DNA of 50,111 nucleotides, from the IMG/VR virus record IMGVR_UViG_3300003322_000802, positions 1-50,111 of that record; one strand, 5' to 3'. This stretch comes from a virus. How positions within the stretch are numbered: position 1 is the first letter of the stretch; each line of letters opens with the position of its first letter. The notes beneath the pieces were generated by a model. That model ran no database searches. It was not told the origin of the DNA and saw only the letters and a list, made by a program, of their open reading frames with translations. Below, piece after piece: positions 1 to 50,111 of this stretch. A program made the translations under genes and the position numbers.

Positions 1-24
1 CAACCCAGCCAACCCAGCCAACCC
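1..24. repeat. 9-bp tandem repeat CAACCCAGC (about 2.7 units); nt 1-23 are identical to nt 50089-50111
   Basis: Direct reading of both window ends. The repeat lies inside a coding frame and encodes QPSQPSQP. Confidence 0.95.
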
Positions 25-990
25 AACGCCTCCGTGGCCACGTCCGGATCCGCGGTGGAAGGCAACGAGCCGGACGATGATGACGAGGAGAGTCCCGTGC
101 CTAGTCGTAGCGAGCGCATCTGGCTTAAGCTGGGAGTGGAACTGGAGGGCGGCTGGAACGGCAGCCACGATGCCCTCACCGCGAAGGCCCGGCGATTCGG
201 GGCCAGCCACACCGGTGATGGCTCGGTCCGGGTCCCCGGTTGCTCCTTCAACAGCGAGGTGGCCACCAAGCCATACAAGAACCTGGGATCCTTGCTCAAG
301 TGCATCGATGCCCTGTACCCGGACGGGGTCAATCAGACCTGCGGCATGCATGTCCATGTCAGCTTCCCGGAGCACGTCTACAGTAAGCTGATGAGCGAGC
401 ATTTCTACTTCTACTTCCTGCTCCGCTGGGAGGCGTGGGGGAAACGGCTCAACATCCGTAACTCCAACTTCTGGTCGCGTCTTCGCGGGGAGAACAGCTA
501 CTGCGCCCGTAAGTTCGTACCGGAGAAGCAGGTGGCCGCGGCGGGTAAGAGCGGGGACCGGTACGCGCATCTCAACTACTGCTATTCTCACCTGGGAACC
601 ATCGAATGCCGGTTGCTCCCCATGTTCCAGGAGAAGGGCATCTCGGCGAAGGCAATTCGGGAGCTGATCTCCATCTACCAGGACTACATCGCGGAATTCG
701 GGGATGGTACCGAGGCACCGGAGGCGGTGATCGGTTCCATCGATGCCCCCTCCCTGGAGCCCGAGGAGATCAACCTGGAGGGTGAGATCGTGTCGGAGAT
801 GGATCTGATGATGGAGCCGGTGGTGGCTGAGATCGTGGTGGACCCCCGCCGCTTCCATCGGGAGCCTGGGATCCATAAGTTCCTCACCATCGACAACGGG
901 CATAACGGTGGCTACGACCACGACGACCAGATCTCTACCTATCATAACACCATCGTGGGCCTCATGACCGAGGCCGGGAGGGCAGCGTAG
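1..990 (+). CDS. Amidoligase_2-family (glutamine-synthetase-like COOH-NH2 ligase) protein, 3' part; the ORF enters from 49870 through the terminal overlap (alternative internal GTG start at 34)
   Basis: Motifs GVELEGGW, DGSV, CGMHVHV, DRYAHLNY and GTIECR match the Amidoligase_2 (PF12224) signature. Position 1 is in frame with the ORF at 49870. No SD precedes GTG 34. Confidence 0.8.
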   Translation, partial: QPSQPSQPNASVATSGSAVEGNEPDDDDEESPVPSRSERIWLKLGVELEGGWNGSHDALTAKARRFGASHTGDGSVRVPGCSFNSEVATKPYKNLGSLLKCIDALYPDGVNQTCGMHVHVSFPEHVYSKLMSEHFYFYFLLRWEAWGKRLNIRNSNFWSRLRGENSYCARKFVPEKQVAAAGKSGDRYAHLNYCYSHLGTIECRLLPMFQEKGISAKAIRELISIYQDYIAEFGDGTEAPEAVIGSIDAPSLEPEEINLEGEIVSEMDLMMEPVVAEIVVDPRRFHREPGIHKFLTIDNGHNGGYDHDDQISTYHNTIVGLMTEAGRAA

Positions 991-991
991 T

Positions 992-2002
992 ATGTGTGTG
1001 GCACTGATTATTCGCGGTAAGACCGCCCCCAGTCTGCGGCAGTTCGAGGCGATGGAGGCGTGCAATCAGGACGGAGCGGGGCTCGCCTGGGTGGAGGATG
1101 GCCGCGTCTGCTACTCCAAGGGGCACACGGCGAAGGAGATCCATCAGATGGTGGGGGAGTTGCCTCGACCCATCATGGTGCATTTCCGCTTCGCAACGGC
1201 AGGTGGCAAGACGGCGGCACTCTGCCACCCGTTCCCCCTCACCCGGCAGGTGGAGACCAGCGTGGTGGGCTACGCGGGCTCCGTCATGATGCACAATGGC
1301 CACTGGGGCGAGTGGGAATCCTACAAGAGCATCGTGTCCGACGACGAGAATCCGCTTCCGGAGGGCCCCTGGTCCGATACCCGCCTCGCCGCCTACGCCA
1401 TGGTCAACTACCCCAAGGATCTTGACACCATCGCGTCCATCGTGGGTGGCAAGCTGGCCATCATGAACGCGAAGGGCAAGATCCGCCAGTGGGGCCGCTG
1501 GGATACGCTGAAGGACCTGCCCGGTGTCTCGTTCAGTAACACCTACTGGCAGGGGTACTCCAAGTACCTAGATACCCGGGACAGATGGCGCTCTAGTGGC
1601 CCATACGACTACCTGAGCCGTAGTCACACGACTCCCGCTGCCAGCGCCACGGGTCGCACGGGTACCTGGGACCCGGAGCGCCGTGTGATCGTCTGGTCCG
1701 ACGGCACCGAGGAGCGCCCCAGCGTCAACCGCAGCGGCTGGGATGCGGATGAGGACACGATGCCTCAGCCCCGGAACACATACAGGAACTACGACGCCTG
1801 GAAGCGGTACCAGGAGGATGAGCAGATCCGCCGGGAGCACCGGGAGTGGATCCGCACCTGGGCCGAGGAGGAGGCTAAGTCCCTGGAGGACATCAGCCGC
1901 GAGGATACGGAGGTGGACGTGGAGTCCGCATGCCGATCCCTCCTTGATGAGGACGTAGCTCTCTCCCAGGCCTTCCTGCGCAGCTTCCGGGAGAGCGACT
2001 GA
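992..2002 (+). CDS. Class II (Ntn, Cys2-nucleophile) glutamine amidotransferase-like protein with an acidic C-terminal tail
   Basis: Starts MCVALII, then DGAGLAW. SD GGGAGGG lies upstream. It is separated by 1 nt from the amidoligase stop. Confidence 0.7.
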   Translation: MCVALIIRGKTAPSLRQFEAMEACNQDGAGLAWVEDGRVCYSKGHTAKEIHQMVGELPRPIMVHFRFATAGGKTAALCHPFPLTRQVETSVVGYAGSVMMHNGHWGEWESYKSIVSDDENPLPEGPWSDTRLAAYAMVNYPKDLDTIASIVGGKLAIMNAKGKIRQWGRWDTLKDLPGVSFSNTYWQGYSKYLDTRDRWRSSGPYDYLSRSHTTPAASATGRTGTWDPERRVIVWSDGTEERPSVNRSGWDADEDTMPQPRNTYRNYDAWKRYQEDEQIRREHREWIRTWAEEEAKSLEDISREDTEVDVESACRSLLDEDVALSQAFLRSFRESD

Positions 2003-2178
2003 TGAGGTTTAAGCTGGTGCAGCGTGACCATATGCCGCGGGACACCCGTCACTACGGGTCCATAGAGTCGATGGGTAGAGCCCGGAATTATCTGGAATGG
2101 ATGCACACCCATCAGCCGGTGAATACTTACACCATCAGCGGCCTGACTGAGAGGTATATAACGGTGCCCCATGACTAG
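2002..2178 (+). CDS. Small paralogue P1 (58 aa) of the MR[FYK][KR]hh family
   Basis: TGATG start/stop overlap with the upstream gene. N-terminus MRFKLVQRDH aligns with P2-P5. Confidence 0.55.
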   Translation: MRFKLVQRDHMPRDTRHYGSIESMGRARNYLEWMHTHQPVNTYTISGLTERYITVPHD

Positions 2179-2449
2179 AACAGCGATTCGCCTGCTCAGT
2201 GACATTGTCCAGGGGCCCATCCGTGACGTGGCGGTCCGACCCGCGGATCCCGTGGCCGCCTGCGTCATGAGGGCCCGAGCCTGTCGCCTCGCCGGTGATC
2301 TGGACAATGCGGAGCTGTGGCTGAATGAGGCCTGCTCCGTCTACCGAGCCCTGGGAGTGAAGAACACCAGCCGCACCTACCGCATCGAGAGCCGAGCGGT
2401 TGCGTGGGCGCGCACGGACGCCTGCGAGCCACCGGATGACGAAGTATGA
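2171..2449 (+). CDS. Hypothetical protein (92 aa)
   Basis: ORF with high third-position GC that overlaps its neighbours by a few nt. No motif recognised. Confidence 0.55.
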   Translation: MTRTAIRLLSDIVQGPIRDVAVRPADPVAACVMRARACRLAGDLDNAELWLNEACSVYRALGVKNTSRTYRIESRAVAWARTDACEPPDDEV

Positions 2450-2634
2450 GGTACAAGGTGGTTAAGGCAAACCATTGGACCGGCCCATGGTGCACCTGGG
2501 ACCATACGCCAGCCCTCCTCCACTCGTTCGCGCGTACCAGCTACGGTCAGAGCCGCATCAGAGCGGGTAACAATATGCTGCGACCACCGCTAGACCACGT
2601 CTCGTATCTACTGGTGTCGCTGGAGGATGCATGA
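2446..2634 (+). CDS. Small paralogue P2 (62 aa)
   Basis: MRYKVVKANHWTGPWCTW...RIRAGN is clearly similar to P3. Confidence 0.65.
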   Translation: MRYKVVKANHWTGPWCTWDHTPALLHSFARTSYGQSRIRAGNNMLRPPLDHVSYLLVSLEDA

Positions 2635-2650
2635 GCGCAGGAGCGAGGCC

Positions 2651-2848
2651 ATGAAGCTTAAGATCGTGAGAGGTGACCACTGGCGCGGACCCTGGGTGTG
2701 CTGGGCACCCAGCCCGCGAGTGCTTATCAACTGGGCATGTAGAGTCGACGCGTACAACCGTATTCGCGCTGGGAACACAGTCGACAGTCCGTCCAGACAC
2801 CATCCGTTCGTCGCCGTGGTCTGCGATGACAACTGGGTACCCCTATGA
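2651..2848 (+). CDS. Small paralogue P3 (65 aa)
   Basis: MKLKIVRGDHWRGPWVCW...RIRAGN. Internal ATG is preceded by AGGAGCGAGG. Confidence 0.65.
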   Translation: MKLKIVRGDHWRGPWVCWAPSPRVLINWACRVDAYNRIRAGNTVDSPSRHHPFVAVVCDDNWVPL

Positions 2849-2876
2849 CTCGCTGCGCTCGTACTCGGAGGGCCTC

Positions 2877-3083
2877 GTGAGGCGATGGAGACTCTACCGC
2901 AACGGCCACCAGCCGGGGCCCGTGTGGTACGGCACCGATACCCTATCCACGGCCGTTAGGTTCATGCGGTATCATGCAGATTACCCACCTAGTCAGTCTA
3001 CACACCCCTTGTCTGTCCATGAATACACCTACAACTGGCTACTGACCCACGAGGAGGTGCCCGATGCCGCAGAATCGCCCTGA
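2877..3083 (+). CDS. Small paralogue P4 (68 aa, GTG start)
   Basis: (V)RRWRLYRNGHQPGPVWYGT aligns with the P2/P3 N-termini. SD GGAGGG lies 5 nt upstream of the GTG. Confidence 0.5.
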   Translation: MRRWRLYRNGHQPGPVWYGTDTLSTAVRFMRYHADYPPSQSTHPLSVHEYTYNWLLTHEEVPDAAESP

Positions 3084-3642
3084 TTTCAGCTCGGCACGCA
3101 CCGGGGGTAGTGACGTGTGGCTCACGCCGCCCTGGATCCTGGATGCCATACGAGCGAATTACACCATCGCCCTGGACCCATGCACCGAGCCGAGCAACCC
3201 GACCGGGGCGCTGCTTAGGCTTTGCGGACAGGGTCCCGATTGGGATGATGGTCTGGCCGCTGACTGGGCTAATGATCTGACCCTGTTCGATGGAGACCCC
3301 CGCATCAGCGAGCGGGCTGGGATCTGCTACGTTAACCCGCCCTACGGGGGACTATCCCGTAACGGACCCTGGGGCCTCAAGATCGAGGGTGAGGCGGAGA
3401 AGGGGTGCCCCATCATCTCCCTACTTCCTGCCCGTACCAATCAGTCATGGTTCCAGCGGCTGGCCCGACTCACATTCGCCCACCACGGTAACGTCCTCTT
3501 CCTGGATCGGCGACTCAAGTTCCACGGGGCGGATGGGCAGCCGCACGCCACCCAGGCCCCGTTCCCCTCCGTCATCATGACCTTCAACTGCGAGATGCCC
3601 GGACCGCTCTGGGATAAGGGATGGATGCCATGCTGTCAGTGA
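3064..3642 (+). CDS. DNA N6-adenine methyltransferase, phage Dam family
   Basis: VWLTPPW near the N-terminus, catalytic NPPY, and the LLPARTNQSWF block, as in Pfam Dam (PF05869). Confidence 0.8.
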   Translation: MPQNRPDFSSARTGGSDVWLTPPWILDAIRANYTIALDPCTEPSNPTGALLRLCGQGPDWDDGLAADWANDLTLFDGDPRISERAGICYVNPPYGGLSRNGPWGLKIEGEAEKGCPIISLLPARTNQSWFQRLARLTFAHHGNVLFLDRRLKFHGADGQPHATQAPFPSVIMTFNCEMPGPLWDKGWMPCCQ

Positions 3643-3692
3643 TCCTTGTCCTCGCCTTCCTACTCTTCCTACGCGACTACTCCCGGCGGTGA
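3639..3692 (+). CDS. Hydrophobic micro-ORF (17 aa, VILVLAFLLFLRDYSRR)
   Basis: GTGA start/stop overlap with the methyltransferase gene. One predicted TM-like segment. Confidence 0.3.
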   Translation: MILVLAFLLFLRDYSRR

Positions 3693-3695
3693 TCA

Positions 3696-3869
3696 ATGAG
3701 ATACCGAGTCTACCGAAGGGAACACTACAGTGGATCCTACGTGGATTCCACCCTCAGCGTAACGGTGGCGACTAGACTGGCGGTCAACTACGAGACTAGA
3801 GGTCTATTCAATAGCCGCATCCACTCCCGTAACACAGGCGATTACCTAATTGTTAGGGTAGACGGCTGA
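3696..3869 (+). CDS. Small paralogue P5 (57 aa)
   Basis: MRYRVYRREHYSGSY...YLIVRVDG has the same N-terminal pattern as P1-P4. TGATG overlap with the next gene. Confidence 0.55.
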   Translation: MRYRVYRREHYSGSYVDSTLSVTVATRLAVNYETRGLFNSRIHSRNTGDYLIVRVDG

Positions 3870-4114
3870 TGGCGGACGTCGCACCCCAGTGTCCCACCTG
3901 CGGCTTCACCATGAAGCCCCTCTTCCAAACCCACTTCTGCGATGTCAACGAGTGTGATCTGCCACCGGAGAAGCGACGGAAGCAACCGGAGCCCTTGAAG
4001 AAGGCGGAAGCACCTGTGACCCACGTCTGCATGTGCCCCACCATCTTCGCCTACAGCTACGACTGGAAGCGCGGGGCCAAGGTGTGCCTGGTATGCAAGG
4101 GAGACATCTCATGA
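3869..4114 (+). CDS. Cys-rich (zinc-ribbon-like) hypothetical protein
   Basis: CPTC...C..C near the N-terminus and CLVC at the C-terminus. Coupled to both neighbours. Confidence 0.55.
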   Translation: MADVAPQCPTCGFTMKPLFQTHFCDVNECDLPPEKRRKQPEPLKKAEAPVTHVCMCPTIFAYSYDWKRGAKVCLVCKGDIS

Positions 4115-4473
4115 GCCTGATCATCGTAGCCGGACCCGCCGGCGCCGGTAAGACCACTTTCGCCCGCCGCCTTAGCCGTCTTCCCTATGAGACTGACAGG
4201 TATCTGGGTCTACCCAGAGATGAGCGTCCCGATGCCCTCTGGGTGGACATATGCGAGGACAACATGCAGGAGGATGCCGTTGTGGAAGGCTGCGAGGCGC
4301 TGAGAGCCGCCATTAAAACCGGCATGCGACGCTTCGTTGACATCGTCTACTGGGTGGAATGTGCCCAGCCCAAGGCCGAGTGTGGTGGTCTGACCACTCA
4401 GCAGGAGCGCTACCTGGCGAAGCTTCGCAAGGAACGGCCGGATGTGCCCATCTACCGAGTCACTAACTACTAG
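4111..4473 (+). CDS. Small P-loop NTPase/kinase-like protein (120 aa)
   Basis: Walker A GPAGAGKTT directly after the ATG. ATGA overlap with the upstream stop. Confidence 0.6.
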   Translation: MSLIIVAGPAGAGKTTFARRLSRLPYETDRYLGLPRDERPDALWVDICEDNMQEDAVVEGCEALRAAIKTGMRRFVDIVYWVECAQPKAECGGLTTQQERYLAKLRKERPDVPIYRVTNY

Positions 4474-4491
4474 ATAGCGAAGGGAGCAACG

Positions 4492-4656
4492 ATGGACATT
4501 GAAGAGGCTTTCACCGAGCTTGCCGAGAAGCTGAAGGACGTCTGCCTGGCGCGACCCATGGGAATCACCTGGGCCGATGTGATCCGGGTTATCAAGGAGG
4601 TTGCTGCCCATGCCGGCGACCTTGACTACGAGCGCCGCATGGGTGAGGACATGTAG
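4492..4656 (+). CDS. Hypothetical protein (54 aa)
   Basis: SD AAGGGAG lies upstream of the ATG, and codon use looks coding. Shorter than the ORF-track cut-off. Confidence 0.45.
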   Translation: MDIEEAFTELAEKLKDVCLARPMGITWADVIRVIKEVAAHAGDLDYERRMGEDM

Positions 4657-4660
4657 TCTC

Positions 4661-4688
4661 TTGACAAGGCTGAGCGGAGACATATAAT
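4661..4688 (+). promoter_or_regulatory. Near-consensus sigma70 promoter: TTGACA, 16 nt, TATAAT
   Basis: TTGACA at 4661-4666 and TATAAT at 4683-4688, immediately after a stop codon and ahead of a long ORF-free leader. Confidence 0.7.
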
Positions 4689-4740
4689 AGAGTGACCTGC
4701 CTCCCCTGCCGACTCACTGTCCGGGGAGGCCTGTTCAAGA

Positions 4741-5166
4741 GTACCCAGCAGCCATCATTGAGGCCCCCTGCCAAGGGGGAGGCACCGCTGATGGTTTGGC
4801 CACAGTGGACGGTATAATACGGTCCCGGAAGTGGATATCGACCGGGGTGCGGCCTTGGTGACGACCTGGGAGCCGTCGGAGCGAGCTGGGCGCTCTTGAG
4901 CAGGTTAGGCGGGTAAGTGAGAGGGCGGGTGGAGAGTCCCGCTGCAATGGCTATCCCCCACGTGGACGCGTGACTGGGACGGCGGCTATGACCGGGGCCG
5001 CTACCAGGGGAGGCTATGAAGTATACCCTTCCGAGATTCTCCCCGTGAATGTATACCAGGGGCGGGGGAGAGCGAGGCTGGGGAACAGCGAGGCGTTAGT
5101 CAGCCGATGACTAGGAAGTGGCTAGGCACCAGAGCTTAGCTACCCAGGGACAGGAGACCTGGGTAC
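4741..5166 (+). promoter_or_regulatory. Structured 5' leader with cobalamin-riboswitch-like core motifs (candidate riboswitch)
   Basis: AGAGGG plus hairpin GCGGG/CCCGC (4919-4942). UCCCCCACGUGGA (4954-4966). GUGACUGG, a hairpin, then CCAGGGGAGGC (4970-5014). B12-box core CAGGAGACCUG (5151-5161). Alternative 8-bp pairings for 5158-5166. Confidence 0.45.
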
Positions 5167-5217
5167 AGGCCCCCGGTCTGCCCGAAGATCTTAACAGGAA
5201 AGGTACGAGGAGTTCTT

Positions 5218-5433
5218 ATGCCGATGGTGTACATCAAGGATGATGAGAAACACGCGTGGATCAACACCGACAAGATTATCTCGGTGACTGCTTCTAGAAG
5301 GGGGATTGAATTCAACCTGGATATCGATAACGGAGCGGATATTACGTTCTGTTTCGGATCTCTGCGGAAGCGTCGAGAGGCGCTGCGGCTTCTGGGGCTG
5401 ACTATTCCTGGCTACGAGAACGAGGAGGGCTGA
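5218..5433 (+). CDS. Hypothetical protein (71 aa)
   Basis: SD GAGGAG lies 6 nt upstream. It is the first ORF after the leader. Confidence 0.6.
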   Translation: MPMVYIKDDEKHAWINTDKIISVTASRRGIEFNLDIDNGADITFCFGSLRKRREALRLLGLTIPGYENEEG

Positions 5434-5434
5434 G

Positions 5435-6127
5435 ATGGCGATGACGTACAAGTTCCCGACGTGGTGGGGTGGCGAGACTTTCATCGAGTCTACTGAGCCC
5501 CCGCAGATCCACAAGAAGCTGATCGCCATCCGCAAGGCGGTCGGTGGGCTGAAGGCAAAGAAGGAAGCCACGGGTCCCAACTTCGCGGTGCGTAAGGCCA
5601 GTGACCTTATGGCGAAGCTGCGAACGGCCATCGACAAGGAGGAGTGCCATGTGATGGTTGTCAGCCAGTCGATCATCACCGGGGACCTGGACAAGATCCC
5701 TCCTGATGGCAAGGGTCGCGTGTTCCGGTCGGCGGCTACCGTGACCACCCGGGTCCGTATCTGCGCCCCCGATGGCAGCTTCGTCGAGGGCGAGGGCTCC
5801 GGTGGTGGCGGAGATGCTGATGACAAGGCGGTAGGCAAGGCGTCGACGTACAGCTACAAGGACGCCCTCATCAAGCTGCTGACCCTGCCGGATGCGGATA
5901 CCGTGGACACGGATGACGAGGCGGAGCACGGTGCCGTTCCTGCCATCGGCGCTGAGGCGGGGATCATCATCGAGGCGGTCGCCAAGAGCGAGAGCCGTGA
6001 GGATCTGAAGCAGTATGCTGCCGACGCCAAGAAGCTGCGCCTCCATGAGCAGAAGGCCGTGGGTGACGCGATCCGGGCCCGTCTGGCGAGTCTCGCTGGT
6101 AAGGGCGAAGCCGGGGGTGGCAAGTGA
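5435..6127 (+). CDS. erf: ERF-family single-strand annealing recombinase
   Basis: The block GGGGDADDKAVGKASTYSYKDALIKLL matches the ERF (PF04404) core. An exonuclease and an SSB gene follow. Confidence 0.75.
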   Translation: MAMTYKFPTWWGGETFIESTEPPQIHKKLIAIRKAVGGLKAKKEATGPNFAVRKASDLMAKLRTAIDKEECHVMVVSQSIITGDLDKIPPDGKGRVFRSAATVTTRVRICAPDGSFVEGEGSGGGGDADDKAVGKASTYSYKDALIKLLTLPDADTVDTDDEAEHGAVPAIGAEAGIIIEAVAKSESREDLKQYAADAKKLRLHEQKAVGDAIRARLASLAGKGEAGGGK

Positions 6128-6282
6128 CCGAGGATACCTGGTTCGCCGCGATCATCGGTGCCTCCCTCCTTACGGGTCTGGCCATCCTCGCAATCTGCCT
6201 CACGGCGGCCTCGTTTCATGAGGACAACAGCAAGGTGGACATCGTGCGTGCAACGATCGGCTGCAGAGCGGAGAAGCAGTGA
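6124..6282 (+). CDS. Small membrane protein (52 aa)
   Basis: GTGA overlap with the erf stop. TM segment AAIIGASLLTGLAILAICLTAA. Confidence 0.45.
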   Translation: MTEDTWFAAIIGASLLTGLAILAICLTAASFHEDNSKVDIVRATIGCRAEKQ

Positions 6283-6368
6283 TCCGGCTGGGGATTCTGC
6301 TGGTGGCCCTGTGCTTCATTCTGGAGATGGTGGGTAAGCGTGGGATGGACCAGGGCAAGCTCAATTGA
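6279..6368 (+). CDS. Hydrophobic micro-ORF (29 aa)
   Basis: GTGA overlap with the previous micro-ORF. Sequence VIRLGILLVALCFILEMVG. Confidence 0.3.
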   Translation: MIRLGILLVALCFILEMVGKRGMDQGKLN

Positions 6369-7125
6369 CCGGGCGCTAGCCTGCCTGGGTTCCACCATCC
6401 TCCCCGCTGGCCCGGATCATCGATCCGAGTCGACGCTGGAAGCCGCCGCCTGGGGCACCACCATGCACCACTGGAAGGAGACGGGGGAGGTGCTGGCTCC
6501 GGATGGGTACAAGAAACTCGAACCCCTGGTCACCAAACGCCTCAGGAAGGCCTGGGGAACCCCTGAAGCCATCGAGGAGGCCCGTACCCGCCTCTGGCCC
6601 TCGGATGGGCGCCACGAGCTTTCTGTGGCCGTTCACACGGTCAACGCCAATCTCCACTACCCCGATGTGGTGTTTGAGCACGGGGCGGATCAGGCTAGGT
6701 GGACAGACCAGTGGAACGATGAGTGGGTTACCGGCTCCATGGACTACCTGGGGGATGTGCTGGGGGATCCGTGGGTGGATGACCTGAAGACGGGGCGCCA
6801 CCCCACGGCCCCCGATGACCCTCAGATCCTCTTCTACGCTCTCGCAGCCTGGCTCATGGGTGAGAAGAAAGCTGACAGGGTTGTGACATCGATCACCCAC
6901 TGGCCGAGGTCCCCGGTTGGGGGTCTTCCCGATAGGTACTGGGGTGAGATCAGCGCGGAGGATCTTGACAGCTTCCACCGGAGACTTATAATGGGTAGAC
7001 GGAAGCGAGCGTGGGCCGATCCCGAGCGACCGGAGCTACAGGTGGGCCCTCACTGTAGGTACTGCCCAGCGCGAGCTAACTGTCCCGCGCTACGGGAGGC
7101 TCATGAGTCTGGTGAAGAGTGGTAA
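6340..7125 (+). CDS. PD-(D/E)XK Cas4/RecB-like exonuclease with a 4-Cys cluster
   Basis: VDDLKTG (D-x-K), QILFYALA (QxxxY), an N-terminal Cys plus C-terminal CRYCPARANC (CX2CX5C). Confidence 0.75.
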   Translation: MGWTRASSIDRALACLGSTILPAGPDHRSESTLEAAAWGTTMHHWKETGEVLAPDGYKKLEPLVTKRLRKAWGTPEAIEEARTRLWPSDGRHELSVAVHTVNANLHYPDVVFEHGADQARWTDQWNDEWVTGSMDYLGDVLGDPWVDDLKTGRHPTAPDDPQILFYALAAWLMGEKKADRVVTSITHWPRSPVGGLPDRYWGEISAEDLDSFHRRLIMGRRKRAWADPERPELQVGPHCRYCPARANCPALREAHESGEEW

Positions 7126-7360
7126 GAATGGCAAGAACATCTACAAGCTGTCCGATGACCTGTACACGTACGGGATGCCGGGGGAGTTTGGACCGCGAGT
7201 TGAGCGGTATATCGTGCGCAAAGATCGCGCGACGAGGGGACGTCCGGCTTACCGTCGCGTCCCAGGTGGAGTTATTCCCCCAGGGCTCAAGCCGGAAGTG
7301 AATCCTCCCATGAAGGTGATGGAGGAGTTGCTGCTGGCGGATAAGACGGCGCAGGCGTGA
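7103..7360 (+). CDS. Hypothetical protein (85 aa)
   Basis: ORF with a coding-like composition. No motif recognised. Confidence 0.5.
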   Translation: MSLVKSGKNGKNIYKLSDDLYTYGMPGEFGPRVERYIVRKDRATRGRPAYRRVPGGVIPPGLKPEVNPPMKVMEELLLADKTAQA

Positions 7361-7365
7361 CTCAG

Positions 7366-7443
7366 ATGTGGTGGCTATGGGCCTATCTTGGGTTCATGGC
7401 TTGTGGTTTTGGGTTTCTGGTCTACATGACAAAGGATGACTGA
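7366..7443 (+). CDS. Hydrophobic micro-ORF (25 aa, MWWLWAYLGFMACGFGFLVYMTKDD)
   Basis: TGATG overlap with the ssb start. One TM-like segment. Confidence 0.35.
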   Translation: MWWLWAYLGFMACGFGFLVYMTKDD

Positions 7444-7817
7444 TGCATTTCGCTACGTTCACGGGTAAGGTTCAGGAAGTAAAGGAGTTCGGCAAGGCGG
7501 TCAAGTTGACGCTGGTGTCGCTGCCGGGGAAGGACAGCGGCTACGAGCCCGAGTACATGGAGGCCGTGTTCAAGGCCGACAGCTGGCAGGGCAAGGCGAT
7601 CCTGGCCCTACAGAAGGGTGACGACGATGTCACCATCGCCGGCAGTGTGAAGCGCAAGAAGTGGGCCAATGGCAACGGGTACTCGCAGGAGATCCTGTTC
7701 GGGGAGCTGCGGATCCCCTGGTCGCTGCGGAAGCGGGAGAAGGCTGAGGGCGCCGTCTCCACCTCGCCCCCGAAGGCGAGCGAAGCGGGCGGTGGTCTCG
7801 ACGACCTCCCTTTCTGA
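7443..7817 (+). CDS. ssb: Single-stranded DNA-binding protein
   Basis: OB-fold-sized protein with a Gly/Pro-rich linker and the canonical acidic tail ending DDLPF. Confidence 0.8.
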   Translation: MHFATFTGKVQEVKEFGKAVKLTLVSLPGKDSGYEPEYMEAVFKADSWQGKAILALQKGDDDVTIAGSVKRKKWANGNGYSQEILFGELRIPWSLRKREKAEGAVSTSPPKASEAGGGLDDLPF

Positions 7818-7862
7818 CGGGGTGTGCCGGCTGCCCGGCGTGTACTGATTCCGGAGGGTACT

Positions 7863-8336
7863 ATGGCTAGGAAGATCAGCTTCACACGGGCGGAAAGGGA
7901 CGCGGTCGAGGGTGCTGCTAACTTGGACTGCACCACTGACAGCATGAAGGCTTCGCACAGGAAGGCCTTGGACTCTCTCCTGGCCAAGATGGACGCTGCC
8001 TCGGCAGAGCCTGAATCCACTCCACTGACCGGAGGTCCGGGCGGAGCCGCGGCTCTCTTCTGTGAGATCCTAAAGGGGCGCATTGTGGAACCCCAGACCC
8101 GACCGAGCTGGGCCATGCTCGCTAAGGCTCTGCGCGAGGCGGAATGGACCGAGGCGGAGATGCGGGCGCTGGATCTCAGCTGGGCAACCCGTCCCATTCC
8201 CGCGGCGACCGTGGCACTCAAGGGCAAGGACTGGCTGGCCCGGCAGCGGCCCGCAGCGTTCTCGGCAAAGAGTAACCGCCCTGCCGACATGTTCTTCGAC
8301 ACCTACCACGGGGATGGGGATGAGGATCCAGAATGA
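7863..8336 (+). CDS. Hypothetical protein; by position possibly a helicase loader or replication initiator
   Basis: SD GGAGGG lies before ATG 7863. ATGA-type coupling to the helicase gene. The functional suggestion rests on position only. Confidence 0.4.
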   Translation: MARKISFTRAERDAVEGAANLDCTTDSMKASHRKALDSLLAKMDAASAEPESTPLTGGPGGAAALFCEILKGRIVEPQTRPSWAMLAKALREAEWTEAEMRALDLSWATRPIPAATVALKGKDWLARQRPAAFSAKSNRPADMFFDTYHGDGDEDPE

Positions 8337-9247
8337 CGGTAGACTTCCGACGATTCAGCGATATCGTACGCGAGGAGAAGGACAACCTAATCCGCCAGAG
8401 GGCCGATCGTGACGCTGGGCGCGATGTGCTGGTTCAGCTGCCTACTGGGTTGCGGGATCTGGATCGCAACGGCGGGCTGGAGCTGGATATTCTCACTGTC
8501 ATCGCGGCGCCTACGGGAGAGGGAAAATCGGCTCTTAAGCTGCAACTGGCTCGCGCCGCAGCTCAGGCCGGTTACGAGGTCCTCGCCCTCGACTTTGAAG
8601 ACCCCGCGAGAAAGACAGCCCATCGTTCCCTCGCCGGAGCCACGGGCATTGGCGCGCACAAGCTCGGGCGCCTCGCCTTTGAAGAGGGAGACGTACCCCG
8701 GCTGGAAGCGGCATCCGCTGAGATTGACACCTGGGGGAGTCGCGTTAGGCACCATGCCGGACTCCTTACCGCTGACCAGGTCCGCGAGGCCTGCTACAGC
8801 AACCCGGGAGCCCGGCTGGTACTCGTTGACTATGCTCAGGCGCTTCCAGGTCGAGATGGTAGTCTTGAGCGAGAGATTGCGGACCTCGCTTGGGATCTTG
8901 GGACCGATGCCCAACGAAATCACCGTGCAGTTGTGGTATTCTCTCAGACCATCGCAGCAATTGAGGAGCGTGGTGCCCGTCGATTCGAGAGGGATGGTAC
9001 AATTGATGGCTACCGTCCAGGCCCTGGAAAGAGCTATATCAGCTGGGCACGGGCTCTGGCGGAGAGAGCTAAGGCCGTCTGGTATCTCTTTCGTCCCGGT
9101 CGCTGGGCTCTGAAGCACGGTATCGCAGGGGCCCGGGATGACACCATGGAGATCATCGTGGATAAGAGCAACTTCTCACTGGAGGGCCTGGTGACCGTCG
9201 GCTGGGACGGGGCTGCCGCCCGACTCTATGATAGGAAGGCGAAATGA
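8333..9247 (+). CDS. DnaB-like replicative helicase (RecA-type C-terminal domain only)
   Basis: TGLRDLD, Walker A APTGEGKS, Walker B LVLVDYAQAL, and SQTIAAIEERG, laid out as in DnaB_C. Confidence 0.75.
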   Translation: MTVDFRRFSDIVREEKDNLIRQRADRDAGRDVLVQLPTGLRDLDRNGGLELDILTVIAAPTGEGKSALKLQLARAAAQAGYEVLALDFEDPARKTAHRSLAGATGIGAHKLGRLAFEEGDVPRLEAASAEIDTWGSRVRHHAGLLTADQVREACYSNPGARLVLVDYAQALPGRDGSLEREIADLAWDLGTDAQRNHRAVVVFSQTIAAIEERGARRFERDGTIDGYRPGPGKSYISWARALAERAKAVWYLFRPGRWALKHGIAGARDDTMEIIVDKSNFSLEGLVTVGWDGAAARLYDRKAK

Positions 9248-9555
9248 GTCTACCTGACGACGAGGAACTTCCGGAGTACATCCCGGAGCTGCCCGACTGC
9301 GACATGGAGCCGGAGGAGGTGGAGGCGCTGGAGGTACATTACCTGGAGTGTGCCGAGCCCCTGGTGAGCATCTCCGGGCCTCTGGTGGGACATGAGACGC
9401 CGTACAATACCGGCGGCATTCACGGTCTCCTGATGACCCGCAAGGAAGCGTACATCTGGGCGCGTAAGAAGTACGGAAAGCACCTACACGAGATGGCCTG
9501 GCACCCCCATCGCTGGGTGGCTCGGGTGAAGGAGAGTTACTTCAATGGGCGGTAG
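9244..9555 (+). CDS. Hypothetical acidic protein (103 aa)
   Basis: ORF coupled to both neighbours. Confidence 0.5.
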   Translation: MSLPDDEELPEYIPELPDCDMEPEEVEALEVHYLECAEPLVSISGPLVGHETPYNTGGIHGLLMTRKEAYIWARKKYGKHLHEMAWHPHRWVARVKESYFNGR

Positions 9556-9886
9556 CAATGACCTGGACTTTAAGCGGATCCTACGAGAGGAACAAGAGGA
9601 ACGTGAGCGGGTCGCCAAGGAGATGCGCGAGGGACTTTCCAGAGCTCAAGCCAGGGTGAACGGACCAAAGGAAGACCCCATCAACCACCCCAGCCACTAC
9701 ACCAAGGGTGGCATCGAGACAATCGATGTCATCGAGGCCTGGGGACTTGGTTTCTGCCTGGGCAACACGGTGAAGTACATCAGCCGAGCGGGTAGGAAGG
9801 ATCCAGGGAAGCTGCTGGAGGACCTGAAGAAGGCCCGGTGGTATCTGGACCGGGAGATCAGTACCCTGGAGAAGAAGAGTGAGTGA
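9545..9886 (+). CDS. DUF3310-family phage protein
   Basis: NHPSHYTKGGIETIDVIEAWGLGFCLGNTVKYISRAGRK...EDLKKARWYL is the characteristic DUF3310 signature. Confidence 0.75.
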   Translation: MGGSNDLDFKRILREEQEERERVAKEMREGLSRAQARVNGPKEDPINHPSHYTKGGIETIDVIEAWGLGFCLGNTVKYISRAGRKDPGKLLEDLKKARWYLDREISTLEKKSE

Positions 9887-9893
9887 CCTCCAG

Positions 9894-9992
9894 ATGCATA
9901 ACTACATCGACGCCACGCTCTGGCTGGCGGTTCTCTACCTCCTCGCCATGCATATCAAGGGGCCACCAACCAATGGCAGTATCCGCGGCTGA
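9894..9992 (+). CDS. Hydrophobic micro-ORF (32 aa, MHNYIDATLWLAVLYLLAMHIKG...)
   Basis: High GC3 in this frame, whereas the overlapping 9883 frame has poor codon use. Confidence 0.4.
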   Translation: MHNYIDATLWLAVLYLLAMHIKGPPTNGSIRG

Positions 9993-10824
9993 GCTGAAGC
10001 ACGATGCCGATTTCCCCATCCTCCACGTTGGCGTCAAGCCAGGGGACTCCGCCATCTTCTGGTCGGATGTCCATGCGCCGATTCATGACAAGTTGGCAAT
10101 GGGACTGGTGGTTCAGGCGCACCGGCTCATCCGGCCTAGGCTCTCGGTTGCCGGAGGAGATATCTTTGACGTCATGGCCCTCTCGAGCCACCGTAAGGCT
10201 GCTCGTCAGCAACTCGAGAACGGGTCACTCGCGGGCGAGGCTGACTCTCTGGCAGCGGAGCTTGATGAGATTGCGCGAGCCTCGGACTATGCGGTTATTC
10301 TCCCGGGGAACCACGAGGGGCGAGTAGAGAGGCTGGTGGATGATGTTCCTGGACTTCATGGTGTGCTTAAGTGGCACACTCCTTTCGATAGCGTTCTTGG
10401 GCTGTGGGATTGTCTCCCTACGGGGGCGGCTGTACGGCTGGGGCCTTTGCTGCTGTGTCACGGGCATGATCTTGCTGGCTCCCTTGCTGCTAGCCCTGCA
10501 CTATCGGTTCTTCGGAACTACCCCGGCCAGTCGACCATCTTCGGCCACTGCCACAAGATCGACGTCGCCACCCGACCCAGCCTCCGTAATGGGCACCAGG
10601 TTGTGCATGGAGCTTGGACCTTCGGGCACCTGTCCGACCCCCGGAGGCAGGGCTACGCAGCCGCGTTCCGAGGCGCCTGGCAGCAGGGATTCGGGCACAT
10701 CGAGTTCTGGGACCGGGGAGACGGCCGGCTCGGGTTCACCTGCCATCCCATCCGAATCTACCCAACAGTGACCGGAGGCCGCGTCTGCCGGGTCGCCGGG
10801 GTTACCCTGAGAGCGGAGGCTTAG
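9973..10824 (+). CDS. Calcineurin-like metallophosphoesterase
   Basis: WSDVHAP, GGDIFD, PGNHE, CHGHD and FGHCH motifs occur in the canonical order. Confidence 0.75.
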   Translation: MAVSAAELKHDADFPILHVGVKPGDSAIFWSDVHAPIHDKLAMGLVVQAHRLIRPRLSVAGGDIFDVMALSSHRKAARQQLENGSLAGEADSLAAELDEIARASDYAVILPGNHEGRVERLVDDVPGLHGVLKWHTPFDSVLGLWDCLPTGAAVRLGPLLLCHGHDLAGSLAASPALSVLRNYPGQSTIFGHCHKIDVATRPSLRNGHQVVHGAWTFGHLSDPRRQGYAAAFRGAWQQGFGHIEFWDRGDGRLGFTCHPIRIYPTVTGGRVCRVAGVTLRAEA

Positions 10825-11022
10825 ATGCCAGCGTACGAGGGAGAGGATCACTGGACTGCCCTGATAGAGACAGGGCACTACGGCTGGAAAAACCAGGTGC
10901 TTCTGGAGCAACGAATCCGAAGGCTGGGCCGTAATCTAGCTATCGCTGGGGCTCTGGCTGCTGCTTACGAAAAGGGCTTTATGTCCTGCAGGCTGGACTG
11001 CGCCCACCGGGACTGGGACTGA
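10825..11022 (+). CDS. Hypothetical protein (65 aa)
   Basis: ORF tightly packed between its neighbours. Confidence 0.45.
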   Translation: MPAYEGEDHWTALIETGHYGWKNQVLLEQRIRRLGRNLAIAGALAAAYEKGFMSCRLDCAHRDWD

Positions 11023-11468
11023 TGCCCCGCTTCCAGAGCTTCCGAGCCGACTGCGGGCCCACTGCCCTCTGGCATGCGCTGGAGGCTCTGGGCCACTCCA
11101 GGAGTCATGATGAGCTTGTCACACTGTGCCGAACCACCGCCGAGGGGACCTCACCAGTGCAGCTGGTACGAGCCATCAGGACCCTGGCCGAACCGCTGTC
11201 CCTCTACGGGCCGATGGAGATCAAGGATGCGAAATCAGACATTGCGGGACTTCGTCTTCGGAGCCTCATCGGTGACGGTCGCCCAGTTATTCTTCTTGTT
11301 GACGACTGGGAGCACTGGGTGGCCTGTGTGGGTTGTCTGGGCCATCGGCTACTTGTCAGCGACTCTGCAGATCTGCGTCAGCTCATCTACTACCGACCGG
11401 ACGAGTTACTGAGCCGCTGGGGTCACTCGGCGGGAGGGAGAGGAGCCTACTATGCAATTGGAGTCTGA
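11022..11468 (+). CDS. Papain-fold cysteine peptidase, C39-like
   Basis: Q-x5-DCGPTAL (oxyanion Gln plus nucleophile Cys) and a downstream EHWVA His, spaced as in C39-type peptidases. Confidence 0.5.
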   Translation: MPRFQSFRADCGPTALWHALEALGHSRSHDELVTLCRTTAEGTSPVQLVRAIRTLAEPLSLYGPMEIKDAKSDIAGLRLRSLIGDGRPVILLVDDWEHWVACVGCLGHRLLVSDSADLRQLIYYRPDELLSRWGHSAGGRGAYYAIGV

Positions 11469-11871
11469 GCTACTGAGGCCCCATCGCCTCATCATCGCAG
11501 GGTCCCGGGGCCTGTCCATCAGCGACGAGGAGATAAGCGACGCCGTATTCACCATGGGCATCCACGTTACCGAGGTGGTCAGCGGGCTGGCGCCTGGGCC
11601 GGACAGTGACGGGAAGCGATGGGCGGAGCGCTGGGGCATCCCAGTGACTGAGTTCCCCGCCAACTGGAAGAAGTACGGGAAGGCAGCCGGACCGCTTCGC
11701 AATAAGCAAATGGCTGACTACGGGGACTACCTCCTGGCCTTCTGGGATGGGGAGAGCAGAGGAACCGCCGACATGATCCAGCGCATGAACCTGCTGGGGA
11801 AACCGGGGTACGTTGTCACAGTCGCCAAGCGAGCCCTCGAGCCGCGTCCCGGCATCGATACCGGCCCCTAG
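11452..11871 (+). CDS. SLOG-fold DUF2493-family protein
   Basis: RLIIAGSR, VVSGLAPGPD, PANWKKYGKAAGPLRN and FWDGESRGT match the DUF2493 pattern. Confidence 0.7.
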   Translation: MQLESELLRPHRLIIAGSRGLSISDEEISDAVFTMGIHVTEVVSGLAPGPDSDGKRWAERWGIPVTEFPANWKKYGKAAGPLRNKQMADYGDYLLAFWDGESRGTADMIQRMNLLGKPGYVVTVAKRALEPRPGIDTGP

Positions 11872-12655
11872 GTACTACGACAAGCCAGAGGACTGGGAGC
11901 GGATCATTGGTCTCTGCATGGGCCGCCGCGTTGGCTTCGATACGGAGTTCTACGGGGCGGACCTGAGCCGAACGAGCCACGAAACTTGCCCCCACCGAGC
12001 GAGGGTACATGTCTGGTCGATTGCGCTACCCACCAAGATTCTCCATCCGCGCGGCTACCACCGTGCCGTGTCCGCTGTGTTTCCCGCTCTGGCTCTGCAG
12101 AACGAGCGGGTTAGATCATGGCTTCGCGATCCTGACAGCATCAAGGTGGCGCTCAATGCACCCGTTGACGTACACGCAACTGAGCACACAGCTGGGTGTG
12201 ATGTCGTCGGCGTGGTTGATCTTCTCTCGACGGCTCGGTGGGTCTGGCCGGGTCGAGTTGCACCAGGTCCAGGGTTTTCTCTGGACGCTCTCGGGTCTGA
12301 CGTTCTGGGGCGTGGCAAGGTGGACAGCTACGAGGACATACTAGGAGAGCCAAATGTGGTCCAAGTTGAGAGACGCAAGACAGAGCATCGTGTGGTATGT
12401 GCCTGTGGCGCATCCCCCTGCCGGAAGCGCTCCACTGATCCCCTCCACGCAAGGACGAGGGAGACAACCGTGCATCGATGGTATGAAGAGGTGGTCCGCG
12501 GTACCCGTCTCATCCCACTGGAGACGGTGGTCCCCGGGCATCCGCGATGGGAGAGGCTAGTGCCCTACGCGGGGGTGGATGCGGAGCTGGCCATTGAGCT
12601 GGACCAGATACTCCTGAGGGAGCTGGGGCGGCTGGAAAGACCTAACCCATGGTGA
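11813..12655 (+). CDS. Family-A DNA polymerase, 3'-5' exonuclease domain as a separate polypeptide
   Basis: ExoI VGFDTEF and ExoIII YAGVDAELAIEL. The ORF ends where the Klenow exonuclease domain ends. Confidence 0.8.
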   Translation: MSQSPSEPSSRVPASIPAPRYYDKPEDWERIIGLCMGRRVGFDTEFYGADLSRTSHETCPHRARVHVWSIALPTKILHPRGYHRAVSAVFPALALQNERVRSWLRDPDSIKVALNAPVDVHATEHTAGCDVVGVVDLLSTARWVWPGRVAPGPGFSLDALGSDVLGRGKVDSYEDILGEPNVVQVERRKTEHRVVCACGASPCRKRSTDPLHARTRETTVHRWYEEVVRGTRLIPLETVVPGHPRWERLVPYAGVDAELAIELDQILLRELGRLERPNPW

Positions 12656-12834
12656 CCCATAGACACAGAGAGATTTGCATCCTGGATCAGTCGGATGCTT
12701 GCTGGGGGTACACGTGTGACAGTACCCACATGACCTGGGGTTACTTCTTCCATGCGGTGGCCATAGCCGGGGCTCTGGAGATGGCATCAGACCCATACAC
12801 TAACTGGGAAGCCAACGGTGCCTACTACGGCTGA
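12649..12834 (+). CDS. 61-codon aromatic/Cys-rich ORF bridging the exo/pol gap
   Basis: Overlaps the exo stop (ATGGTGA) and the pol start. Moderate GC3. No motif recognised. Confidence 0.3.
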   Translation: MVTHRHREICILDQSDACWGYTCDSTHMTWGYFFHAVAIAGALEMASDPYTNWEANGAYYG

Positions 12835-14392
12835 GGTGACCAATGCCGAACGAACGCAACTATATCTGGCAGGTGTTGACCGAGCAGTCGTCGCAATGGA
12901 GCGAACCGGCGTCCATATCGACGTCGAGCGATGTCGGACCATTGGTGCCCGCGCCGCGGCCGACGAACTCACCGCCTGGGAGCAGCTCAAGCCCTGGGCC
13001 AACTGGTCCAAGTGGGGTGCCGTCGACCTCCTCGGGGTCCCGGAGCTACTCCGCAACGATCCAGGCGTTGGAGGAGTACTATCATCGGACGTATGCTCGG
13101 ATGGCGGATCTGATGACGACGCCGAGGATCCTGGTGAACTCTCGGAGGGCAGAGCCGGCGAGTCCGGCCAGAAGCTCAAGCAGTACCTCCACGGACCCGA
13201 GCGCGACGGAGGATTGGGCCTGGAGCCAAGTCCATTCTGGAAGAAGGGATCTGTCAAACCTGGAGAGGTTAAGACTGATGCGACGGCTCTGGAGTATCTT
13301 GCGGGACAGCACCCGGAGCACCGCGAGGCTCTACAGGCGCTGCTCCGCTTGCGACGTGCACGAAGTTGTCTCAAGTATCTGCGCAAACTACCTCTCTTCG
13401 TGCTGCCGGGCACAGGTCGCGTACACCCTGTATTTGGGCCAAGCAGCGACGCCGATGAGCGTGTTGGGGCTATCACCGGACGATTTGCAGTCAAGAAACC
13501 AGAGCTACAGCAGATCCCCCGCGACCCCCGCAAGGACATATACGGCATCCGATCCGTCTTCACCGCGCCTCCCGGCTTTGAGATGGTTGGGGTCGATTAC
13601 TCAGCGCTCGAGGTCGTCATCCTCGCCCACCTCATCGCCCGCCTCTTCGGGGACACCAGTCTCGCCGATGCCGTACGACGAGGAGCCCCTGACATCCACG
13701 GAGTCCACGCCCTCGGGGTCTTCCGTGACCACCTTCAATACCCAGGCCTGGAGGGAGTATCTGCGGAGGGGCTAAAGAGGCACGAGAATCCCGCGGTTCG
13801 TCTCCTCAGGGAGCTGATCAAGGCGGTGTTCTACGGCCTGGGGTACGGCAAGGGCGCCTGGGGCTTCGGCTCCACCTTGTTCATGGCGGATGGCTCCCCT
13901 CTGGGCCAGGAGCGAGCGCAGGCCATGATCGATGCCCTATTCGCTCTCCGCCCCGGCATCCCCCGGCTCCATGGCTGGGTGGCTGACTTCATCGAGCGTC
14001 ACAACGGCATCTCGGGGCTTAGCGGCCGGTGGTGCGATCTGAGCCATCTGCTGAGCGAGGCCCGGAATGATCGGCGGTCCCGTGGTAACATCCGGGAGAG
14101 CTGGGCATTCAAGAAGGCGCTACGGAGAGCCGAGAACTTCCCCTGCCAGGAGGGTGGTGCCGCCATCATGGGCCAGGCGATGATCAAGTGTCTGGACGAT
14201 GAACGCATCCGGAAGCTGGAGGGCCAGATGGCGCTACAGAATCATGACGAGCTGCTATTCTACGTGCCCGAGGGACGGGGGAAGGAGCTGAACGAAATCG
14301 TGACCGAGAACATGGAGACCGCCTGGCCGGGGCTGCTAGCCGACCTCCAGGCCAAGGGATCATATGCCCATAGCTGGGCGGAGCTGAAGTGA
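12818..14392 (+). CDS. Family-A DNA polymerase, polymerase domain
   Basis: Motif A VGVDYSALEVV, motif B RELIKAVFYGLGYG, motif C LQNHDELLF. The N-terminus LYLAGVDRAVVAMERTGVHID equals the start of the Klenow pol domain. Confidence 0.9.
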   Translation: MPTTAEVTNAERTQLYLAGVDRAVVAMERTGVHIDVERCRTIGARAAADELTAWEQLKPWANWSKWGAVDLLGVPELLRNDPGVGGVLSSDVCSDGGSDDDAEDPGELSEGRAGESGQKLKQYLHGPERDGGLGLEPSPFWKKGSVKPGEVKTDATALEYLAGQHPEHREALQALLRLRRARSCLKYLRKLPLFVLPGTGRVHPVFGPSSDADERVGAITGRFAVKKPELQQIPRDPRKDIYGIRSVFTAPPGFEMVGVDYSALEVVILAHLIARLFGDTSLADAVRRGAPDIHGVHALGVFRDHLQYPGLEGVSAEGLKRHENPAVRLLRELIKAVFYGLGYGKGAWGFGSTLFMADGSPLGQERAQAMIDALFALRPGIPRLHGWVADFIERHNGISGLSGRWCDLSHLLSEARNDRRSRGNIRESWAFKKALRRAENFPCQEGGAAIMGQAMIKCLDDERIRKLEGQMALQNHDELLFYVPEGRGKELNEIVTENMETAWPGLLADLQAKGSYAHSWAELK

Positions 14393-14613
14393 GCTGGCTT
14401 GTCAGGCTAATGAACAGGGACGGTACCATGGCCCGACAGTACTACTGTGAGGCTACTTACCTTGGCGAGGCGATCATAGTGCCCCACTCGTATAACATAG
14501 CTGACTATCGGGGCATCACCTCGCCATTCGATACCGGCCGGACCACTTACCACTACACCAGCAACACAAGACTCAGCTGCGGCCGTTGTGTGGCCATCTA
14601 CCAGGAAAGATAA
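14389..14613 (+). CDS. Hypothetical protein (74 aa), locally lower GC
   Basis: ORF coupled to the polymerase stop. Confidence 0.45.
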   Translation: MSWLVRLMNRDGTMARQYYCEATYLGEAIIVPHSYNIADYRGITSPFDTGRTTYHYTSNTRLSCGRCVAIYQER

Positions 14614-15921
14614 ATGAACCCATTCGCTGATCTGATTCCATCCAGCCTTGCTTCTGCTGTTGCCGTTAAGGACGGTACCCCATGGGAGGAGGATCTTGCT
14701 CTCGGGGAGAAGAAGCCGGACCCTGAGCCTCCTGCTTTCTCCGAGTGGGCGGTAGAGGTTGTCACCATCCGAGGGCTAACGCCCATCGACGGCGCGGACT
14801 TCACCGAGATTGCCCGATTCTCCCAGGATCTCGGCGATGAGCAGCTCTGGGACTACCCGGTGGTGGTCCGTAAGGGCAGCTACAAGCCGGGGGATCTTGC
14901 CGTCTACGTCCCCGTGGATTCCGTGCTCCCCGATGAGCCGGAGCTGAGCTTCCTGGGTAAGGACATCCGACGGCTGAAAGCCAAGAAGATCCGGGGCGTG
15001 TATAGTGAGGGTCTGCTGCTCCCCTGGAGCGACGTGGCGGCCATGGTAGCCCGCAAGGTACCGCCGGGGGTTCTCCCTGGGGACGACGCTAAGGAGGGTG
15101 CTGAGGCCGTCTCAGAGGCTCTCAGAGAGGTGCTCCGCCCCGGGATGGATGTGGCCGAGGTGCTGGGTATCAGCCGCTGGCTCCCGCCCACGCGTAGCCG
15201 GATGGCAGGAACGATCCGCCAGGGGAGCCGCAAGGAGCCCGATGAGTCGATCATGCCGGTGTATCGCGTCAGCAACGCCAAGAAGGGCGAAGGCATCAAC
15301 GCCCTGGCTCCGGATACCAGGGTGATCGTGACGGAGAAGCTGCATGGTGCCAACATCCGCTTCATGCTGGAGCGGCACGCGGGAGAGGGGGATGAGGGTG
15401 CCTTCACTTTTCACCTGGGAAGCCACAACACGATGCGTGACTCGGACAACTGCGGGGGTCCGGGTCCCGGTCAGGACTGGTTCCAGCGAGCTGCTGGATG
15501 CCACGGGCTGCAGGATGCTCTCCTGGAAGCGGATTGTTGCAACATCGCCCTTTACGGCGAGGTACTGGGAGTCCAGGATCTCACCTACGGGGCATCGGCC
15601 GAACTCCCCCAGATCCGCATCTTCGACGCCTATGCCATCAGCGCGGAGCGATGGCTAGCTTGGGGTGACATCGTGGAGATCTGCCGGGCGGTGGGACTGG
15701 ATCATGTGCCCGTCATCTACGATGGTCCCCTCAACGAGTGCAAGTACCGCGAGCTGGCCGAAGGTGAGACCTGCGTGGGTAACGTGCCTCATGTTCGCGA
15801 GGGCGTGGTGATTCGTACCTTCGCAGGGGCTGCACGTAGTCAGGGACCACTCCGGAAATGGAAGTACGTGGGCCAGGGGTACCGTACCCGCAAGGGGAAT
15901 CAGACCGATGAGCAGGAGTGA
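14614..15921 (+). CDS. ATP-dependent RNA ligase (DRB0094/Rnl5-like: N-terminal OB domain plus nucleotidyltransferase domain)
   Basis: N-terminal OB block (GDLAVYVPVDSVLP...KKIRGVYSEGLLLPW). Motif I TEKLHGAN (KxxG lysine). Pfam RNA_ligase (PF09414)-like layout. Confidence 0.7.
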   Translation: MNPFADLIPSSLASAVAVKDGTPWEEDLALGEKKPDPEPPAFSEWAVEVVTIRGLTPIDGADFTEIARFSQDLGDEQLWDYPVVVRKGSYKPGDLAVYVPVDSVLPDEPELSFLGKDIRRLKAKKIRGVYSEGLLLPWSDVAAMVARKVPPGVLPGDDAKEGAEAVSEALREVLRPGMDVAEVLGISRWLPPTRSRMAGTIRQGSRKEPDESIMPVYRVSNAKKGEGINALAPDTRVIVTEKLHGANIRFMLERHAGEGDEGAFTFHLGSHNTMRDSDNCGGPGPGQDWFQRAAGCHGLQDALLEADCCNIALYGEVLGVQDLTYGASAELPQIRIFDAYAISAERWLAWGDIVEICRAVGLDHVPVIYDGPLNECKYRELAEGETCVGNVPHVREGVVIRTFAGAARSQGPLRKWKYVGQGYRTRKGNQTDEQE

Positions 15922-15924
15922 GCA

Positions 15925-16257
15925 ATGAGCTTCTACGTTGCGGCATTTGAGACGGATGACAACCAGGTGGGTGTGGCGCTCCGGTACGTGGCCCCTCCCT
16001 TCGAGACGGACGGCGCGGAGGATACCCTGGACTACGGGGAGACCACGGTGATGCTGGCCTTCGGGCGGGATGAGGAGGCTGCTCTGCTCCAGCTGCGAGC
16101 GGTCCTCAACGCGGCCATGGGCGCCGTGGAACTGGATATCCTGAAGCTGCGGCGTCGGGATGTCCCGGTGCGGCTGCTGGACATTGCACCCAGTGGCGAG
16201 GCGGAGGAGGCCGAGATCATCTTTCGCCTACCGGACGACGAGGAAGATGGCGATTGA
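15925..16257 (+). CDS. Hypothetical acidic protein (110 aa)
   Basis: ORF with a coding-like composition. Confidence 0.5.
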   Translation: MSFYVAAFETDDNQVGVALRYVAPPFETDGAEDTLDYGETTVMLAFGRDEEAALLQLRAVLNAAMGAVELDILKLRRRDVPVRLLDIAPSGEAEEAEIIFRLPDDEEDGD

Positions 16258-16534
16258 GGGGAGGGCGAACGCAGTGAGCAACCTGGCAACGAGGCCCCCG
16301 TACCGCTTCCGCTGCGACAACCCGGGGTGCAAGGAGCGGCATGATGGGCAACCATGGCAGAAATCAGGGCAGGTCAGGGCTTACATGCGTGAGCTGGGGT
16401 GGGTCGCCGTGCTTGTGCGTCATTCCAGCTCTCCGGGCGGCCTGTCCACTCGCCGCGTTGATGACCTATGTCCCAAGCATGCCGGTAAGGCTGCCACCTG
16501 GTCCCCCAAAGAAACACGAGGAATTCAGCGATGA
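16247..16534 (+). CDS. Hypothetical Cys/His protein (95 aa)
   Basis: An internal ATG overlaps the upstream gene end. CDNPGC...CPKH suggests a Zn site. Confidence 0.45.
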   Translation: MAIEGRANAVSNLATRPPYRFRCDNPGCKERHDGQPWQKSGQVRAYMRELGWVAVLVRHSSSPGGLSTRRVDDLCPKHAGKAATWSPKETRGIQR

Positions 16535-16800
16535 CTTTGAAGTACGAGCTATTCAACGACGCTATCGCCGAGATTGAGGCTGAAGTCGCCAACGCCACCG
16601 ACCACTACCCGCCCTTCAACTCCGCCCATGAGGGCTTCTCCATCCTGAAGGAAGAGGTGGATGAGCTGTGGGATGAGGTGCGGGTGAAACAGGGGAAGCG
16701 GGACGTGGCTAAGATGCGGCACGAGGCGATGCAGGTGGCTGCCATGGCCATCCGCTTCATGATGGACATTGCCCGGGAGGAAGGGAGCGGCCAGAAGTGA
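16531..16800 (+). CDS. MazG-like all-alpha nucleoside triphosphate pyrophosphohydrolase
   Basis: NSAHEGFSILKEEVDELWDEV carries the EExxE/D metal-binding helix typical of phage MazG-like proteins. Confidence 0.55.
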   Translation: MTLKYELFNDAIAEIEAEVANATDHYPPFNSAHEGFSILKEEVDELWDEVRVKQGKRDVAKMRHEAMQVAAMAIRFMMDIAREEGSGQK

Positions 16801-16916
16801 TCTACGAAATAGCGTTCTCCGCTTTCATCTACGGAGCGTTCTCTTTCATCTTCTTCTACCTGTTCCCGCCCATGATCGAGCTTCGTGAGCGGGTAGCTAA
16901 GCTGGAGAAGGCATGA
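16797..16916 (+). CDS. Small membrane protein (39 aa)
   Basis: GTGA overlap upstream and ATGA overlap with nrdJ. Sequence IAFSAFIYGAFSFIFFYLF. Confidence 0.45.
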   Translation: MIYEIAFSAFIYGAFSFIFFYLFPPMIELRERVAKLEKA

Positions 16917-18622
16917 CCTGGCAACCTGAAGGATATGGGCTGGAGATTTTCCGCTCCCGCCACGCTGCGCATCCCGAGGAGACGTGGGAAGAGGCGTGTC
17001 TCCGAGTTGCCAGCCACGTAGCTGCCGCGGAGGAGGGCATCCTACGGCCCCTGTGGACGGGGATCTTCAACGAGCTGCTGGCCTCCAACAAGCTGATGCC
17101 GGGGGGTCGCATCTGGTACGGGGCCGGTCGCGCCCGTGGTCAGCTGCTCAATTGCTTTGTTGTGCCCACCGCGGACAGCCGGGAAGGCTGGGGGAAGACG
17201 GTCTATGACTCGATTGTCATCTCTGGGACGGGAGGGGGTGTTGGCATTAACTGTTCACCTGTTCGACCCAGGGGGACGGCTGTACGGGGCACGGGTGGTG
17301 TCGCTACGGGTGCCGTCAGTCTTATGGAGGTTGTTAACGCTGCTGGCGAGGTCATCAAGGCCGGTGGAGGTCGACGAACTGCCCTGATGCTCTGCCTGGC
17401 CCTCGACCATGGCGACATCAGCGAATTCCTCGACAAGAAGCTGGATCTGGGGGCCCTCAACAACGCCAACGTGAGCGTGGTGTTCGACACGGATCCCGAG
17501 CTGTTCTTCTCCGACGTGACCAACGACGCCATGTGGCCGCTGTTCCACGGGTCGACGCGGGTGGGAGAAATCCCGGCGAAGAAGTTGTGGGATCGCATCG
17601 TGGCCAATGCCCTCAACAGCGGCGAGCCCGGTATCCTGAACGGGTACCTGGCCAACCGGATGAGCAACACGTGGTACCTGGAGCCGCTCGTTAGCACCAA
17701 CCCCTGCGGCGAGATCTGGATGCCGCCGTACGACTGCTGCTGCCTGGGGGCGCTTGTCCTACCCCGCTTCCTGGATCACCGCGGTGAGTTCCAGTGGGAT
17801 CGGCTGAACGAGGCCATCCACGCCAGCGTGCGGTTCCTTGATAATGTGCTCACGGTCAACAACTACCCGCTGCCCGAGATCGCGGAGAAGTGTGCTCAGC
17901 TGCGACGTATCGGCCTAGGGGTGACGGGTCTACATGACCTCCTCCTGGAGCTGGGGCTCAGGTACAATTCGACCGAGGGCCTGGAGTTCGTTGATCGGCT
18001 GATGAAGTTCATCAAGAACATGAGCTACGAGGCGAGCAGCAACCTGGCGGCGGAGAAGGGTAGCTTCCCCGGCTTCGATGCTGAGAAGTTCCTGAAGTCC
18101 GGCTTCACCAAGAGCCTGCGTCCCAAGCTGCGGCAGAAGATCGCTGAGATGGGCATGAGAAACTGTGCCGTCAACACGATCGCCCCCACGGGCACCATCA
18201 GCATCGTCTGCGGCACCTCCTCGGGTATCGAGCCGATGTTCGCCTCCGCCTACGAGCGGACCTACCGGGACGGTGAGGAGCTGGCCAAGGAGACGGTTAT
18301 CCATCCTCTCTTCCAGCGGTTCCTGGACGAGGGGCGGGATACCAGCCACTTCCAGGGAGCCCATGAGCTGTCGATGAGGGACCACTTCGAGATGCAGCGG
18401 GTGTGCCAGCGGCATGTGGATAACGCGGTGAGCAAGACCATCAACGTGCCAGCGGGGACGAGCGCGGATGAGCTGAGCGAGTTGTACATGGAGTACCTGC
18501 CCGACCTGAAGGGGGTCACCGTGTACCCGGACGGCAGCCGCGAGAATCAGCCGCTGGCGCCACTCAACCTGGAGGATGCAATGAAGGCAGCGGGATGCCG
18601 CAGTGGGGTGTGCGAGCTGTGA
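16913..18622 (+). CDS. nrdJ: Class II (adenosylcobalamin-dependent) ribonucleotide reductase
   Basis: Active-site TNPCGEI, TIAPTGTISI, and the C-terminal Cys pair CRSGVC. Size and motifs fit class II rather than class I or III. Confidence 0.85.
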   Translation: MTWQPEGYGLEIFRSRHAAHPEETWEEACLRVASHVAAAEEGILRPLWTGIFNELLASNKLMPGGRIWYGAGRARGQLLNCFVVPTADSREGWGKTVYDSIVISGTGGGVGINCSPVRPRGTAVRGTGGVATGAVSLMEVVNAAGEVIKAGGGRRTALMLCLALDHGDISEFLDKKLDLGALNNANVSVVFDTDPELFFSDVTNDAMWPLFHGSTRVGEIPAKKLWDRIVANALNSGEPGILNGYLANRMSNTWYLEPLVSTNPCGEIWMPPYDCCCLGALVLPRFLDHRGEFQWDRLNEAIHASVRFLDNVLTVNNYPLPEIAEKCAQLRRIGLGVTGLHDLLLELGLRYNSTEGLEFVDRLMKFIKNMSYEASSNLAAEKGSFPGFDAEKFLKSGFTKSLRPKLRQKIAEMGMRNCAVNTIAPTGTISIVCGTSSGIEPMFASAYERTYRDGEELAKETVIHPLFQRFLDEGRDTSHFQGAHELSMRDHFEMQRVCQRHVDNAVSKTINVPAGTSADELSELYMEYLPDLKGVTVYPDGSRENQPLAPLNLEDAMKAAGCRSGVCEL

Positions 18623-18831
18623 GCAAACACAACAAGTATGGGGAGAGGCTGCAGCTGTTCCGCTACACAGCGTCCACTGCCCCCACAAGCAACAGTCACG
18701 GCTGGAGGAACAACGTGGCGGGAAATGTGGCAGCCATGACCATGCAGGATGCCATCTCTAAGATCGAAGCAGAGTATGGAGACGACTTGGAGATCTACAG
18801 CGTCAACCACGCGGGGTATCTCCTACCATGA
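18619..18831 (+). CDS. Hypothetical protein (70 aa, GTG start)
   Basis: GTGA overlap with the nrdJ stop. Confidence 0.45.
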   Translation: MSKHNKYGERLQLFRYTASTAPTSNSHGWRNNVAGNVAAMTMQDAISKIEAEYGDDLEIYSVNHAGYLLP

Positions 18832-19385
18832 CGATCAACAGCAGAGCCACGGTCATCGCCGGCAGGGCGCTACAGGGCCTGGGCTGGGCGGATGTTCAGT
18901 ACTCGATGGAGCCGGGGAAGAACGGAGGGCGACGTCCCCTGGGTGAGACCTGTGCTTCCACGTGGGAGAAGAACGGGAAGACCTACCACACCAGCGACTG
19001 CATCGGCTTCGCCATGTGGTGCCTGGGCATGGATCGCTTCCAGCAGCTACGGTTTCCCCTGTACGGCGGTTGGATCAACACAGACTCCCTAGTCCAGGCC
19101 GCAGACTCCCGGGCCTCCTGGAACGGTACACAGCGTCTGGTGGCAAGGATCCTGGAGCGGCCGGAGATGGGGGCGGTTGTGGTCTACCCGAGCTGGCGGC
19201 GACTGGGGGTGGGGCCGCGGGTTCCAGGGCATATTGGAGTCTGCGTGGATGACAAGGGCACCGTGGTCCATTGCCATGGGCCGGCGCTGCGGGGTCGGGC
19301 TATTAGCACAGGGAGGATCGAGGCATGGACGAAGCACAAGGGAGCAAGGATTCTGTGGGTCAACCATCCGCTGATCGTCGAGTAG
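18828..19385 (+). CDS. NlpC/P60 (CHAP-like) cysteine peptidase; candidate cell-wall hydrolase
   Basis: Nucleophile context SDCIGFAMW, then GHIGVCV and VVHCHG (a Cys-His-His/polar triad arrangement). Confidence 0.65.
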   Translation: MTINSRATVIAGRALQGLGWADVQYSMEPGKNGGRRPLGETCASTWEKNGKTYHTSDCIGFAMWCLGMDRFQQLRFPLYGGWINTDSLVQAADSRASWNGTQRLVARILERPEMGAVVVYPSWRRLGVGPRVPGHIGVCVDDKGTVVHCHGPALRGRAISTGRIEAWTKHKGARILWVNHPLIVE

Positions 19386-20044
19386 ACGTCCTGGACCACG
19401 GGTACGTCGCCCTGGTCGACACGATGGGGGATGATCTTACCCCCGCCCGCTGCGCACGGACGAGCTTCAACGGCGGGCTTGAGGAGCGCGAAGCGGAGAA
19501 GGACAAGCGGCTGCTCGGCTACCTGGTGCGTAACCAGCACAACACGCCACTGGAGTTCTGCCAGGTCCGCTTCTACATGAAGCTGCCCCTCTTCGTGGCG
19601 GCTCAGCTGGTGCGTCATAGGACGGCGTCCATCAACCAGGTGAGCTACCGCTATGTAGCTGCTCGGGATGAGTTCTATCTCCCCGAGGCTTCCCGCATGG
19701 TGAAACGGCCTGAGAACATGAAGCAGGGTTCAGGTTCCGAGGTGGTTCTGGCGCCTGAGGGTTGTCGTGGGTTTCTCGAGGGTAGCTACAGGCAGGCCTT
19801 CGCAGCCTATCAGATACTGCTGGAGAATGAGCTGGCACCAGAGATAGCCCGCATCGTGTTGCCCCAGGCCACCTACACCGAGTGGTACTGGCAGAATGAT
19901 CTCCACAACACCATCCACTTCCTTCGGCTCCGGCTGGATGAGCACGCGCAGTGGGAGACCCGGCAGTACGCGATCGCGATGCGGGATCTGCTGCTGGGGG
20001 TGTTCCCCACGGCGCTGGAGGCGGCTGGGCTGTATCCGAAGTGA
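19355..20044 (+). CDS. thyX: Flavin-dependent thymidylate synthase
   Basis: ThyX motif RHRTASINQVSYRY. The N-terminus VDVLDHGYVALVDTMGDD aligns with known ThyX starts. GTG 19355 is preceded by AAGGA (alternative ATG at 19325). Confidence 0.9.
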   Translation: MGQPSADRRVDVLDHGYVALVDTMGDDLTPARCARTSFNGGLEEREAEKDKRLLGYLVRNQHNTPLEFCQVRFYMKLPLFVAAQLVRHRTASINQVSYRYVAARDEFYLPEASRMVKRPENMKQGSGSEVVLAPEGCRGFLEGSYRQAFAAYQILLENELAPEIARIVLPQATYTEWYWQNDLHNTIHFLRLRLDEHAQWETRQYAIAMRDLLLGVFPTALEAAGLYPK

Positions 20045-20280
20045 GCATCTCCCATGAGATGAAAGGCCTGAAGGGGTGCCGCTCGGTGTTCGACTGGCCG
20101 CGGCTCTGCTGGCCCCTGCATAGATGCCTCTGCGGCGCCGTCGCCCGGTTCCGCACTCCAGGTCCTGGACTATACATCTGCAGTTATCGATGCAGCAAGG
20201 GCAGAGGGGAGAAGGCCCCGTGGTGGGAAACCATCAGGAACCCCCATCATCCGCTCTATCCGAAACATAGCCCCAAATAG
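20041..20280 (+). CDS. Cys-rich hypothetical protein (79 aa, GTG start)
   Basis: GTGA overlap with the thyX stop. Several CxxC-like pairs. Confidence 0.4.
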   Translation: MSISHEMKGLKGCRSVFDWPRLCWPLHRCLCGAVARFRTPGPGLYICSYRCSKGRGEKAPWWETIRNPHHPLYPKHSPK

Positions 20281-20324
20281 AAAAGGCCCCTGGAACCTAG
20301 TGCTCCAGGGGCCTTTGTTGTTTT
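20281..20324. terminator. Bidirectional intrinsic terminator between the convergent arms
   Basis: A 10-bp stem, GGCCCCTGGA (20285-94) with TCCAGGGGCC (20304-13), is flanked by AAAA upstream and TTTGTTGTTTT downstream. Confidence 0.8.
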
Positions 20325-20327
20325 CAG

Positions 20328-20501
20328 CTACGCCTTCTTAGCCAGCAGCTTCTGAACGATCTCCTTCACCGCGGCTTCAATCTCCGGGTGCTGGAAGACC
20401 GCATCATCCACGGTGTTCTTCGTCTTCTTACTGACGTAGGCACCAACCTGCCAAACGAGGCTCAGTCCCGCGAGGACCAGCCCAAGGACTCCAAGATCCA
20501 T
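20328..20501 (-). CDS. Small membrane protein (57 aa), last gene of the late arm; holin or antiholin candidate
   Basis: SD GAGGG lies 5 nt before the ATG. TM segment LGVLGLVLAGLSLVWQVGAY plus a charged tail. Confidence 0.55.
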   Translation of the reverse strand: MDLGVLGLVLAGLSLVWQVGAYVSKKTKNTVDDAVFQHPEIEAAVKEIVQKLLAKKA

Positions 20502-20798
20502 ATGAACCCTCTGAAAGTTGTGTACGCTGTCTTTGTGACCGATGACTCTGGCCTGGCCACGATGTGCTACAGCCACGGGGCACAGGAAAGTGAGGCTATT
20601 GCAGTTGAGCTAGCTAAGGTGCTCAACGAGATCGAGACCGAGGACCACCCGGAGAGCGACGTCTACTATTTCGTGCGGGAGATCGACGTCTGGCCGATCC
20701 CGAGCCGGGCCCATAGCTACGCGAAGCGGTGGGAACAGCTGGAGCTACCAGGGGACTGGGGGCACCGCGGTCCAGCTGACTGGTCGCGCGGAGAGTGA
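20502..20798 (+). CDS. Orphan plus-strand ORF (98 aa) embedded antisense in the late arm
   Basis: Good codon use (gag atc gag acc gag gac ...), whereas both overlapping minus-strand frames use poor codons. Confidence 0.45.
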   Translation: MNPLKVVYAVFVTDDSGLATMCYSHGAQESEAIAVELAKVLNEIETEDHPESDVYYFVREIDVWPIPSRAHSYAKRWEQLELPGDWGHRGPADWSRGE

Positions 20799-21144
20799 GG
20801 CCCAGCTGCGTCATCATCCTGTTAACCGTGGCTACCGGGTGGCTGATGGCGTCCTCATTGGTGCAGCGAACTACCACCCAGCCGATCTCCTTCAGCCGCT
20901 GCGAGCGCTGGTAGTCTTTCTCGATCTGCTCCGGTGACATATGCCCCTCGTCATCCACCTCGATGACCACCCGGTAGTCGATCAGGGCGAAGTCAGCGAA
21001 GAAAGGCACATCATTGCCGTGGTAAAGGAAGAACGGAAACTGGGTACGGTACCTGACTCCCATCGAGGCAACCGCGGGCTCGATGGCATGTTCCGCTGGG
21101 GTGCCCTTGTAGAGGCTGGCCCATACTTTATGCATGAAGCTCAT
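20623..21144 (-). CDS. DUF559 (Vsr-like PD-(D/E)XK) endonuclease-domain protein with a low-complexity C-terminal tail
   Basis: FADFALIDYRVVIEVDDEGH...RSQRLKEIGWVVVRCTNED matches DUF559 (PF04480). The last 55 or so codons are R/S/P-rich with rare codons. Confidence 0.65.
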   Translation of the reverse strand: MSFMHKVWASLYKGTPAEHAIEPAVASMGVRYRTQFPFFLYHGNDVPFFADFALIDYRVVIEVDDEGHMSPEQIEKDYQRSQRLKEIGWVVVRCTNEDAISHPVATVNRMMTQLGLTLRATSQLDRGAPSPLVAPAVPTASRSYGPGSGSARRRSPARNSRRRSPGGPRSRSR

Positions 21145-21161
21145 AGTGCGAGGGTACCGAG

Positions 21162-21485
21162 CTATGGCTTGAGGTACGGGTCGCCCTTGATGAGATCACT
21201 CACATCGATGAACTCCACGTAGCTGCAGGCCTTGACCGCATGGGTCCAGTCGCTGAGAGAGGCAACCCAGGCGGCCAACGCGGCCAGCTCCGGTGGCGAG
21301 GTACAGGCGGCCTCAATGTTCCCCTCCGCATCCAGGGTGCATCGGACGAAGGTGACATCGGGGAGAACGGGAACCGGCCCTACGTGGCAGGGGGTCACCT
21401 TCGCTGGAACAGCGCGCTCAATTATCCTTGGGCCACAGCTTGCCAGACTGCACCCAAGCGTCAATAGCCACATCAATCGAAGCAT
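21162..21485 (-). CDS. Outer-membrane lipoprotein spanin (o-spanin)
   Basis: Signal peptide with lipobox LASC. The mature part is Pro/Cys-rich. The start is embedded in the 3' end of the i-spanin gene in another frame. Confidence 0.7.
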   Translation of the reverse strand: MLRLMWLLTLGCSLASCGPRIIERAVPAKVTPCHVGPVPVLPDVTFVRCTLDAEGNIEAACTSPPELAALAAWVASLSDWTHAVKACSYVEFIDVSDLIKGDPYLKP

Positions 21486-21711
21486 CCTTCGCCTTCTCCT
21501 TGGCCGCCTGGAATCGTAGGGAGTCGCGAATGGCCCGATCCTTCTCGGCAGCGACGGCCCTGGCGGCCTCCTGGTCGCGGGTGGACTTGGCGAGCACCGC
21601 CTCCTCCTCCCTTGACTTCATCTTCGATCTATAATAAGCCACGGCGACGATGAGTGCAACTACCATGCCAACCTCCAGCACCGTCGCGATCAGCTCCCCG
21701 TAGGTTCCCAT
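21418..21711 (-). CDS. Inner-membrane spanin (i-spanin)
   Basis: N-terminal TM (VLEVGMVVALIVAVAYY) plus a charged coiled-coil periplasmic domain. Overlaps the o-spanin gene by 68 nt. Confidence 0.65.
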   Translation of the reverse strand: MGTYGELIATVLEVGMVVALIVAVAYYRSKMKSREEEAVLAKSTRDQEAARAVAAEKDRAIRDSLRFQAAKEKAKDASIDVAIDAWVQSGKLWPKDN

Positions 21712-21726
21712 AGGTACTCCTAATGC

Positions 21727-21975
21727 CTAGTGTCTCCAGCTGTCCCCGGAATCGCTGAGCCGCGTAGCCTCCAGCCGATCCACGCGGGCCTCCAGCATTT
21801 CGCAGCGGCGGTTGGTTGCCTGGTTGGCCACCTCCAGCCGCTCCGCCAGCGCCTTCATCTGGGTGACCACCTCAGCGACCGCCGTGGTGTTCTTGTTATC
21901 CGCCTGTGTCTGCCGCACCTTGGCGATCACATCGATGATGAGGGTGACCAGCAACGCAACAACCGTGATATCCAT
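21727..21975 (-). CDS. N-terminal TM plus coiled-coil protein; holin-like lysis protein candidate
   Basis: TM segment ITVVALLVTLIIDVIA. It is the first gene of the lysis block. Confidence 0.45.
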   Translation of the reverse strand: MDITVVALLVTLIIDVIAKVRQTQADNKNTTAVAEVVTQMKALAERLEVANQATNRRCEMLEARVDRLEATRLSDSGDSWRH

Positions 21976-21991
21976 GTTCCTCTCACTTCTC

Positions 21992-23539
21992 TCACTGGGG
22001 GCAGGAGCCGGTCACTGCCACTGTTCCGAATGTGAATGAGTTGTTGACGCCGCCGGGACCCGTGGGCACCCCTGTGACGCCTGCCGTCAGGCCGCAGCCG
22101 GTGACATTGCCGTAGATGGTGCCTGCCCGGAGCGCCCCGGTGCCATCGTCCAGACTGACAGCGGTTCGGAGGGGACCCCCGGGCGCCGGGTTGAAGACGT
22201 TGTTGCCGGCGATGGTCGCGTTGAGCATGCGGGCCGCGCCATTGCCAAAGATTGCCACCCCGTACTGACCGAAGCCGGTGATCGAGTTACCGATCACGGT
22301 GGCGGACTCGAAGTCGACCTCGGTGGTGGTGGCTCGCAGATAGACCCCCGCGTACCCGACCTGGAGGCTGGTGGCGCCGCCGATCAGCGTGTTGCCCCGC
22401 ACCTCAACCGAGATGGCACCATCCACCCGAACCCCGAATCCCTTGGGGTGGTCCACCTGGATCTTGTTCTCCACGATGCGGATATCGTAGGGGTACTCGC
22501 CGGTGGTGCCGAAAATGCCGACGCCGCCTACCGACACCGTGGACAGCTGCGTCAACCGGCAGTTGTTGTGGGTGTACAGCACGTCGCTGGATGTGCGCCA
22601 GACCTCCAGGCAGGGCTTCTTGGTCCCGTTGATACCGTCCAGGTTGTCCCGGATCGTGACGTGCTTTCCCCGTGTCACCAGCACCGGGCCATTGAGCACG
22701 TTGTCATGGATGCTCCAGCGCTCGCTGTAGCTGCCCTCCCGATCGATGGGGCCACCCACCGCCACCACGTAGTCATTGAGCCCCGCGGAGATGGTGTTCC
22801 CGTAGACCTCCACATCGTAGGCGGGACCGTGCTCATTGTCGATCGGCTGGCTGGTGATGCCCACGAAGCGGCTGTTGCGGATCGTGACCCGGGCCACGGG
22901 GGTCGGCGGTTGCGGGGGAATGAGCGCCAGCATGTCGGGGGGAGCCAGGCTGATGCCATCCCGCTGGTTGTACTGGAAATCGACGTCATCCACCAGCACA
23001 TCCGTGACATTGGCGTTGAGATTGACCCCGTCGCCAGTGTGGTCATGGAAGTTGACGCGGGTGATGGTGATGCCGCTGCTGTTGATCAATGACAGCCCCT
23101 GGTGGTGCTCGATCAGACCATCGTAGGCGGTCACGGTGCCGCTGCCCGGCTTGCTGCCGCTCACGTCGATGTCCCGCAGCGTGAATCCGACCACGCCGCT
23201 GACCCGCAGCATCCAGACGGTGTCCACGTCATCCGCCTCCCCTGGGTCCAGGATCAGCTTGGTGGAGCTGATCCCCTCTCCCTCGATGGTCAGGGACTTG
23301 TTGATGAGCAGGCACCAGGTGGCGCTGCTGGGCGCCTGGGCCAGGGTGTAGCTGCCAGCGGGGAAGTGGATGATGGAGCCGGCGGGCACCGAGTTGATCA
23401 GTGCCTGGACGGTGGCTGTGGCCTGCGCAGGGGTGGCTCCGGGGGCCAGGGTAACAGTGTACCTATCGGAGGACCAGACATCCGGCGCGAGAAGCAGCAG
23501 CGGAAGAGCCACCAGAGCCGCCGTATAGAGGGAACGCAC
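21992..23539 (-). CDS. Right-handed parallel beta-helix (pectate-lyase-fold) protein with an N-terminal signal peptide; depolymerase or tailspike-like
   Basis: MRSLYTAALVALPLLLLAPDVWSS signal-like N-terminus. Repeated NxxGIxI/VxN beta-helix rungs (for example SGITITRVNFHDHTGDGVNL). Confidence 0.6.
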   Translation of the reverse strand: MRSLYTAALVALPLLLLAPDVWSSDRYTVTLAPGATPAQATATVQALINSVPAGSIIHFPAGSYTLAQAPSSATWCLLINKSLTIEGEGISSTKLILDPGEADDVDTVWMLRVSGVVGFTLRDIDVSGSKPGSGTVTAYDGLIEHHQGLSLINSSGITITRVNFHDHTGDGVNLNANVTDVLVDDVDFQYNQRDGISLAPPDMLALIPPQPPTPVARVTIRNSRFVGITSQPIDNEHGPAYDVEVYGNTISAGLNDYVVAVGGPIDREGSYSERWSIHDNVLNGPVLVTRGKHVTIRDNLDGINGTKKPCLEVWRTSSDVLYTHNNCRLTQLSTVSVGGVGIFGTTGEYPYDIRIVENKIQVDHPKGFGVRVDGAISVEVRGNTLIGGATSLQVGYAGVYLRATTTEVDFESATVIGNSITGFGQYGVAIFGNGAARMLNATIAGNNVFNPAPGGPLRTAVSLDDGTGALRAGTIYGNVTGCGLTAGVTGVPTGPGGVNNSFTFGTVAVTGSCPQ

Positions 23540-23542
23540 GGC

Positions 23543-24553
23543 TCACCGCGTCGTGGTCATGTAGCCACCGGCATCACCCAGATCCAGTGACAGGTTCCTG
23601 ATCGTGGTCCCCGCGGATGCGATCCAGCTGAGCATGGCCTGGGTGGCGCGGGTGGATCCCGAGGGGATGTGGGTGAAGCTGCCGGCACCGCACACCTGGC
23701 TACCGTTGATGTAGAAGCGAACGGCGCTGGCGGCATCCACCTCGACGCGGAGCTTGTACCAGGTGTTAATGGCGAAGACGGTGCCGCTGTCCACGGTGTC
23801 ACGGACACTGTTGGCCGCGTCCTTGCACTGGAAGTTGGCGGCGGCGTTGCTGTTGACCTCGAAGTACACGCCGTCCACGCAGTCACCGTTCACCACGTCG
23901 CAGTAGCCGGCACGTAGCGTCTCGGTGTCGGTGCCGTTGCTCAGGTGGTCCGCCTGGAAGATCCACTCGGCGTAGACATTGGCCCCGGTGCCAAAGACCA
24001 CGGAGCCACCAGTCGACTGGCCGGTGTAGAAGGCGGCGCGGTCCGTGGCAGCGTCGAGGCTGACCAGGTAGGCGCCTGGGTGCTGGGCATCGATGACGGA
24101 ACCGATGCTGGTGAGCGTCACACCGGAGAGGGCCGCTGAGAAGCAGTTACCCGCGGTGGACGAGGGGACGGCACCCAGCAGATCATCGTAGCAGCGCCAC
24201 TGAACATCGGTACGCAGCTGCGTCTGGCGGCACTGCCACGCGGATCCCGACCAGATGGGGACCGAGCCGGCTGCACAGCCCGTGGAGTCCCAGCTCAGGT
24301 TAGCGTCGCCGGATGCCACGCCGCCGGCCAGCGGGTAGCTGGTATTGACCGCGGTGATATCGCCGCCACCTCCCCCGCCGCCACCCAGGGAGCCACCCCA
24401 GATGGCGGGTTGCACCTTGGCGGGAGGGTTCCGGTAGTCAGCGATCCAGCCGCGTACATTGAGCGCCGTGTTGAGCGCCACGACGCCGAGGAACAGGACG
24501 CCGAGGGTTCTCGTTGCGTACTTCAGGATCTTGTTACGAGCCAGTGTGTCCAT
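23543..24553 (-). CDS. N-terminally membrane-anchored protein with a poly-Gly linker and a LamG/ConA-like C-terminal domain
   Basis: SD GAGGA lies before ATG 24553. TM segment TLGVLFLGVVALNTAL, then an eight-residue Gly run (GGGGGGGG). WYKLRVEVDAASAVRFYINGSQV is a lectin-fold-like motif. Confidence 0.5.
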   Translation of the reverse strand: MDTLARNKILKYATRTLGVLFLGVVALNTALNVRGWIADYRNPPAKVQPAIWGGSLGGGGGGGGDITAVNTSYPLAGGVASGDANLSWDSTGCAAGSVPIWSGSAWQCRQTQLRTDVQWRCYDDLLGAVPSSTAGNCFSAALSGVTLTSIGSVIDAQHPGAYLVSLDAATDRAAFYTGQSTGGSVVFGTGANVYAEWIFQADHLSNGTDTETLRAGYCDVVNGDCVDGVYFEVNSNAAANFQCKDAANSVRDTVDSGTVFAINTWYKLRVEVDAASAVRFYINGSQVCGAGSFTHIPSGSTRATQAMLSWIASAGTTIRNLSLDLGDAGGYMTTTR

Positions 24554-24561
24554 GGCGGTCC

Positions 24562-24960
24562 TCAGCTCATCTTGGGGCGGGTGGCGTAGGTGAAGATGGT
24601 GCCGGTGCCGCTCGCGTTGACGTACTTGACGCGCCACAGATGGTTCTTGGCGTTCATGGTTGAGTTACCGTACTTCCCCGCGGCGCCGCCGGTGGCCAGG
24701 GACCCGGTGCCCCCGTTGAAGTCGGTGTCCTGCTCCCAGTCATTGTCGTTGGCCAGGTTGGGGTCCTTCTTGTCGCTCTTCCACACGGTGAAGGTGCCGG
24801 TGGGGGTTCCGGTCCACACGATGGAGATGCCGAAGCCGTCGCTGCGCTCGCAGCTGACCGGGGACGAGTAGTAGGTGTTGGTGCCGCTGACCGCCACACC
24901 GTCCGATGGGAGGCCCAGGGTGGCGGGATCATTGATCGTCTGGTACAGATTGTAGCTCAC
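24562..24960 (-). CDS. Hypothetical virion-region protein (132 aa)
   Basis: ORF in the late operon. No motif recognised. Confidence 0.5.
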   Translation of the reverse strand: MSYNLYQTINDPATLGLPSDGVAVSGTNTYYSSPVSCERSDGFGISIVWTGTPTGTFTVWKSDKKDPNLANDNDWEQDTDFNGGTGSLATGGAAGKYGNSTMNAKNHLWRVKYVNASGTGTIFTYATRPKMS

Positions 24961-24964
24961 AGGG

Positions 24965-27241
24965 TTACCTCATCAGGGATTGGGTTCTGGTCATCGCGAC
25001 GTTACTATCGACAGCCGGGGGCCTGCCGCCGGAGGGAGAAGCGCTGGGGGCACTGTGTCCCCGCTTCCCCGTGGCCATGCCCTGGCCGCTGGGAATGAAC
25101 TGGGCCTGGAGAGCAGCGACGGAGGTGGGGTGCATCAGGCCATCCAGCGGCACCCGGAACGCGGTGGACAGCGCGGCTCTGGTGGGTAGGTCACTCTTCG
25201 CCTGCAGCTCCGGGGCCCGCTCCAGCAGCCGCAGCGCCGCGTGCTGCATCAGGGAGGGCACCGTGGCCCACAGCGCATCTGCCGCCGCCTGGTCCACTTG
25301 ACCCGTCAGCAGCCGCTCCATGGCCTGCATCGGATGCCGCACCGCCTCGTAGGCTGCCGCCAGGCGCTGGGTCTCCGTGTCGCTCGGGTGCCAGTCGCTG
25401 TTGAGGAAGTTGTTGGTGGCCCCTGGGTCCCGGGGAGCCACCTTACCCAGATGCTGCAGCCCCGCCATCAGCTGCTGGCTCATCTTGAGCGCCAGCTCCG
25501 GATCCACCGACTGGAGCGGTTCCGCGGCGGAGAAGGAGGCATCGGGGGCCACCTGCTGCATGGCCACGATTTCCCGGGCCCGGTTGGCGGCGAGGACCCG
25601 CGGATTCTTCGCGTCGTCCCTGCTGCCATCCAGCCGCTCCCGCAGCCGCTCGGTGACGGGAGCCATTCGCTTGACGGAGCGGGAGGCAACCGGAGCGATC
25701 TTCGCCACCAACTCCTCCACGTGGCCCATGGCTGCCGCACGGAGCCCCATGAGTTCCGCTACCACGGCGCCCGTCGAGAGGCCGCCGGCATGGTAGGCGA
25801 GGGCAGAGAGACCCACCCCGGCACCCGCGGCTCTGGCGACAGCCCCGGCCTTCCTAGCGGCAGCCAGCTTCGCGGTCTTGCCAATTAGACCCAGGAACGT
25901 GGAGCCCTTGTGGACATCGGCAGCGACGTGGCTATCGACGGTGGCCGCAACCTTCTTCAGCTGCAGCCGGTAGGCGTTGAGCCCATCCACCAGGCCATCC
26001 ACCGAGTCACTGGTCGGGCGCAGCCCCGCCTCCTTGAGGGTACCCGCGAGGCTGTCACGCATGGCGGCCCGGAGCCCATCCAGCTCGTTGCCCTTATCGG
26101 GGAGACCACGGCGAAGTTTCTCGATGAGATCCCCCGCCTTCGCGTCACCCATCCGGGCCAGCTCCTCGGGGGAGGAGGGAAGCCGCTTGAGGGCACCCCG
26201 CAGCTGAGCCATCTCACCAACCGCCTCCGCCGCCTGCCTGCCCATGGTGGGGATGTTGGCCTCGACCCCCGCCCGCTCCGCCGCCTCCTTCACAGCGGTC
26301 TGGTAGGCGCGGACCGCGTTGGCACCGGCTTCCCCGCCCTCCAGGGCCCCGGATCGTGCCCTACGCAGCAGCTCGCTTAGGTGATTAGCGGGACGTCCCT
26401 GGGCAGCAGCCGCGATCTTCACCTCATCAGCCGCCGCTGCCGTCTGCTTGACGAGCGCAGCCAGCCGCTTAGGGGTGACCTCCGCCTCCACCGTCTTCAG
26501 GGTACGGTCCACCGCCTGGTTGAATTCGGCAGCATGTTCCGAGAACTGGCGGAGACTGACGTTCTCCCGCTTCAGAACAGCTCTAGCAGCCTCAGCATGG
26601 CGTTCCGATAGCGCCCCCTCCGCATGGTCCGCGACCTTGTTGATGCCGCCAGAGAGCAAGCCAAGGCCGTAGGCGAAGAGGGCGCCGCTGCCCGCCCCTG
26701 CCGCCAGGGCCTCCACGGTCACGGGGTCATTGTTGAGGATGGCGTGGGATGCCGCGGCACCGGTACCCTGAATGGCACCCTCAAGTGCCAGAGCCGCCTT
26801 GGTCCCAGCCCCCAGGGCCCTACCCGAGAGGGCTGCCGCCGCCCCTGTTGGCGTGAGCCGCGCAATCTCAGCCGCCAGCCCCTCGCCACCCGAGAGAACA
26901 GCAGGCAGCGTGGCACCCAGCAGCTCCCCGGCTAGGCGGGTTCCCGGGTTGTACCTGGCCCTCGCTCTGTGGTCCTCACTGTCCAGCAGCCAATCAGAGA
27001 TGCCCAGAGAAGCACCGGACAGGGCCCCTTCCAGCCCCGCCCCGATCTGCTGACCGGTGGAGCTGTAGTAGCTCTCCGCCGCATGCTCCGTGAGTCGAGC
27101 CCCCTCGGCCTGCGGTGTCTCCTTGGTGTAGCCGAGACTCTTGAGGGACTCCAGCTGCTCGGGAGTGGCGGGGAGGACCTGACCGCTCTCCGAGGTGATG
27201 TTGATGGACGGGGCCGACTTGTACTCGCTATTGTCAGGCAC
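24965..27241 (-). CDS. Large Ala-rich internal virion/ejection-type protein (758 aa)
   Basis: Size, helical low-complexity composition, and its position after the tail genes, as in podovirus ejection proteins. Confidence 0.5.
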   Translation of the reverse strand: MPDNSEYKSAPSINITSESGQVLPATPEQLESLKSLGYTKETPQAEGARLTEHAAESYYSSTGQQIGAGLEGALSGASLGISDWLLDSEDHRARARYNPGTRLAGELLGATLPAVLSGGEGLAAEIARLTPTGAAAALSGRALGAGTKAALALEGAIQGTGAAASHAILNNDPVTVEALAAGAGSGALFAYGLGLLSGGINKVADHAEGALSERHAEAARAVLKRENVSLRQFSEHAAEFNQAVDRTLKTVEAEVTPKRLAALVKQTAAAADEVKIAAAAQGRPANHLSELLRRARSGALEGGEAGANAVRAYQTAVKEAAERAGVEANIPTMGRQAAEAVGEMAQLRGALKRLPSSPEELARMGDAKAGDLIEKLRRGLPDKGNELDGLRAAMRDSLAGTLKEAGLRPTSDSVDGLVDGLNAYRLQLKKVAATVDSHVAADVHKGSTFLGLIGKTAKLAAARKAGAVARAAGAGVGLSALAYHAGGLSTGAVVAELMGLRAAAMGHVEELVAKIAPVASRSVKRMAPVTERLRERLDGSRDDAKNPRVLAANRAREIVAMQQVAPDASFSAAEPLQSVDPELALKMSQQLMAGLQHLGKVAPRDPGATNNFLNSDWHPSDTETQRLAAAYEAVRHPMQAMERLLTGQVDQAAADALWATVPSLMQHAALRLLERAPELQAKSDLPTRAALSTAFRVPLDGLMHPTSVAALQAQFIPSGQGMATGKRGHSAPSASPSGGRPPAVDSNVAMTRTQSLMR

Positions 27242-27244
27242 TGA

Positions 27245-29428
27245 TTACTTTCTCCGAGTCTGCGTGCGAAGCGGCGCCTCGGTGGAGTAGCCCTCGACAG
27301 GGGCCGGGGAACTGTCAGCGGGGAAGCCGGTATCGGTGGCACCCTGGTACGGGATGCCCAGCTGGTCCAGAAGGTACCCGGCGTAGTAGGTCTTGTAGCC
27401 GAGCGATGTGTCCTCAGCGAGCGCTTTCAGTGTCTCCGCGGCCCTCTGCGCCTTCGCCTGCTGCTCCGGGTCCTGGGCGCCGATGTTGCGCTGCAGGTCA
27501 TGGTACAGGTAGTCCATCGACGACGCGTAGCTCGGCTCAATGCCCTTCAGCAGCTTGATGTTGCTATCGTAGCGATTGCTGGGATCCCGCAGCGACGGCT
27601 CGATGGAGTCCAGGGTCCCCGACTTGCTCTGCGCCTTGATGAACTGCTGCCAGGTGTCGCTGCCCGGCTTAGCGTTGATGCTCTGGTCGGTGAGATCCGA
27701 GTGGGGGGCCCGGGCCTCCTCGGAGCGGCGGCTGTAGAAGTCGCTGACCGGGGAAATATCCCGCTGACCCTTGACATCGGCCTCCGTCAGCTCCCCTCGC
27801 GCGTACTGGTTGATACCTGCCGTGGGGAACTGACCGCGAGCCTGCTCGGGGATGGCGACAGCATGGGCCCCGATGTAGCGATCCGCGGAGTCGATTCCCT
27901 CCTTGGTGAGGTCGCTGATCATCAGCCGCACCTTCTCCTGGCCATCCCGGTTGAGCCAGGTATCCAGGGGGAAGCGCTGCTCCAGGGCCTTGCGCTCTGC
28001 ATCCGACGCCTGCTTACCCGACTTAGCCAGCACATAGTCGGCGATTAGACCCGCACGGAACGACTGGACCTGACTCGCGAACTTATCGTTCAGCATCGCC
28101 TTGCCCCAGCCGCCGTAGACCTCCCCGGCCTCGCGGCTGAGGTCCTCGTAGGCACGGTACCGATCCGTGAGCGACGACTGAGCCGCCTCGCGGGTGCGAA
28201 TCTCGTCCTTGGTCTCGGGATTGGTGCCGGGGAGCGCCATCCACTTGGCCTGGCCCTTGCCGCTCTTGCTGGTGTCGAAGATGACGTCACCCAGGGGATT
28301 GGCCGCAGCCTTCGCCGCCGAGGCTCTAGCGTTGGCCTCCTGCTGCGCGATTGCAATTCTCTTCGACTCCTGACTGGCTGCCACCTCCGCCTTCCATCGA
28401 TCCAGCTCCAGACCGCTCTGCTGCATGTACTGGTTGAAGTAGCGATCCGTCAGCTGCCCCAGGGTCTTATTCAGCTCGGCCCTCAGGTCAGCGGAGGCAA
28501 CCATGCCCTTGGCGGTGGCGAGACGGGAGTTGTACTTCGACATCTCGCTGTCCATGGCGGTGGCGGCCTGCGCCAGCATCAAGCCACGGAGCCGGGTACG
28601 TGCCTCGCTATCATCCGAGGCTTCTGCTCTCGCCATCTGCCACAGCCGCGCCTGGTCCTCACTCAGCTGATGACCCTGCGCGATCTGCTGCTCCTGCAGC
28701 TGGATGTTGCGGTCCACCATGTTGCTCACCATGCCCCGGACATCAGCCACCGGAATGCCCTGGCTACCCAGGAATCCCTGGGCAAAAAGAGCGGCAGCCA
28801 ACCCCATGCCCTGACCCGCGGACAGCTTGAGGCCGGGATTCACCTGCATCGCTGCAGCCTGAGCAGCGGTCTGCTCGAATCGGGCACGGTATTGTACCGT
28901 TCTCTCACGGGCCAGATCAGCGGCGGTTGCCTCTGCGGCAGCAAACATGGACGCCATGCGCGCCTGCTCCCGGTAGAGCGAGGAACGAGCCGCCTCCTGC
29001 TCACTCATCACCTGGGACTGCTGCCCCACCGCCTCCCGCTGGAACTCGTTGGTGATGGCGGCCATCTGAGCTTCCCGATGGAAGCTGTCGTTGGCTTGCT
29101 CGTAGGCCTGGTTCTGCTTCCTATCCAGCCGCGTCTGCGTCGACTTCACCGCCTGGTTGCGACCCAGCGAGAAACCGGACTCCCCCTGGCTCTGCGAGTA
29201 GCCGTGGGATTGTCCAGGCTGAATAGGAGGTGGCTGATTCAGGTCACTTGACGTAGGGAGCGTAGGGGCGGGCTGCGGAGTTGGCGAAGCCGGCTGAGGC
29301 TGAGGCTGAGGCTGAGCAGCAGCGGAGGCGTACGGGGGGAGCGCCTGCTCCTGTGGCTTGACTACAGGGTCCTGCGCCGCGGCAGCCACCGCCACATCAT
29401 TCTCATCGGGAACAAACTGCCAGGGCAC
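27245..29428 (-). CDS. Large Gln/Ala-rich coiled-coil internal virion/ejection-type protein (727 aa)
   Basis: Composition and position. The N-terminal QPQPQPQP stretch is encoded by a hexamer repeat. Confidence 0.5.
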   Translation of the reverse strand: MPWQFVPDENDVAVAAAAQDPVVKPQEQALPPYASAAAQPQPQPQPASPTPQPAPTLPTSSDLNQPPPIQPGQSHGYSQSQGESGFSLGRNQAVKSTQTRLDRKQNQAYEQANDSFHREAQMAAITNEFQREAVGQQSQVMSEQEAARSSLYREQARMASMFAAAEATAADLARERTVQYRARFEQTAAQAAAMQVNPGLKLSAGQGMGLAAALFAQGFLGSQGIPVADVRGMVSNMVDRNIQLQEQQIAQGHQLSEDQARLWQMARAEASDDSEARTRLRGLMLAQAATAMDSEMSKYNSRLATAKGMVASADLRAELNKTLGQLTDRYFNQYMQQSGLELDRWKAEVAASQESKRIAIAQQEANARASAAKAAANPLGDVIFDTSKSGKGQAKWMALPGTNPETKDEIRTREAAQSSLTDRYRAYEDLSREAGEVYGGWGKAMLNDKFASQVQSFRAGLIADYVLAKSGKQASDAERKALEQRFPLDTWLNRDGQEKVRLMISDLTKEGIDSADRYIGAHAVAIPEQARGQFPTAGINQYARGELTEADVKGQRDISPVSDFYSRRSEEARAPHSDLTDQSINAKPGSDTWQQFIKAQSKSGTLDSIEPSLRDPSNRYDSNIKLLKGIEPSYASSMDYLYHDLQRNIGAQDPEQQAKAQRAAETLKALAEDTSLGYKTYYAGYLLDQLGIPYQGATDTGFPADSSPAPVEGYSTEAPLRTQTRRK
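29292..29315. repeat. Tandem hexamer (GGCTGA)x4, encoding QPQPQPQP on the minus strand
   Basis: Direct reading. Confidence 0.9.
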
Positions 29429-29437
29429 TGGGTCTCC

Positions 29438-30331
29438 TTACGGCTTCGGGTTGAATCCGGTCTGGTACGGATTGCTGATCGCGTAGTCACTCGGCATACC
29501 GGCCTGGTTGGGCTGCCAGACGGGGGCACCATTGACGGTGAAGTTGTTGGGGTTCATGCCGGGGGTACCCAGCGGTGCATTCGGCTGATTCTGGGTGGAG
29601 CCGGTGGCCTGCAGAATGGCAGGGTAGGCGCTAGCTCCGCCAGCCAGGATCGAGGCGCCGGTGGACGGGGTGACGCCGTACGCGGTGCCACCTGCCGCCT
29701 GGAGCGCCGCCAGCTGCTGGCTACGGATGTTGGCCGCCTGCGCGTTCTGCTCATGGGCATTGAACATGTTGACCGCCTCATCCCCCGCGCGGCCCTGGTT
29801 GATGGTATTTCCCAGGAGCCCAATGGCCCCCAGCTGCTCATTGACGCGCATCAGGCCCAGGTCCCGGGCCCCCTGGCTCTGGATGGCCATGGCGTTGTTC
29901 CTAGCCGCGAGCAGCGCCGCGCCGGCATTGACACCGTGGCCAATGGAGCCGGCGGCAAGGGACGACTGGGCAGCGGTGGCCCGGTCCATGGCTTCCCGCA
30001 TCTGCATCGCGGCCGCCGAGGGACCCTCGCCTCGGGCCATTGCCTCCTGCTGCGCGATCAGTGCCGCCTGGTTCTTGCGGAAGTCACTGTACCCCGCCTG
30101 CGCCGCGGGTCCGCTCTTGGCGAAATCCTTCTCCAGCTGAAGAAGCCGCTGCCGCAGCACCTCATCGTACTTCTGGCCGCCGGAGCTACCGAAGTAGCCC
30201 ATGAGGCCGCCACCGATGGCGCCGATGGCACCACCAATCAGGGCCCCGTAGGGTCCCGCCGCGGATCCCGCCGCGGCACCGGTCATGGCGCCGCCGAGGG
30301 CTCCTTGTGCTGTATCTCCACCTCTACCCAT
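29438..30331 (-). CDS. Gly/Ala-rich (glycine-zipper) internal virion-type protein (297 aa)
   Basis: N-terminal GxxxG-rich hydrophobic segment followed by Q/A-rich helices. The start codon shares one nucleotide (30331) with the stop codon of the upstream 30331..33549 gene; a 6-nt gap separates it from the downstream 27245..29428 gene. Confidence 0.5.
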   Translation of the reverse strand: MGRGGDTAQGALGGAMTGAAAGSAAGPYGALIGGAIGAIGGGLMGYFGSSGGQKYDEVLRQRLLQLEKDFAKSGPAAQAGYSDFRKNQAALIAQQEAMARGEGPSAAAMQMREAMDRATAAQSSLAAGSIGHGVNAGAALLAARNNAMAIQSQGARDLGLMRVNEQLGAIGLLGNTINQGRAGDEAVNMFNAHEQNAQAANIRSQQLAALQAAGGTAYGVTPSTGASILAGGASAYPAILQATGSTQNQPNAPLGTPGMNPNNFTVNGAPVWQPNQAGMPSDYAISNPYQTGFNPKP

Positions 30332-33300
30332 TAGGTACCTCCAAAAGTCCGGGGCGGAGTGTTAGTCAGCCCAGTCTCCATGCCGAGTTCCACCGCCACC
30401 TCATTGACGATGAAGCTATTGTTGGGTGCCCCCTGATCACTGAACCGGAAGCTGATGAGGGCTCCCTTGTCCCGGGGCAGTCGTCGCCGGAATCGGTACA
30501 CGCCGTCGGGGGACTGGACGCTGGGATCCACCCATAGCGTGGGGTCCGTGTCCCAGGTGCCTGTCCCTGATCCCCATTCCACAACCGACAGGTGGGTGGT
30601 TGGGTCCCAGGTGCAGAAGTCATCCCAGTTGGGGGCACCATCGTAGTAGGTCCAAATCCCCAGCTCATGGGGGCCACGGTACTCGCCGGTGAGGGAGAGC
30701 CACTTGAAGCGGTTGTCGCCCTGCAGCAGCTCCGTGGGCCGCAGATCCCCGGTCCAGAAGGCGAACTCGTAGTGGTTGCCGCCATCCGTCTCGGCGCTGG
30801 TATCCTCCACCAGCACCATGCCATCCGGCTGCACAATCACCGCGCCACGGGACTTCGGGTAGTACACGGCACCCGCAGCTCGCAGCGGGAACCACACGGC
30901 CCACCGGTTACCGAGAGGCCCCCGCATCGAGTAGTCCCACATCAGGGCCCGGCCATCCGAGGTGTACCAGCGGACCTCGCGGCTCTGGCCATTCACCACG
31001 CAACCGGTGACCATCGAGCCCAGCTCCCGAGCCAGTGGCTCCACCTCCTGGCTGATGTCCTCGATCCCGAAGCCATGGGTCAGCAGCCGCGGGCCGCTGT
31101 CGCTCCAGAACACCAGCCCCGCCTCGCAGAGCCCCGTCCCCTGGTGGTTCAGGGCCCCGGTGCCCGGGATCACCAGTTGGGGACGGAAGGAGCCGCTGCC
31201 GAAGTTATCCGGGCCATCCCCCGTCACCGCGTAGATGGCATCCCGCTGGAAGGCCATCATGGAGGAGTTGAAGGGGCAGAGGGACGTGATCTCGTGGCCC
31301 GTGGCATCGAGATCCACGAAGCCGGCCCCCTGATCCCATCCCGCCTGCTCCCCGTCCTCCCGCAACTTGGTGAAGGCGACGCGGCCAGGAACCAGGCTGC
31401 CACCTGAGAAGAAGAGGCGATCCCCCGAGGCGGTCAGCGTGGTGCAACCGGGGAGCGCGAACTCCAGCAGCTCGCTGGCGGCACCCACCTGTGCGGCTCG
31501 CGGATCCGTGGGGAGGTTCCGCAGCGTGGAGTCGGGGGTGCCGTCGTCGAAGCTGATGGTGTTGGACGCGGTGTTGGGGATGTTGCTGGCAACCAGGTAG
31601 TACGCGGAGCCACTCGATAGGCTGGTGTCGGTGCCGTAGATCTCGAAGTAGACGTCGGTACCCGAGGCACTCATGTTGCTGGTGAAGGTGACGGTGTTGG
31701 TGTTGTTGCCGCCACCCACCGCCGGCGCCGTGAAGCTCTCCGCGGGGCTCATGGAGATCTCACCGGAGGCGTTGCGACGAACCGCATACACCCGGTAGCT
31801 GCGGACAGCACCCGGGGTGAGGGACCCGGTGGAATTCTTGCTGGTGACCCCCGTCACCTCCGGGTACTCCAGCAACCCCGCCTCCAGGCACTGGTATCCG
31901 TCGAAGGCCTGGACCACGCTACCGGCGCAGTAGAGGGCGGCCCCGAACTGAGCGGCTCGGAGGGGAGGCAGGAAGTCGAGGCTGATGATAGTCGGTTGGT
32001 AGTCGACCAGCAGCCCCGGGAAGAAGCGGGTCCTGGTGGCTGTGGTGATCCACTTGGCGGTGGAGGGGGAATCCAGGGCCCCGTACCTCTGGCCCGGCTC
32101 GGGGCGAACCCCCATCAGGTGGCTGCTGGTGGCTGGGGTCACGCCCGCCGTCTCGCCTCGGCACCAGGCGCCGATGGTGGAGGCACGAGCCCCGGTGGAC
32201 GGCTGGGTGAGCAGGTAGATGAAGTCCTGCACGGAGCCGCTGGAGGGGGCGCGGGGGCTCAGCTGCAGCCCCACCATCACGTTGTCCCCCACCCGGAATG
32301 CCCGCGTAGCGAGGTAGCAGTGGTACCTCACAGGGAAGTTGACAGGGGCCCCGATCGGCGTGAACTGGCGCGATTGCACCTGCGTCACGCTGCCCGGCGC
32401 CACCTCCGCGAAGGCGGTGAACTGGGGGCGGGAGGAGCTATCGTAGTTCCAGTGGCCCGCGACAGCCAGCCGGTCCGGCACCGTGGCGCTGAGGGACACC
32501 GTGTTGATGAGCATGGCGCCGGCCTCGGTGAACACGCCGCAGTTGGCCCCCGCCGCATGGCCCCAGGCGACGCCGATGTATCCGTCACGGCCCTTGCAGA
32601 TGGCCACCTGCCCATTGGGGGTGGCACCGCCCGTCGTGAGCACGGTGCCGGAGCTGGCGGGGACGCTGGTCTGGGAGAAGCCGTGCCAGTACCCGATCTT
32701 GATCTGGCTGCCATCCCGCCAACCGACGATGAAGTCAGAGTCGCTGATGACATCCACATCGAACTGCCCGGAGCAGTTGGCCACGGCGGTCCCCTGCACC
32801 CAGGTCTCCGGGTTGAAGTCGTTGGCGTAGCTACGGAACAGGTTGGTGCCATCGGTCCAGAGCGCCACGAAGTACCCGTTGCTGTAGACCACGGTGCCGT
32901 TGCCCACCGAGGGGCTGCCGGCGGAGGCGCTGATCTCCAGATCCCGCAGAATCCAGGCACCCGTCCCCCGGTGGCGGACACTGGCGTAGAGGCGGCCCGA
33001 CCGCTTGTAGACGATGGCGATGTTGGTGGGGCTCACCGCGGCATCCGTGTACTCGCCGTGGCTGGTACCCAGATCCCATCGATCCTCCACGGAGGTGGGC
33101 AGGTAGGCGGGGATGCCTCGGCTATCCAGCCAGCGCTCGCTGTCGTCGCGGCGAACCAGGAAGCGGTCCCCGGTCCAGCCCACCAGGCTATCCCCCAGGA
33201 CACTAATGCCGCCGCCCCGCGTCTGCCGGGGCATGTAGGGAGGCTTCACGGGAGCCGCAGGGAACCCCTGGTACGTCATGTCACCCCACCCGTACAGCCA

Positions 33301-33549
33301 GGGGCGAACCTCCTCAACGTCCACCTGCGGGTAGTCATCGTAGCTGATCATGGGCGCCGCGATGTGCCCGTTCCTCTTCGCGATGGCCCTGTCATGGAGG
33401 AACATACCGTTGAGTAACTCCCTGAGCGCCACCGGGGAGCGGGATGCGGCTCCCTCCCTAAGATCCACGCCAGCGGTACCCACCGGGATGGAGAAGGGGC
33501 CCTTGGTGATGCTGTGCTGCTCGCTGTTTCCGTTGCGCTCACCGGCCAT
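30331..33549 (-). CDS. Large tail/nozzle-type structural protein (1072 aa)
   Basis: Largest ORF of the late arm, beta-rich composition. The role is inferred from its position between the head and ejection genes only. Confidence 0.45.
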   Translation of the reverse strand: MAGERNGNSEQHSITKGPFSIPVGTAGVDLREGAASRSPVALRELLNGMFLHDRAIAKRNGHIAAPMISYDDYPQVDVEEVRPWLYGWGDMTYQGFPAAPVKPPYMPRQTRGGGISVLGDSLVGWTGDRFLVRRDDSERWLDSRGIPAYLPTSVEDRWDLGTSHGEYTDAAVSPTNIAIVYKRSGRLYASVRHRGTGAWILRDLEISASAGSPSVGNGTVVYSNGYFVALWTDGTNLFRSYANDFNPETWVQGTAVANCSGQFDVDVISDSDFIVGWRDGSQIKIGYWHGFSQTSVPASSGTVLTTGGATPNGQVAICKGRDGYIGVAWGHAAGANCGVFTEAGAMLINTVSLSATVPDRLAVAGHWNYDSSSRPQFTAFAEVAPGSVTQVQSRQFTPIGAPVNFPVRYHCYLATRAFRVGDNVMVGLQLSPRAPSSGSVQDFIYLLTQPSTGARASTIGAWCRGETAGVTPATSSHLMGVRPEPGQRYGALDSPSTAKWITTATRTRFFPGLLVDYQPTIISLDFLPPLRAAQFGAALYCAGSVVQAFDGYQCLEAGLLEYPEVTGVTSKNSTGSLTPGAVRSYRVYAVRRNASGEISMSPAESFTAPAVGGGNNTNTVTFTSNMSASGTDVYFEIYGTDTSLSSGSAYYLVASNIPNTASNTISFDDGTPDSTLRNLPTDPRAAQVGAASELLEFALPGCTTLTASGDRLFFSGGSLVPGRVAFTKLREDGEQAGWDQGAGFVDLDATGHEITSLCPFNSSMMAFQRDAIYAVTGDGPDNFGSGSFRPQLVIPGTGALNHQGTGLCEAGLVFWSDSGPRLLTHGFGIEDISQEVEPLARELGSMVTGCVVNGQSREVRWYTSDGRALMWDYSMRGPLGNRWAVWFPLRAAGAVYYPKSRGAVIVQPDGMVLVEDTSAETDGGNHYEFAFWTGDLRPTELLQGDNRFKWLSLTGEYRGPHELGIWTYYDGAPNWDDFCTWDPTTHLSVVEWGSGTGTWDTDPTLWVDPSVQSPDGVYRFRRRLPRDKGALISFRFSDQGAPNNSFIVNEVAVELGMETGLTNTPPRTFGGT

Positions 33550-33564
33550 GGGGTCTCCTCAAAG

Positions 33565-34635
33565 TCACACCGAGTCGAACAGGCCGGCGATCAGGCGCAC
33601 CGTGTCATTGACGGCGGGCAGCTTGATGCGGACATGGTAGGTCTTGTTAGCTACAAAGTTCTGCGGGGTGGTGAAGCTGACAGAGAGGGAGCCGAGACCC
33701 ACCGTGTTGGTGGTGGGGGTCAACGACTCACTCACCGGGATCACCGAGACGGCGGTGGCATCGTGGCTGAACAGTTCCAGCTCCAGGGTTCCCGCCGTGG
33801 TCTTGCTGTAGTAGATGGTGACCGAGATGTAGCGACGCCAGGTCTCCAGGGGAGGCAGGTAGAAGTAGATGTCACCCGGGGCGCCACCCGTGATCTGGAC
33901 CGAGGTGAGGGCTTGGTTGTAGGTGACACCGCCGCCCGCGAAGAGGACCCGGGGCTTGTCGCTGATGACGAAGTTACCGTGCTTGATCTTGCCGCTGCCG
34001 GAGAAGCTGATGGATCCACTCATGGGCAGATCCTGATCCACGGTACCCGACGACTGCACCAGCCCCGCGTTGGTCTGCCGGAGCACCGCCAGGCCACTGG
34101 CATTGGGGGCCCCCAGCTGCCAGGTCTGCGCCGTGTTCTGCGCTGGGTCCGCCTTCAGCGTGGTCCAGTTACCGTTGTTGCGCAGCTTGACCAGCTGGCA
34201 CTCGAGATCCGAGTAATCGTTGGTGTCGCCGGTGAAGCTGTAGGTGTCGGTGAGGTCCGTGTAGGTGACCCGCGCCGGGTTGGTGCCACCGAAGTCACCG
34301 CTGATGCCGCCCAGGCCGCTGGCGTTGATCTGGCCGTTGAGGGTCAGGCGAACGGCACCGTTGCTGGTCTGTACGAAGAGGTCACCCGACTGCATGTACA
34401 GGGTGCCGGTGGGGAGACCCACGGCGCTAGCAAGGTTATCCAGCTGCACCTTCGACAGGCTGCTCAGCGCATGGCCCTGGGCACTGAGGTCCGAGGTCCA
34501 GGAGAATTCGCTGGGCAGGATCTTGGGCTCGATGTCCGCCTGGAACGCCTGGAGAATGGCAACCAGCTTGGCAACGGCGACCGAGGTGGTGTCCCCCACC
34601 ACGGGGTAGTTGAGATTGAGCGGTGTACCTGGCAT
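33565..34635 (-). CDS. Tail fibre/tail-associated structural protein (356 aa)
   Basis: Gly/Ser/Thr/Asn-rich beta-type composition in the late operon. Confidence 0.45.
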   Translation of the reverse strand: MPGTPLNLNYPVVGDTTSVAVAKLVAILQAFQADIEPKILPSEFSWTSDLSAQGHALSSLSKVQLDNLASAVGLPTGTLYMQSGDLFVQTSNGAVRLTLNGQINASGLGGISGDFGGTNPARVTYTDLTDTYSFTGDTNDYSDLECQLVKLRNNGNWTTLKADPAQNTAQTWQLGAPNASGLAVLRQTNAGLVQSSGTVDQDLPMSGSISFSGSGKIKHGNFVISDKPRVLFAGGGVTYNQALTSVQITGGAPGDIYFYLPPLETWRRYISVTIYYSKTTAGTLELELFSHDATAVSVIPVSESLTPTTNTVGLGSLSVSFTTPQNFVANKTYHVRIKLPAVNDTVRLIAGLFDSV

Positions 34636-34649
34636 GTATCCTCGGAAGA

Positions 34650-34961
34650 TTAGAATACCCAGAGCCGGAAGGTGCCGGCGCCGGTGGAGCGGAGTGGTAG
34701 GACGGTGGAGCTGGCGGCGGTGGTGCCGTCGTAGAGGCGGATGTCGGCGGTACGGCCCTCCACGATGTAGCCCTCGGGGATGCGACCCAGGCCATGGGTG
34801 ACACGAAGCTCCGTGGCACCGGGGAAAGTCACCTCGATGCGGTTACCCCAGAGCCGGGGCTGATCGATGAGGCGCTGCAGGAAGTCGCTGGTCTCACGGG
34901 CCACCAGGTCCGCGGCCATGTCAGCGAGGCGCCGCAGGAGCGGCAATTTGGGGGCGGCCAC
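34650..34961 (-). CDS. Hypothetical virion-region protein (103 aa)
   Basis: ORF in the late operon. Confidence 0.5.
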   Translation of the reverse strand: MAAPKLPLLRRLADMAADLVARETSDFLQRLIDQPRLWGNRIEVTFPGATELRVTHGLGRIPEGYIVEGRTADIRLYDGTTAASSTVLPLRSTGAGTFRLWVF

Positions 34962-34972
34962 GATCTACCCAT

Positions 34973-35785
34973 TCACCCACCCACCCACCACCAGCTGGTG
35001 GGGGCATGGGTGATTGCGTTCTGGCTGGCGATGGAGGAGCGGCGAGGCCATCCTCGCATCTTGGGGTCCATGTTCCTCACGGCGGGACCCTGCGCCTGCA
35101 TCAGCTGCTGCGCCGCCAGCTCCAGCTCCGCCTCGGCCTCCGCCAGCATCTGGGTGACCGACGGGGGCATCTCACCGGCACGGGCAAACCCCATGCGGAT
35201 CGCGTGGAGAATGGGGAACTCCTCCAGCCCCACCGGCGAGTGGAAACCGGCCAGCTGCCCTGGCCCCGGGGTCACGGTGGCGAGCACCATCTCCGGTAGC
35301 CGCGGCTGCCAGGCGACACGGTAGGTGCCGGTGGTGGGGGATGGGTTGAGCACCACGTTGTAGCCGCCGCTGCCCAGGTCCTCCTCGGCACGCTCCAGCC
35401 ACCAGGTGGTAGCGGAGCCCCGGGTACCTGTCTGGGTCTCCAGCGGCACGGGACCGTAGCTCTGCTGGCTGGGGACCAGGTACCGGAGGGTGCCATCGGA
35501 GTTAACCTCCGCCACCCAGTAGATCACAACCGGCTCAGCGCCCGCCGGGTTACCTGGATCGTAGCCAATCTGCATCTTACCCGCCGCGTTGAAGCTGCTC
35601 TGATCGAACTCACTGTGAGTCGGATGCACCAGCCCCGCGCGGATCAGGCGTCGGTGGAATTTGCTCAGGCCCTGATTGAGCCAGTACAGAGCAGTGCCAT
35701 CGGAGATCCACTGCTTGACGGCAACCTCATCGGCATCTAGATGCGCCCGCATCCGGGCCAGCGCCTCGGTGGTACTTACAAACAC
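34973..35785 (-). CDS. Head-tail adaptor/connector-region protein (270 aa)
   Basis: The role is inferred from its position downstream of the coat gene only. Confidence 0.4.
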   Translation of the reverse strand: MFVSTTEALARMRAHLDADEVAVKQWISDGTALYWLNQGLSKFHRRLIRAGLVHPTHSEFDQSSFNAAGKMQIGYDPGNPAGAEPVVIYWVAEVNSDGTLRYLVPSQQSYGPVPLETQTGTRGSATTWWLERAEEDLGSGGYNVVLNPSPTTGTYRVAWQPRLPEMVLATVTPGPGQLAGFHSPVGLEEFPILHAIRMGFARAGEMPPSVTQMLAEAEAELELAAQQLMQAQGPAVRNMDPKMRGWPRRSSIASQNAITHAPTSWWWVGG

Positions 35786-35827
35786 TGGGTCTCCTGTGTC
35801 ATTGCCCTAGTTCGGCTAGCGCCTCAC

Positions 35828-36241
35828 TCAGAGCGGGTCCTTGAAGGCGTCGATGGCGGGGCCGATAATGGTGAAATCCACCACATCGTTGTCATCGGGG
35901 TCGTTGGTGGCGGGACCCGTGATTCGGCGGGTGGCAACCTGGAAGGTGCGGGCCACCGGATCGTAGGTGTCGCGGACCATGGCAGCCACCGCGTAGGCAG
36001 TGGGAGCCGCAGCCTGCTGCAGCGCCGCCATGGAGAACGTCGCCTGCTTGGGGATTGGGAACGACGGCTTGAGGGTCACGGTGAAGAGACCCGCGGAGTT
36101 GCGGGCCACGGAGAGGACGATACCCGACTTACCATCGCGAATCTCATCGGGGGTGGTGGTGCCGTTGATGCGGAACCGGCCACGGAGGATGAGGACGCGA
36201 CGAGCGTACTGGGTCTCGTCATTGACAGTACCAAGAGCCAT
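35828..36241 (-). CDS. Hypothetical head-associated protein (137 aa)
   Basis: Lies immediately downstream of the coat gene. Confidence 0.45.
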   Translation of the reverse strand: MALGTVNDETQYARRVLILRGRFRINGTTTPDEIRDGKSGIVLSVARNSAGLFTVTLKPSFPIPKQATFSMAALQQAAAPTAYAVAAMVRDTYDPVARTFQVATRRITGPATNDPDDNDVVDFTIIGPAIDAFKDPL

Positions 36242-36264
36242 GTGTATACTCGCTTTCTACAGGC

Positions 36265-37515
36265 TCACGCCGTCTGGAAGGTGGCGTTGGCGATCGGGTA
36301 GACGCAGGTCAGGTGGTACCAGCAGCGGAACCAGATCTGGATACCGTCACCCGAGCCGGTGCCCTCGGCGGGCAGACGGATCACCGTGGTACCATCATCG
36401 TCCATCACATGGGGCACACCCTTCAGGTGGTGGAAGCGCCAGGTGGAGAAGTCGATCAGGTAGCCGCGGCCGCTGGTGAGGACCGGGATCGCGATGCAGG
36501 GAACGGTACCAGAGGGCGTACGAACCAGGAGGGCCCCGGTACCGAACGTCTGCTCCGCCACCGGGTCACGCACGATGCGGGCACCCAGCTCCTGCTCCAG
36601 GGTCAGCCAGTCGGCCGTGGAGAGGCAGACCGCGTACCGCGAGAGACCGCGGTTAACGAAACGACCCATACGGGAGAACGTGAACTTGATGGTCTCCTCG
36701 ATGGAGCCCTGGAACGTGTAGCGCCAGCCGGCCAGATGGTTGGGCCACAGGGACCGGTCAACACCCAGGAACGGGGTCGAGGTCGGATCCGAGGCCGGGA
36801 TGAACGCCGGGATACCGGGGCTGACCGAGTCATAGTCGCCGCGGATGTAGATGTAGTCGTTGTTGGCCCAGTCGCCGCCGGCACCCGAGAAGCGGTCCGC
36901 GGTGACGACGCCGGTGACGTAGTTGACACCGGTCACCTTATAGACGTCGACACGCAGGGTACCCGAGTTACCGGTGCGGTTCGGGTTGGCCTGCAGGTAC
37001 TGGCCGTACTGGAAGTTGTAGGCGTCCTCGATGGTGGCCAGCGTGAGGACACGGGTAGCCGCGGTACCGCCGAGGCCCGCAGCCGCGATGCGACCGATGT
37101 TCGCGGCGCCGTCGCCCCAGACGATCTGCTCCAGGCGCTCCAGCATGTAGTCGGTCTCGCGGTCGGCTTCCGCGGACTTGACGTTGATCAAGGCTCCCGC
37201 CGGGCTCTGCGCGAGAGTCAGACCGGAGATGGTGATGCGGCCGTACATCGACTTGGGGCCGCTGACCAGCCACCGGTAGGCCTTCGACGGGGTGTAGTCC
37301 GTCATGCCGTTGGCGAAGGTCGCGCTAGCGGATGCCGCCTTCAGGGCATCCATCACCTCGAAGAATGCCTCACCCGACGCCAGCATCTGGTCGTTGCGGG
37401 GCAGCATATTGAGGGTGACCCGCTTGCGCATCGACATATTCGTGCGCTCGGGGAGAGAGTAGGTTCGCTTGAAGTACTCGACGAGTACCGCTACAGTTGC
37501 TTCAGGTGCAGCCAT
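36265..37515 (-). CDS. Major capsid (coat) protein, P22-coat-like size and position
   Basis: A 416-aa ORF directly after a scaffold-like gene, in the order TerL-portal-scaffold-coat. Confidence 0.75.
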   Translation of the reverse strand: MAAPEATVAVLVEYFKRTYSLPERTNMSMRKRVTLNMLPRNDQMLASGEAFFEVMDALKAASASATFANGMTDYTPSKAYRWLVSGPKSMYGRITISGLTLAQSPAGALINVKSAEADRETDYMLERLEQIVWGDGAANIGRIAAAGLGGTAATRVLTLATIEDAYNFQYGQYLQANPNRTGNSGTLRVDVYKVTGVNYVTGVVTADRFSGAGGDWANNDYIYIRGDYDSVSPGIPAFIPASDPTSTPFLGVDRSLWPNHLAGWRYTFQGSIEETIKFTFSRMGRFVNRGLSRYAVCLSTADWLTLEQELGARIVRDPVAEQTFGTGALLVRTPSGTVPCIAIPVLTSGRGYLIDFSTWRFHHLKGVPHVMDDDGTTVIRLPAEGTGSGDGIQIWFRCWYHLTCVYPIANATFQTA

Positions 37516-37560
37516 TTCAGATTACCGTATCTTTCATCAGGCAGAGGTGAGCGCGACGAC

Positions 37561-38493
37561 TCACGCAATGCCGAATTTGCGCTTGGTCTCCTCAAGGATC
37601 GCCTGGGTCTTCTGTTCCCAGGTCAGCTCCGAGGACGCTAGCTTGGAGGGAGCGCCGCTGAGGGTGCTCGGGATGGGTGGCTTGGCTGCCGGTACGGTCG
37701 GGTTGGCTGGGTTGGCCGGGGCTGCGGTCGGTGCGCCGGGCGAGGGTTGGGGAGCGATGCCGAGCCAGCTGAGGTTCTTCTCCAGCTGCGCAACGGCCTG
37801 CTCCGGGGTGAGGGGCGCGGTTACGCCAGGGGTACGAGCATGATCAATGACCACGCGCATCAGCTCCTGCTGCGTCCGCTTAGCGTCGCGACCGAGAGCG
37901 GCGGCGACCGAGGGGAACTTACTGGCATCGACACCCGAGGCGTACTCCTGCAAGTCATTGGAGTAGTCTCTTCGGCGAAGCTCGTTGTTGAGGGCTCCAA
38001 GCGCCTGCTTGGCCTCCGCGAGTTCCCGCTGCATGTTAGCCAACTGGCCACTCACAGCTGCCTGTGCCCGCACCTCCGGGGGAGCGTCCTTACCGAGGGC
38101 GTTGGCCACAAGTTGCCGGGTGACGTTCTCCACATCGATGCCGAGCTGCTGCATGGCGGCGAGGGGGTTGGTGTTGAACTGATTTACATCAACCGCGGGC
38201 CGCGCCTGCTCCTGGGGAGTGGGCGGCTGGTAGATGGATTGCTTCCGGCTCTCGCTGACCGTCGACTCCAGATCCGCGATGCGGGCCAGGAGCTTCTGGA
38301 TGTACGGTGGCTCGGCAGCTGGCGGATCGACCGGAGGGGATGGGGCCGGGGCGTTATCCACCGGGACCTCAGCCACCGCAGCAACGGGCTCCGCGGCTGG
38401 GAGGTTCGGCTGGCCATCGGGGGTCAGCAGCTGGGAGGCAATCTCGGCGGCCCTCTGGTTGAAGGCGGCCTGCTCATTGGTGAAATCGGGCAT
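37561..38493 (-). CDS. Scaffolding protein
   Basis: 310 aa, Ala/Pro/Gln-rich helical protein lying between portal and coat. Confidence 0.6.
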   Translation of the reverse strand: MPDFTNEQAAFNQRAAEIASQLLTPDGQPNLPAAEPVAAVAEVPVDNAPAPSPPVDPPAAEPPYIQKLLARIADLESTVSESRKQSIYQPPTPQEQARPAVDVNQFNTNPLAAMQQLGIDVENVTRQLVANALGKDAPPEVRAQAAVSGQLANMQRELAEAKQALGALNNELRRRDYSNDLQEYASGVDASKFPSVAAALGRDAKRTQQELMRVVIDHARTPGVTAPLTPEQAVAQLEKNLSWLGIAPQPSPGAPTAAPANPANPTVPAAKPPIPSTLSGAPSKLASSELTWEQKTQAILEETKRKFGIA

Positions 38494-38558
38494 GTCTATT
38501 CAGATTCCTTGTGAATGCGCGCTAAGGGGCTAGGGCGAACGAAGGTGAGCGGAGCGAA

Positions 38559-40490
38559 CTACTGTACGGGCATGGGGGACGGCGCGGGGATATCCATCCG
38601 CTGCTGCACCCCGGGCATCGGCATCATGGCTCCCATGCCGGGAGGCACGGGGCCGGTACCCAGACCCATCGGCATCGGGTCGGGGGGCAGCGGTGACATG
38701 GCACCCTCCTCCGCATCCGTGACCGGGTTGGTGATTGCGAGAGCGGCACGCAGCCAGCGGACGTGGTTGTCCTTGGCGACGGCCAGCGCCGCGGGATCCG
38801 ATGCGGTCATCCGGCGGAGACGGGCCAGGTTGCTGGTGACGAAGGGAATCCCGAACACCAGGTTCTGGGTGGGATCCGGGGGCTCGTACTCGCCGGCCTC
38901 CAGGCTCTCCACCACCGCCTTGATGTCGTCCACCGTGGCGGTCTCCATGGCCATCACACCCTCCAGATCGGGATTGCCGCTCAGGGTACCCGCCCGCTCC
39001 GGGGTGATCCAGTTGTTGGCCACCCAGGTGTTCAGGGTGTCCATCCTGGCCGCGGGTGTCTGGCTGGTGAGGCTGGTGGGCTCCAGGGACCAGGTGTAGC
39101 AGTTCTCCTCCAGATCCTTCACCTCGCCCCAGTCGATCTCCTCGCCGAAGCCACGGCCATTGGACCAGTAGGTCTTTGCGGTGCCCTGGTAGCGGGTCAT
39201 TACCCGGATCAGAGTCCGGGCAGAGTCGATGCGCAGCTTCTCGAATCGGCGCCAGAGGTGGAGGAAGCGCTGATCTTCTTGCACCCGGAACTCACGGACC
39301 GCGGCGGAGCTATCGAGGCGAACCCCCGAAGGCAGCTGGGCCTGCGCCGTCATCTGGCTCATGCCGAAGAACTCAAAACAGGATCGCACCAGCCGATCCC
39401 GCTCGTTGTACAGCTCCCCGCTAATGGCGTCCCAGGTCATCGCCTCTGGTTTCACGCCGGTGTACTTGATGATGCGACCAATCACGTTGTCGATGGCGTT
39501 GACATCGACGGCGGATCCGGTGTGAACCAGGATGCGGGGGCGGGCCATCAGGTCCTGCGCATCCCGGATCACCTCGTTGATCTCGTTGAGGCGGATCTGG
39601 TAGGGGACCACCTGCTCCACACCGCTGGCCCGGTAGAAACCCGCCTGCCAGGGGGACCAGAAGAACATGACCAGGGGCACCCAGTCCTCGTTCCACTCCT
39701 CATCCAGCAGCACCTTGCCGCAGCAGGCGACCGTGTGCCGGCCCTCCGGACCCTTGCGCCAGGCCTCCACGACGGGAACCCAGCCCTCACCCACGGCACG
39801 GTAGTTGGTGTATCCTCTAGCAAGCTCCTCCTTGCTGAACTCGACTCCGTAGCGCTCGCAGACGGAGGCGACGGGGACAATCTGCCGGATACGGACCGTG
39901 CGGGGCTCCGCGGTGTTGGTGCACTCGGTGTTGTCGACCACCAGGTTGTCGAAGAACACGCGTTCCGCGCAGATCTTCTTCTTCTCGGGGTCCCAGTCGT
40001 ACCTCAGGACGCTGTGGCCCGCGATGAAGGCGTCCAGGAACAGCTGGAGGTGCAGGTCCTCGATGTTAAGATCCCGCCACATGCCCGACAGCCACCGATC
40101 CAGCTTGCGAACCAGCTGGTAGACGCTGAAATCGGCGCCTCGGGGGGTGGGAACGACGCGGGTGGGGCTCGTGGCGGCACGCGACAGCATCGCATCGCCG
40201 ATGGAGAGCACCAGATTCTCGGTCACCAGGTTGCTGGGGGTCCACGCGGACTCCTGCGCCATCTGGTTGGCACCCCAGAAGAAGCCCTGGAGCTGCCGAT
40301 TGGAGTAGAGCGTGGCGTTCCAGAGGTTCAATTCGTGGAGGGAACGCTGCCGCTGCTCAATGGCGGCGGTCTCAGCCACCAGGTGCTGCGCCCGCTTCTC
40401 CTCGATCTGCTCCTTGGACAGCCCCTTGAAGTCCTCGTCCTCCTCCCACCAGGGAACCAGGGGGCTCGTGACGTCATCCACGTAGGTCAC
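38559..40490 (-). CDS. Portal protein
   Basis: 643 aa. Follows the large terminase (with one small ORF between) and precedes the scaffold and coat genes. Confidence 0.75.
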   Translation of the reverse strand: MTYVDDVTSPLVPWWEEDEDFKGLSKEQIEEKRAQHLVAETAAIEQRQRSLHELNLWNATLYSNRQLQGFFWGANQMAQESAWTPSNLVTENLVLSIGDAMLSRAATSPTRVVPTPRGADFSVYQLVRKLDRWLSGMWRDLNIEDLHLQLFLDAFIAGHSVLRYDWDPEKKKICAERVFFDNLVVDNTECTNTAEPRTVRIRQIVPVASVCERYGVEFSKEELARGYTNYRAVGEGWVPVVEAWRKGPEGRHTVACCGKVLLDEEWNEDWVPLVMFFWSPWQAGFYRASGVEQVVPYQIRLNEINEVIRDAQDLMARPRILVHTGSAVDVNAIDNVIGRIIKYTGVKPEAMTWDAISGELYNERDRLVRSCFEFFGMSQMTAQAQLPSGVRLDSSAAVREFRVQEDQRFLHLWRRFEKLRIDSARTLIRVMTRYQGTAKTYWSNGRGFGEEIDWGEVKDLEENCYTWSLEPTSLTSQTPAARMDTLNTWVANNWITPERAGTLSGNPDLEGVMAMETATVDDIKAVVESLEAGEYEPPDPTQNLVFGIPFVTSNLARLRRMTASDPAALAVAKDNHVRWLRAALAITNPVTDAEEGAMSPLPPDPMPMGLGTGPVPPGMGAMMPMPGVQQRMDIPAPSPMPVQ

Positions 40491-40777
40491 AGGCTACCCT
40501 CCGGCTTATTGGGGCTGGGGAATGAGGGGCGGATACCCCCGGGCCACAGGGATGAGGCTCCGTAGGGGTCTGGAATGCTGGGTACAGGCTCCTTCGCTTC
40601 GACTTGGGGTCTGGGAAGGGGAGCCCAGGGAGCTGTTTGTGGCGGACTCTGGGCTTTCTGTGGCTCCTGGGAGAACTCCAGCTCCACATCGCCGAATTTG
40701 ACCCTATGCACGGCCAGACCGCGGCGTTCCAGGCTGTCCAGAAGTTCCTCGAGCACCTCGAGCTGGTCGTTGGTCAT
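40487..40777 (-). CDS. Hypothetical protein (96 aa, Pro-rich C-terminus)
   Basis: ORF between terL and the portal gene, coupled to the portal start. Confidence 0.5.
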   Translation of the reverse strand: MTNDQLEVLEELLDSLERRGLAVHRVKFGDVELEFSQEPQKAQSPPQTAPWAPLPRPQVEAKEPVPSIPDPYGASSLWPGGIRPSFPSPNKPEGSL

Positions 40778-40783
40778 CTAACG

Positions 40784-42475
40784 CTAGTCCTCGTTGAAGG
40801 TAAGGTAGGTTGGCTGCTTGGATCCGAAGGGGAGGTTGTCCCGGGTCAGCATTTTACTGGTGCCGCGGCGACGGGCGTCCATGTCGAGGGTGTGGGCCTG
40901 ACGGGCCTGAGCGAGCTGTGCCGCTTCCCGCTCCACCCACCACTCGTAGGTGCCAGGGATCGCAGCCTCCTTCGGCTTCGCTTTCGCAAAGTGGTGGTAG
41001 CACTCGCGCCACAGGTACAGGAAGCTGTCCGTGACATCGTTGGGGCAGGCCTTGTCCTCGAACAGCTTGTTCTTGTGGGCCAGCTCCCCCTTGGCGCCCT
41101 TGGCCAGATCCCACTGTACGGAGCAGAGCTGATCCTCCAGGTCCGTGCCAGGGATGATCCTGATGCGGCCCAGGGTGAAGTCCGAGTTCATCATCTCGAT
41201 GTAGTCGTTCTTCTCCTGCTTCTTGGCAGGAACGACAGGGAGCCCGTAGCGCTGGATCAGCGTCTCGGCGAAGCTCTTCGCCATGGAGCCGCCGGTATCC
41301 ACCGCAATCACCTCGGGGCGACCGAAGCGCTCGATGGTATTCTGGACCAGATCCACCACCTGATCGATCAGGAGGTGCGGGTGCTTCTCATCGTAGACGT
41401 GGCGGAGTTCCCCCAGCGTCTCGCTCCAGGCGGCCACCGTGATGGCGGTGGGATCATGGAAGCCTACGTCCAGGCCCATCACTAGGTGCCATGGGGCACC
41501 CTCCTCGGGGAGGCCGGTGGGATTAGTATCTGTGCGGTTCGGGCGCCAGGTGACCGAGTGCTCCGCCTTCCGCTTCTGGTCCATGTAGTTATAGACCAGG
41601 CCCTCCGCCGCGGGAATCCAGCGACCCAGGTACTCGCGCTGCCAGGTGGGATGATCGTCACTCCAGCCCTTCAGCTCCTTGAGGTCCAGGGCCTCCTGCC
41701 ACTGGTGCGGCATGTGTTCATTGTCCCTCAGGCTCCAGTGGTGAAAGCTCCACAGGAACTTACGGGGCCGACCCCAGGGGTCATCCTTGCCGTAGGGAAC
41801 CAGCCAGGGCTTTCCCTCGTCCTTGTGCCCCTCCTCCTCATTGACGGCATCGGTGCACGTTGCCTGCCAGAAGGGGCCCGCGAAGATGGAGCCTGGGGTT
41901 CCGATCATCATGATGCGGCCCTTACGCGAGATACGCTGCGGGGCAAGGACATCCGTGATCAGCTCATCGAGAATGGCGGGAGGGAAGCTCTTGCACTCAT
42001 CGATAATGTAGAGATCCGCCTCCATGCCGCGGATGTACTCGATGGCCTGGCGATCCTCGGCACCCAGCAGGTAACCCACGGAGCCGTTTTGATGTTGCCA
42101 GCGGAGTTCCGTGGAGTTGAACTCCAGGCCCAGGCTGTGCTTCCGGTCGAGGAACGGGATTCCGCTCCGCGAGCCATGCCAGAAGTTACGCTTGAGAGCC
42201 TTCAGGGTCAGGGAGATGATGAGCACCATGCTCCCTGGGTTGGCTTCGCCCGTGATAAGAGCCGCGGAGGACGCCATGAAGCTCTTACCCACGCGGCGGG
42301 GGCACAGGGCGCTCACCCACGGGTTGTCATCCAGGATCATCTGCTGCTGGACATGGGCCAGGGAATTGAAAATGTCCCGAGCCCGTTGCTCCCCAGCGGC
42401 CAGCAGCTGCTCACTGTTGAGCGCCAAGCCTCCGGTACGGATCAGGCCAGCGTCAAGAACCCCCTCGAAGCTCAC
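40784..42475 (-). CDS. terL: Terminase large subunit
   Basis: Walker A-like CPRRVGKS, Walker B LYIIDECKSF, and a C-terminal RNaseH-like nuclease block (VIAVDTGG). GTGA-coupled start. Confidence 0.85.
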   Translation of the reverse strand: MSFEGVLDAGLIRTGGLALNSEQLLAAGEQRARDIFNSLAHVQQQMILDDNPWVSALCPRRVGKSFMASSAALITGEANPGSMVLIISLTLKALKRNFWHGSRSGIPFLDRKHSLGLEFNSTELRWQHQNGSVGYLLGAEDRQAIEYIRGMEADLYIIDECKSFPPAILDELITDVLAPQRISRKGRIMMIGTPGSIFAGPFWQATCTDAVNEEEGHKDEGKPWLVPYGKDDPWGRPRKFLWSFHHWSLRDNEHMPHQWQEALDLKELKGWSDDHPTWQREYLGRWIPAAEGLVYNYMDQKRKAEHSVTWRPNRTDTNPTGLPEEGAPWHLVMGLDVGFHDPTAITVAAWSETLGELRHVYDEKHPHLLIDQVVDLVQNTIERFGRPEVIAVDTGGSMAKSFAETLIQRYGLPVVPAKKQEKNDYIEMMNSDFTLGRIRIIPGTDLEDQLCSVQWDLAKGAKGELAHKNKLFEDKACPNDVTDSFLYLWRECYHHFAKAKPKEAAIPGTYEWWVEREAAQLAQARQAHTLDMDARRRGTSKMLTRDNLPFGSKQPTYLTFNED

Positions 42476-42723
42476 TTCTTGCCTTCCGCTTTCTTCTTCT
42501 CAGCGATCTTGTTGGCATCGGAGCTGAGGGGACGCCATCGCCGGATCTCGCCACTGTGGATCGAGTACCGGTCGCCACCCACGTAGGCGACCCCCAGCTC
42601 CTCGTCCACATCCAGCACCTTCACATCCTCGTAGGTCACGATGCTGAGCGGCGTCCGTTTCCCGGGGATACGGACCACACAGCCGAAACTGAATTCAATT
42701 TCACTTTGTGCGACGCGAGCCAT
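42472..42723 (-). CDS. Hypothetical protein (83 aa, Lys-rich tail)
   Basis: ORF coupled to terL and to the GNAT gene. Confidence 0.5.
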   Translation of the reverse strand: MARVAQSEIEFSFGCVVRIPGKRTPLSIVTYEDVKVLDVDEELGVAYVGGDRYSIHSGEIRRWRPLSSDANKIAEKKKAEGKK

Positions 42724-43169
42724 CAGTCTCTCTCCTTACGCGGAGACACCGGGTCCCACGTCCAGCCGAAGTCAAACAGGGGGGCGCATCCATTGGTCCG
42801 GTGGGTGAATCTCCCCACCCGGATGCCCAGGGTATCCATCACGTGGTTGAAGAGGAGGCGACCGATGCCGAAGCCCCGGAAGCCGGTCTTCTTGACGAAG
42901 ACGTAGTGGAGCAGGTCCGGCGCCTCGTAGCACACGAAGCCCACCAGCCGCTTGCCACCGTCACTCTTCGCCACCTCGGCCACGTCGACTCGAGCCCCCC
43001 GGGTCATGAGCCCCGCGATGCAGGACCGGGTGACCTCCCAGATCATGTTGTTGGGGATGCAGCCGGCCCAGGGTGAGGTGCGCCAGGAACGGATCCAGCC
43101 GTCCAGGATGAAGTTGAAATCCTCAGGGACCGCGGGGCGAATGGTGACCGCTGACGCCAGCTCATTCAT
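42723..43169 (-). CDS. GNAT-family N-acetyltransferase
   Basis: Acetyl-CoA motif FRGFGIGRLLF (R/Q-x-x-G-x-G/A) preceded by a beta-strand VGFVCYE. ATGAATGA overlap with the upstream gene. Confidence 0.7.
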   Translation of the reverse strand: MNELASAVTIRPAVPEDFNFILDGWIRSWRTSPWAGCIPNNMIWEVTRSCIAGLMTRGARVDVAEVAKSDGGKRLVGFVCYEAPDLLHYVFVKKTGFRGFGIGRLLFNHVMDTLGIRVGRFTHRTNGCAPLFDFGWTWDPVSPRKERD

Positions 43170-43680
43170 CCGGATCCTCTTTCCACGCGTGCTCCCCGGA
43201 CTCACCCCTGCGCTCCGCCTGGATGGTCTCCAGGATCTTACTGACCGCGGTGTGCGGCGCCATCTTGTTCCTGGCCAGCTTCTTCTGGTCCTCGTGACCC
43301 TTGGCCAGGCGCTCCAGGAAGTCGGTGCGAACCCGAGGCTCCTGCCCCAGCATGAACTTCAGCATCTCGTTGATGCGTTTGGTAGGCGACATGATCTGGT
43401 CCAGCTTCTCATAGGCCTTCGCAAGATCAATCTTAGTTTTCGCCGCCTTCTCCAGCATCCCGGTGATAGCCGTCATTTTTACCACCACCTGCCGATCCGC
43501 GAACTCCCCGGAGCCGCCGTCGATCGAGATCATCTCCCGGTTGACGCGCTCCTGCATGGTGCGGATCATCCTCAGCTGCTGGTCCAGCATCCTCTCGAGG
43601 TCAGCGGCACGTCCCTGCGCCGTTATGGTGGCCTCGATGCGCTCCTCTTCCGTCCAATTCGCTGGTCTACTCATCCTCAT
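43162..43680 (-). CDS. Helical protein at the head of the late operon; small-terminase candidate
   Basis: The role is inferred from position only. In-frame upstream ATGs at 43806 and 43881 would extend it with low-complexity sequence. Confidence 0.35.
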   Translation of the reverse strand: MRMSRPANWTEEERIEATITAQGRAADLERMLDQQLRMIRTMQERVNREMISIDGGSGEFADRQVVVKMTAITGMLEKAAKTKIDLAKAYEKLDQIMSPTKRINEMLKFMLGQEPRVRTDFLERLAKGHEDQKKLARNKMAPHTAVSKILETIQAERRGESGEHAWKEDPDE

Positions 43681-44069
43681 CCAATCCGATAGGTAAATAC
43701 ACGAAGAGGCAGGGAGGACTTGACCCTCTACCCGCCTCTCTTCTTCTCCGCTGCTCAGGTTATCGTGGCTACTCGCAGAGCCGCGCCTCCGGCCTGACTC
43801 CGTCATTGCCACCAGCTCCACTATCCCGGGGCCGAGGTAACGAGGCACCCGGGGGAGCGAGGTACGAGCGACTATGCCCAACGCGCGCCCCGTCCACCTG
43901 CAGCCTCGACTCCCTCCGCGCGCTCCACTCCCAGCCGCTCCAGGGCCGCGGGGCCCGCTGGCGACTCGGCAGCCCTCGCGCCAGCCCGGTGCAGCTGGTA
44001 TCCAGAGCGGGTACCCGTGGGCACCCTCGCTCAGTCGCCGCGTGGGCTCTCAGAATCAGGTACATATAC

Positions 44070-44098
44070 AATGTAACCACTAAAAATTAGGCTGTCAA
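44070..44098 (-). promoter_or_regulatory. Leftward sigma70 promoter: TTGACA, 17 nt, TACATT
   Basis: The reverse complement of 44093-44098 is TTGACA and that of 44070-44075 is TACATT. It lies in an AT-rich island and points at the late arm. Confidence 0.55.
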
Positions 44099-44116
44099 GG
44101 GGGGTACAGCGTGAGA

Positions 44117-44143
44117 TGACAGAACTGTCACACAACTGTCACA
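44117..44143. repeat. Operator-like repeats: inverted TGACAG-aa-CTGTCA, plus the 10-bp direct repeat AACTGTCACA x2 with 11-bp phasing
   Basis: Direct reading. Related copies are CTGTCA at 44092-97 (overlapping the -35) and TTGTGAC at 44184-90 and 44293-99. Confidence 0.6.
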
Positions 44144-44333
44144 TAGCTGCGATGCGTCATAGGTGTAAGTACTTGATCTCTGGTTGTGACCTTGTGCGTT
44201 ATTTCTGAGGGTGGAGATTGGGCAAAGCTAGGCGATGCTTTGGGAATTGGGGGCTGGGGACCCCAATAACTTAGCTAGGGTCGGTCTGAAAATTGTGACT
44301 CCGCGCGTGGCGTAGAGCAAAACCCGTGCCAAA

Positions 44334-44345
44334 TTCCCCGGGGAA
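44334..44345. promoter_or_regulatory. Perfect 12-bp palindrome TTCCCCGGGGAA (candidate activator site)
   Basis: Direct reading. It is centred about 85 bp upstream of the -24 element at 44424. Confidence 0.4.
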
Positions 44346-44423
44346 ACCCACCCCTGGTCCATAGACCCCAGCCGATCGGGCATAGATCCTGCATGTTGAT
44401 GGGATCTGGGGGCTGTAGACCCC

Positions 44424-44439
44424 TGGCACGAGGGTTGCT
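44424..44439 (+). promoter_or_regulatory. Sigma54 (RpoN) -24/-12 promoter element TGGCACG-N4-TTGCT
   Basis: CTGGCACGAGGGTTGCT is an exact match to TGGCAC-N5-TTGC with the preferred flanks. It is oriented toward the plus-strand early genes. Confidence 0.55.
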
Positions 44440-44674
44440 AGCCGTCCAGATCGTAAGCTGGCTCACTGCAGATCCTGCACTGTAGCGATCTGCCCCGCCT
44501 GTAGTCGATCAAGTCACCCTGCCAACCCCGCATGATCACTCAACGGCAACCCCCATGCCAGATCCAAGTGGAGTCGTTGACTACAGAGGTCTGTAGCCCC
44601 CTGCGGAATCATTGGGTTCCTGGCGACGCGATCCCGCCTCTCGACCTGGCACCGGAGCTGCACTAGAGGAGGTC

Positions 44675-44911
44675 ATGCGCCACTCGATGCAGACCATGCC
44701 GACCGTCGCCTGCACCCCTGATCAGCTCGCGACTCCCGATTGCCGCAAGCCCGCTCGTGGCATGCGTCTTGCCAAGCCGACCCGCGCCGAGATCACCGCT
44801 GCGGTTCTCGCATTCAGCTCCGGTGGCCTCGATCTGATCGCCGAGCTGGAGGGTGGTGAGCAGGTGGCCCGGATCATGCACGGCACCCCGATGCCGACCT
44901 GGCCCCGCTGA
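44675..44911 (+). CDS. First early-arm protein (78 aa), hypothetical
   Basis: Strong SD AGGAGG lies 3-4 nt before the ATG. Confidence 0.6.
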   Translation: MRHSMQTMPTVACTPDQLATPDCRKPARGMRLAKPTRAEITAAVLAFSSGGLDLIAELEGGEQVARIMHGTPMPTWPR

Positions 44912-44965
44912 GCACTGTCGATTTCCCTTGACCGCGGGCAACCGCGAGAGTAGGATGGTCTGGAG

Positions 44966-45238
44966 ATGAGGGACACCGAGCTGAACGAGCTGCTCAAAGA
45001 GGCTGCGTGGCAGGGACGTGATCTCGGTCACGCCATCTACCGCGAGGATCTCACCGAGGAGGATGCGACCTTCATGGTGGCCCAGATGTCCCGGCCGCTC
45101 CGCCAGCGCATCGATGCTATCGTCGAGAAGAGCGCGGTGAGCTGCACGGGGGCCGAGAAGCGGGCTCTCTACGACGCAGCCGAACGCGCACTCCACCAAC
45201 GCCTCACGGGCAACGACAGTAACGAGGAGATCAACTGA
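44966..45238 (+). CDS. Hypothetical protein (90 aa)
   Basis: ORF with a coding-like composition. Confidence 0.55.
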   Translation: MRDTELNELLKEAAWQGRDLGHAIYREDLTEEDATFMVAQMSRPLRQRIDAIVEKSAVSCTGAEKRALYDAAERALHQRLTGNDSNEEIN

Positions 45239-45516
45239 TGATCGATCCTATGGCCAAGTATCTGGTAGCCGAGATGACCCTCGATGGCAAGTTCACCCGG
45301 TTCGATCAGCTGGGCAACACGATCACCCCGCAACCGATGGACTTCTATCCAGATCCGCCCGAGGGTCCGATCGTGCAGATCGAGGAGTGGCCGCAGGTGG
45401 GCCGCACGTGGTTCGTCCAGGCCAGCCGGCTACTCAGAGGTACCGAGAACGATCTCCTGATCGAAGAGGACAAGGCACGGAGGAACATCGATGGCATCCC
45501 CTCGATCTTCGAGTAG
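45238..45516 (+). CDS. Hypothetical protein (92 aa)
   Basis: ATGA-type overlap with the upstream gene. Confidence 0.55.
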   Translation: MIDPMAKYLVAEMTLDGKFTRFDQLGNTITPQPMDFYPDPPEGPIVQIEEWPQVGRTWFVQASRLLRGTENDLLIEEDKARRNIDGIPSIFE

Positions 45517-45679
45517 CTGGAGGGAGGAGCGGCTGGCGGAGGACGGGATCGTGGTCCTCAGCTTCACCAGGGGCCCGGCGGCAATCCCCGGGAGCGTCTG
45601 GCAACTCCGCCCCTCTGTGTTCCTCTGGTACGCACGAGCGAGCGAGATGCTGGTACCGCTGCTGAAGTCCCCGCACTGA
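45491..45679 (+). CDS. Possible small ORF (62 aa or shorter)
   Basis: High GC3 in the distal two-thirds. The start is uncertain. Confidence 0.3.
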   Translation: MASPRSSSSWREERLAEDGIVVLSFTRGPAAIPGSVWQLRPSVFLWYARASEMLVPLLKSPH

Positions 45680-46158
45680 AGAGATCCCTGGCAAGATCGA
45701 AATGGGATGGCAACGGGATCATGTAGTGACATAACTCACTCTGGATCCCTACAGGCCACCCATATGCGGAGCCCGCTGGCTACCCGGCGTGATCTGTAGC
45801 CCCATCAACCTCTAGGCTGATCTCCAGAGCCTAGCCCTAAGCGTAAAGGCGAGGGTCGATACATCTGAGAGAGCAATGAGCGCCACTAGCGAGCCTGTTA
45901 AGGCGAAGCCATGTAGCTCACCAGGAGGGGGACCAGTACCCCGCACAGCATCGGACATTGCCCTACGATCTAGATCGCGCGATGCCTAGTAAGCGTCGTG
46001 TAGGCTAGGGAGGCCCTTGTCACGAGCTGAGAGCCCGAGTGTCATCAACGCTACCGCTCTCCGAGCCTGCAATGCAGCCACAATGCCAATGGTCCCGGGT
46101 CGCCGGATCACTGGCCGAGTGTGCAAGCGGCAGGCCATAAAGAGAGTGCACCGAGGGG

Positions 46159-46187
46159 TTGACACGAGGGCCGGACTGCACTATCTT
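46159..46187 (+). promoter_or_regulatory. Sigma70 promoter: TTGACA, 17 nt, TATCTT
   Basis: TTGACA at 46159-64 and TATCTT at 46182-87, directly upstream of the tRNA-like element. Confidence 0.55.
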
Positions 46188-46188
46188 C

Positions 46189-46256
46189 GCTCTTGTCCAG
46201 GAACGGTGAGTAGGCCATGAAGGCCGAAAATGAGGGTTCGAGTCCCCACAAGAGCA
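46189..46256 (+). ncRNA. Degenerate tRNA-like element (no CCA, weak D and T stems, 5-nt or atypical 7-nt anticodon-like loop)
   Basis: An 8-bp acceptor-like helix, GCTCTTGT with ACAAGAGC. T-loop word GGGTTCGAGTCCCC. Central hairpin GGCC-ATGAA-GGCC. Confidence 0.35.
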
Positions 46257-46285
46257 CTAGCCGCTAGGCACGAAAGGATACTCCC

Positions 46286-46642
46286 ATGAGAGATCTCGAC
46301 ATTCCGCACCCCGACGCGATGCGAACCGTGGAGATGGGCAAGTGGACCATCTCCCTGTACGAGACGCCGCACGTGGATCGCATGGGCAAGAGCGGCATCA
46401 GAGTCACCATTCACGAGGATGAGGCCCTGGTGTACGATACGGGCGCAGCCCCCTACGGCCTGGTCTACGTCCCCGGTCACCAAAGCATCGATGGCAACGC
46501 GTCTCTCTTCTCAGCCATCAGCCTATGCTGCCACGATGCCAGCCACGACAGGGAAGGCAACTCCCGGGACAGCGGGTTCGACGACGAGGGCCTGTCGGAC
46601 CTTGCCGAATGTCACGAGGAGGACGATGCTACTCAAGCCTAA
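46286..46642 (+). CDS. Hypothetical protein (118 aa, acidic C-terminus)
   Basis: SD AAAGGA lies upstream of the ATG. Confidence 0.55.
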   Translation: MRDLDIPHPDAMRTVEMGKWTISLYETPHVDRMGKSGIRVTIHEDEALVYDTGAAPYGLVYVPGHQSIDGNASLFSAISLCCHDASHDREGNSRDSGFDDEGLSDLAECHEEDDATQA

Positions 46643-46820
46643 CAACTGCCGCGAGTGCCCCTGCTTCAAGTCCTGGCGTGACGTAGCCGGGGGTGTCTGC
46701 CAGGTGATGCATCGGGGCCTCTACGATATCGACGAGGCGGTGCGACCACCTCACTGGTGCCCGGCGCGGGATGGCGTCACCATCGTGGTGGTCAAACCAA
46801 TCAGCAAGGAAGGCAACTAG
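46626..46820 (+). CDS. Cys-rich hypothetical protein (64 aa)
   Basis: CRECPC...C...C pattern. Overlaps the upstream gene end. Confidence 0.45.
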   Translation: MLLKPNNCRECPCFKSWRDVAGGVCQVMHRGLYDIDEAVRPPHWCPARDGVTIVVVKPISKEGN

Positions 46821-47189
46821 ATGCGCTCTCTACCTCGCCTTTTCTCCGCTATGCTAGCCATTCTGCCGGGGTGCTGCGACAATGGCTCCACCTCGGAGAA
46901 TGAGTACAACCTCAACGCGGAGATCGATCTCTGCGTTACCGGCTGCCTTAGGGAGCGGGATGCGTGCCCCGGCACCGAGCCGCCACGGGTCACCTGCCGC
47001 GAGCAGTGCAACAACCTGATGGCGCGCAGCTTCCAGGACTGTGCCGACGAAGTACACGAGATCCTGCTCTGCCAGGCGCTCGACGACTACAGCGACTGCA
47101 GCGTGTCGGGCACCGGCCAGTGCGATCACCTCGCGGAGCCCTGGGTGCGTTGCATGGTGGCTCATCCGATCATGACCACGGGGAATTGA
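46821..47189 (+). CDS. Cys-rich secreted lipoprotein (122 aa)
   Basis: Signal peptide with lipobox LPGC (MRSLPRLFSAMLAILPGCC). There are 12 Cys in the mature part. Confidence 0.6.
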   Translation: MRSLPRLFSAMLAILPGCCDNGSTSENEYNLNAEIDLCVTGCLRERDACPGTEPPRVTCREQCNNLMARSFQDCADEVHEILLCQALDDYSDCSVSGTGQCDHLAEPWVRCMVAHPIMTTGN

Positions 47190-47197
47190 TCCCCTCT

Positions 47198-47298
47198 GCC
47201 TCTATAGCTCAGAATTGGCCGAGCGGCCTCCCAATCGCGTATCCTCCCAGGGCGCGAGTAAGAGGCGGACGGTGGTTCGACTCCACCTAGAGGCACCA
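47198..47298 (+). tRNA. tRNA-like gene with an encoded CCA and canonical acceptor, D and T arms, but a 41-nt rod in place of the anticodon arm
   Basis: Acceptor GCCTCTA/TAGAGGC. D arm GCTC-AGAATTGGCC-GAGC. T arm GGTGG-TTCGACT-CCACC. Ends A-CCA. The stem GCCTC/GAGGC encloses 31 nt that contain an inner stem TCGCG/CGCGA. Confidence 0.5.
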
Positions 47299-47423
47299 TA
47301 CGATCAACAACATAAGGGCGGGACTTGGGGCATCGGGCCCCATGATCTAACCCCGCGGGCCACGTAGGGATCCGATGTTCCCACGCGTTCGCTAATGCCA
47401 ACGAGCATTTCTGAGGTTCTCCC

Positions 47424-48128
47424 ATGCGCTTTCCCTCCATTCAGAACGTTGCCAAGTCCCTTCGCGATCTCTCTCAGTCCCTCGACGCGGCTACCGGTCC
47501 CCATGAGGTGCACCTTCGCGTCACCGAGGACAGTCAATGGTCTATCGCCGTCGGCAGAGCGGAAGCTGGCCCCGGCCACGTGGGTAACGGGTCCGTCCCC
47601 GGCGGCCCCAAGCGATTCGCATCCACTGTTCTCGCTCGCGCCATGATCAGCGAGGCCCGAGCTGACCACGATGCCACGGTGAGTCTCCAGAAGGAGATGC
47701 GCGCCACGATGCGAGCGGCCGCCATCGCCCGTCGCCCCAAGCGCAAGACCGGCCCCTTCGACATCGGGGAGATGGTCTCCGCGGTGGATGGACAGGTGGT
47801 GGGTCGCGTGGTGGGTCATGGCACCATCTACACCCAGCTGGGCCCGGTCCACGTCCATATGGTGGAGCTGGCGGCCCCGATCAATCAGCCCGGATTCCCC
47901 ATTCAGGTCAACGTGGTTCCCTTGGCGGACTCGATGCTGGTCCGCGCCGGTAGCTTCACCACCACCCCCGACGAGCTGACCCCCGTGATGGTTGATGAGG
48001 AGCCCGCTGCCAAGCCCTTTCCCGTGGCCCCCGTTACCCCGCGACCGGTCACCCAGACCACTCCCCCGCCGCGTCGCCGCGCCCGTGGTACGACGGCTCG
48101 TAACACCAAGGCACCGATCCGCCACTGA
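47424..48128 (+). CDS. Hypothetical protein (234 aa, Pro/Arg-rich C-terminus)
   Basis: ORF with a coding-like composition. Confidence 0.6.
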   Translation: MRFPSIQNVAKSLRDLSQSLDAATGPHEVHLRVTEDSQWSIAVGRAEAGPGHVGNGSVPGGPKRFASTVLARAMISEARADHDATVSLQKEMRATMRAAAIARRPKRKTGPFDIGEMVSAVDGQVVGRVVGHGTIYTQLGPVHVHMVELAAPINQPGFPIQVNVVPLADSMLVRAGSFTTTPDELTPVMVDEEPAAKPFPVAPVTPRPVTQTTPPPRRRARGTTARNTKAPIRH

Positions 48129-48151
48129 GCCGCAATGGAGGCGGCAATACT

Positions 48152-48388
48152 ATGGCTAGTAAGCTTCCTGCTATCTTCAAGCTTGGCGATACACGCGAGG
48201 CCTTGGGTTTCGTGTGGGGGTGGACGAAGGTTGGCGATGGGTACGCCTTCTTCTGGTGGCCCCGCCGTGTCGTTGTCACCCAGGAATTCTGTCTTGACAG
48301 TTGCAATCGTCCGTGTTGGTTTGAGAAAAGCAGGGACTGGCCTAAGGAGAGGGCCCAGCTTCCATCCGCCACCCTGGTGAAGGGATAA
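48152..48388 (+). CDS. Hypothetical Trp-rich protein (78 aa)
   Basis: ORF with a coding-like composition. Confidence 0.5.
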   Translation: MASKLPAIFKLGDTREALGFVWGWTKVGDGYAFFWWPRRVVVTQEFCLDSCNRPCWFEKSRDWPKERAQLPSATLVKG

Positions 48389-48393
48389 CTCCC

Positions 48394-48564
48394 ATGCGTG
48401 ATTTTCGCCTCATGGTTCTGTGGCTGGCCACGGTGCCTCTCTTCTGGCTCCCAGAGTACCAGGGCAACCTATACCAGTCGATTCTGCTTGCCCTCTGCTA
48501 CTCCCTCGCTGTACATCATGCGTACAGGAAGGATGACCATGGCGAAGGCAAAGACAAAGGCTGA
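48394..48564 (+). CDS. Small two-TM membrane protein (56 aa)
   Basis: MRDFRLMVLWLATVPLFWLP...SILLALCYSLAV. Below the ORF-track cut-off. Confidence 0.4.
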   Translation: MRDFRLMVLWLATVPLFWLPEYQGNLYQSILLALCYSLAVHHAYRKDDHGEGKDKG

Positions 48565-48694
48565 ATTCCTCGCTAGGCTACGGGAGATCCGAGAGAAAAT
48601 CAACGCCCGCCGAGCGGAGCGAGCCCAACGCAACCGACGCAAGATGGCACTAGAGGAGGCAATGGATGCCCTGTGGACAGATGTATCCCTGTGA
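48533..48694 (+). CDS. Small basic helical protein (53 aa)
   Basis: SD AGGAAGG lies before the ATG. The sequence is Lys/Arg-rich and helical. Confidence 0.4.
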   Translation: MTMAKAKTKAEFLARLREIREKINARRAERAQRNRRKMALEEAMDALWTDVSL

Positions 48695-48790
48695 TGTCCC
48701 GGCCCGCCTCAGCCGCTGGTGGGATCTCATGGCGCTAGCTCCCATCATCTTCTGGCTGCTGGTGATGTTCCTCGACTGGAGATGCACCTC

Positions 48791-48937
48791 ATGAGCACCT
48801 CACAACGTCGCTACCTCATCAGCATCATGGCTAGGAGGTACCGAGCCCCCATCGAGCGGGGTAAGGATGAGCAACTCCGCCCCGAGTCCGGTCTATACCT
48901 GGCCATCGAGGCGCTACCGAGAGAGGGAGGTTACTGA
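48791..48937 (+). CDS. Hypothetical protein (48 aa)
   Basis: Internal ATG. Its TGATG overlap with the next gene supports translation. Confidence 0.35.
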   Translation: MSTSQRRYLISIMARRYRAPIERGKDEQLRPESGLYLAIEALPREGGY

Positions 48938-49665
48938 TGCCCTACGTCATCAGGCGACGAGAGGAAATGCGTCCCGGCGATAGATGGGACAACGCGAGTA
49001 TGGTGGAAGGCTCACTAAGGGGCGACCTCGAAGCCGGCACAAGAGTCCTCTCGTGGAATGAACACGCCTACGAGGAGAGGGACTTCTACAACTACTTCCT
49101 GGTGTGGGTTGATGAGGCTCACCCACTAGCTACCGACTCAACTACGGGAATCTTCAGTCTCAGCCATCGTCACAAGGAGAACCATATGCTCACCGCCGAG
49201 ATCAGCCGCAAGAAGGACGGATTCACCTACATCTACCTCAAGAGCCCCGAGGTGGCGGAGCTTGTCACCTCGCTTCGCACCCACCGCACAGGCAGCAATC
49301 AGACGTTCAATCAGAACCTGGCAGGGGAGTGGTCCTCCCGCTGTGAGGGCTCCTCGGCATGGGCCAATGCTATCCAGCTGTACCGGAACAATTCCGAGGC
49401 ACTGGCGGCAGTGGGACTCCATGATATGGACCGCCCCTTCACCTACAGCCGGGGCAGCGGCACTGTCAACATCGGCTCCATGCTGATCACCAATAAGCAC
49501 CTCGCGGAGGGGTGCTACTTCCGCTGCTCGCTTCCACAGTCGCCTGAGTCGCTGCAGGCGCTGGGGGTGGGGCTCCGCAAGAGTATCCAGGATCTTGTGG
49601 CCATGAGCCGCGAGATCACCATCAGCGTCAACCTGATCGCTAAGCCGCCGGTGGCCGCCCCGTGA
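48937..49665 (+). CDS. Hypothetical protein (242 aa)
   Basis: ORF with a coding-like composition. No motif recognised. Confidence 0.6.
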   Translation: MPYVIRRREEMRPGDRWDNASMVEGSLRGDLEAGTRVLSWNEHAYEERDFYNYFLVWVDEAHPLATDSTTGIFSLSHRHKENHMLTAEISRKKDGFTYIYLKSPEVAELVTSLRTHRTGSNQTFNQNLAGEWSSRCEGSSAWANAIQLYRNNSEALAAVGLHDMDRPFTYSRGSGTVNIGSMLITNKHLAEGCYFRCSLPQSPESLQALGVGLRKSIQDLVAMSREITISVNLIAKPPVAAP

Positions 49666-49868
49666 TTCTGCTACCCGTGGAGATCGAGTGCGATGGGGAG
49701 TGGGGATCTGGTGATTGCGCCACCGGGAGTAACGCCCGGGCCGCCATTCAGGTGACCATCACAGAGAAAGGTAAGATGAGAGGCGAGGTGAGACTGCCTG
49801 TCGGCTGGAAAAACCACGGCAGCAGCTACGTCATCTGCCCCTTCTGCATCAAGAAGCGAGGATTCTGA
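49662..49868 (+). CDS. Zn-ribbon-like hypothetical protein (68 aa, GTG start)
   Basis: GTGA overlap upstream. C..C near the N-terminus and CPFC near the C-terminus. Confidence 0.5.
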   Translation: MILLPVEIECDGEWGSGDCATGSNARAAIQVTITEKGKMRGEVRLPVGWKNHGSSYVICPFCIKKRGF

Positions 49869-49869
49869 C

Positions 49870-50111
49870 ATGCCATTCACCATCGAGCAGGTACTCACCT
49901 GGTGCCCCCGGCCCGAGCCCCGCTTTGGCAGCTACCCGGGTTGCCAGGGGGAATGCGACAACCTCTGGCGGCAGCTGGAGGCGGAGGGTTTCTCGGGTCA
50001 CCCCATGACCCTGGAGCAGCAGTGCACATTCGACGTAGCCACGCCGCCAGTCTCCGCCAGCACCATCGGTAGCGTCACGGGCCGCCGCCAACCCAGCCAA
50101 CCCAGCCAACC
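49870..50111 (+). CDS. 5' part of the amidoligase ORF (Cys-rich N-terminal extension plus QPS repeat); no stop before the window end
   Basis: The ATG lies 1 nt after the upstream stop. Codon use is good. The frame is continuous with 1..990 through the 23-nt overlap, giving 402 codons in total. Confidence 0.6.
   Translation, partial: MPFTIEQVLTWCPRPEPRFGSYPGCQGECDNLWRQLEAEGFSGHPMTLEQQCTFDVATPPVSASTIGSVTGRRQPSQPSQ
50089..50111. repeat. Right-end copy of the 23-nt terminal overlap (CAACCCAGC tandem repeat)
   Basis: Identical to nt 1-23. Confidence 0.95.

Follow-up and report, generated by a model that had tools for sequence, protein, structure and literature searches.

A large pseudoknotted leader RNA at the head of the recombination module in a group of uncultured soil phages

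The window, a 50,111-nucleotide stretch of viral DNA (IMG/VR record IMGVR_UViG_3300003322_000802), carries genes for ERF, a PD-(D/E)XK nuclease, a DnaB-like helicase, DNA polymerase A, an RNA ligase, an RNR and ThyX, and a long minus-strand block of large ORFs (22-42.5 kb) that is taken to be the structural genes. Its largest intergenic gap (4657-5217) precedes a co-directional gene array of ~15 kb. The initial annotation had placed in this gap a perfect promoter followed by a leader of ~530 nt devoid of any convincing ORF, and both observations were confirmed. The promoter agrees with the consensus at every position (Table 1) and only two such perfect sites occur in positions 1-20000; a looser pattern, TTGACN-N15-18-TANNNT, is found six times in the window, compared with 1.0 expected. 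The ORFs of the gap are all short (28-70 aa), and independent gene calls on identical Logan contigs placed no gene within it. Coding potential was rejected on the lack of codon periodicity, on frame-breaking indels and on stops in all six frames.

Six further metagenomic phage loci were found to be syntenic with the window, their ERF proteins being 50-67% identical. There are therefore seven members (window, L003, L004, L005, L006, L010 and L022, of which L005 is cut by a contig end), and in all seven the element lies directly upstream of the ERF module. The first downstream gene varies: it is a small ORF in most members and ERF itself in L004. The small protein was considered as an obligate partner and rejected, being poorly conserved and absent in L004. 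A model built from four members retrieved the divergent L010 (34.7 bits) and L022 (33.8 bits) at the syntenic site. All belong to one narrow lineage of uncultured soil phages, and with only seven members from it synteny carries little independent weight. No cultured relative was recognized, since the leader and the first 25 kb had no DNA match among GenBank phages and the putative large terminase gave one match only, with 20% identity.

Wider searches added no member. Scanning IMG/VR with two RNA patterns gave no match; scanning it for ERF gave none with a single sequence and, with an alignment, one distant locus (L021) that lacks the RNA. In scans of GTDB genomes and JGI metagenomes, the only genuine match was L006's own contig (L017): four others (L013, L014, L019, L020) were chance matches in coding regions, L015 and L018 were partial look-alikes of hairpin A, and L016 contained just the searched words with an unrelated repeat and no R1 match. 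The more distant ERF loci L007, L008, L011 and L012 have neither the gap nor the RNA. A catalogue of about 10,000 candidate viral RNAs was derived from IMG/VR 3.0, with motifs of 29-151 nt and at least three IMG/VR hits required (PMC10690425). As the two RNA patterns have no IMG/VR match, the present RNA is, judging from the catalogue's criteria, unlikely to be included there.

The promoter is kept at the equivalent place wherever the contig extends far enough. L003, L004, L006 and L010 have TTGACR-17 followed by TATAAT, TAGACT or TACTAT, and a conserved ACCU lies 6-7 nt 3' of the -10 box in four members whose promoter is complete (window, L003, L004 and L006); in L022, ACCU comes after TAGAAT at the contig start. 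From this arrangement we infer that transcription starts at A4695, the first base of ACCU.

The window's version of the RNA spans ~490 nt, of which ~270 nt form a conserved core, and it ends with its 3' tail at 5183. From 5' to 3' it consists of a hairpin, a modular slot and the core, in which hairpin A is followed by stem B, enclosing hairpins C and D, and by helices E-H. Two long-range pseudoknots connect the P1 loop with the strand preceding hairpin A, and the hairpin D loop with the 3' tail (Table 1).

Table 1. Features of the leader RNA in the window, followed by the sequence words listed in the initial annotation.
Feature	Position	Strand	Basis or remark
Sigma-70-type promoter, TTGACA-16-TATAAT	4661..4688	+	matches 12/12 consensus positions
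P1 hairpin, stem 4699-4706/4723-4730, 16-nt loop with conserved GCCGAYYCRCYG	4699..4730	+	
PK2 5' strand CUCACU in P1 loop, partner 4916-4921	4713..4718	+	
Variable domain V, multi-branch, ~20-bp closing stem 4729-4749/4885-4905	4729..4905	+	
P0 5' strand GGGUA, closing the core, tentative partner 5179-5183	4911..4915	+	
PK2 3' strand AGUGAG	4916..4921	+	
Hairpin A, 5-bp stem, UGGAGAGU loop	4925..4942	+	covariation
Stem B, 4943-4958/5007-5023	4943..5023	+	RNAalifold, covariation
Inside stem B: hairpin C 4959-4972, junction ACUGGGAC, hairpin D 4981-5002		+	
PK1 5' strand GACCGGGG in hairpin D loop, partner 5171-5178	4990..4997	+	
Helices E and F	5028..5118	+	MFE folds, covariation
Helix E, inner stem 5038-5046/5063-5071, loop with conserved UACCAGG 5053-5059		+	
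Hairpin F, 5097-5102/5108-5113		+	covariation
Hairpin G, conserved CCAGAG loop motif	5120..5141	+	
Hairpin H, ACCCAGG-GACAGGAGA-CCUGGGU, containing the 'B12 box' 5151-5161	5142..5164	+	
3' tail: PK1 3' strand CCCCGGUC 5171-5178, P0 3' strand UGCCC 5179-5183	5171..5183	+	
Linker, non-conserved, with Shine-Dalgarno GAGGAG (5207-5212), before ATG 5218	5184..5217	+	
Word GTACCCAG	4741..4748		
Word AGAGGG	4920..4925		start listed 1 nt too early
Word GCGGG-TGGAGAGT-CCCGC	4925..4942		
Word TCCCCCACGTGGA	4954..4966		
Word GTGACTGG	4970..4977		
Word GGCGGC/GCCGCT	4981..5002		
Word CCAGGGGAGGC	5004..5014		
Word TACCCAGG	5141..5148		
Word CAGGAGACCTG	5151..5161		listed as 'B12 box'
Word CCTGGGTAC	5158..5166		

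The folding z-score of the leader is -2.8, and the alignments were compared with slid controls and shuffles. The 5' core comprises 34 pairs. With four sequences these were 99.3% paired (40-48% in slid controls) and 16 of them showed compensatory changes (1-2 in controls); with six sequences, 95% of the cells were paired (38-49% in slid controls) and compensatory changes affected 21 of the 34 pairs (3-6 in controls). None of 500 shuffles reached the observed values in either test. Several G-U pairs, some of them in stem B, are invariant or nearly so, rendering the fold specific to the + strand RNA. Comparative sequence analysis establishes the conservation of this RNA, its strand, its helices and pseudoknots and its non-coding nature, and the covariance-model searches establish its absence from Rfam. 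Positions 4695-5183 almost certainly encode a genuine new structured RNA with a complex fold that was previously uncatalogued.

The P1 stem covaries (GCCUCCCC/GGGGAGGC in the window, GCCAGG/CCUGGC in L003, CUUUCCCGCG/CGCGGGAAG in L006). PK2 exists in four all-Watson-Crick versions at aligned positions (CTCACT:AGTGAG, CTCACC:GGTGAG, TCCACT:AGTGGA and TTCGCT:AGCGAA), with double-sided changes in four of six pairs and 24/24 cells paired. A 10-bp long-range pairing (4699-4708/5005-5014) was discarded, as it is not conserved in L003 and the local P1 hairpin is preferred. Hairpin A is 100% paired, with compensatory changes in 3/5 pairs; its UGGAGAG is invariant in four members and reads UGGAGAA in L022. 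Compensatory changes were also observed in 10/11 pairs of the main stem-B helix, 4/5 pairs of hairpin C and 3/7 pairs of hairpin D. PK1 covaries in four versions: the window, L003 and L004 share GACCGGGG:CCCCGGUC, L006 has GACGGGG:CCCCGUC, L010 has GACGGAGC:GCUCCGUC and L022 has UACGAGGG:CCCUCGUA. Each leader contains the complement only once, and for the 8-mers such a complement arises by chance in 0.2-0.3% of shuffles.

Further 3', L003, L004 and L006 have a long helix equivalent to E in their MFE folds, and hairpin F covaries (UAGUCA/UGACUA in the window, UGAGCA/UGCUCA in L003, L004 and L005). Hairpin G is GGGCU/AGCCC in L003 and GAGCU/AGCUC in L005, the stem of the window being shifted by one register; hairpin H is CCCAGG-GAGA-CCUGGG in L003 and L004. 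Judging from complementarity, the 3' arm of hairpin H can alternatively pair with the E-loop UACCAGG; in L010, E-loop GGGACUGG is complementary at 8/8 positions to pre-tail CCAGUCCC. The predicted helix P0 that would close the core is tentative: RNAalifold pairs 27-31 with 313-317, with A-U/G-U/G-C variation, and L010 has GGGUA:UACUC; the helix is not evident in L022, and its 5' strand may alternatively pair with the 5'-terminal ACCU (4695-4698).

The slot between P1 and the core is occupied by a domain of 180 nt in the window and in L003, for which RNAalifold gave 48 pairs, 14 of them with compensatory changes. L004 has nothing there, and three relatives have a tRNA or tRNA-like element. Such an element replaces domain V in L006 (4318-4390) and L022, and lies upstream of the core in L010 (1190-1246). 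The L022 element (99-170) is a canonical tRNA-Trp (ARAGORN; Rfam tRNA model, 58.4 bits) embedded in the transcript of the RNA; ARAGORN found no tRNA or tmRNA in the window. At the other end, the called start codon lies 14 to 90 nt from the tail, depending on the member. The distance is just 14-22 nt in L004 and L010, and the true ERF start of L022 is probably ~30 nt from the tail instead of the called 90 nt.

The initial annotation had read the leader as a possible cobalamin riboswitch, with ZTP as an alternative, controlling an operon that includes a B12-dependent RNR. Its short words are all present in the leader (Table 1), and three of the hairpins that it drew (A, D and H) are real helices. 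In addition, hairpin A resembles the GGUG..A..CC loop, a loop-to-tail pairing exists that superficially recalls the L5-L13 kissing loop, and an RNR large subunit is encoded at 16913-18622, class II being weakly indicated by a match to the RNR-II insertion domain (20.4 bits, under the 27-bit cutoff). However, the covariance models fail outright. With lax filters, RF00174, RF01482, RF01689 and RF01750 gave no match on the 701-nt leader (4600-5300) at E ≤ 10, nor did any other Rfam family at that threshold; the window had no Rfam match at gathering score, cobalamin and ZTP included, and the cobalamin and ZTP models gave none in the six relatives at E ≤ 1. The word that had suggested ZTP, GUGACUGG, is the 3' arm of hairpin C with the start of the junction.

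The 'B12 box' is the loop and 3' arm of hairpin H and is conserved in no relative: its place is taken by a GAGA tetraloop in L003 and L004 and by a loop enlarged by a 35-nt insertion in L005, and L006, L010 and L022 are unrelated there. Among members, CAGGAGACCUG occurs in the window only. The 11-nt core pattern of the box recurs at 32801, on the minus strand and inside a structural gene; 0.33 matches are expected per window, and at least two occurred in 4 of 100 shuffles. The covariation-supported core has a three-way junction in a long stem and two loop-to-strand pseudoknots, instead of the four-way junction P3-P6 with an L5-L13 kissing loop. The leader also lacks an expression platform. Of the two mutually exclusive helices that had been proposed as a switch, the local one with 5141-5148 is hairpin H, and the distal one with 4741-4748 is not conserved, that segment being occupied by the closing stem of domain V and not complementary in L003. 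No support was found for control of the RNR, 11.7 kb downstream. In conclusion, the strong promoter and the non-coding structured leader stand, and a divergent adenosylcobalamin or ZTP riboswitch has practically no chance of being the correct identity. Short-word matching to a riboswitch consensus can flag a real RNA and yet misname it.

The size of the RNA, the number of its tertiary pairings and its modular peripheral slot favour an RNA that would work as a folded molecule in its own right and not as a ligand-sensing switch, as do the embedded tRNA-Trp of L022, the tRNA-like elements of L006 and L010, the 12/12 promoter, and the non-conserved 14-90 nt linker that separates its 3' end from the start codon. 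Host RNA polymerase would transcribe it from the consensus promoter that is conserved in front of it, ahead of the ERF/nuclease recombination module, so that a stable, abundant RNA would be made early, together with tRNAs, and the recombination genes would be expressed through read-through. By analogy with GOLLD and ROOL, we tentatively favour such a stand-alone phage RNA, made on one transcript with the recombination genes; as the covariance models of GOLLD and ROOL do not match, the analogy concerns function alone. A search for a defined 3' end or a terminator after the RNA found none; on present evidence the RNA is therefore physically the 5' leader of the ERF operon, and a role in cis fits equally well with its occurrence solely in the ERF context.

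That the core belongs to a new class of large functional RNAs with sophisticated biochemistry is rather doubtful. As a ribozyme, it could free both itself and the embedded tRNA from the operon transcript by processing; as an RNA-only assembly, it could carry or shield a tRNA cargo, as proposed for GOLLD; as a cofactor or decoy, it could act alongside the ERF/nuclease recombination module or counter a host defence system. No RNA-handling partner protein (RT, Ro60, Cas or the like) was recognized in the window; there is only the RNA ligase, encoded 9.4 kb downstream.

A cis-acting role could take the form of processive antitermination of the put/EAR/conAn2 type, the nascent RNA modifying the transcribing polymerase so that, having started at the strong promoter, it would traverse the whole long operon of recombination and replication genes. 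The RNA starts where transcription from a conserved strong promoter is inferred to begin, exactly the position that known RNA antiterminators occupy (PMC8191782, PMC9378689), it heads the ~15 kb array with no terminator-like site between it and the genes in the window, and a terminator-like hairpin lies 2.2 kb downstream (7373-7401), with a weaker counterpart at the equivalent place in L006. We nevertheless regard antitermination as rather unlikely. Terminator-like sites show no excess in the operon (5, compared with an expected 9.4, Rho-dependent sites not being predictable); the + strand downstream of the RNA has none in L004 and a single weak one in L006; a second conserved strong promoter 2.3 kb downstream lessens the need for a long-range effect; excision of the tRNA in L022 would cut the nascent RNA from its polymerase-proximal part; and no Rfam family matched (EAR included, if present in the library). 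Control of the ERF module by an orphan riboswitch or a protein-binding operator, responding to an unknown metabolite or to a phage or host protein, for instance in autoregulation by single-strand-annealing or binding proteins, is an improbable explanation. It would account for a 5' leader with highly conserved unpaired segments (UGGAGAG, ACUGGGAC, GAAGUA, ACCAGG and CCUGGGUA), for helices that are mutually exclusive (GGGU has the 5' ACCU and the 3' tail as alternative partners; CCUGGGUA has the E loop and the nearby ACCCAGG) and for the proximity of tail and start codon in L004 and L010. It accounts poorly for the lack of a conserved terminator or of a helix sequestering the Shine-Dalgarno sequence, for the variable linker and first gene, and for an element far larger than known aptamers; moreover, we know of no riboswitch leader with an embedded tRNA.

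The location immediately upstream of recombination and replication genes, and a shallow minimum of the cumulative GC skew near 3-4 kb, could also point to an element acting as DNA: a site of recombination or packaging, or an origin of replication, which might be RNA-primed in the way of ColE1 RNA II. This is very improbable, because several invariant or nearly invariant G-U pairs would become A-C mismatches if the opposite strand or a duplex cruciform were the folded form, and covarying loop-to-strand pseudoknots are an RNA signature. Neither iterons nor an AT-rich unwinding region were found, and the structural genes, with them probably the packaging site, lie far away.

The stand-alone RNA that we favour resembles GOLLD and ROOL in being phage-encoded, large and multi-pseudoknotted and in its association with tRNAs, a tRNA or tRNA-like element lying within the transcript in three of seven members. 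In GOLLD, tRNAs are sometimes embedded in a linker, and a conserved 3' region follows a variable 5' region (PMC12286853), a division also seen in the present RNA. In contrast, the GOLLD and ROOL models matched neither the window nor its relatives, the core is ~270 nt instead of ~580 to >800 nt, the RNA is the leader of a recombination operon without a terminator, and its approximately seven members all come from soil metagenomes. With put, EAR and conAn2 it shares the place of a structured RNA directly after a strong promoter heading a mobile-element or phage operon, and its size is similar to the 260-600 bp of conAn2 regions (PMC8191782). It differs from put and EAR in being far larger and more complex, from conAn2 in that no ConAn1-like partner gene was recognized, and from all three in the absence of sequence or model similarity, in the non-enrichment of predicted terminators downstream and in the tRNA embedded in some members.

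The leader of the T4 gene 32 mRNA contains a pseudoknot and serves in the autoregulation of a single-strand-DNA-binding protein. Both leaders are pseudoknotted and precede a phage gene for single-strand-DNA recombination or replication; that of T4 has a small single pseudoknot and an unstructured tract, whereas the present RNA is a multi-domain molecule of ~490 nt. To our knowledge, bacterial or phage RNAs of such size with several covariation-supported pseudoknots are rare. The known large classes (RNase P, group I and II introns, GOLLD, ROOL and OLE) are ribozymes or RNA-only assemblies. To these the present RNA adds a compact and well-defined family, with a clear promoter, a tRNA-accepting slot and a fixed place at the start of a recombination module in phages. 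The ~270-nt core has a convenient size for probing and cryo-EM, and the family provides a new system for testing the role of ornate phage RNAs and why tRNAs accompany them.

The initial annotation had proposed a consensus promoter followed by a leader with no convincing ORF, and both were borne out. The gap that the promoter opens (4657-5217) is the largest intergenic gap of the window, has on either strand no ORFs but short, overlapping ones, and holds no gene according to independent gene calls on two identical Logan contigs (L001 and L002). The leader folded better than shuffled controls (z = -2.8 for the + strand, -2.25 for the minus strand). Before the gap, the longest-ORF calls at 3869-4114 and 4033-4473 (+) overlap; because the Logan calls begin the P-loop protein at the equivalent of window 4111 (120 aa), its 146-aa GTG start is probably wrong.

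Because no DNA relative of the window was found among GenBank phages, homologues were sought via the flanking recombination protein ERF (5435-6127, Pfam ERF), and the contigs of the matches were fetched. The sole match of the putative large terminase (40784-42475, minus strand) was Bacillus phage S4-3, at 20% identity; judged by sequence comparison, the phage is of a lineage without a cultured representative. Contigs with an ERF of 50-67% identity along most of the protein shared the order Dam methylase, small ORFs, gap, usually a small ORF, ERF, PD-(D/E)XK nuclease and DnaB-like helicase. A gene-free gap of 380-690 nt precedes the ERF module in contigs L003, L004, L006, L010 and L022 (L005 is cut at the contig end), and the gaps of related contigs can be aligned with one another. 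Wherever the contig extends far enough, a sigma-70-type promoter opens the gap at the same place (TTGACR, 16 or 17 nt, then TATAAT, TAGACT or TACTAT), and of six members with a known 5' end, five keep ACCU at the expected start site, following the -10 box or promoter; the transcription start of the leader was placed from promoter geometry alone. In the leader alignment, substitutions are without codon phase, every frame is disrupted by indels (1, 5, 8 and 10 nt), and every member has stops in all six frames; on the alignment, the leader region is non-coding.

The distant ERF loci L007, L008, L011, L012 and L021 contained no such element. Pattern scans gave no match in IMG/VR (two RNA patterns), chance matches only in GTDB genomes, and in JGI metagenomes the L006 contig again and nothing else. 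The family (seven members, two of them aligned by the model) is therefore rare, and its range is a single lineage of soil phages not yet in culture; two of the samples are farmland soils by name.

For four cores, RNAalifold predicted 76 pairs; compensatory double changes were seen in 28 of these. Covariation was tested on the best-defined 5' domain of the core (window 4906-5030), with 34 pairs in six helices fixed. With four sequences, 99.3% of cells were paired (40-48% in slid controls) and 16 pairs had double-sided changes (1-2 in slid controls); with six sequences, the values were 95% (38-49%) and 21 pairs (3-6), counts that lean towards the model since the last two rows were fitted to it. 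In both tests, none of 500 shuffles reached the observed value. A number of G-U pairs, invariant or almost so, would turn into A-C mismatches if the opposite strand were the one to fold; therefore, the folded species is + strand RNA. That the element acts at the DNA level is very improbable.

A covariance model built from the four-sequence core set (R1) found the divergent L010 and L022 at the syntenic position, with 34.7 and 33.8 bits (rough E-values of ~6e-6, and ~1e-7 to 5e-6, respectively), and over the window nothing beyond the leader itself. The near-identical contigs L015 (4416-4529) and L018 (3816-3929) were rejected as members: they scored 16.7 bits against R1, for hairpin A only, and both have, after the end of an IstB-like ATPase gene, a hairpin (GGGGUGGAGAGGCCC) and short GACGA/GACGAG repeats. 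An unrelated metagenomic contig, L016, was picked up solely through the shared word GGUGGAGAG; its unit GCUGGUGGAKAGRCC...UCCAAGCGCCAG is present twice (~875-1100).

Two long-range pseudoknots complete the fold. In PK1, the loop of hairpin D pairs with the 3' tail; changes are double-sided at five of eight positions, and the complement occurs once per leader (for the 8-mers, in 0.2-0.3% of shuffles). In PK2, the conserved P1 loop of the 5' hairpin pairs with the single strand just ahead of hairpin A; in four members, pairing is Watson-Crick in each of the 24 cells, with covariation at four of the six pairs. A P1-loop partner for this strand was sought and not found in L010 and L022, and both of these PK2-less members have a tRNA or tRNA-like element upstream of the core. 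A constrained full-length structure model was made for the window RNA. Tentatively, a short helix (P0) beside PK1 is the probable closure of the core; its 5' strand may instead pair with the 5' ACCU.

Features of the leader RNA, its relatives and the following genes (pseudoknot strands separated by a colon)
Feature	Sequence	Coordinates	Strand	Description
Promoter	window	4661-4688	+	TTGACA-16-TATAAT, perfect 12/12 consensus match
Hairpin A	window	4925-4942	+	loop UGGAGAG nearly invariant
Stem B	window	4943-4958 with 5007-5023	+	long; surrounds hairpin C, junction and hairpin D
Hairpin C	window	4959-4972	+	inside stem B
Junction	window		+	ACUGGGAC; inside stem B, between hairpins C and D
Hairpin D	window	4981-5002	+	inside stem B
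P0	window	4911-4915 with 5179-5183	+	short helix beside PK1
Helix E	window	3' half	+	long; loop with conserved UACCAGG
Hairpin F	window	3' half	+	covaries
Hairpin G	window	3' half	+	conserved CCAGAG loop
Hairpin H	window	3' half	+	
PK1	window, L003, L004	window 4990-4997 : 5171-5178		loop D GACCGGGG : tail CCCCGGUC
PK1	L006			loop D GACGGGG : tail CCCCGUC
PK1	L010			loop D GACGGAGC : tail GCUCCGUC
PK1	L022			loop D UACGAGGG : tail CCCUCGUA
PK2	window	4713-4718 : 4916-4921		P1 loop CUCACU : pre-A AGUGAG
PK2	L003			P1 loop CUCACC : pre-A GGUGAG
PK2	L004			P1 loop UCCACU : pre-A AGUGGA
PK2	L006			P1 loop UUCGCU : pre-A AGCGAA
Slot	window, L003			180-nt multi-branch domain; closing stem ~20 bp, covarying
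Slot	L004			empty
Slot	L006	4318-4390		tRNA-shaped; CUA (amber-reading) anticodon; non-canonical D and T loops
Slot	L022	99-170		canonical tRNA-Trp(CCA); ARAGORN; Rfam tRNA 58.4 bits (gathering score 29)
tRNA-like element	L010	1190-1246		D-armless; directly after promoter
Second promoter	window	6965-6992	+	TTGACA-16-TATAAT, perfect 12/12; within nuclease gene 3' end
Second promoter	L004	6467-6494		same place
Second promoter	L006	6809-6836		same place
Terminator-like hairpin	window	7373-7401	+	13-bp stem, then TGTGGTTTTG
Terminator-like hairpin	L006	7287-7302		weaker equivalent

The content of the slot between P1 and the core differs among members. In L006 and L022, a tRNA or tRNA-like element separates the 5' hairpin from the core, and the elements of this sort in L022, L006 and L010 all belong to the leader transcript, on the 5' side of the core.

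The initial annotation had read the leader as a cobalamin riboswitch, with ZTP as the alternative. The words that it listed were all present at their positions, to within 1 nt. Rfam 15 gave zero matches at gathering score over the whole window, and the 701-nt leader, scanned with lax filters at E<=10, matched no cobalamin, AdoCbl-variant or ZTP model, yielding only two junk matches, sX13 (wrong strand) and CsrC; at E<=1, five related leaders likewise matched none of these models. The supposed 'B12 box' is the loop and 3' arm of hairpin H; the same spot is a GAGA tetraloop in L003 and L004, a 35-nt insertion in L005 and unrelated sequence in L006, L010 and L022. Its 11-nt core occurs again at 32801, within a structural gene (chance expectation 0.33 per window). 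The cobalamin riboswitch was rejected, as no covariance model matched and the box is unconserved and recurs by chance; the leader is almost certainly not one. The switching partner proposed with it, 4741-4748, is used by the closing stem of the slot domain, and in L003 it lacks complementarity to CCUGGGUAC. The conserved CCUGGGUA (5158-5165) can pair either with the local ACCCAGG of hairpin H (5142-5148) or with the E-loop UACCAGG (5053-5059). L010 favours the long-range option (GGGACUGG:CCAGUCCC), and the local partner is absent from L006 and L010 and imperfect in L022. The two options could represent a conformational switch, or one pairing could have replaced the other in particular lineages.

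No terminator-like site was seen directly 3' of the leader RNA. The linker to the first gene has a Shine-Dalgarno sequence, is unconserved and measures 14-90 nt according to gene calls; in L022 (90 nt), the true ERF start is probably ~30 nt from the RNA. The first gene is a loosely conserved small ORF, or ERF itself in L004. In the window, genes for ERF, the PD-(D/E)XK nuclease, DnaB-like helicase and DUF3310 are followed further on by those for a 3'-5' exonuclease, DNA polymerase A, RNA ligase, RNR large subunit and ThyX. The proposed class II RNR (16913-18622, +) is indeed an RNR large subunit (strong Ribonuc_red_lgC match); assignment to class II is plausible; the class II insertion domain scores 20.4 bits, below cutoff, and no small-subunit gene was seen among the annotated window proteins. 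The RNA ligase (14614-15921, +; Pfam RNA_ligase and PHA02142 OB-fold domain) belongs to the replication operon, and one is next to ERF in L011 too (998-2113); a link to tRNA repair, or to the leader RNA, is conceivable. The second promoter has the extended motif CGGAGAC-N-TATAAT in common with the first. The terminator-like hairpin lies just past an 85-aa gene closing the recombination module and may be where the first transcription unit ends.

The promoter of the leader RNA is conserved, and its fold is strand-specific, with about ten helices, two pseudoknots and a modular slot. The RNA heads a long operon, as would a cis-acting antitermination RNA of the put, EAR or conAn2 sort (PMC8191782, PMC9378689), but downstream terminators are not enriched and a second promoter is present downstream, and we consider this reading unlikely. 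An orphan riboswitch or protein operator would fit the conserved junction nucleotides and the two pairs of mutually exclusive helices; however, there is no expression platform, and this reading is less probable still. Our tentative preference is for a stable, abundant RNA that would work as a folded molecule, like GOLLD or ROOL, a possibility to which the RNA's size and the count of its tertiary pairings, the variable peripheral domain, the embedded tRNAs, the promoter of consensus strength and the lack of a fixed geometry to the ribosome-binding site all point.

The family appears new, because no Rfam 15 family matches the leader RNA and the two RNA search patterns had no match in IMG/VR; a large catalogue of candidate viral RNAs drawn from IMG/VR covers motifs of 29-151 nt only, with at least three IMG/VR occurrences (PMC10690425). 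The general kind, an ornate tRNA-associated phage RNA or a structured operon leader, is already known, with a small though real chance of the biochemistry being categorically new. The phage RNAs GOLLD and ROOL have multiple pseudoknots and occur near tRNA islands; the GOLLD linker sometimes holds tRNAs, and GOLLD is conserved in its 3' region and variable in its 5' region (PMC12286853). The leader RNA resembles GOLLD in being multi-pseudoknotted and phage-borne, with embedded tRNA elements in relatives.

Follow-up and report, generated by a model that had tools for sequence, protein, structure and literature searches.

Putative sigma-54 recognition elements in the divergent control region of an uncultured phage and in other viral genomes

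Sigma-54 promoters are silent without an ATP-driven activator. Recognition by sigma-54 is conserved, and a PspF variant devoid of the DNA-binding domain is able to activate any such promoter from solution. The classical examples (S. meliloti nifH, E. coli glnAp2 and P. putida Pu) have in common the GG-N10-GC arrangement and the extended consensus YTGGCACGr-N3-TTGCW. On the E. coli glnA operon, a sigma-70 promoter (p1) and a sigma-54 promoter (p2) are found in tandem. The transcription programmes of phages, on the other hand, are explained by host sigma-70 promoters, phage sigma factors or modifiers, and phage RNA polymerases. The T7 promoters A1, A2 and A3, at the leading end of the genome, and the inward-facing promoters at the ends of phi29 are closely spaced, face the early genes and are used by the host RNA polymerase, and they belong to the sigma-70/sigma-A class, which works without an ATP-dependent activator. 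A search of the full-text literature returned no published report of natural sigma-54-dependent phage promoters, the nearest entries being a T7-like Pectobacterium phage for which HHpred gave a weak match to sigma-54, and a number of engineered systems. In E. coli, non-productive and intragenic sigma-54 binding sites have reportedly been mapped by ChIP (PMC4591121).

The window, by which we mean the whole stretch of 50,111 nt analysed here, represents a phage genome of approximately 50 kb, complete or almost so, organised in two arms. The plus-strand (early) arm begins at 44675, continues past the window end and extends to about 20 kb; it starts with small genes without assigned function, followed by genes for a Dam methylase, Erf, a PD-(D/E)XK nuclease, a DnaB-like helicase and PolA; an RNA ligase, a class II RNR and ThyX are also encoded in this arm. 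The minus-strand (late) arm extends from 43672 down to about 20.6 kb and carries the large terminase, portal, capsid, large virion protein and lysis genes. Since the early and late arms diverge from it, the 1-kb non-coding stretch at 43673-44674 can be regarded as a divergent control region (Table 1). At the opposite side, where the two arms converge, a hairpin resembling a bidirectional terminator is present at 20290-20325, and the last late-arm gene (20623-21144) encodes a DUF559/Vsr-like endonuclease. The product of the first early gene (78 aa) had no match in Pfam, PHROG or NCBIfam, and Rfam and tRNA scans of the window also gave no match.

The initial annotation had stated that the genome encodes no GAFTGA-type activator or sigma factor, and this, together with the absence of an RNA polymerase, was confirmed by a six-frame regular-expression search and by Pfam searches of the 73 ORFs. 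The latter found neither a sigma-54 activator domain, a sigma factor or an RNA polymerase, nor an integrase or a repressor, and the phage therefore depends on the host polymerase and looks lytic. The late arm contains an overlapping spanin pair (21162-21711, minus strand), in which the i-spanin has an N-terminal TM helix and a coiled coil, while the embedded o-spanin starts with MLRLMWLLTLGCSLASC and has the lipobox LASC. Such a pair indicates a diderm (Gram-negative) host and excludes the Actinobacteria, which are a major phylum without RpoN. Neither a megablast search with the region nor tblastn searches with TerL, capsid and portal among 50,697 GenBank phages yielded a usable cultured relative, and no prophage copy was found by a TerL profile scan of 185,579 species genomes. 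A composite probe combining palindrome and site gave three scattered genome matches (Belnapia, a Planctomycetota MAG and a Desulfurivibrionaceae MAG), which provide no host lead because they are at chance level. Metagenomic relatives, fetched via the terminase, were in contrast numerous.

A sigma-54 (-24/-12) promoter, CTGGCACGAGGGTTGCT, had previously been placed at 44423-44439 on the plus strand. Both coordinates and strand were borne out, as were the AGGAGG Shine-Dalgarno sequence and the ATG at 44675, approximately 225 nt past the predicted start near 44450. The site is, however, not the only exact match in the window, as it had been judged to be by eye, since a second exact TGGCAC-N5-TTGC, TGGCACGGGTTTTGC, is present at 44317-44331 on the minus strand. 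The two sites are 107 bp apart and back-to-back, and the minus-strand site outscores the plus-strand one (20.2 vs 18.7 bits). In both exact 15-nt cores (44424-44438 on the plus and 44317-44331 on the minus strand) the GG at -24 and the GC at -12 are exactly 10 bp apart, and the flanks fit the extended consensus (CTGGCACGA...TTGCT and TTGGCACGG...TTGCT). Both lie in the non-coding region (43673-44674) and point outward to the two arms, a pattern common to the relatives described below.

Table 1. Coordinates of elements and genes in and around the divergent control region of the window
Feature	Position	Strand	Remarks
Flagged sigma-54-type -24/-12 element, CTGGCACGAGGGTTGCT	44423..44439	+	Exact match, 18.7 bits; faces early arm; predicted start ~44450
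Second sigma-54-type element, TTGGCACGGGTTTTGCT	44316..44332	-	Exact match, 20.2 bits; faces late arm; predicted start ~44305
Weaker sigma-54-like site, CTGGCATGGGGGTTGCC	44545..44561	-	15.6 bits; antisense in early leader
Proximal weak sigma-54-like site, CTGGCACCGGAGCTGCA	44646..44662	+	14.1 bits; -12 C 14 nt before first early ATG
Third strong sigma-54-like match, TTGGCATGGTAGTTGCA	21655..21671	-	20.1 bits; inside i-spanin coding sequence, TM-helix part
Palindrome TTCCCCGGGGAA, window copy of TTTCCCC box	about 44334..44346		Directly against minus-strand -24 element
GGGG-N8-CCCC mini-palindrome, GGGGGCTGTAGACCCC	44408..44423		Directly against plus-strand -24 element
Second GGGG-N8-CCCC copy, GGGGGCTGGGGACCCC	44249..44264		No adjacent sigma-54-like site
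Near-consensus sigma-70 promoter, TTGACA-N17-TACATT	44070..44098	-	Faces late arm, ~400 nt upstream of first late ATG
GACA-N4-TGTC repeats	44119..44140		Just upstream of -35 of late sigma-70 promoter
Sigma-70-like promoter, TTGACC-N17-TAGGAT	44928..44956	+	In front of second early gene
First late-arm gene	43162..43672	-	Probable start ATG 43672; homologues in L002, L003, L030
Large terminase	40784-42475	-	Follows first late gene
First early gene	44675..44911	+	78 aa ORF, AGGAGG Shine-Dalgarno

The window was scanned using an approximate position weight matrix (PWM) based on the sigma-54 promoter consensus reportedly compiled by Barrios et al. 1999, as is the extended consensus. Three matches of at least 18 bits were obtained, versus 0.04 expected per shuffled window. 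The scores of the two exact sites (18.7-20.2 bits) are comparable to those of the strong promoters nifH (19.2) and Pu (19.7). As with the classical promoters, the elements are intergenic and gene-facing, though they differ in being located in a lytic phage, clustered back-to-back or in tandem, without a cognate activator gene. The third strong match, at 21655-21671 on the minus strand, may represent either an internal promoter, an intragenic binding site or a chance match. Weaker one-mismatch copies were found at approximately 44545(-), 44646(+) and 44757(+), in or beside the divergent region, and minus-oriented sites at a position similar to 44545(-) are present in the relatives L002 and L012. 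Two further minus-strand sites, at 46073-46089 (15.8 bits) and 46122-46138 (12.9 bits), lie in an ORF-poor gap of the early arm (45680-46285), where they could belong to an antisense promoter or a small minus-strand gene.

With 10 specified bases in the core and one strong match inside a coding sequence (21655(-)), the motif might be thought to occur by chance in GC-rich DNA. This is effectively refuted by the numbers: two exact TGGCAC-N5-TTGC sites were observed in the window against 0.08 expected (100 shuffles), five of the 11 window matches with at most one mismatch fall inside 450 bp, and both the conservation across genomes and the control matrices point the same way.

Motif clusters occur in the same intergenic region of relatives having the same two-arm layout, with terminases 44-64% identical and GC contents of 41-70%. 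Five strong sites were found in L002, two in L003 and ten in L030; in the 21.6-kb locus of the latter, all 10 matches of at least 12 bits were intergenic, and seven tandem sites, 41-77 bp apart, occupy the early-facing strand. Clusters are also present in L012, L019 and L007 (41% GC). Over five genomes, the intergenic region makes up 4.8% of the DNA, yet it holds 18 of the 24 matches of at least 14 bits and eight of the nine of at least 18 bits, while control matrices with permuted columns (300 in total) averaged 0.11 intergenic matches and never exceeded 3. A dyad-enrichment search blind to sigma-54 ranked GGCA-N6-TTGC first (15 vs 0.39 expected, p=3.5e-19) and GGGG-N8-CCCC second (18 vs 0.96 expected). 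The motif is thus conserved beyond the background sequence conservation. Orientation is consistent as well, a single late-facing site being present on the late side, and between one and seven early-facing sites on the early side; the late-facing site is orthologous in six genomes (the window, L002, L003, L030, L012 and L019) and preceded by a conserved TTTCCCC box. With position and orientation conserved, the motif at the top of an unbiased search and flanks that fit the extended consensus, the original assignment to the sigma-54 (-24/-12) class is well supported.

The position of the proximal weak site is also fixed in the window, L002 and L003, where exactly 14 nt separate its -12 C from the A of the ATG that opens the first early gene. 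No Shine-Dalgarno sequence precedes this gene in L002 and L003, in line with a leaderless transcript starting at this site. Transcription from the window copy (44646-44662) would similarly begin approximately 2 nt before the first early ATG and give a leaderless mRNA. The feature is nevertheless patchy within the group, since about half of the relatives have no motif (L009, L010, L014 and L004) and L031 has a single site. A swap of promoter type was considered for the motif-less L009, in which TTGACA-containing repeats lie on the early-facing side, but these lack convincing -10 boxes. The related contigs L007, L008, L012 and L032 begin or end inside the divergent control region, either because repeats break assemblies there or because physical genome termini are located there.

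The initial annotation had gone further and proposed that the early arm may be gated by a host enhancer-binding protein (EBP), which would act from the 12-bp palindrome TTCCCCGGGGAA on one sigma-54 promoter at 44423-44439. The palindrome is indeed present at 44334-44345. Its centre precedes the -24 GG by 86 bp and the predicted plus-strand start by approximately 110 bp, the latter being a canonical enhancer distance, and the lack of a phage-encoded activator also agrees with this proposal. However, the site is not unique, and the palindrome adjoins the minus-strand -24 element and is of a kind that occurs at chance frequency (12 perfect 12-bp palindromes in the window). Only the window and L009 preserve the dyad symmetry, and L009 retains the TTTCCCC box without a neighbouring sigma-54-like site; L002, L003, L030, L012 and L019 have just the TTTCCCC half, at a spacing of 3 to 9 nt from the -24 GG. 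The relatives that keep the promoter elements do not, in other words, keep the palindrome as a dyad upstream activating sequence. By eye, it fits neither the NtrC nor the NifA enhancer consensus. A lone early-arm promoter with this enhancer is therefore very improbable: the absence of a phage activator stands, while the single site is replaced by at least two strong back-to-back sites facing both arms.

The palindrome is not the only element found directly against a -24 box. In the closest clade of the window, GGGG-N8-CCCC directly precedes the early-facing sites, and the composite of this mini-palindrome and a site recurs in the L030 array and in L002. Given the predicted starts at about 44450(+) and 44305(-), each abutting element is near -35 of one promoter and -110 of the other: the centre of TTCCCCGGGGAA is at approximately -35 from the minus-strand and -110 from the plus-strand start, and that of GGGGGCTGTAGACCCC at approximately -35 from the plus-strand and -110 from the minus-strand start. 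The elements at about -110, which for each promoter is the palindrome abutting the other, are lineage-specific and not conserved dyads. Unlike the classical sigma-54 promoters, the sites have no recognisable conserved enhancer at -80 to -150, but lineage-specific elements abutting the -24 box.

The late arm has in addition a near-consensus sigma-70 promoter of its own, counterparts of which are present in L030, L009 and L010 (12/12 perfect in the last two) and, by eye, in L002. With the late-facing element (44316-44332, minus strand) about 200 bp upstream of it, the arrangement resembles glnA p1/p2, though it is found in a phage and lacks NtrC-type sites. The GACA-N4-TGTC repeats that precede the -35 of this sigma-70 promoter are likely an operator for a regulator, and similar GACA/TGTC palindromes occur in L009. 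No sigma-70-like promoter was found upstream of the first early gene in the window scan. The late leader, within 43673-44140, is long, GC-rich and untranslated, with no Rfam match and no intrinsic terminator, and may be a regulated leader or a non-coding RNA.

The distribution of the motif beyond this phage group was assessed by scanning IMG/VR for two exact TGGCACG-N4-TTGC sites 15-45 bp apart. Such tandem sites were found in at least 120 viral stretches falling into at least 67 megablast clusters, compared to 0 for the reversed-motif control. Some of the stretches could be host-derived provirus flanks. Among the matches listed, 231 distinct exact sites had C/T at -27 in 82%, A/G after TGGCACG in 69% and A/T at -11 in 87% of cases, and the positions left unspecified by the search pattern hence reproduce the extended sigma-54 consensus at the flanks. 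The Aeromonas phage LAh_7 was examined as a cultured anchor, since it shares a 165-bp stretch with L057, but it has no sigma-54-like sites.

These data bear on the possibility that the repeats are bound by some other protein, such as a phage regulator, a replication initiator (iterons) or the terminase (pac/cos), and only resemble the sigma-54 consensus. The multiple copies in both orientations, in a long non-coding region beside the packaging genes, would be in line with this, as would the repeat unit of the close clade, which exceeds the sigma-54 core by the GGGG-N8-CCCC directly against it, and the several related contigs that end inside the control region. Against it, the 17-nt consensus, including positions that were not searched for, recurs in phages without detectable protein similarity, in at least 67 viral clusters and at GC contents from 36% to 65%, where a phage-specific DNA-binding protein would be expected to drift. 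The flanking add-on motifs differ by lineage while the core is constant. Unlike what would be expected of a phage-specific operator or iteron array, the core is not confined to one lineage; the same sites are also borne by elements with terminal inverted repeats (L046), and no co-occurring phage gene was found, in a comparison limited by the fast divergence of the early proteins. Binding by such a protein instead of sigma-54 therefore appears improbable. A consensus common to phages that share no proteins and range from 36 to 70% GC argues for a universal host factor over a lineage-specific phage protein, and sigma-54 is the only factor known to have this recognition specificity. We thus consider that the sites are probably sigma-54 recognition elements, with a probability of about 0.8 on the basis of the sequence comparisons.

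The arrangement of the sites in other viral contigs is partly what would be expected of promoters. L036, found with the composite-unit probe, has the same layout as the window, although no similarity could be detected between their proteins (terminase E=0.02): five sigma-54-like sites face one arm, the last approximately 60 nt before the first gene of that arm, and a TTGACA-N18-TATACT promoter faces the other. At 7330-7460 of this contig, at least 10 copies of the iteron CACGTTGC are packed between the sigma-54-like sites, and these may constitute a replication origin inside the same control region. The largest cluster among the matches listed consists of linear elements of approximately 11 kb with perfect terminal inverted repeats and three inward-facing sites per end. 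In L046 (1-300 and 11484-11783) and about 25 similar contigs of IMG sample 3300045988, the terminal inverted repeats are at least 300 bp long, and every repeat contains three sigma-54-like sites that point inward, recur with a period of 58 bp and each follow a TTTAACA motif. A remnant of an Illumina adapter at the start of the L046 contig suggests that a true genome end has been reached. Closely spaced early-facing elements in a non-coding region and inward-facing triplets at the ends of linear elements are reminiscent of T7 and phi29, respectively, but the elements here are of the sigma-54 type.

Other arrangements, extremely dense arrays, are hard to reconcile with ordinary promoters. L060, a 147-kb viral contig, has near-consensus sites spaced 27-29 bp apart in blocks of one orientation at 5660-6445, with 41 sites in 6.5 kb, while L102 (3561-3780) and L116 (417-600) contain repeated 35-bp palindromes, each made up of two abutting face-to-face sites.

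Such arrays suggest a different role, in which the sites bind sigma-54 or its holoenzyme mainly for purposes other than productive initiation. Incoming or replicating phage DNA could sequester sigma-54, shutting down the host regulon or freeing core polymerase; alternatively, bound sites could act as roadblocks or occluders that tune neighbouring sigma-70 promoters. The dense arrays of L030 and L060, the pairs of L102 and L116, which cannot both fire, the antisense site 44545(-) inside the early leader and the absence of an activator from the window and from all of the 159 sequences (1.5 Mb) are consistent with this. In E. coli, closed complexes of sigma-54 that bind without transcription, including intragenic ones, are documented (PMC4591121). 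These bacterial sites have a strong consensus and may be occupied without nearby activators, which could also hold for 21655(-) and 44545(-), but they are scattered and single, whereas the phage arrays are concentrated in a control region. On the other hand, the window holds just two strong and about three weak sites, arranged divergently toward genes. The gene-directed orientation in the relatives, L036 and the terminal-repeat elements would not be needed in a pure decoy, and the fixed 14-nt spacing between site and ATG points to initiation. A mainly non-productive role in sequestration or occupancy is therefore rather unlikely, while it keeps some weight because of the missing activator, the tight spacing in L030, the 27-29 bp arrays and the abutting face-to-face pairs.

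Promoter function of the sites for the two arms has, in our estimate, slightly better than even odds. It is favoured by the gene-directed orientation, the fixed distance to the ATG and the inward-facing arrays at the termini, and also by the first early gene having no other promoter in front of it. Counting against it, the L030 tandem sites with a spacing of 41-46 bp, the 27-29 bp arrays and the abutting pairs are too tight for all of them to be independent promoters, a near-consensus sigma-70 promoter also faces the late arm, the motif is absent from about half of the relatives, and our searches identified neither an activator nor a conserved canonical enhancer. In the search for a hidden activator, NCBIfam and PHROGs, as well as PDB sequence searches with the two conserved unassigned proteins, were all negative. 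A regular-expression search for GAFTGA and the RpoN box, and tblastn with PspF and RpoN queries (run with no positive control), were also negative, with no GAFTGA protein or RpoN box in the 159 sequences (1.5 Mb). No phage gene was found to co-occur with the motif, though the rapid divergence of the early proteins weakens this comparison.

The explanation we favour for these observations is that the host sigma-54 holoenzyme would bind the sites as closed complexes, and that an ATP-dependent activator, not recognisably encoded by the phage, would then trigger transcription of both arms. We infer that this activator would be either a host enhancer-binding protein or an unrecognised phage factor, possibly acting via the lineage-specific TTTCCCC box and GGGG-N8-CCCC element that adjoin each -24 box.

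Elements of this type are well known, whereas their use in the control regions of phages, in arrays and with no activator encoded by the phage, appears to be novel. A lytic phage relying on sigma-54 promoters must either couple infection to host signalling or bring a new way of opening the closed complex. Both alternatives would constitute new biology, and might also provide tight orthogonal expression parts. That many unrelated uncultured phages, including the present one, use arrays of near-consensus host sigma-54 elements in control regions or at genome termini without encoding a canonical activator is a tentative proposition, which we regard as possible though at odds clearly short of even. 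If true, the arrays would be fired by a new non-AAA+ or unrecognisable phage factor or by a host activator triggered by infection; alternatively, they would capture sigma-54 and thereby silence the host sigma-54 regulon. The presence of such arrays in at least 67 independent viral clusters makes the question a general one.
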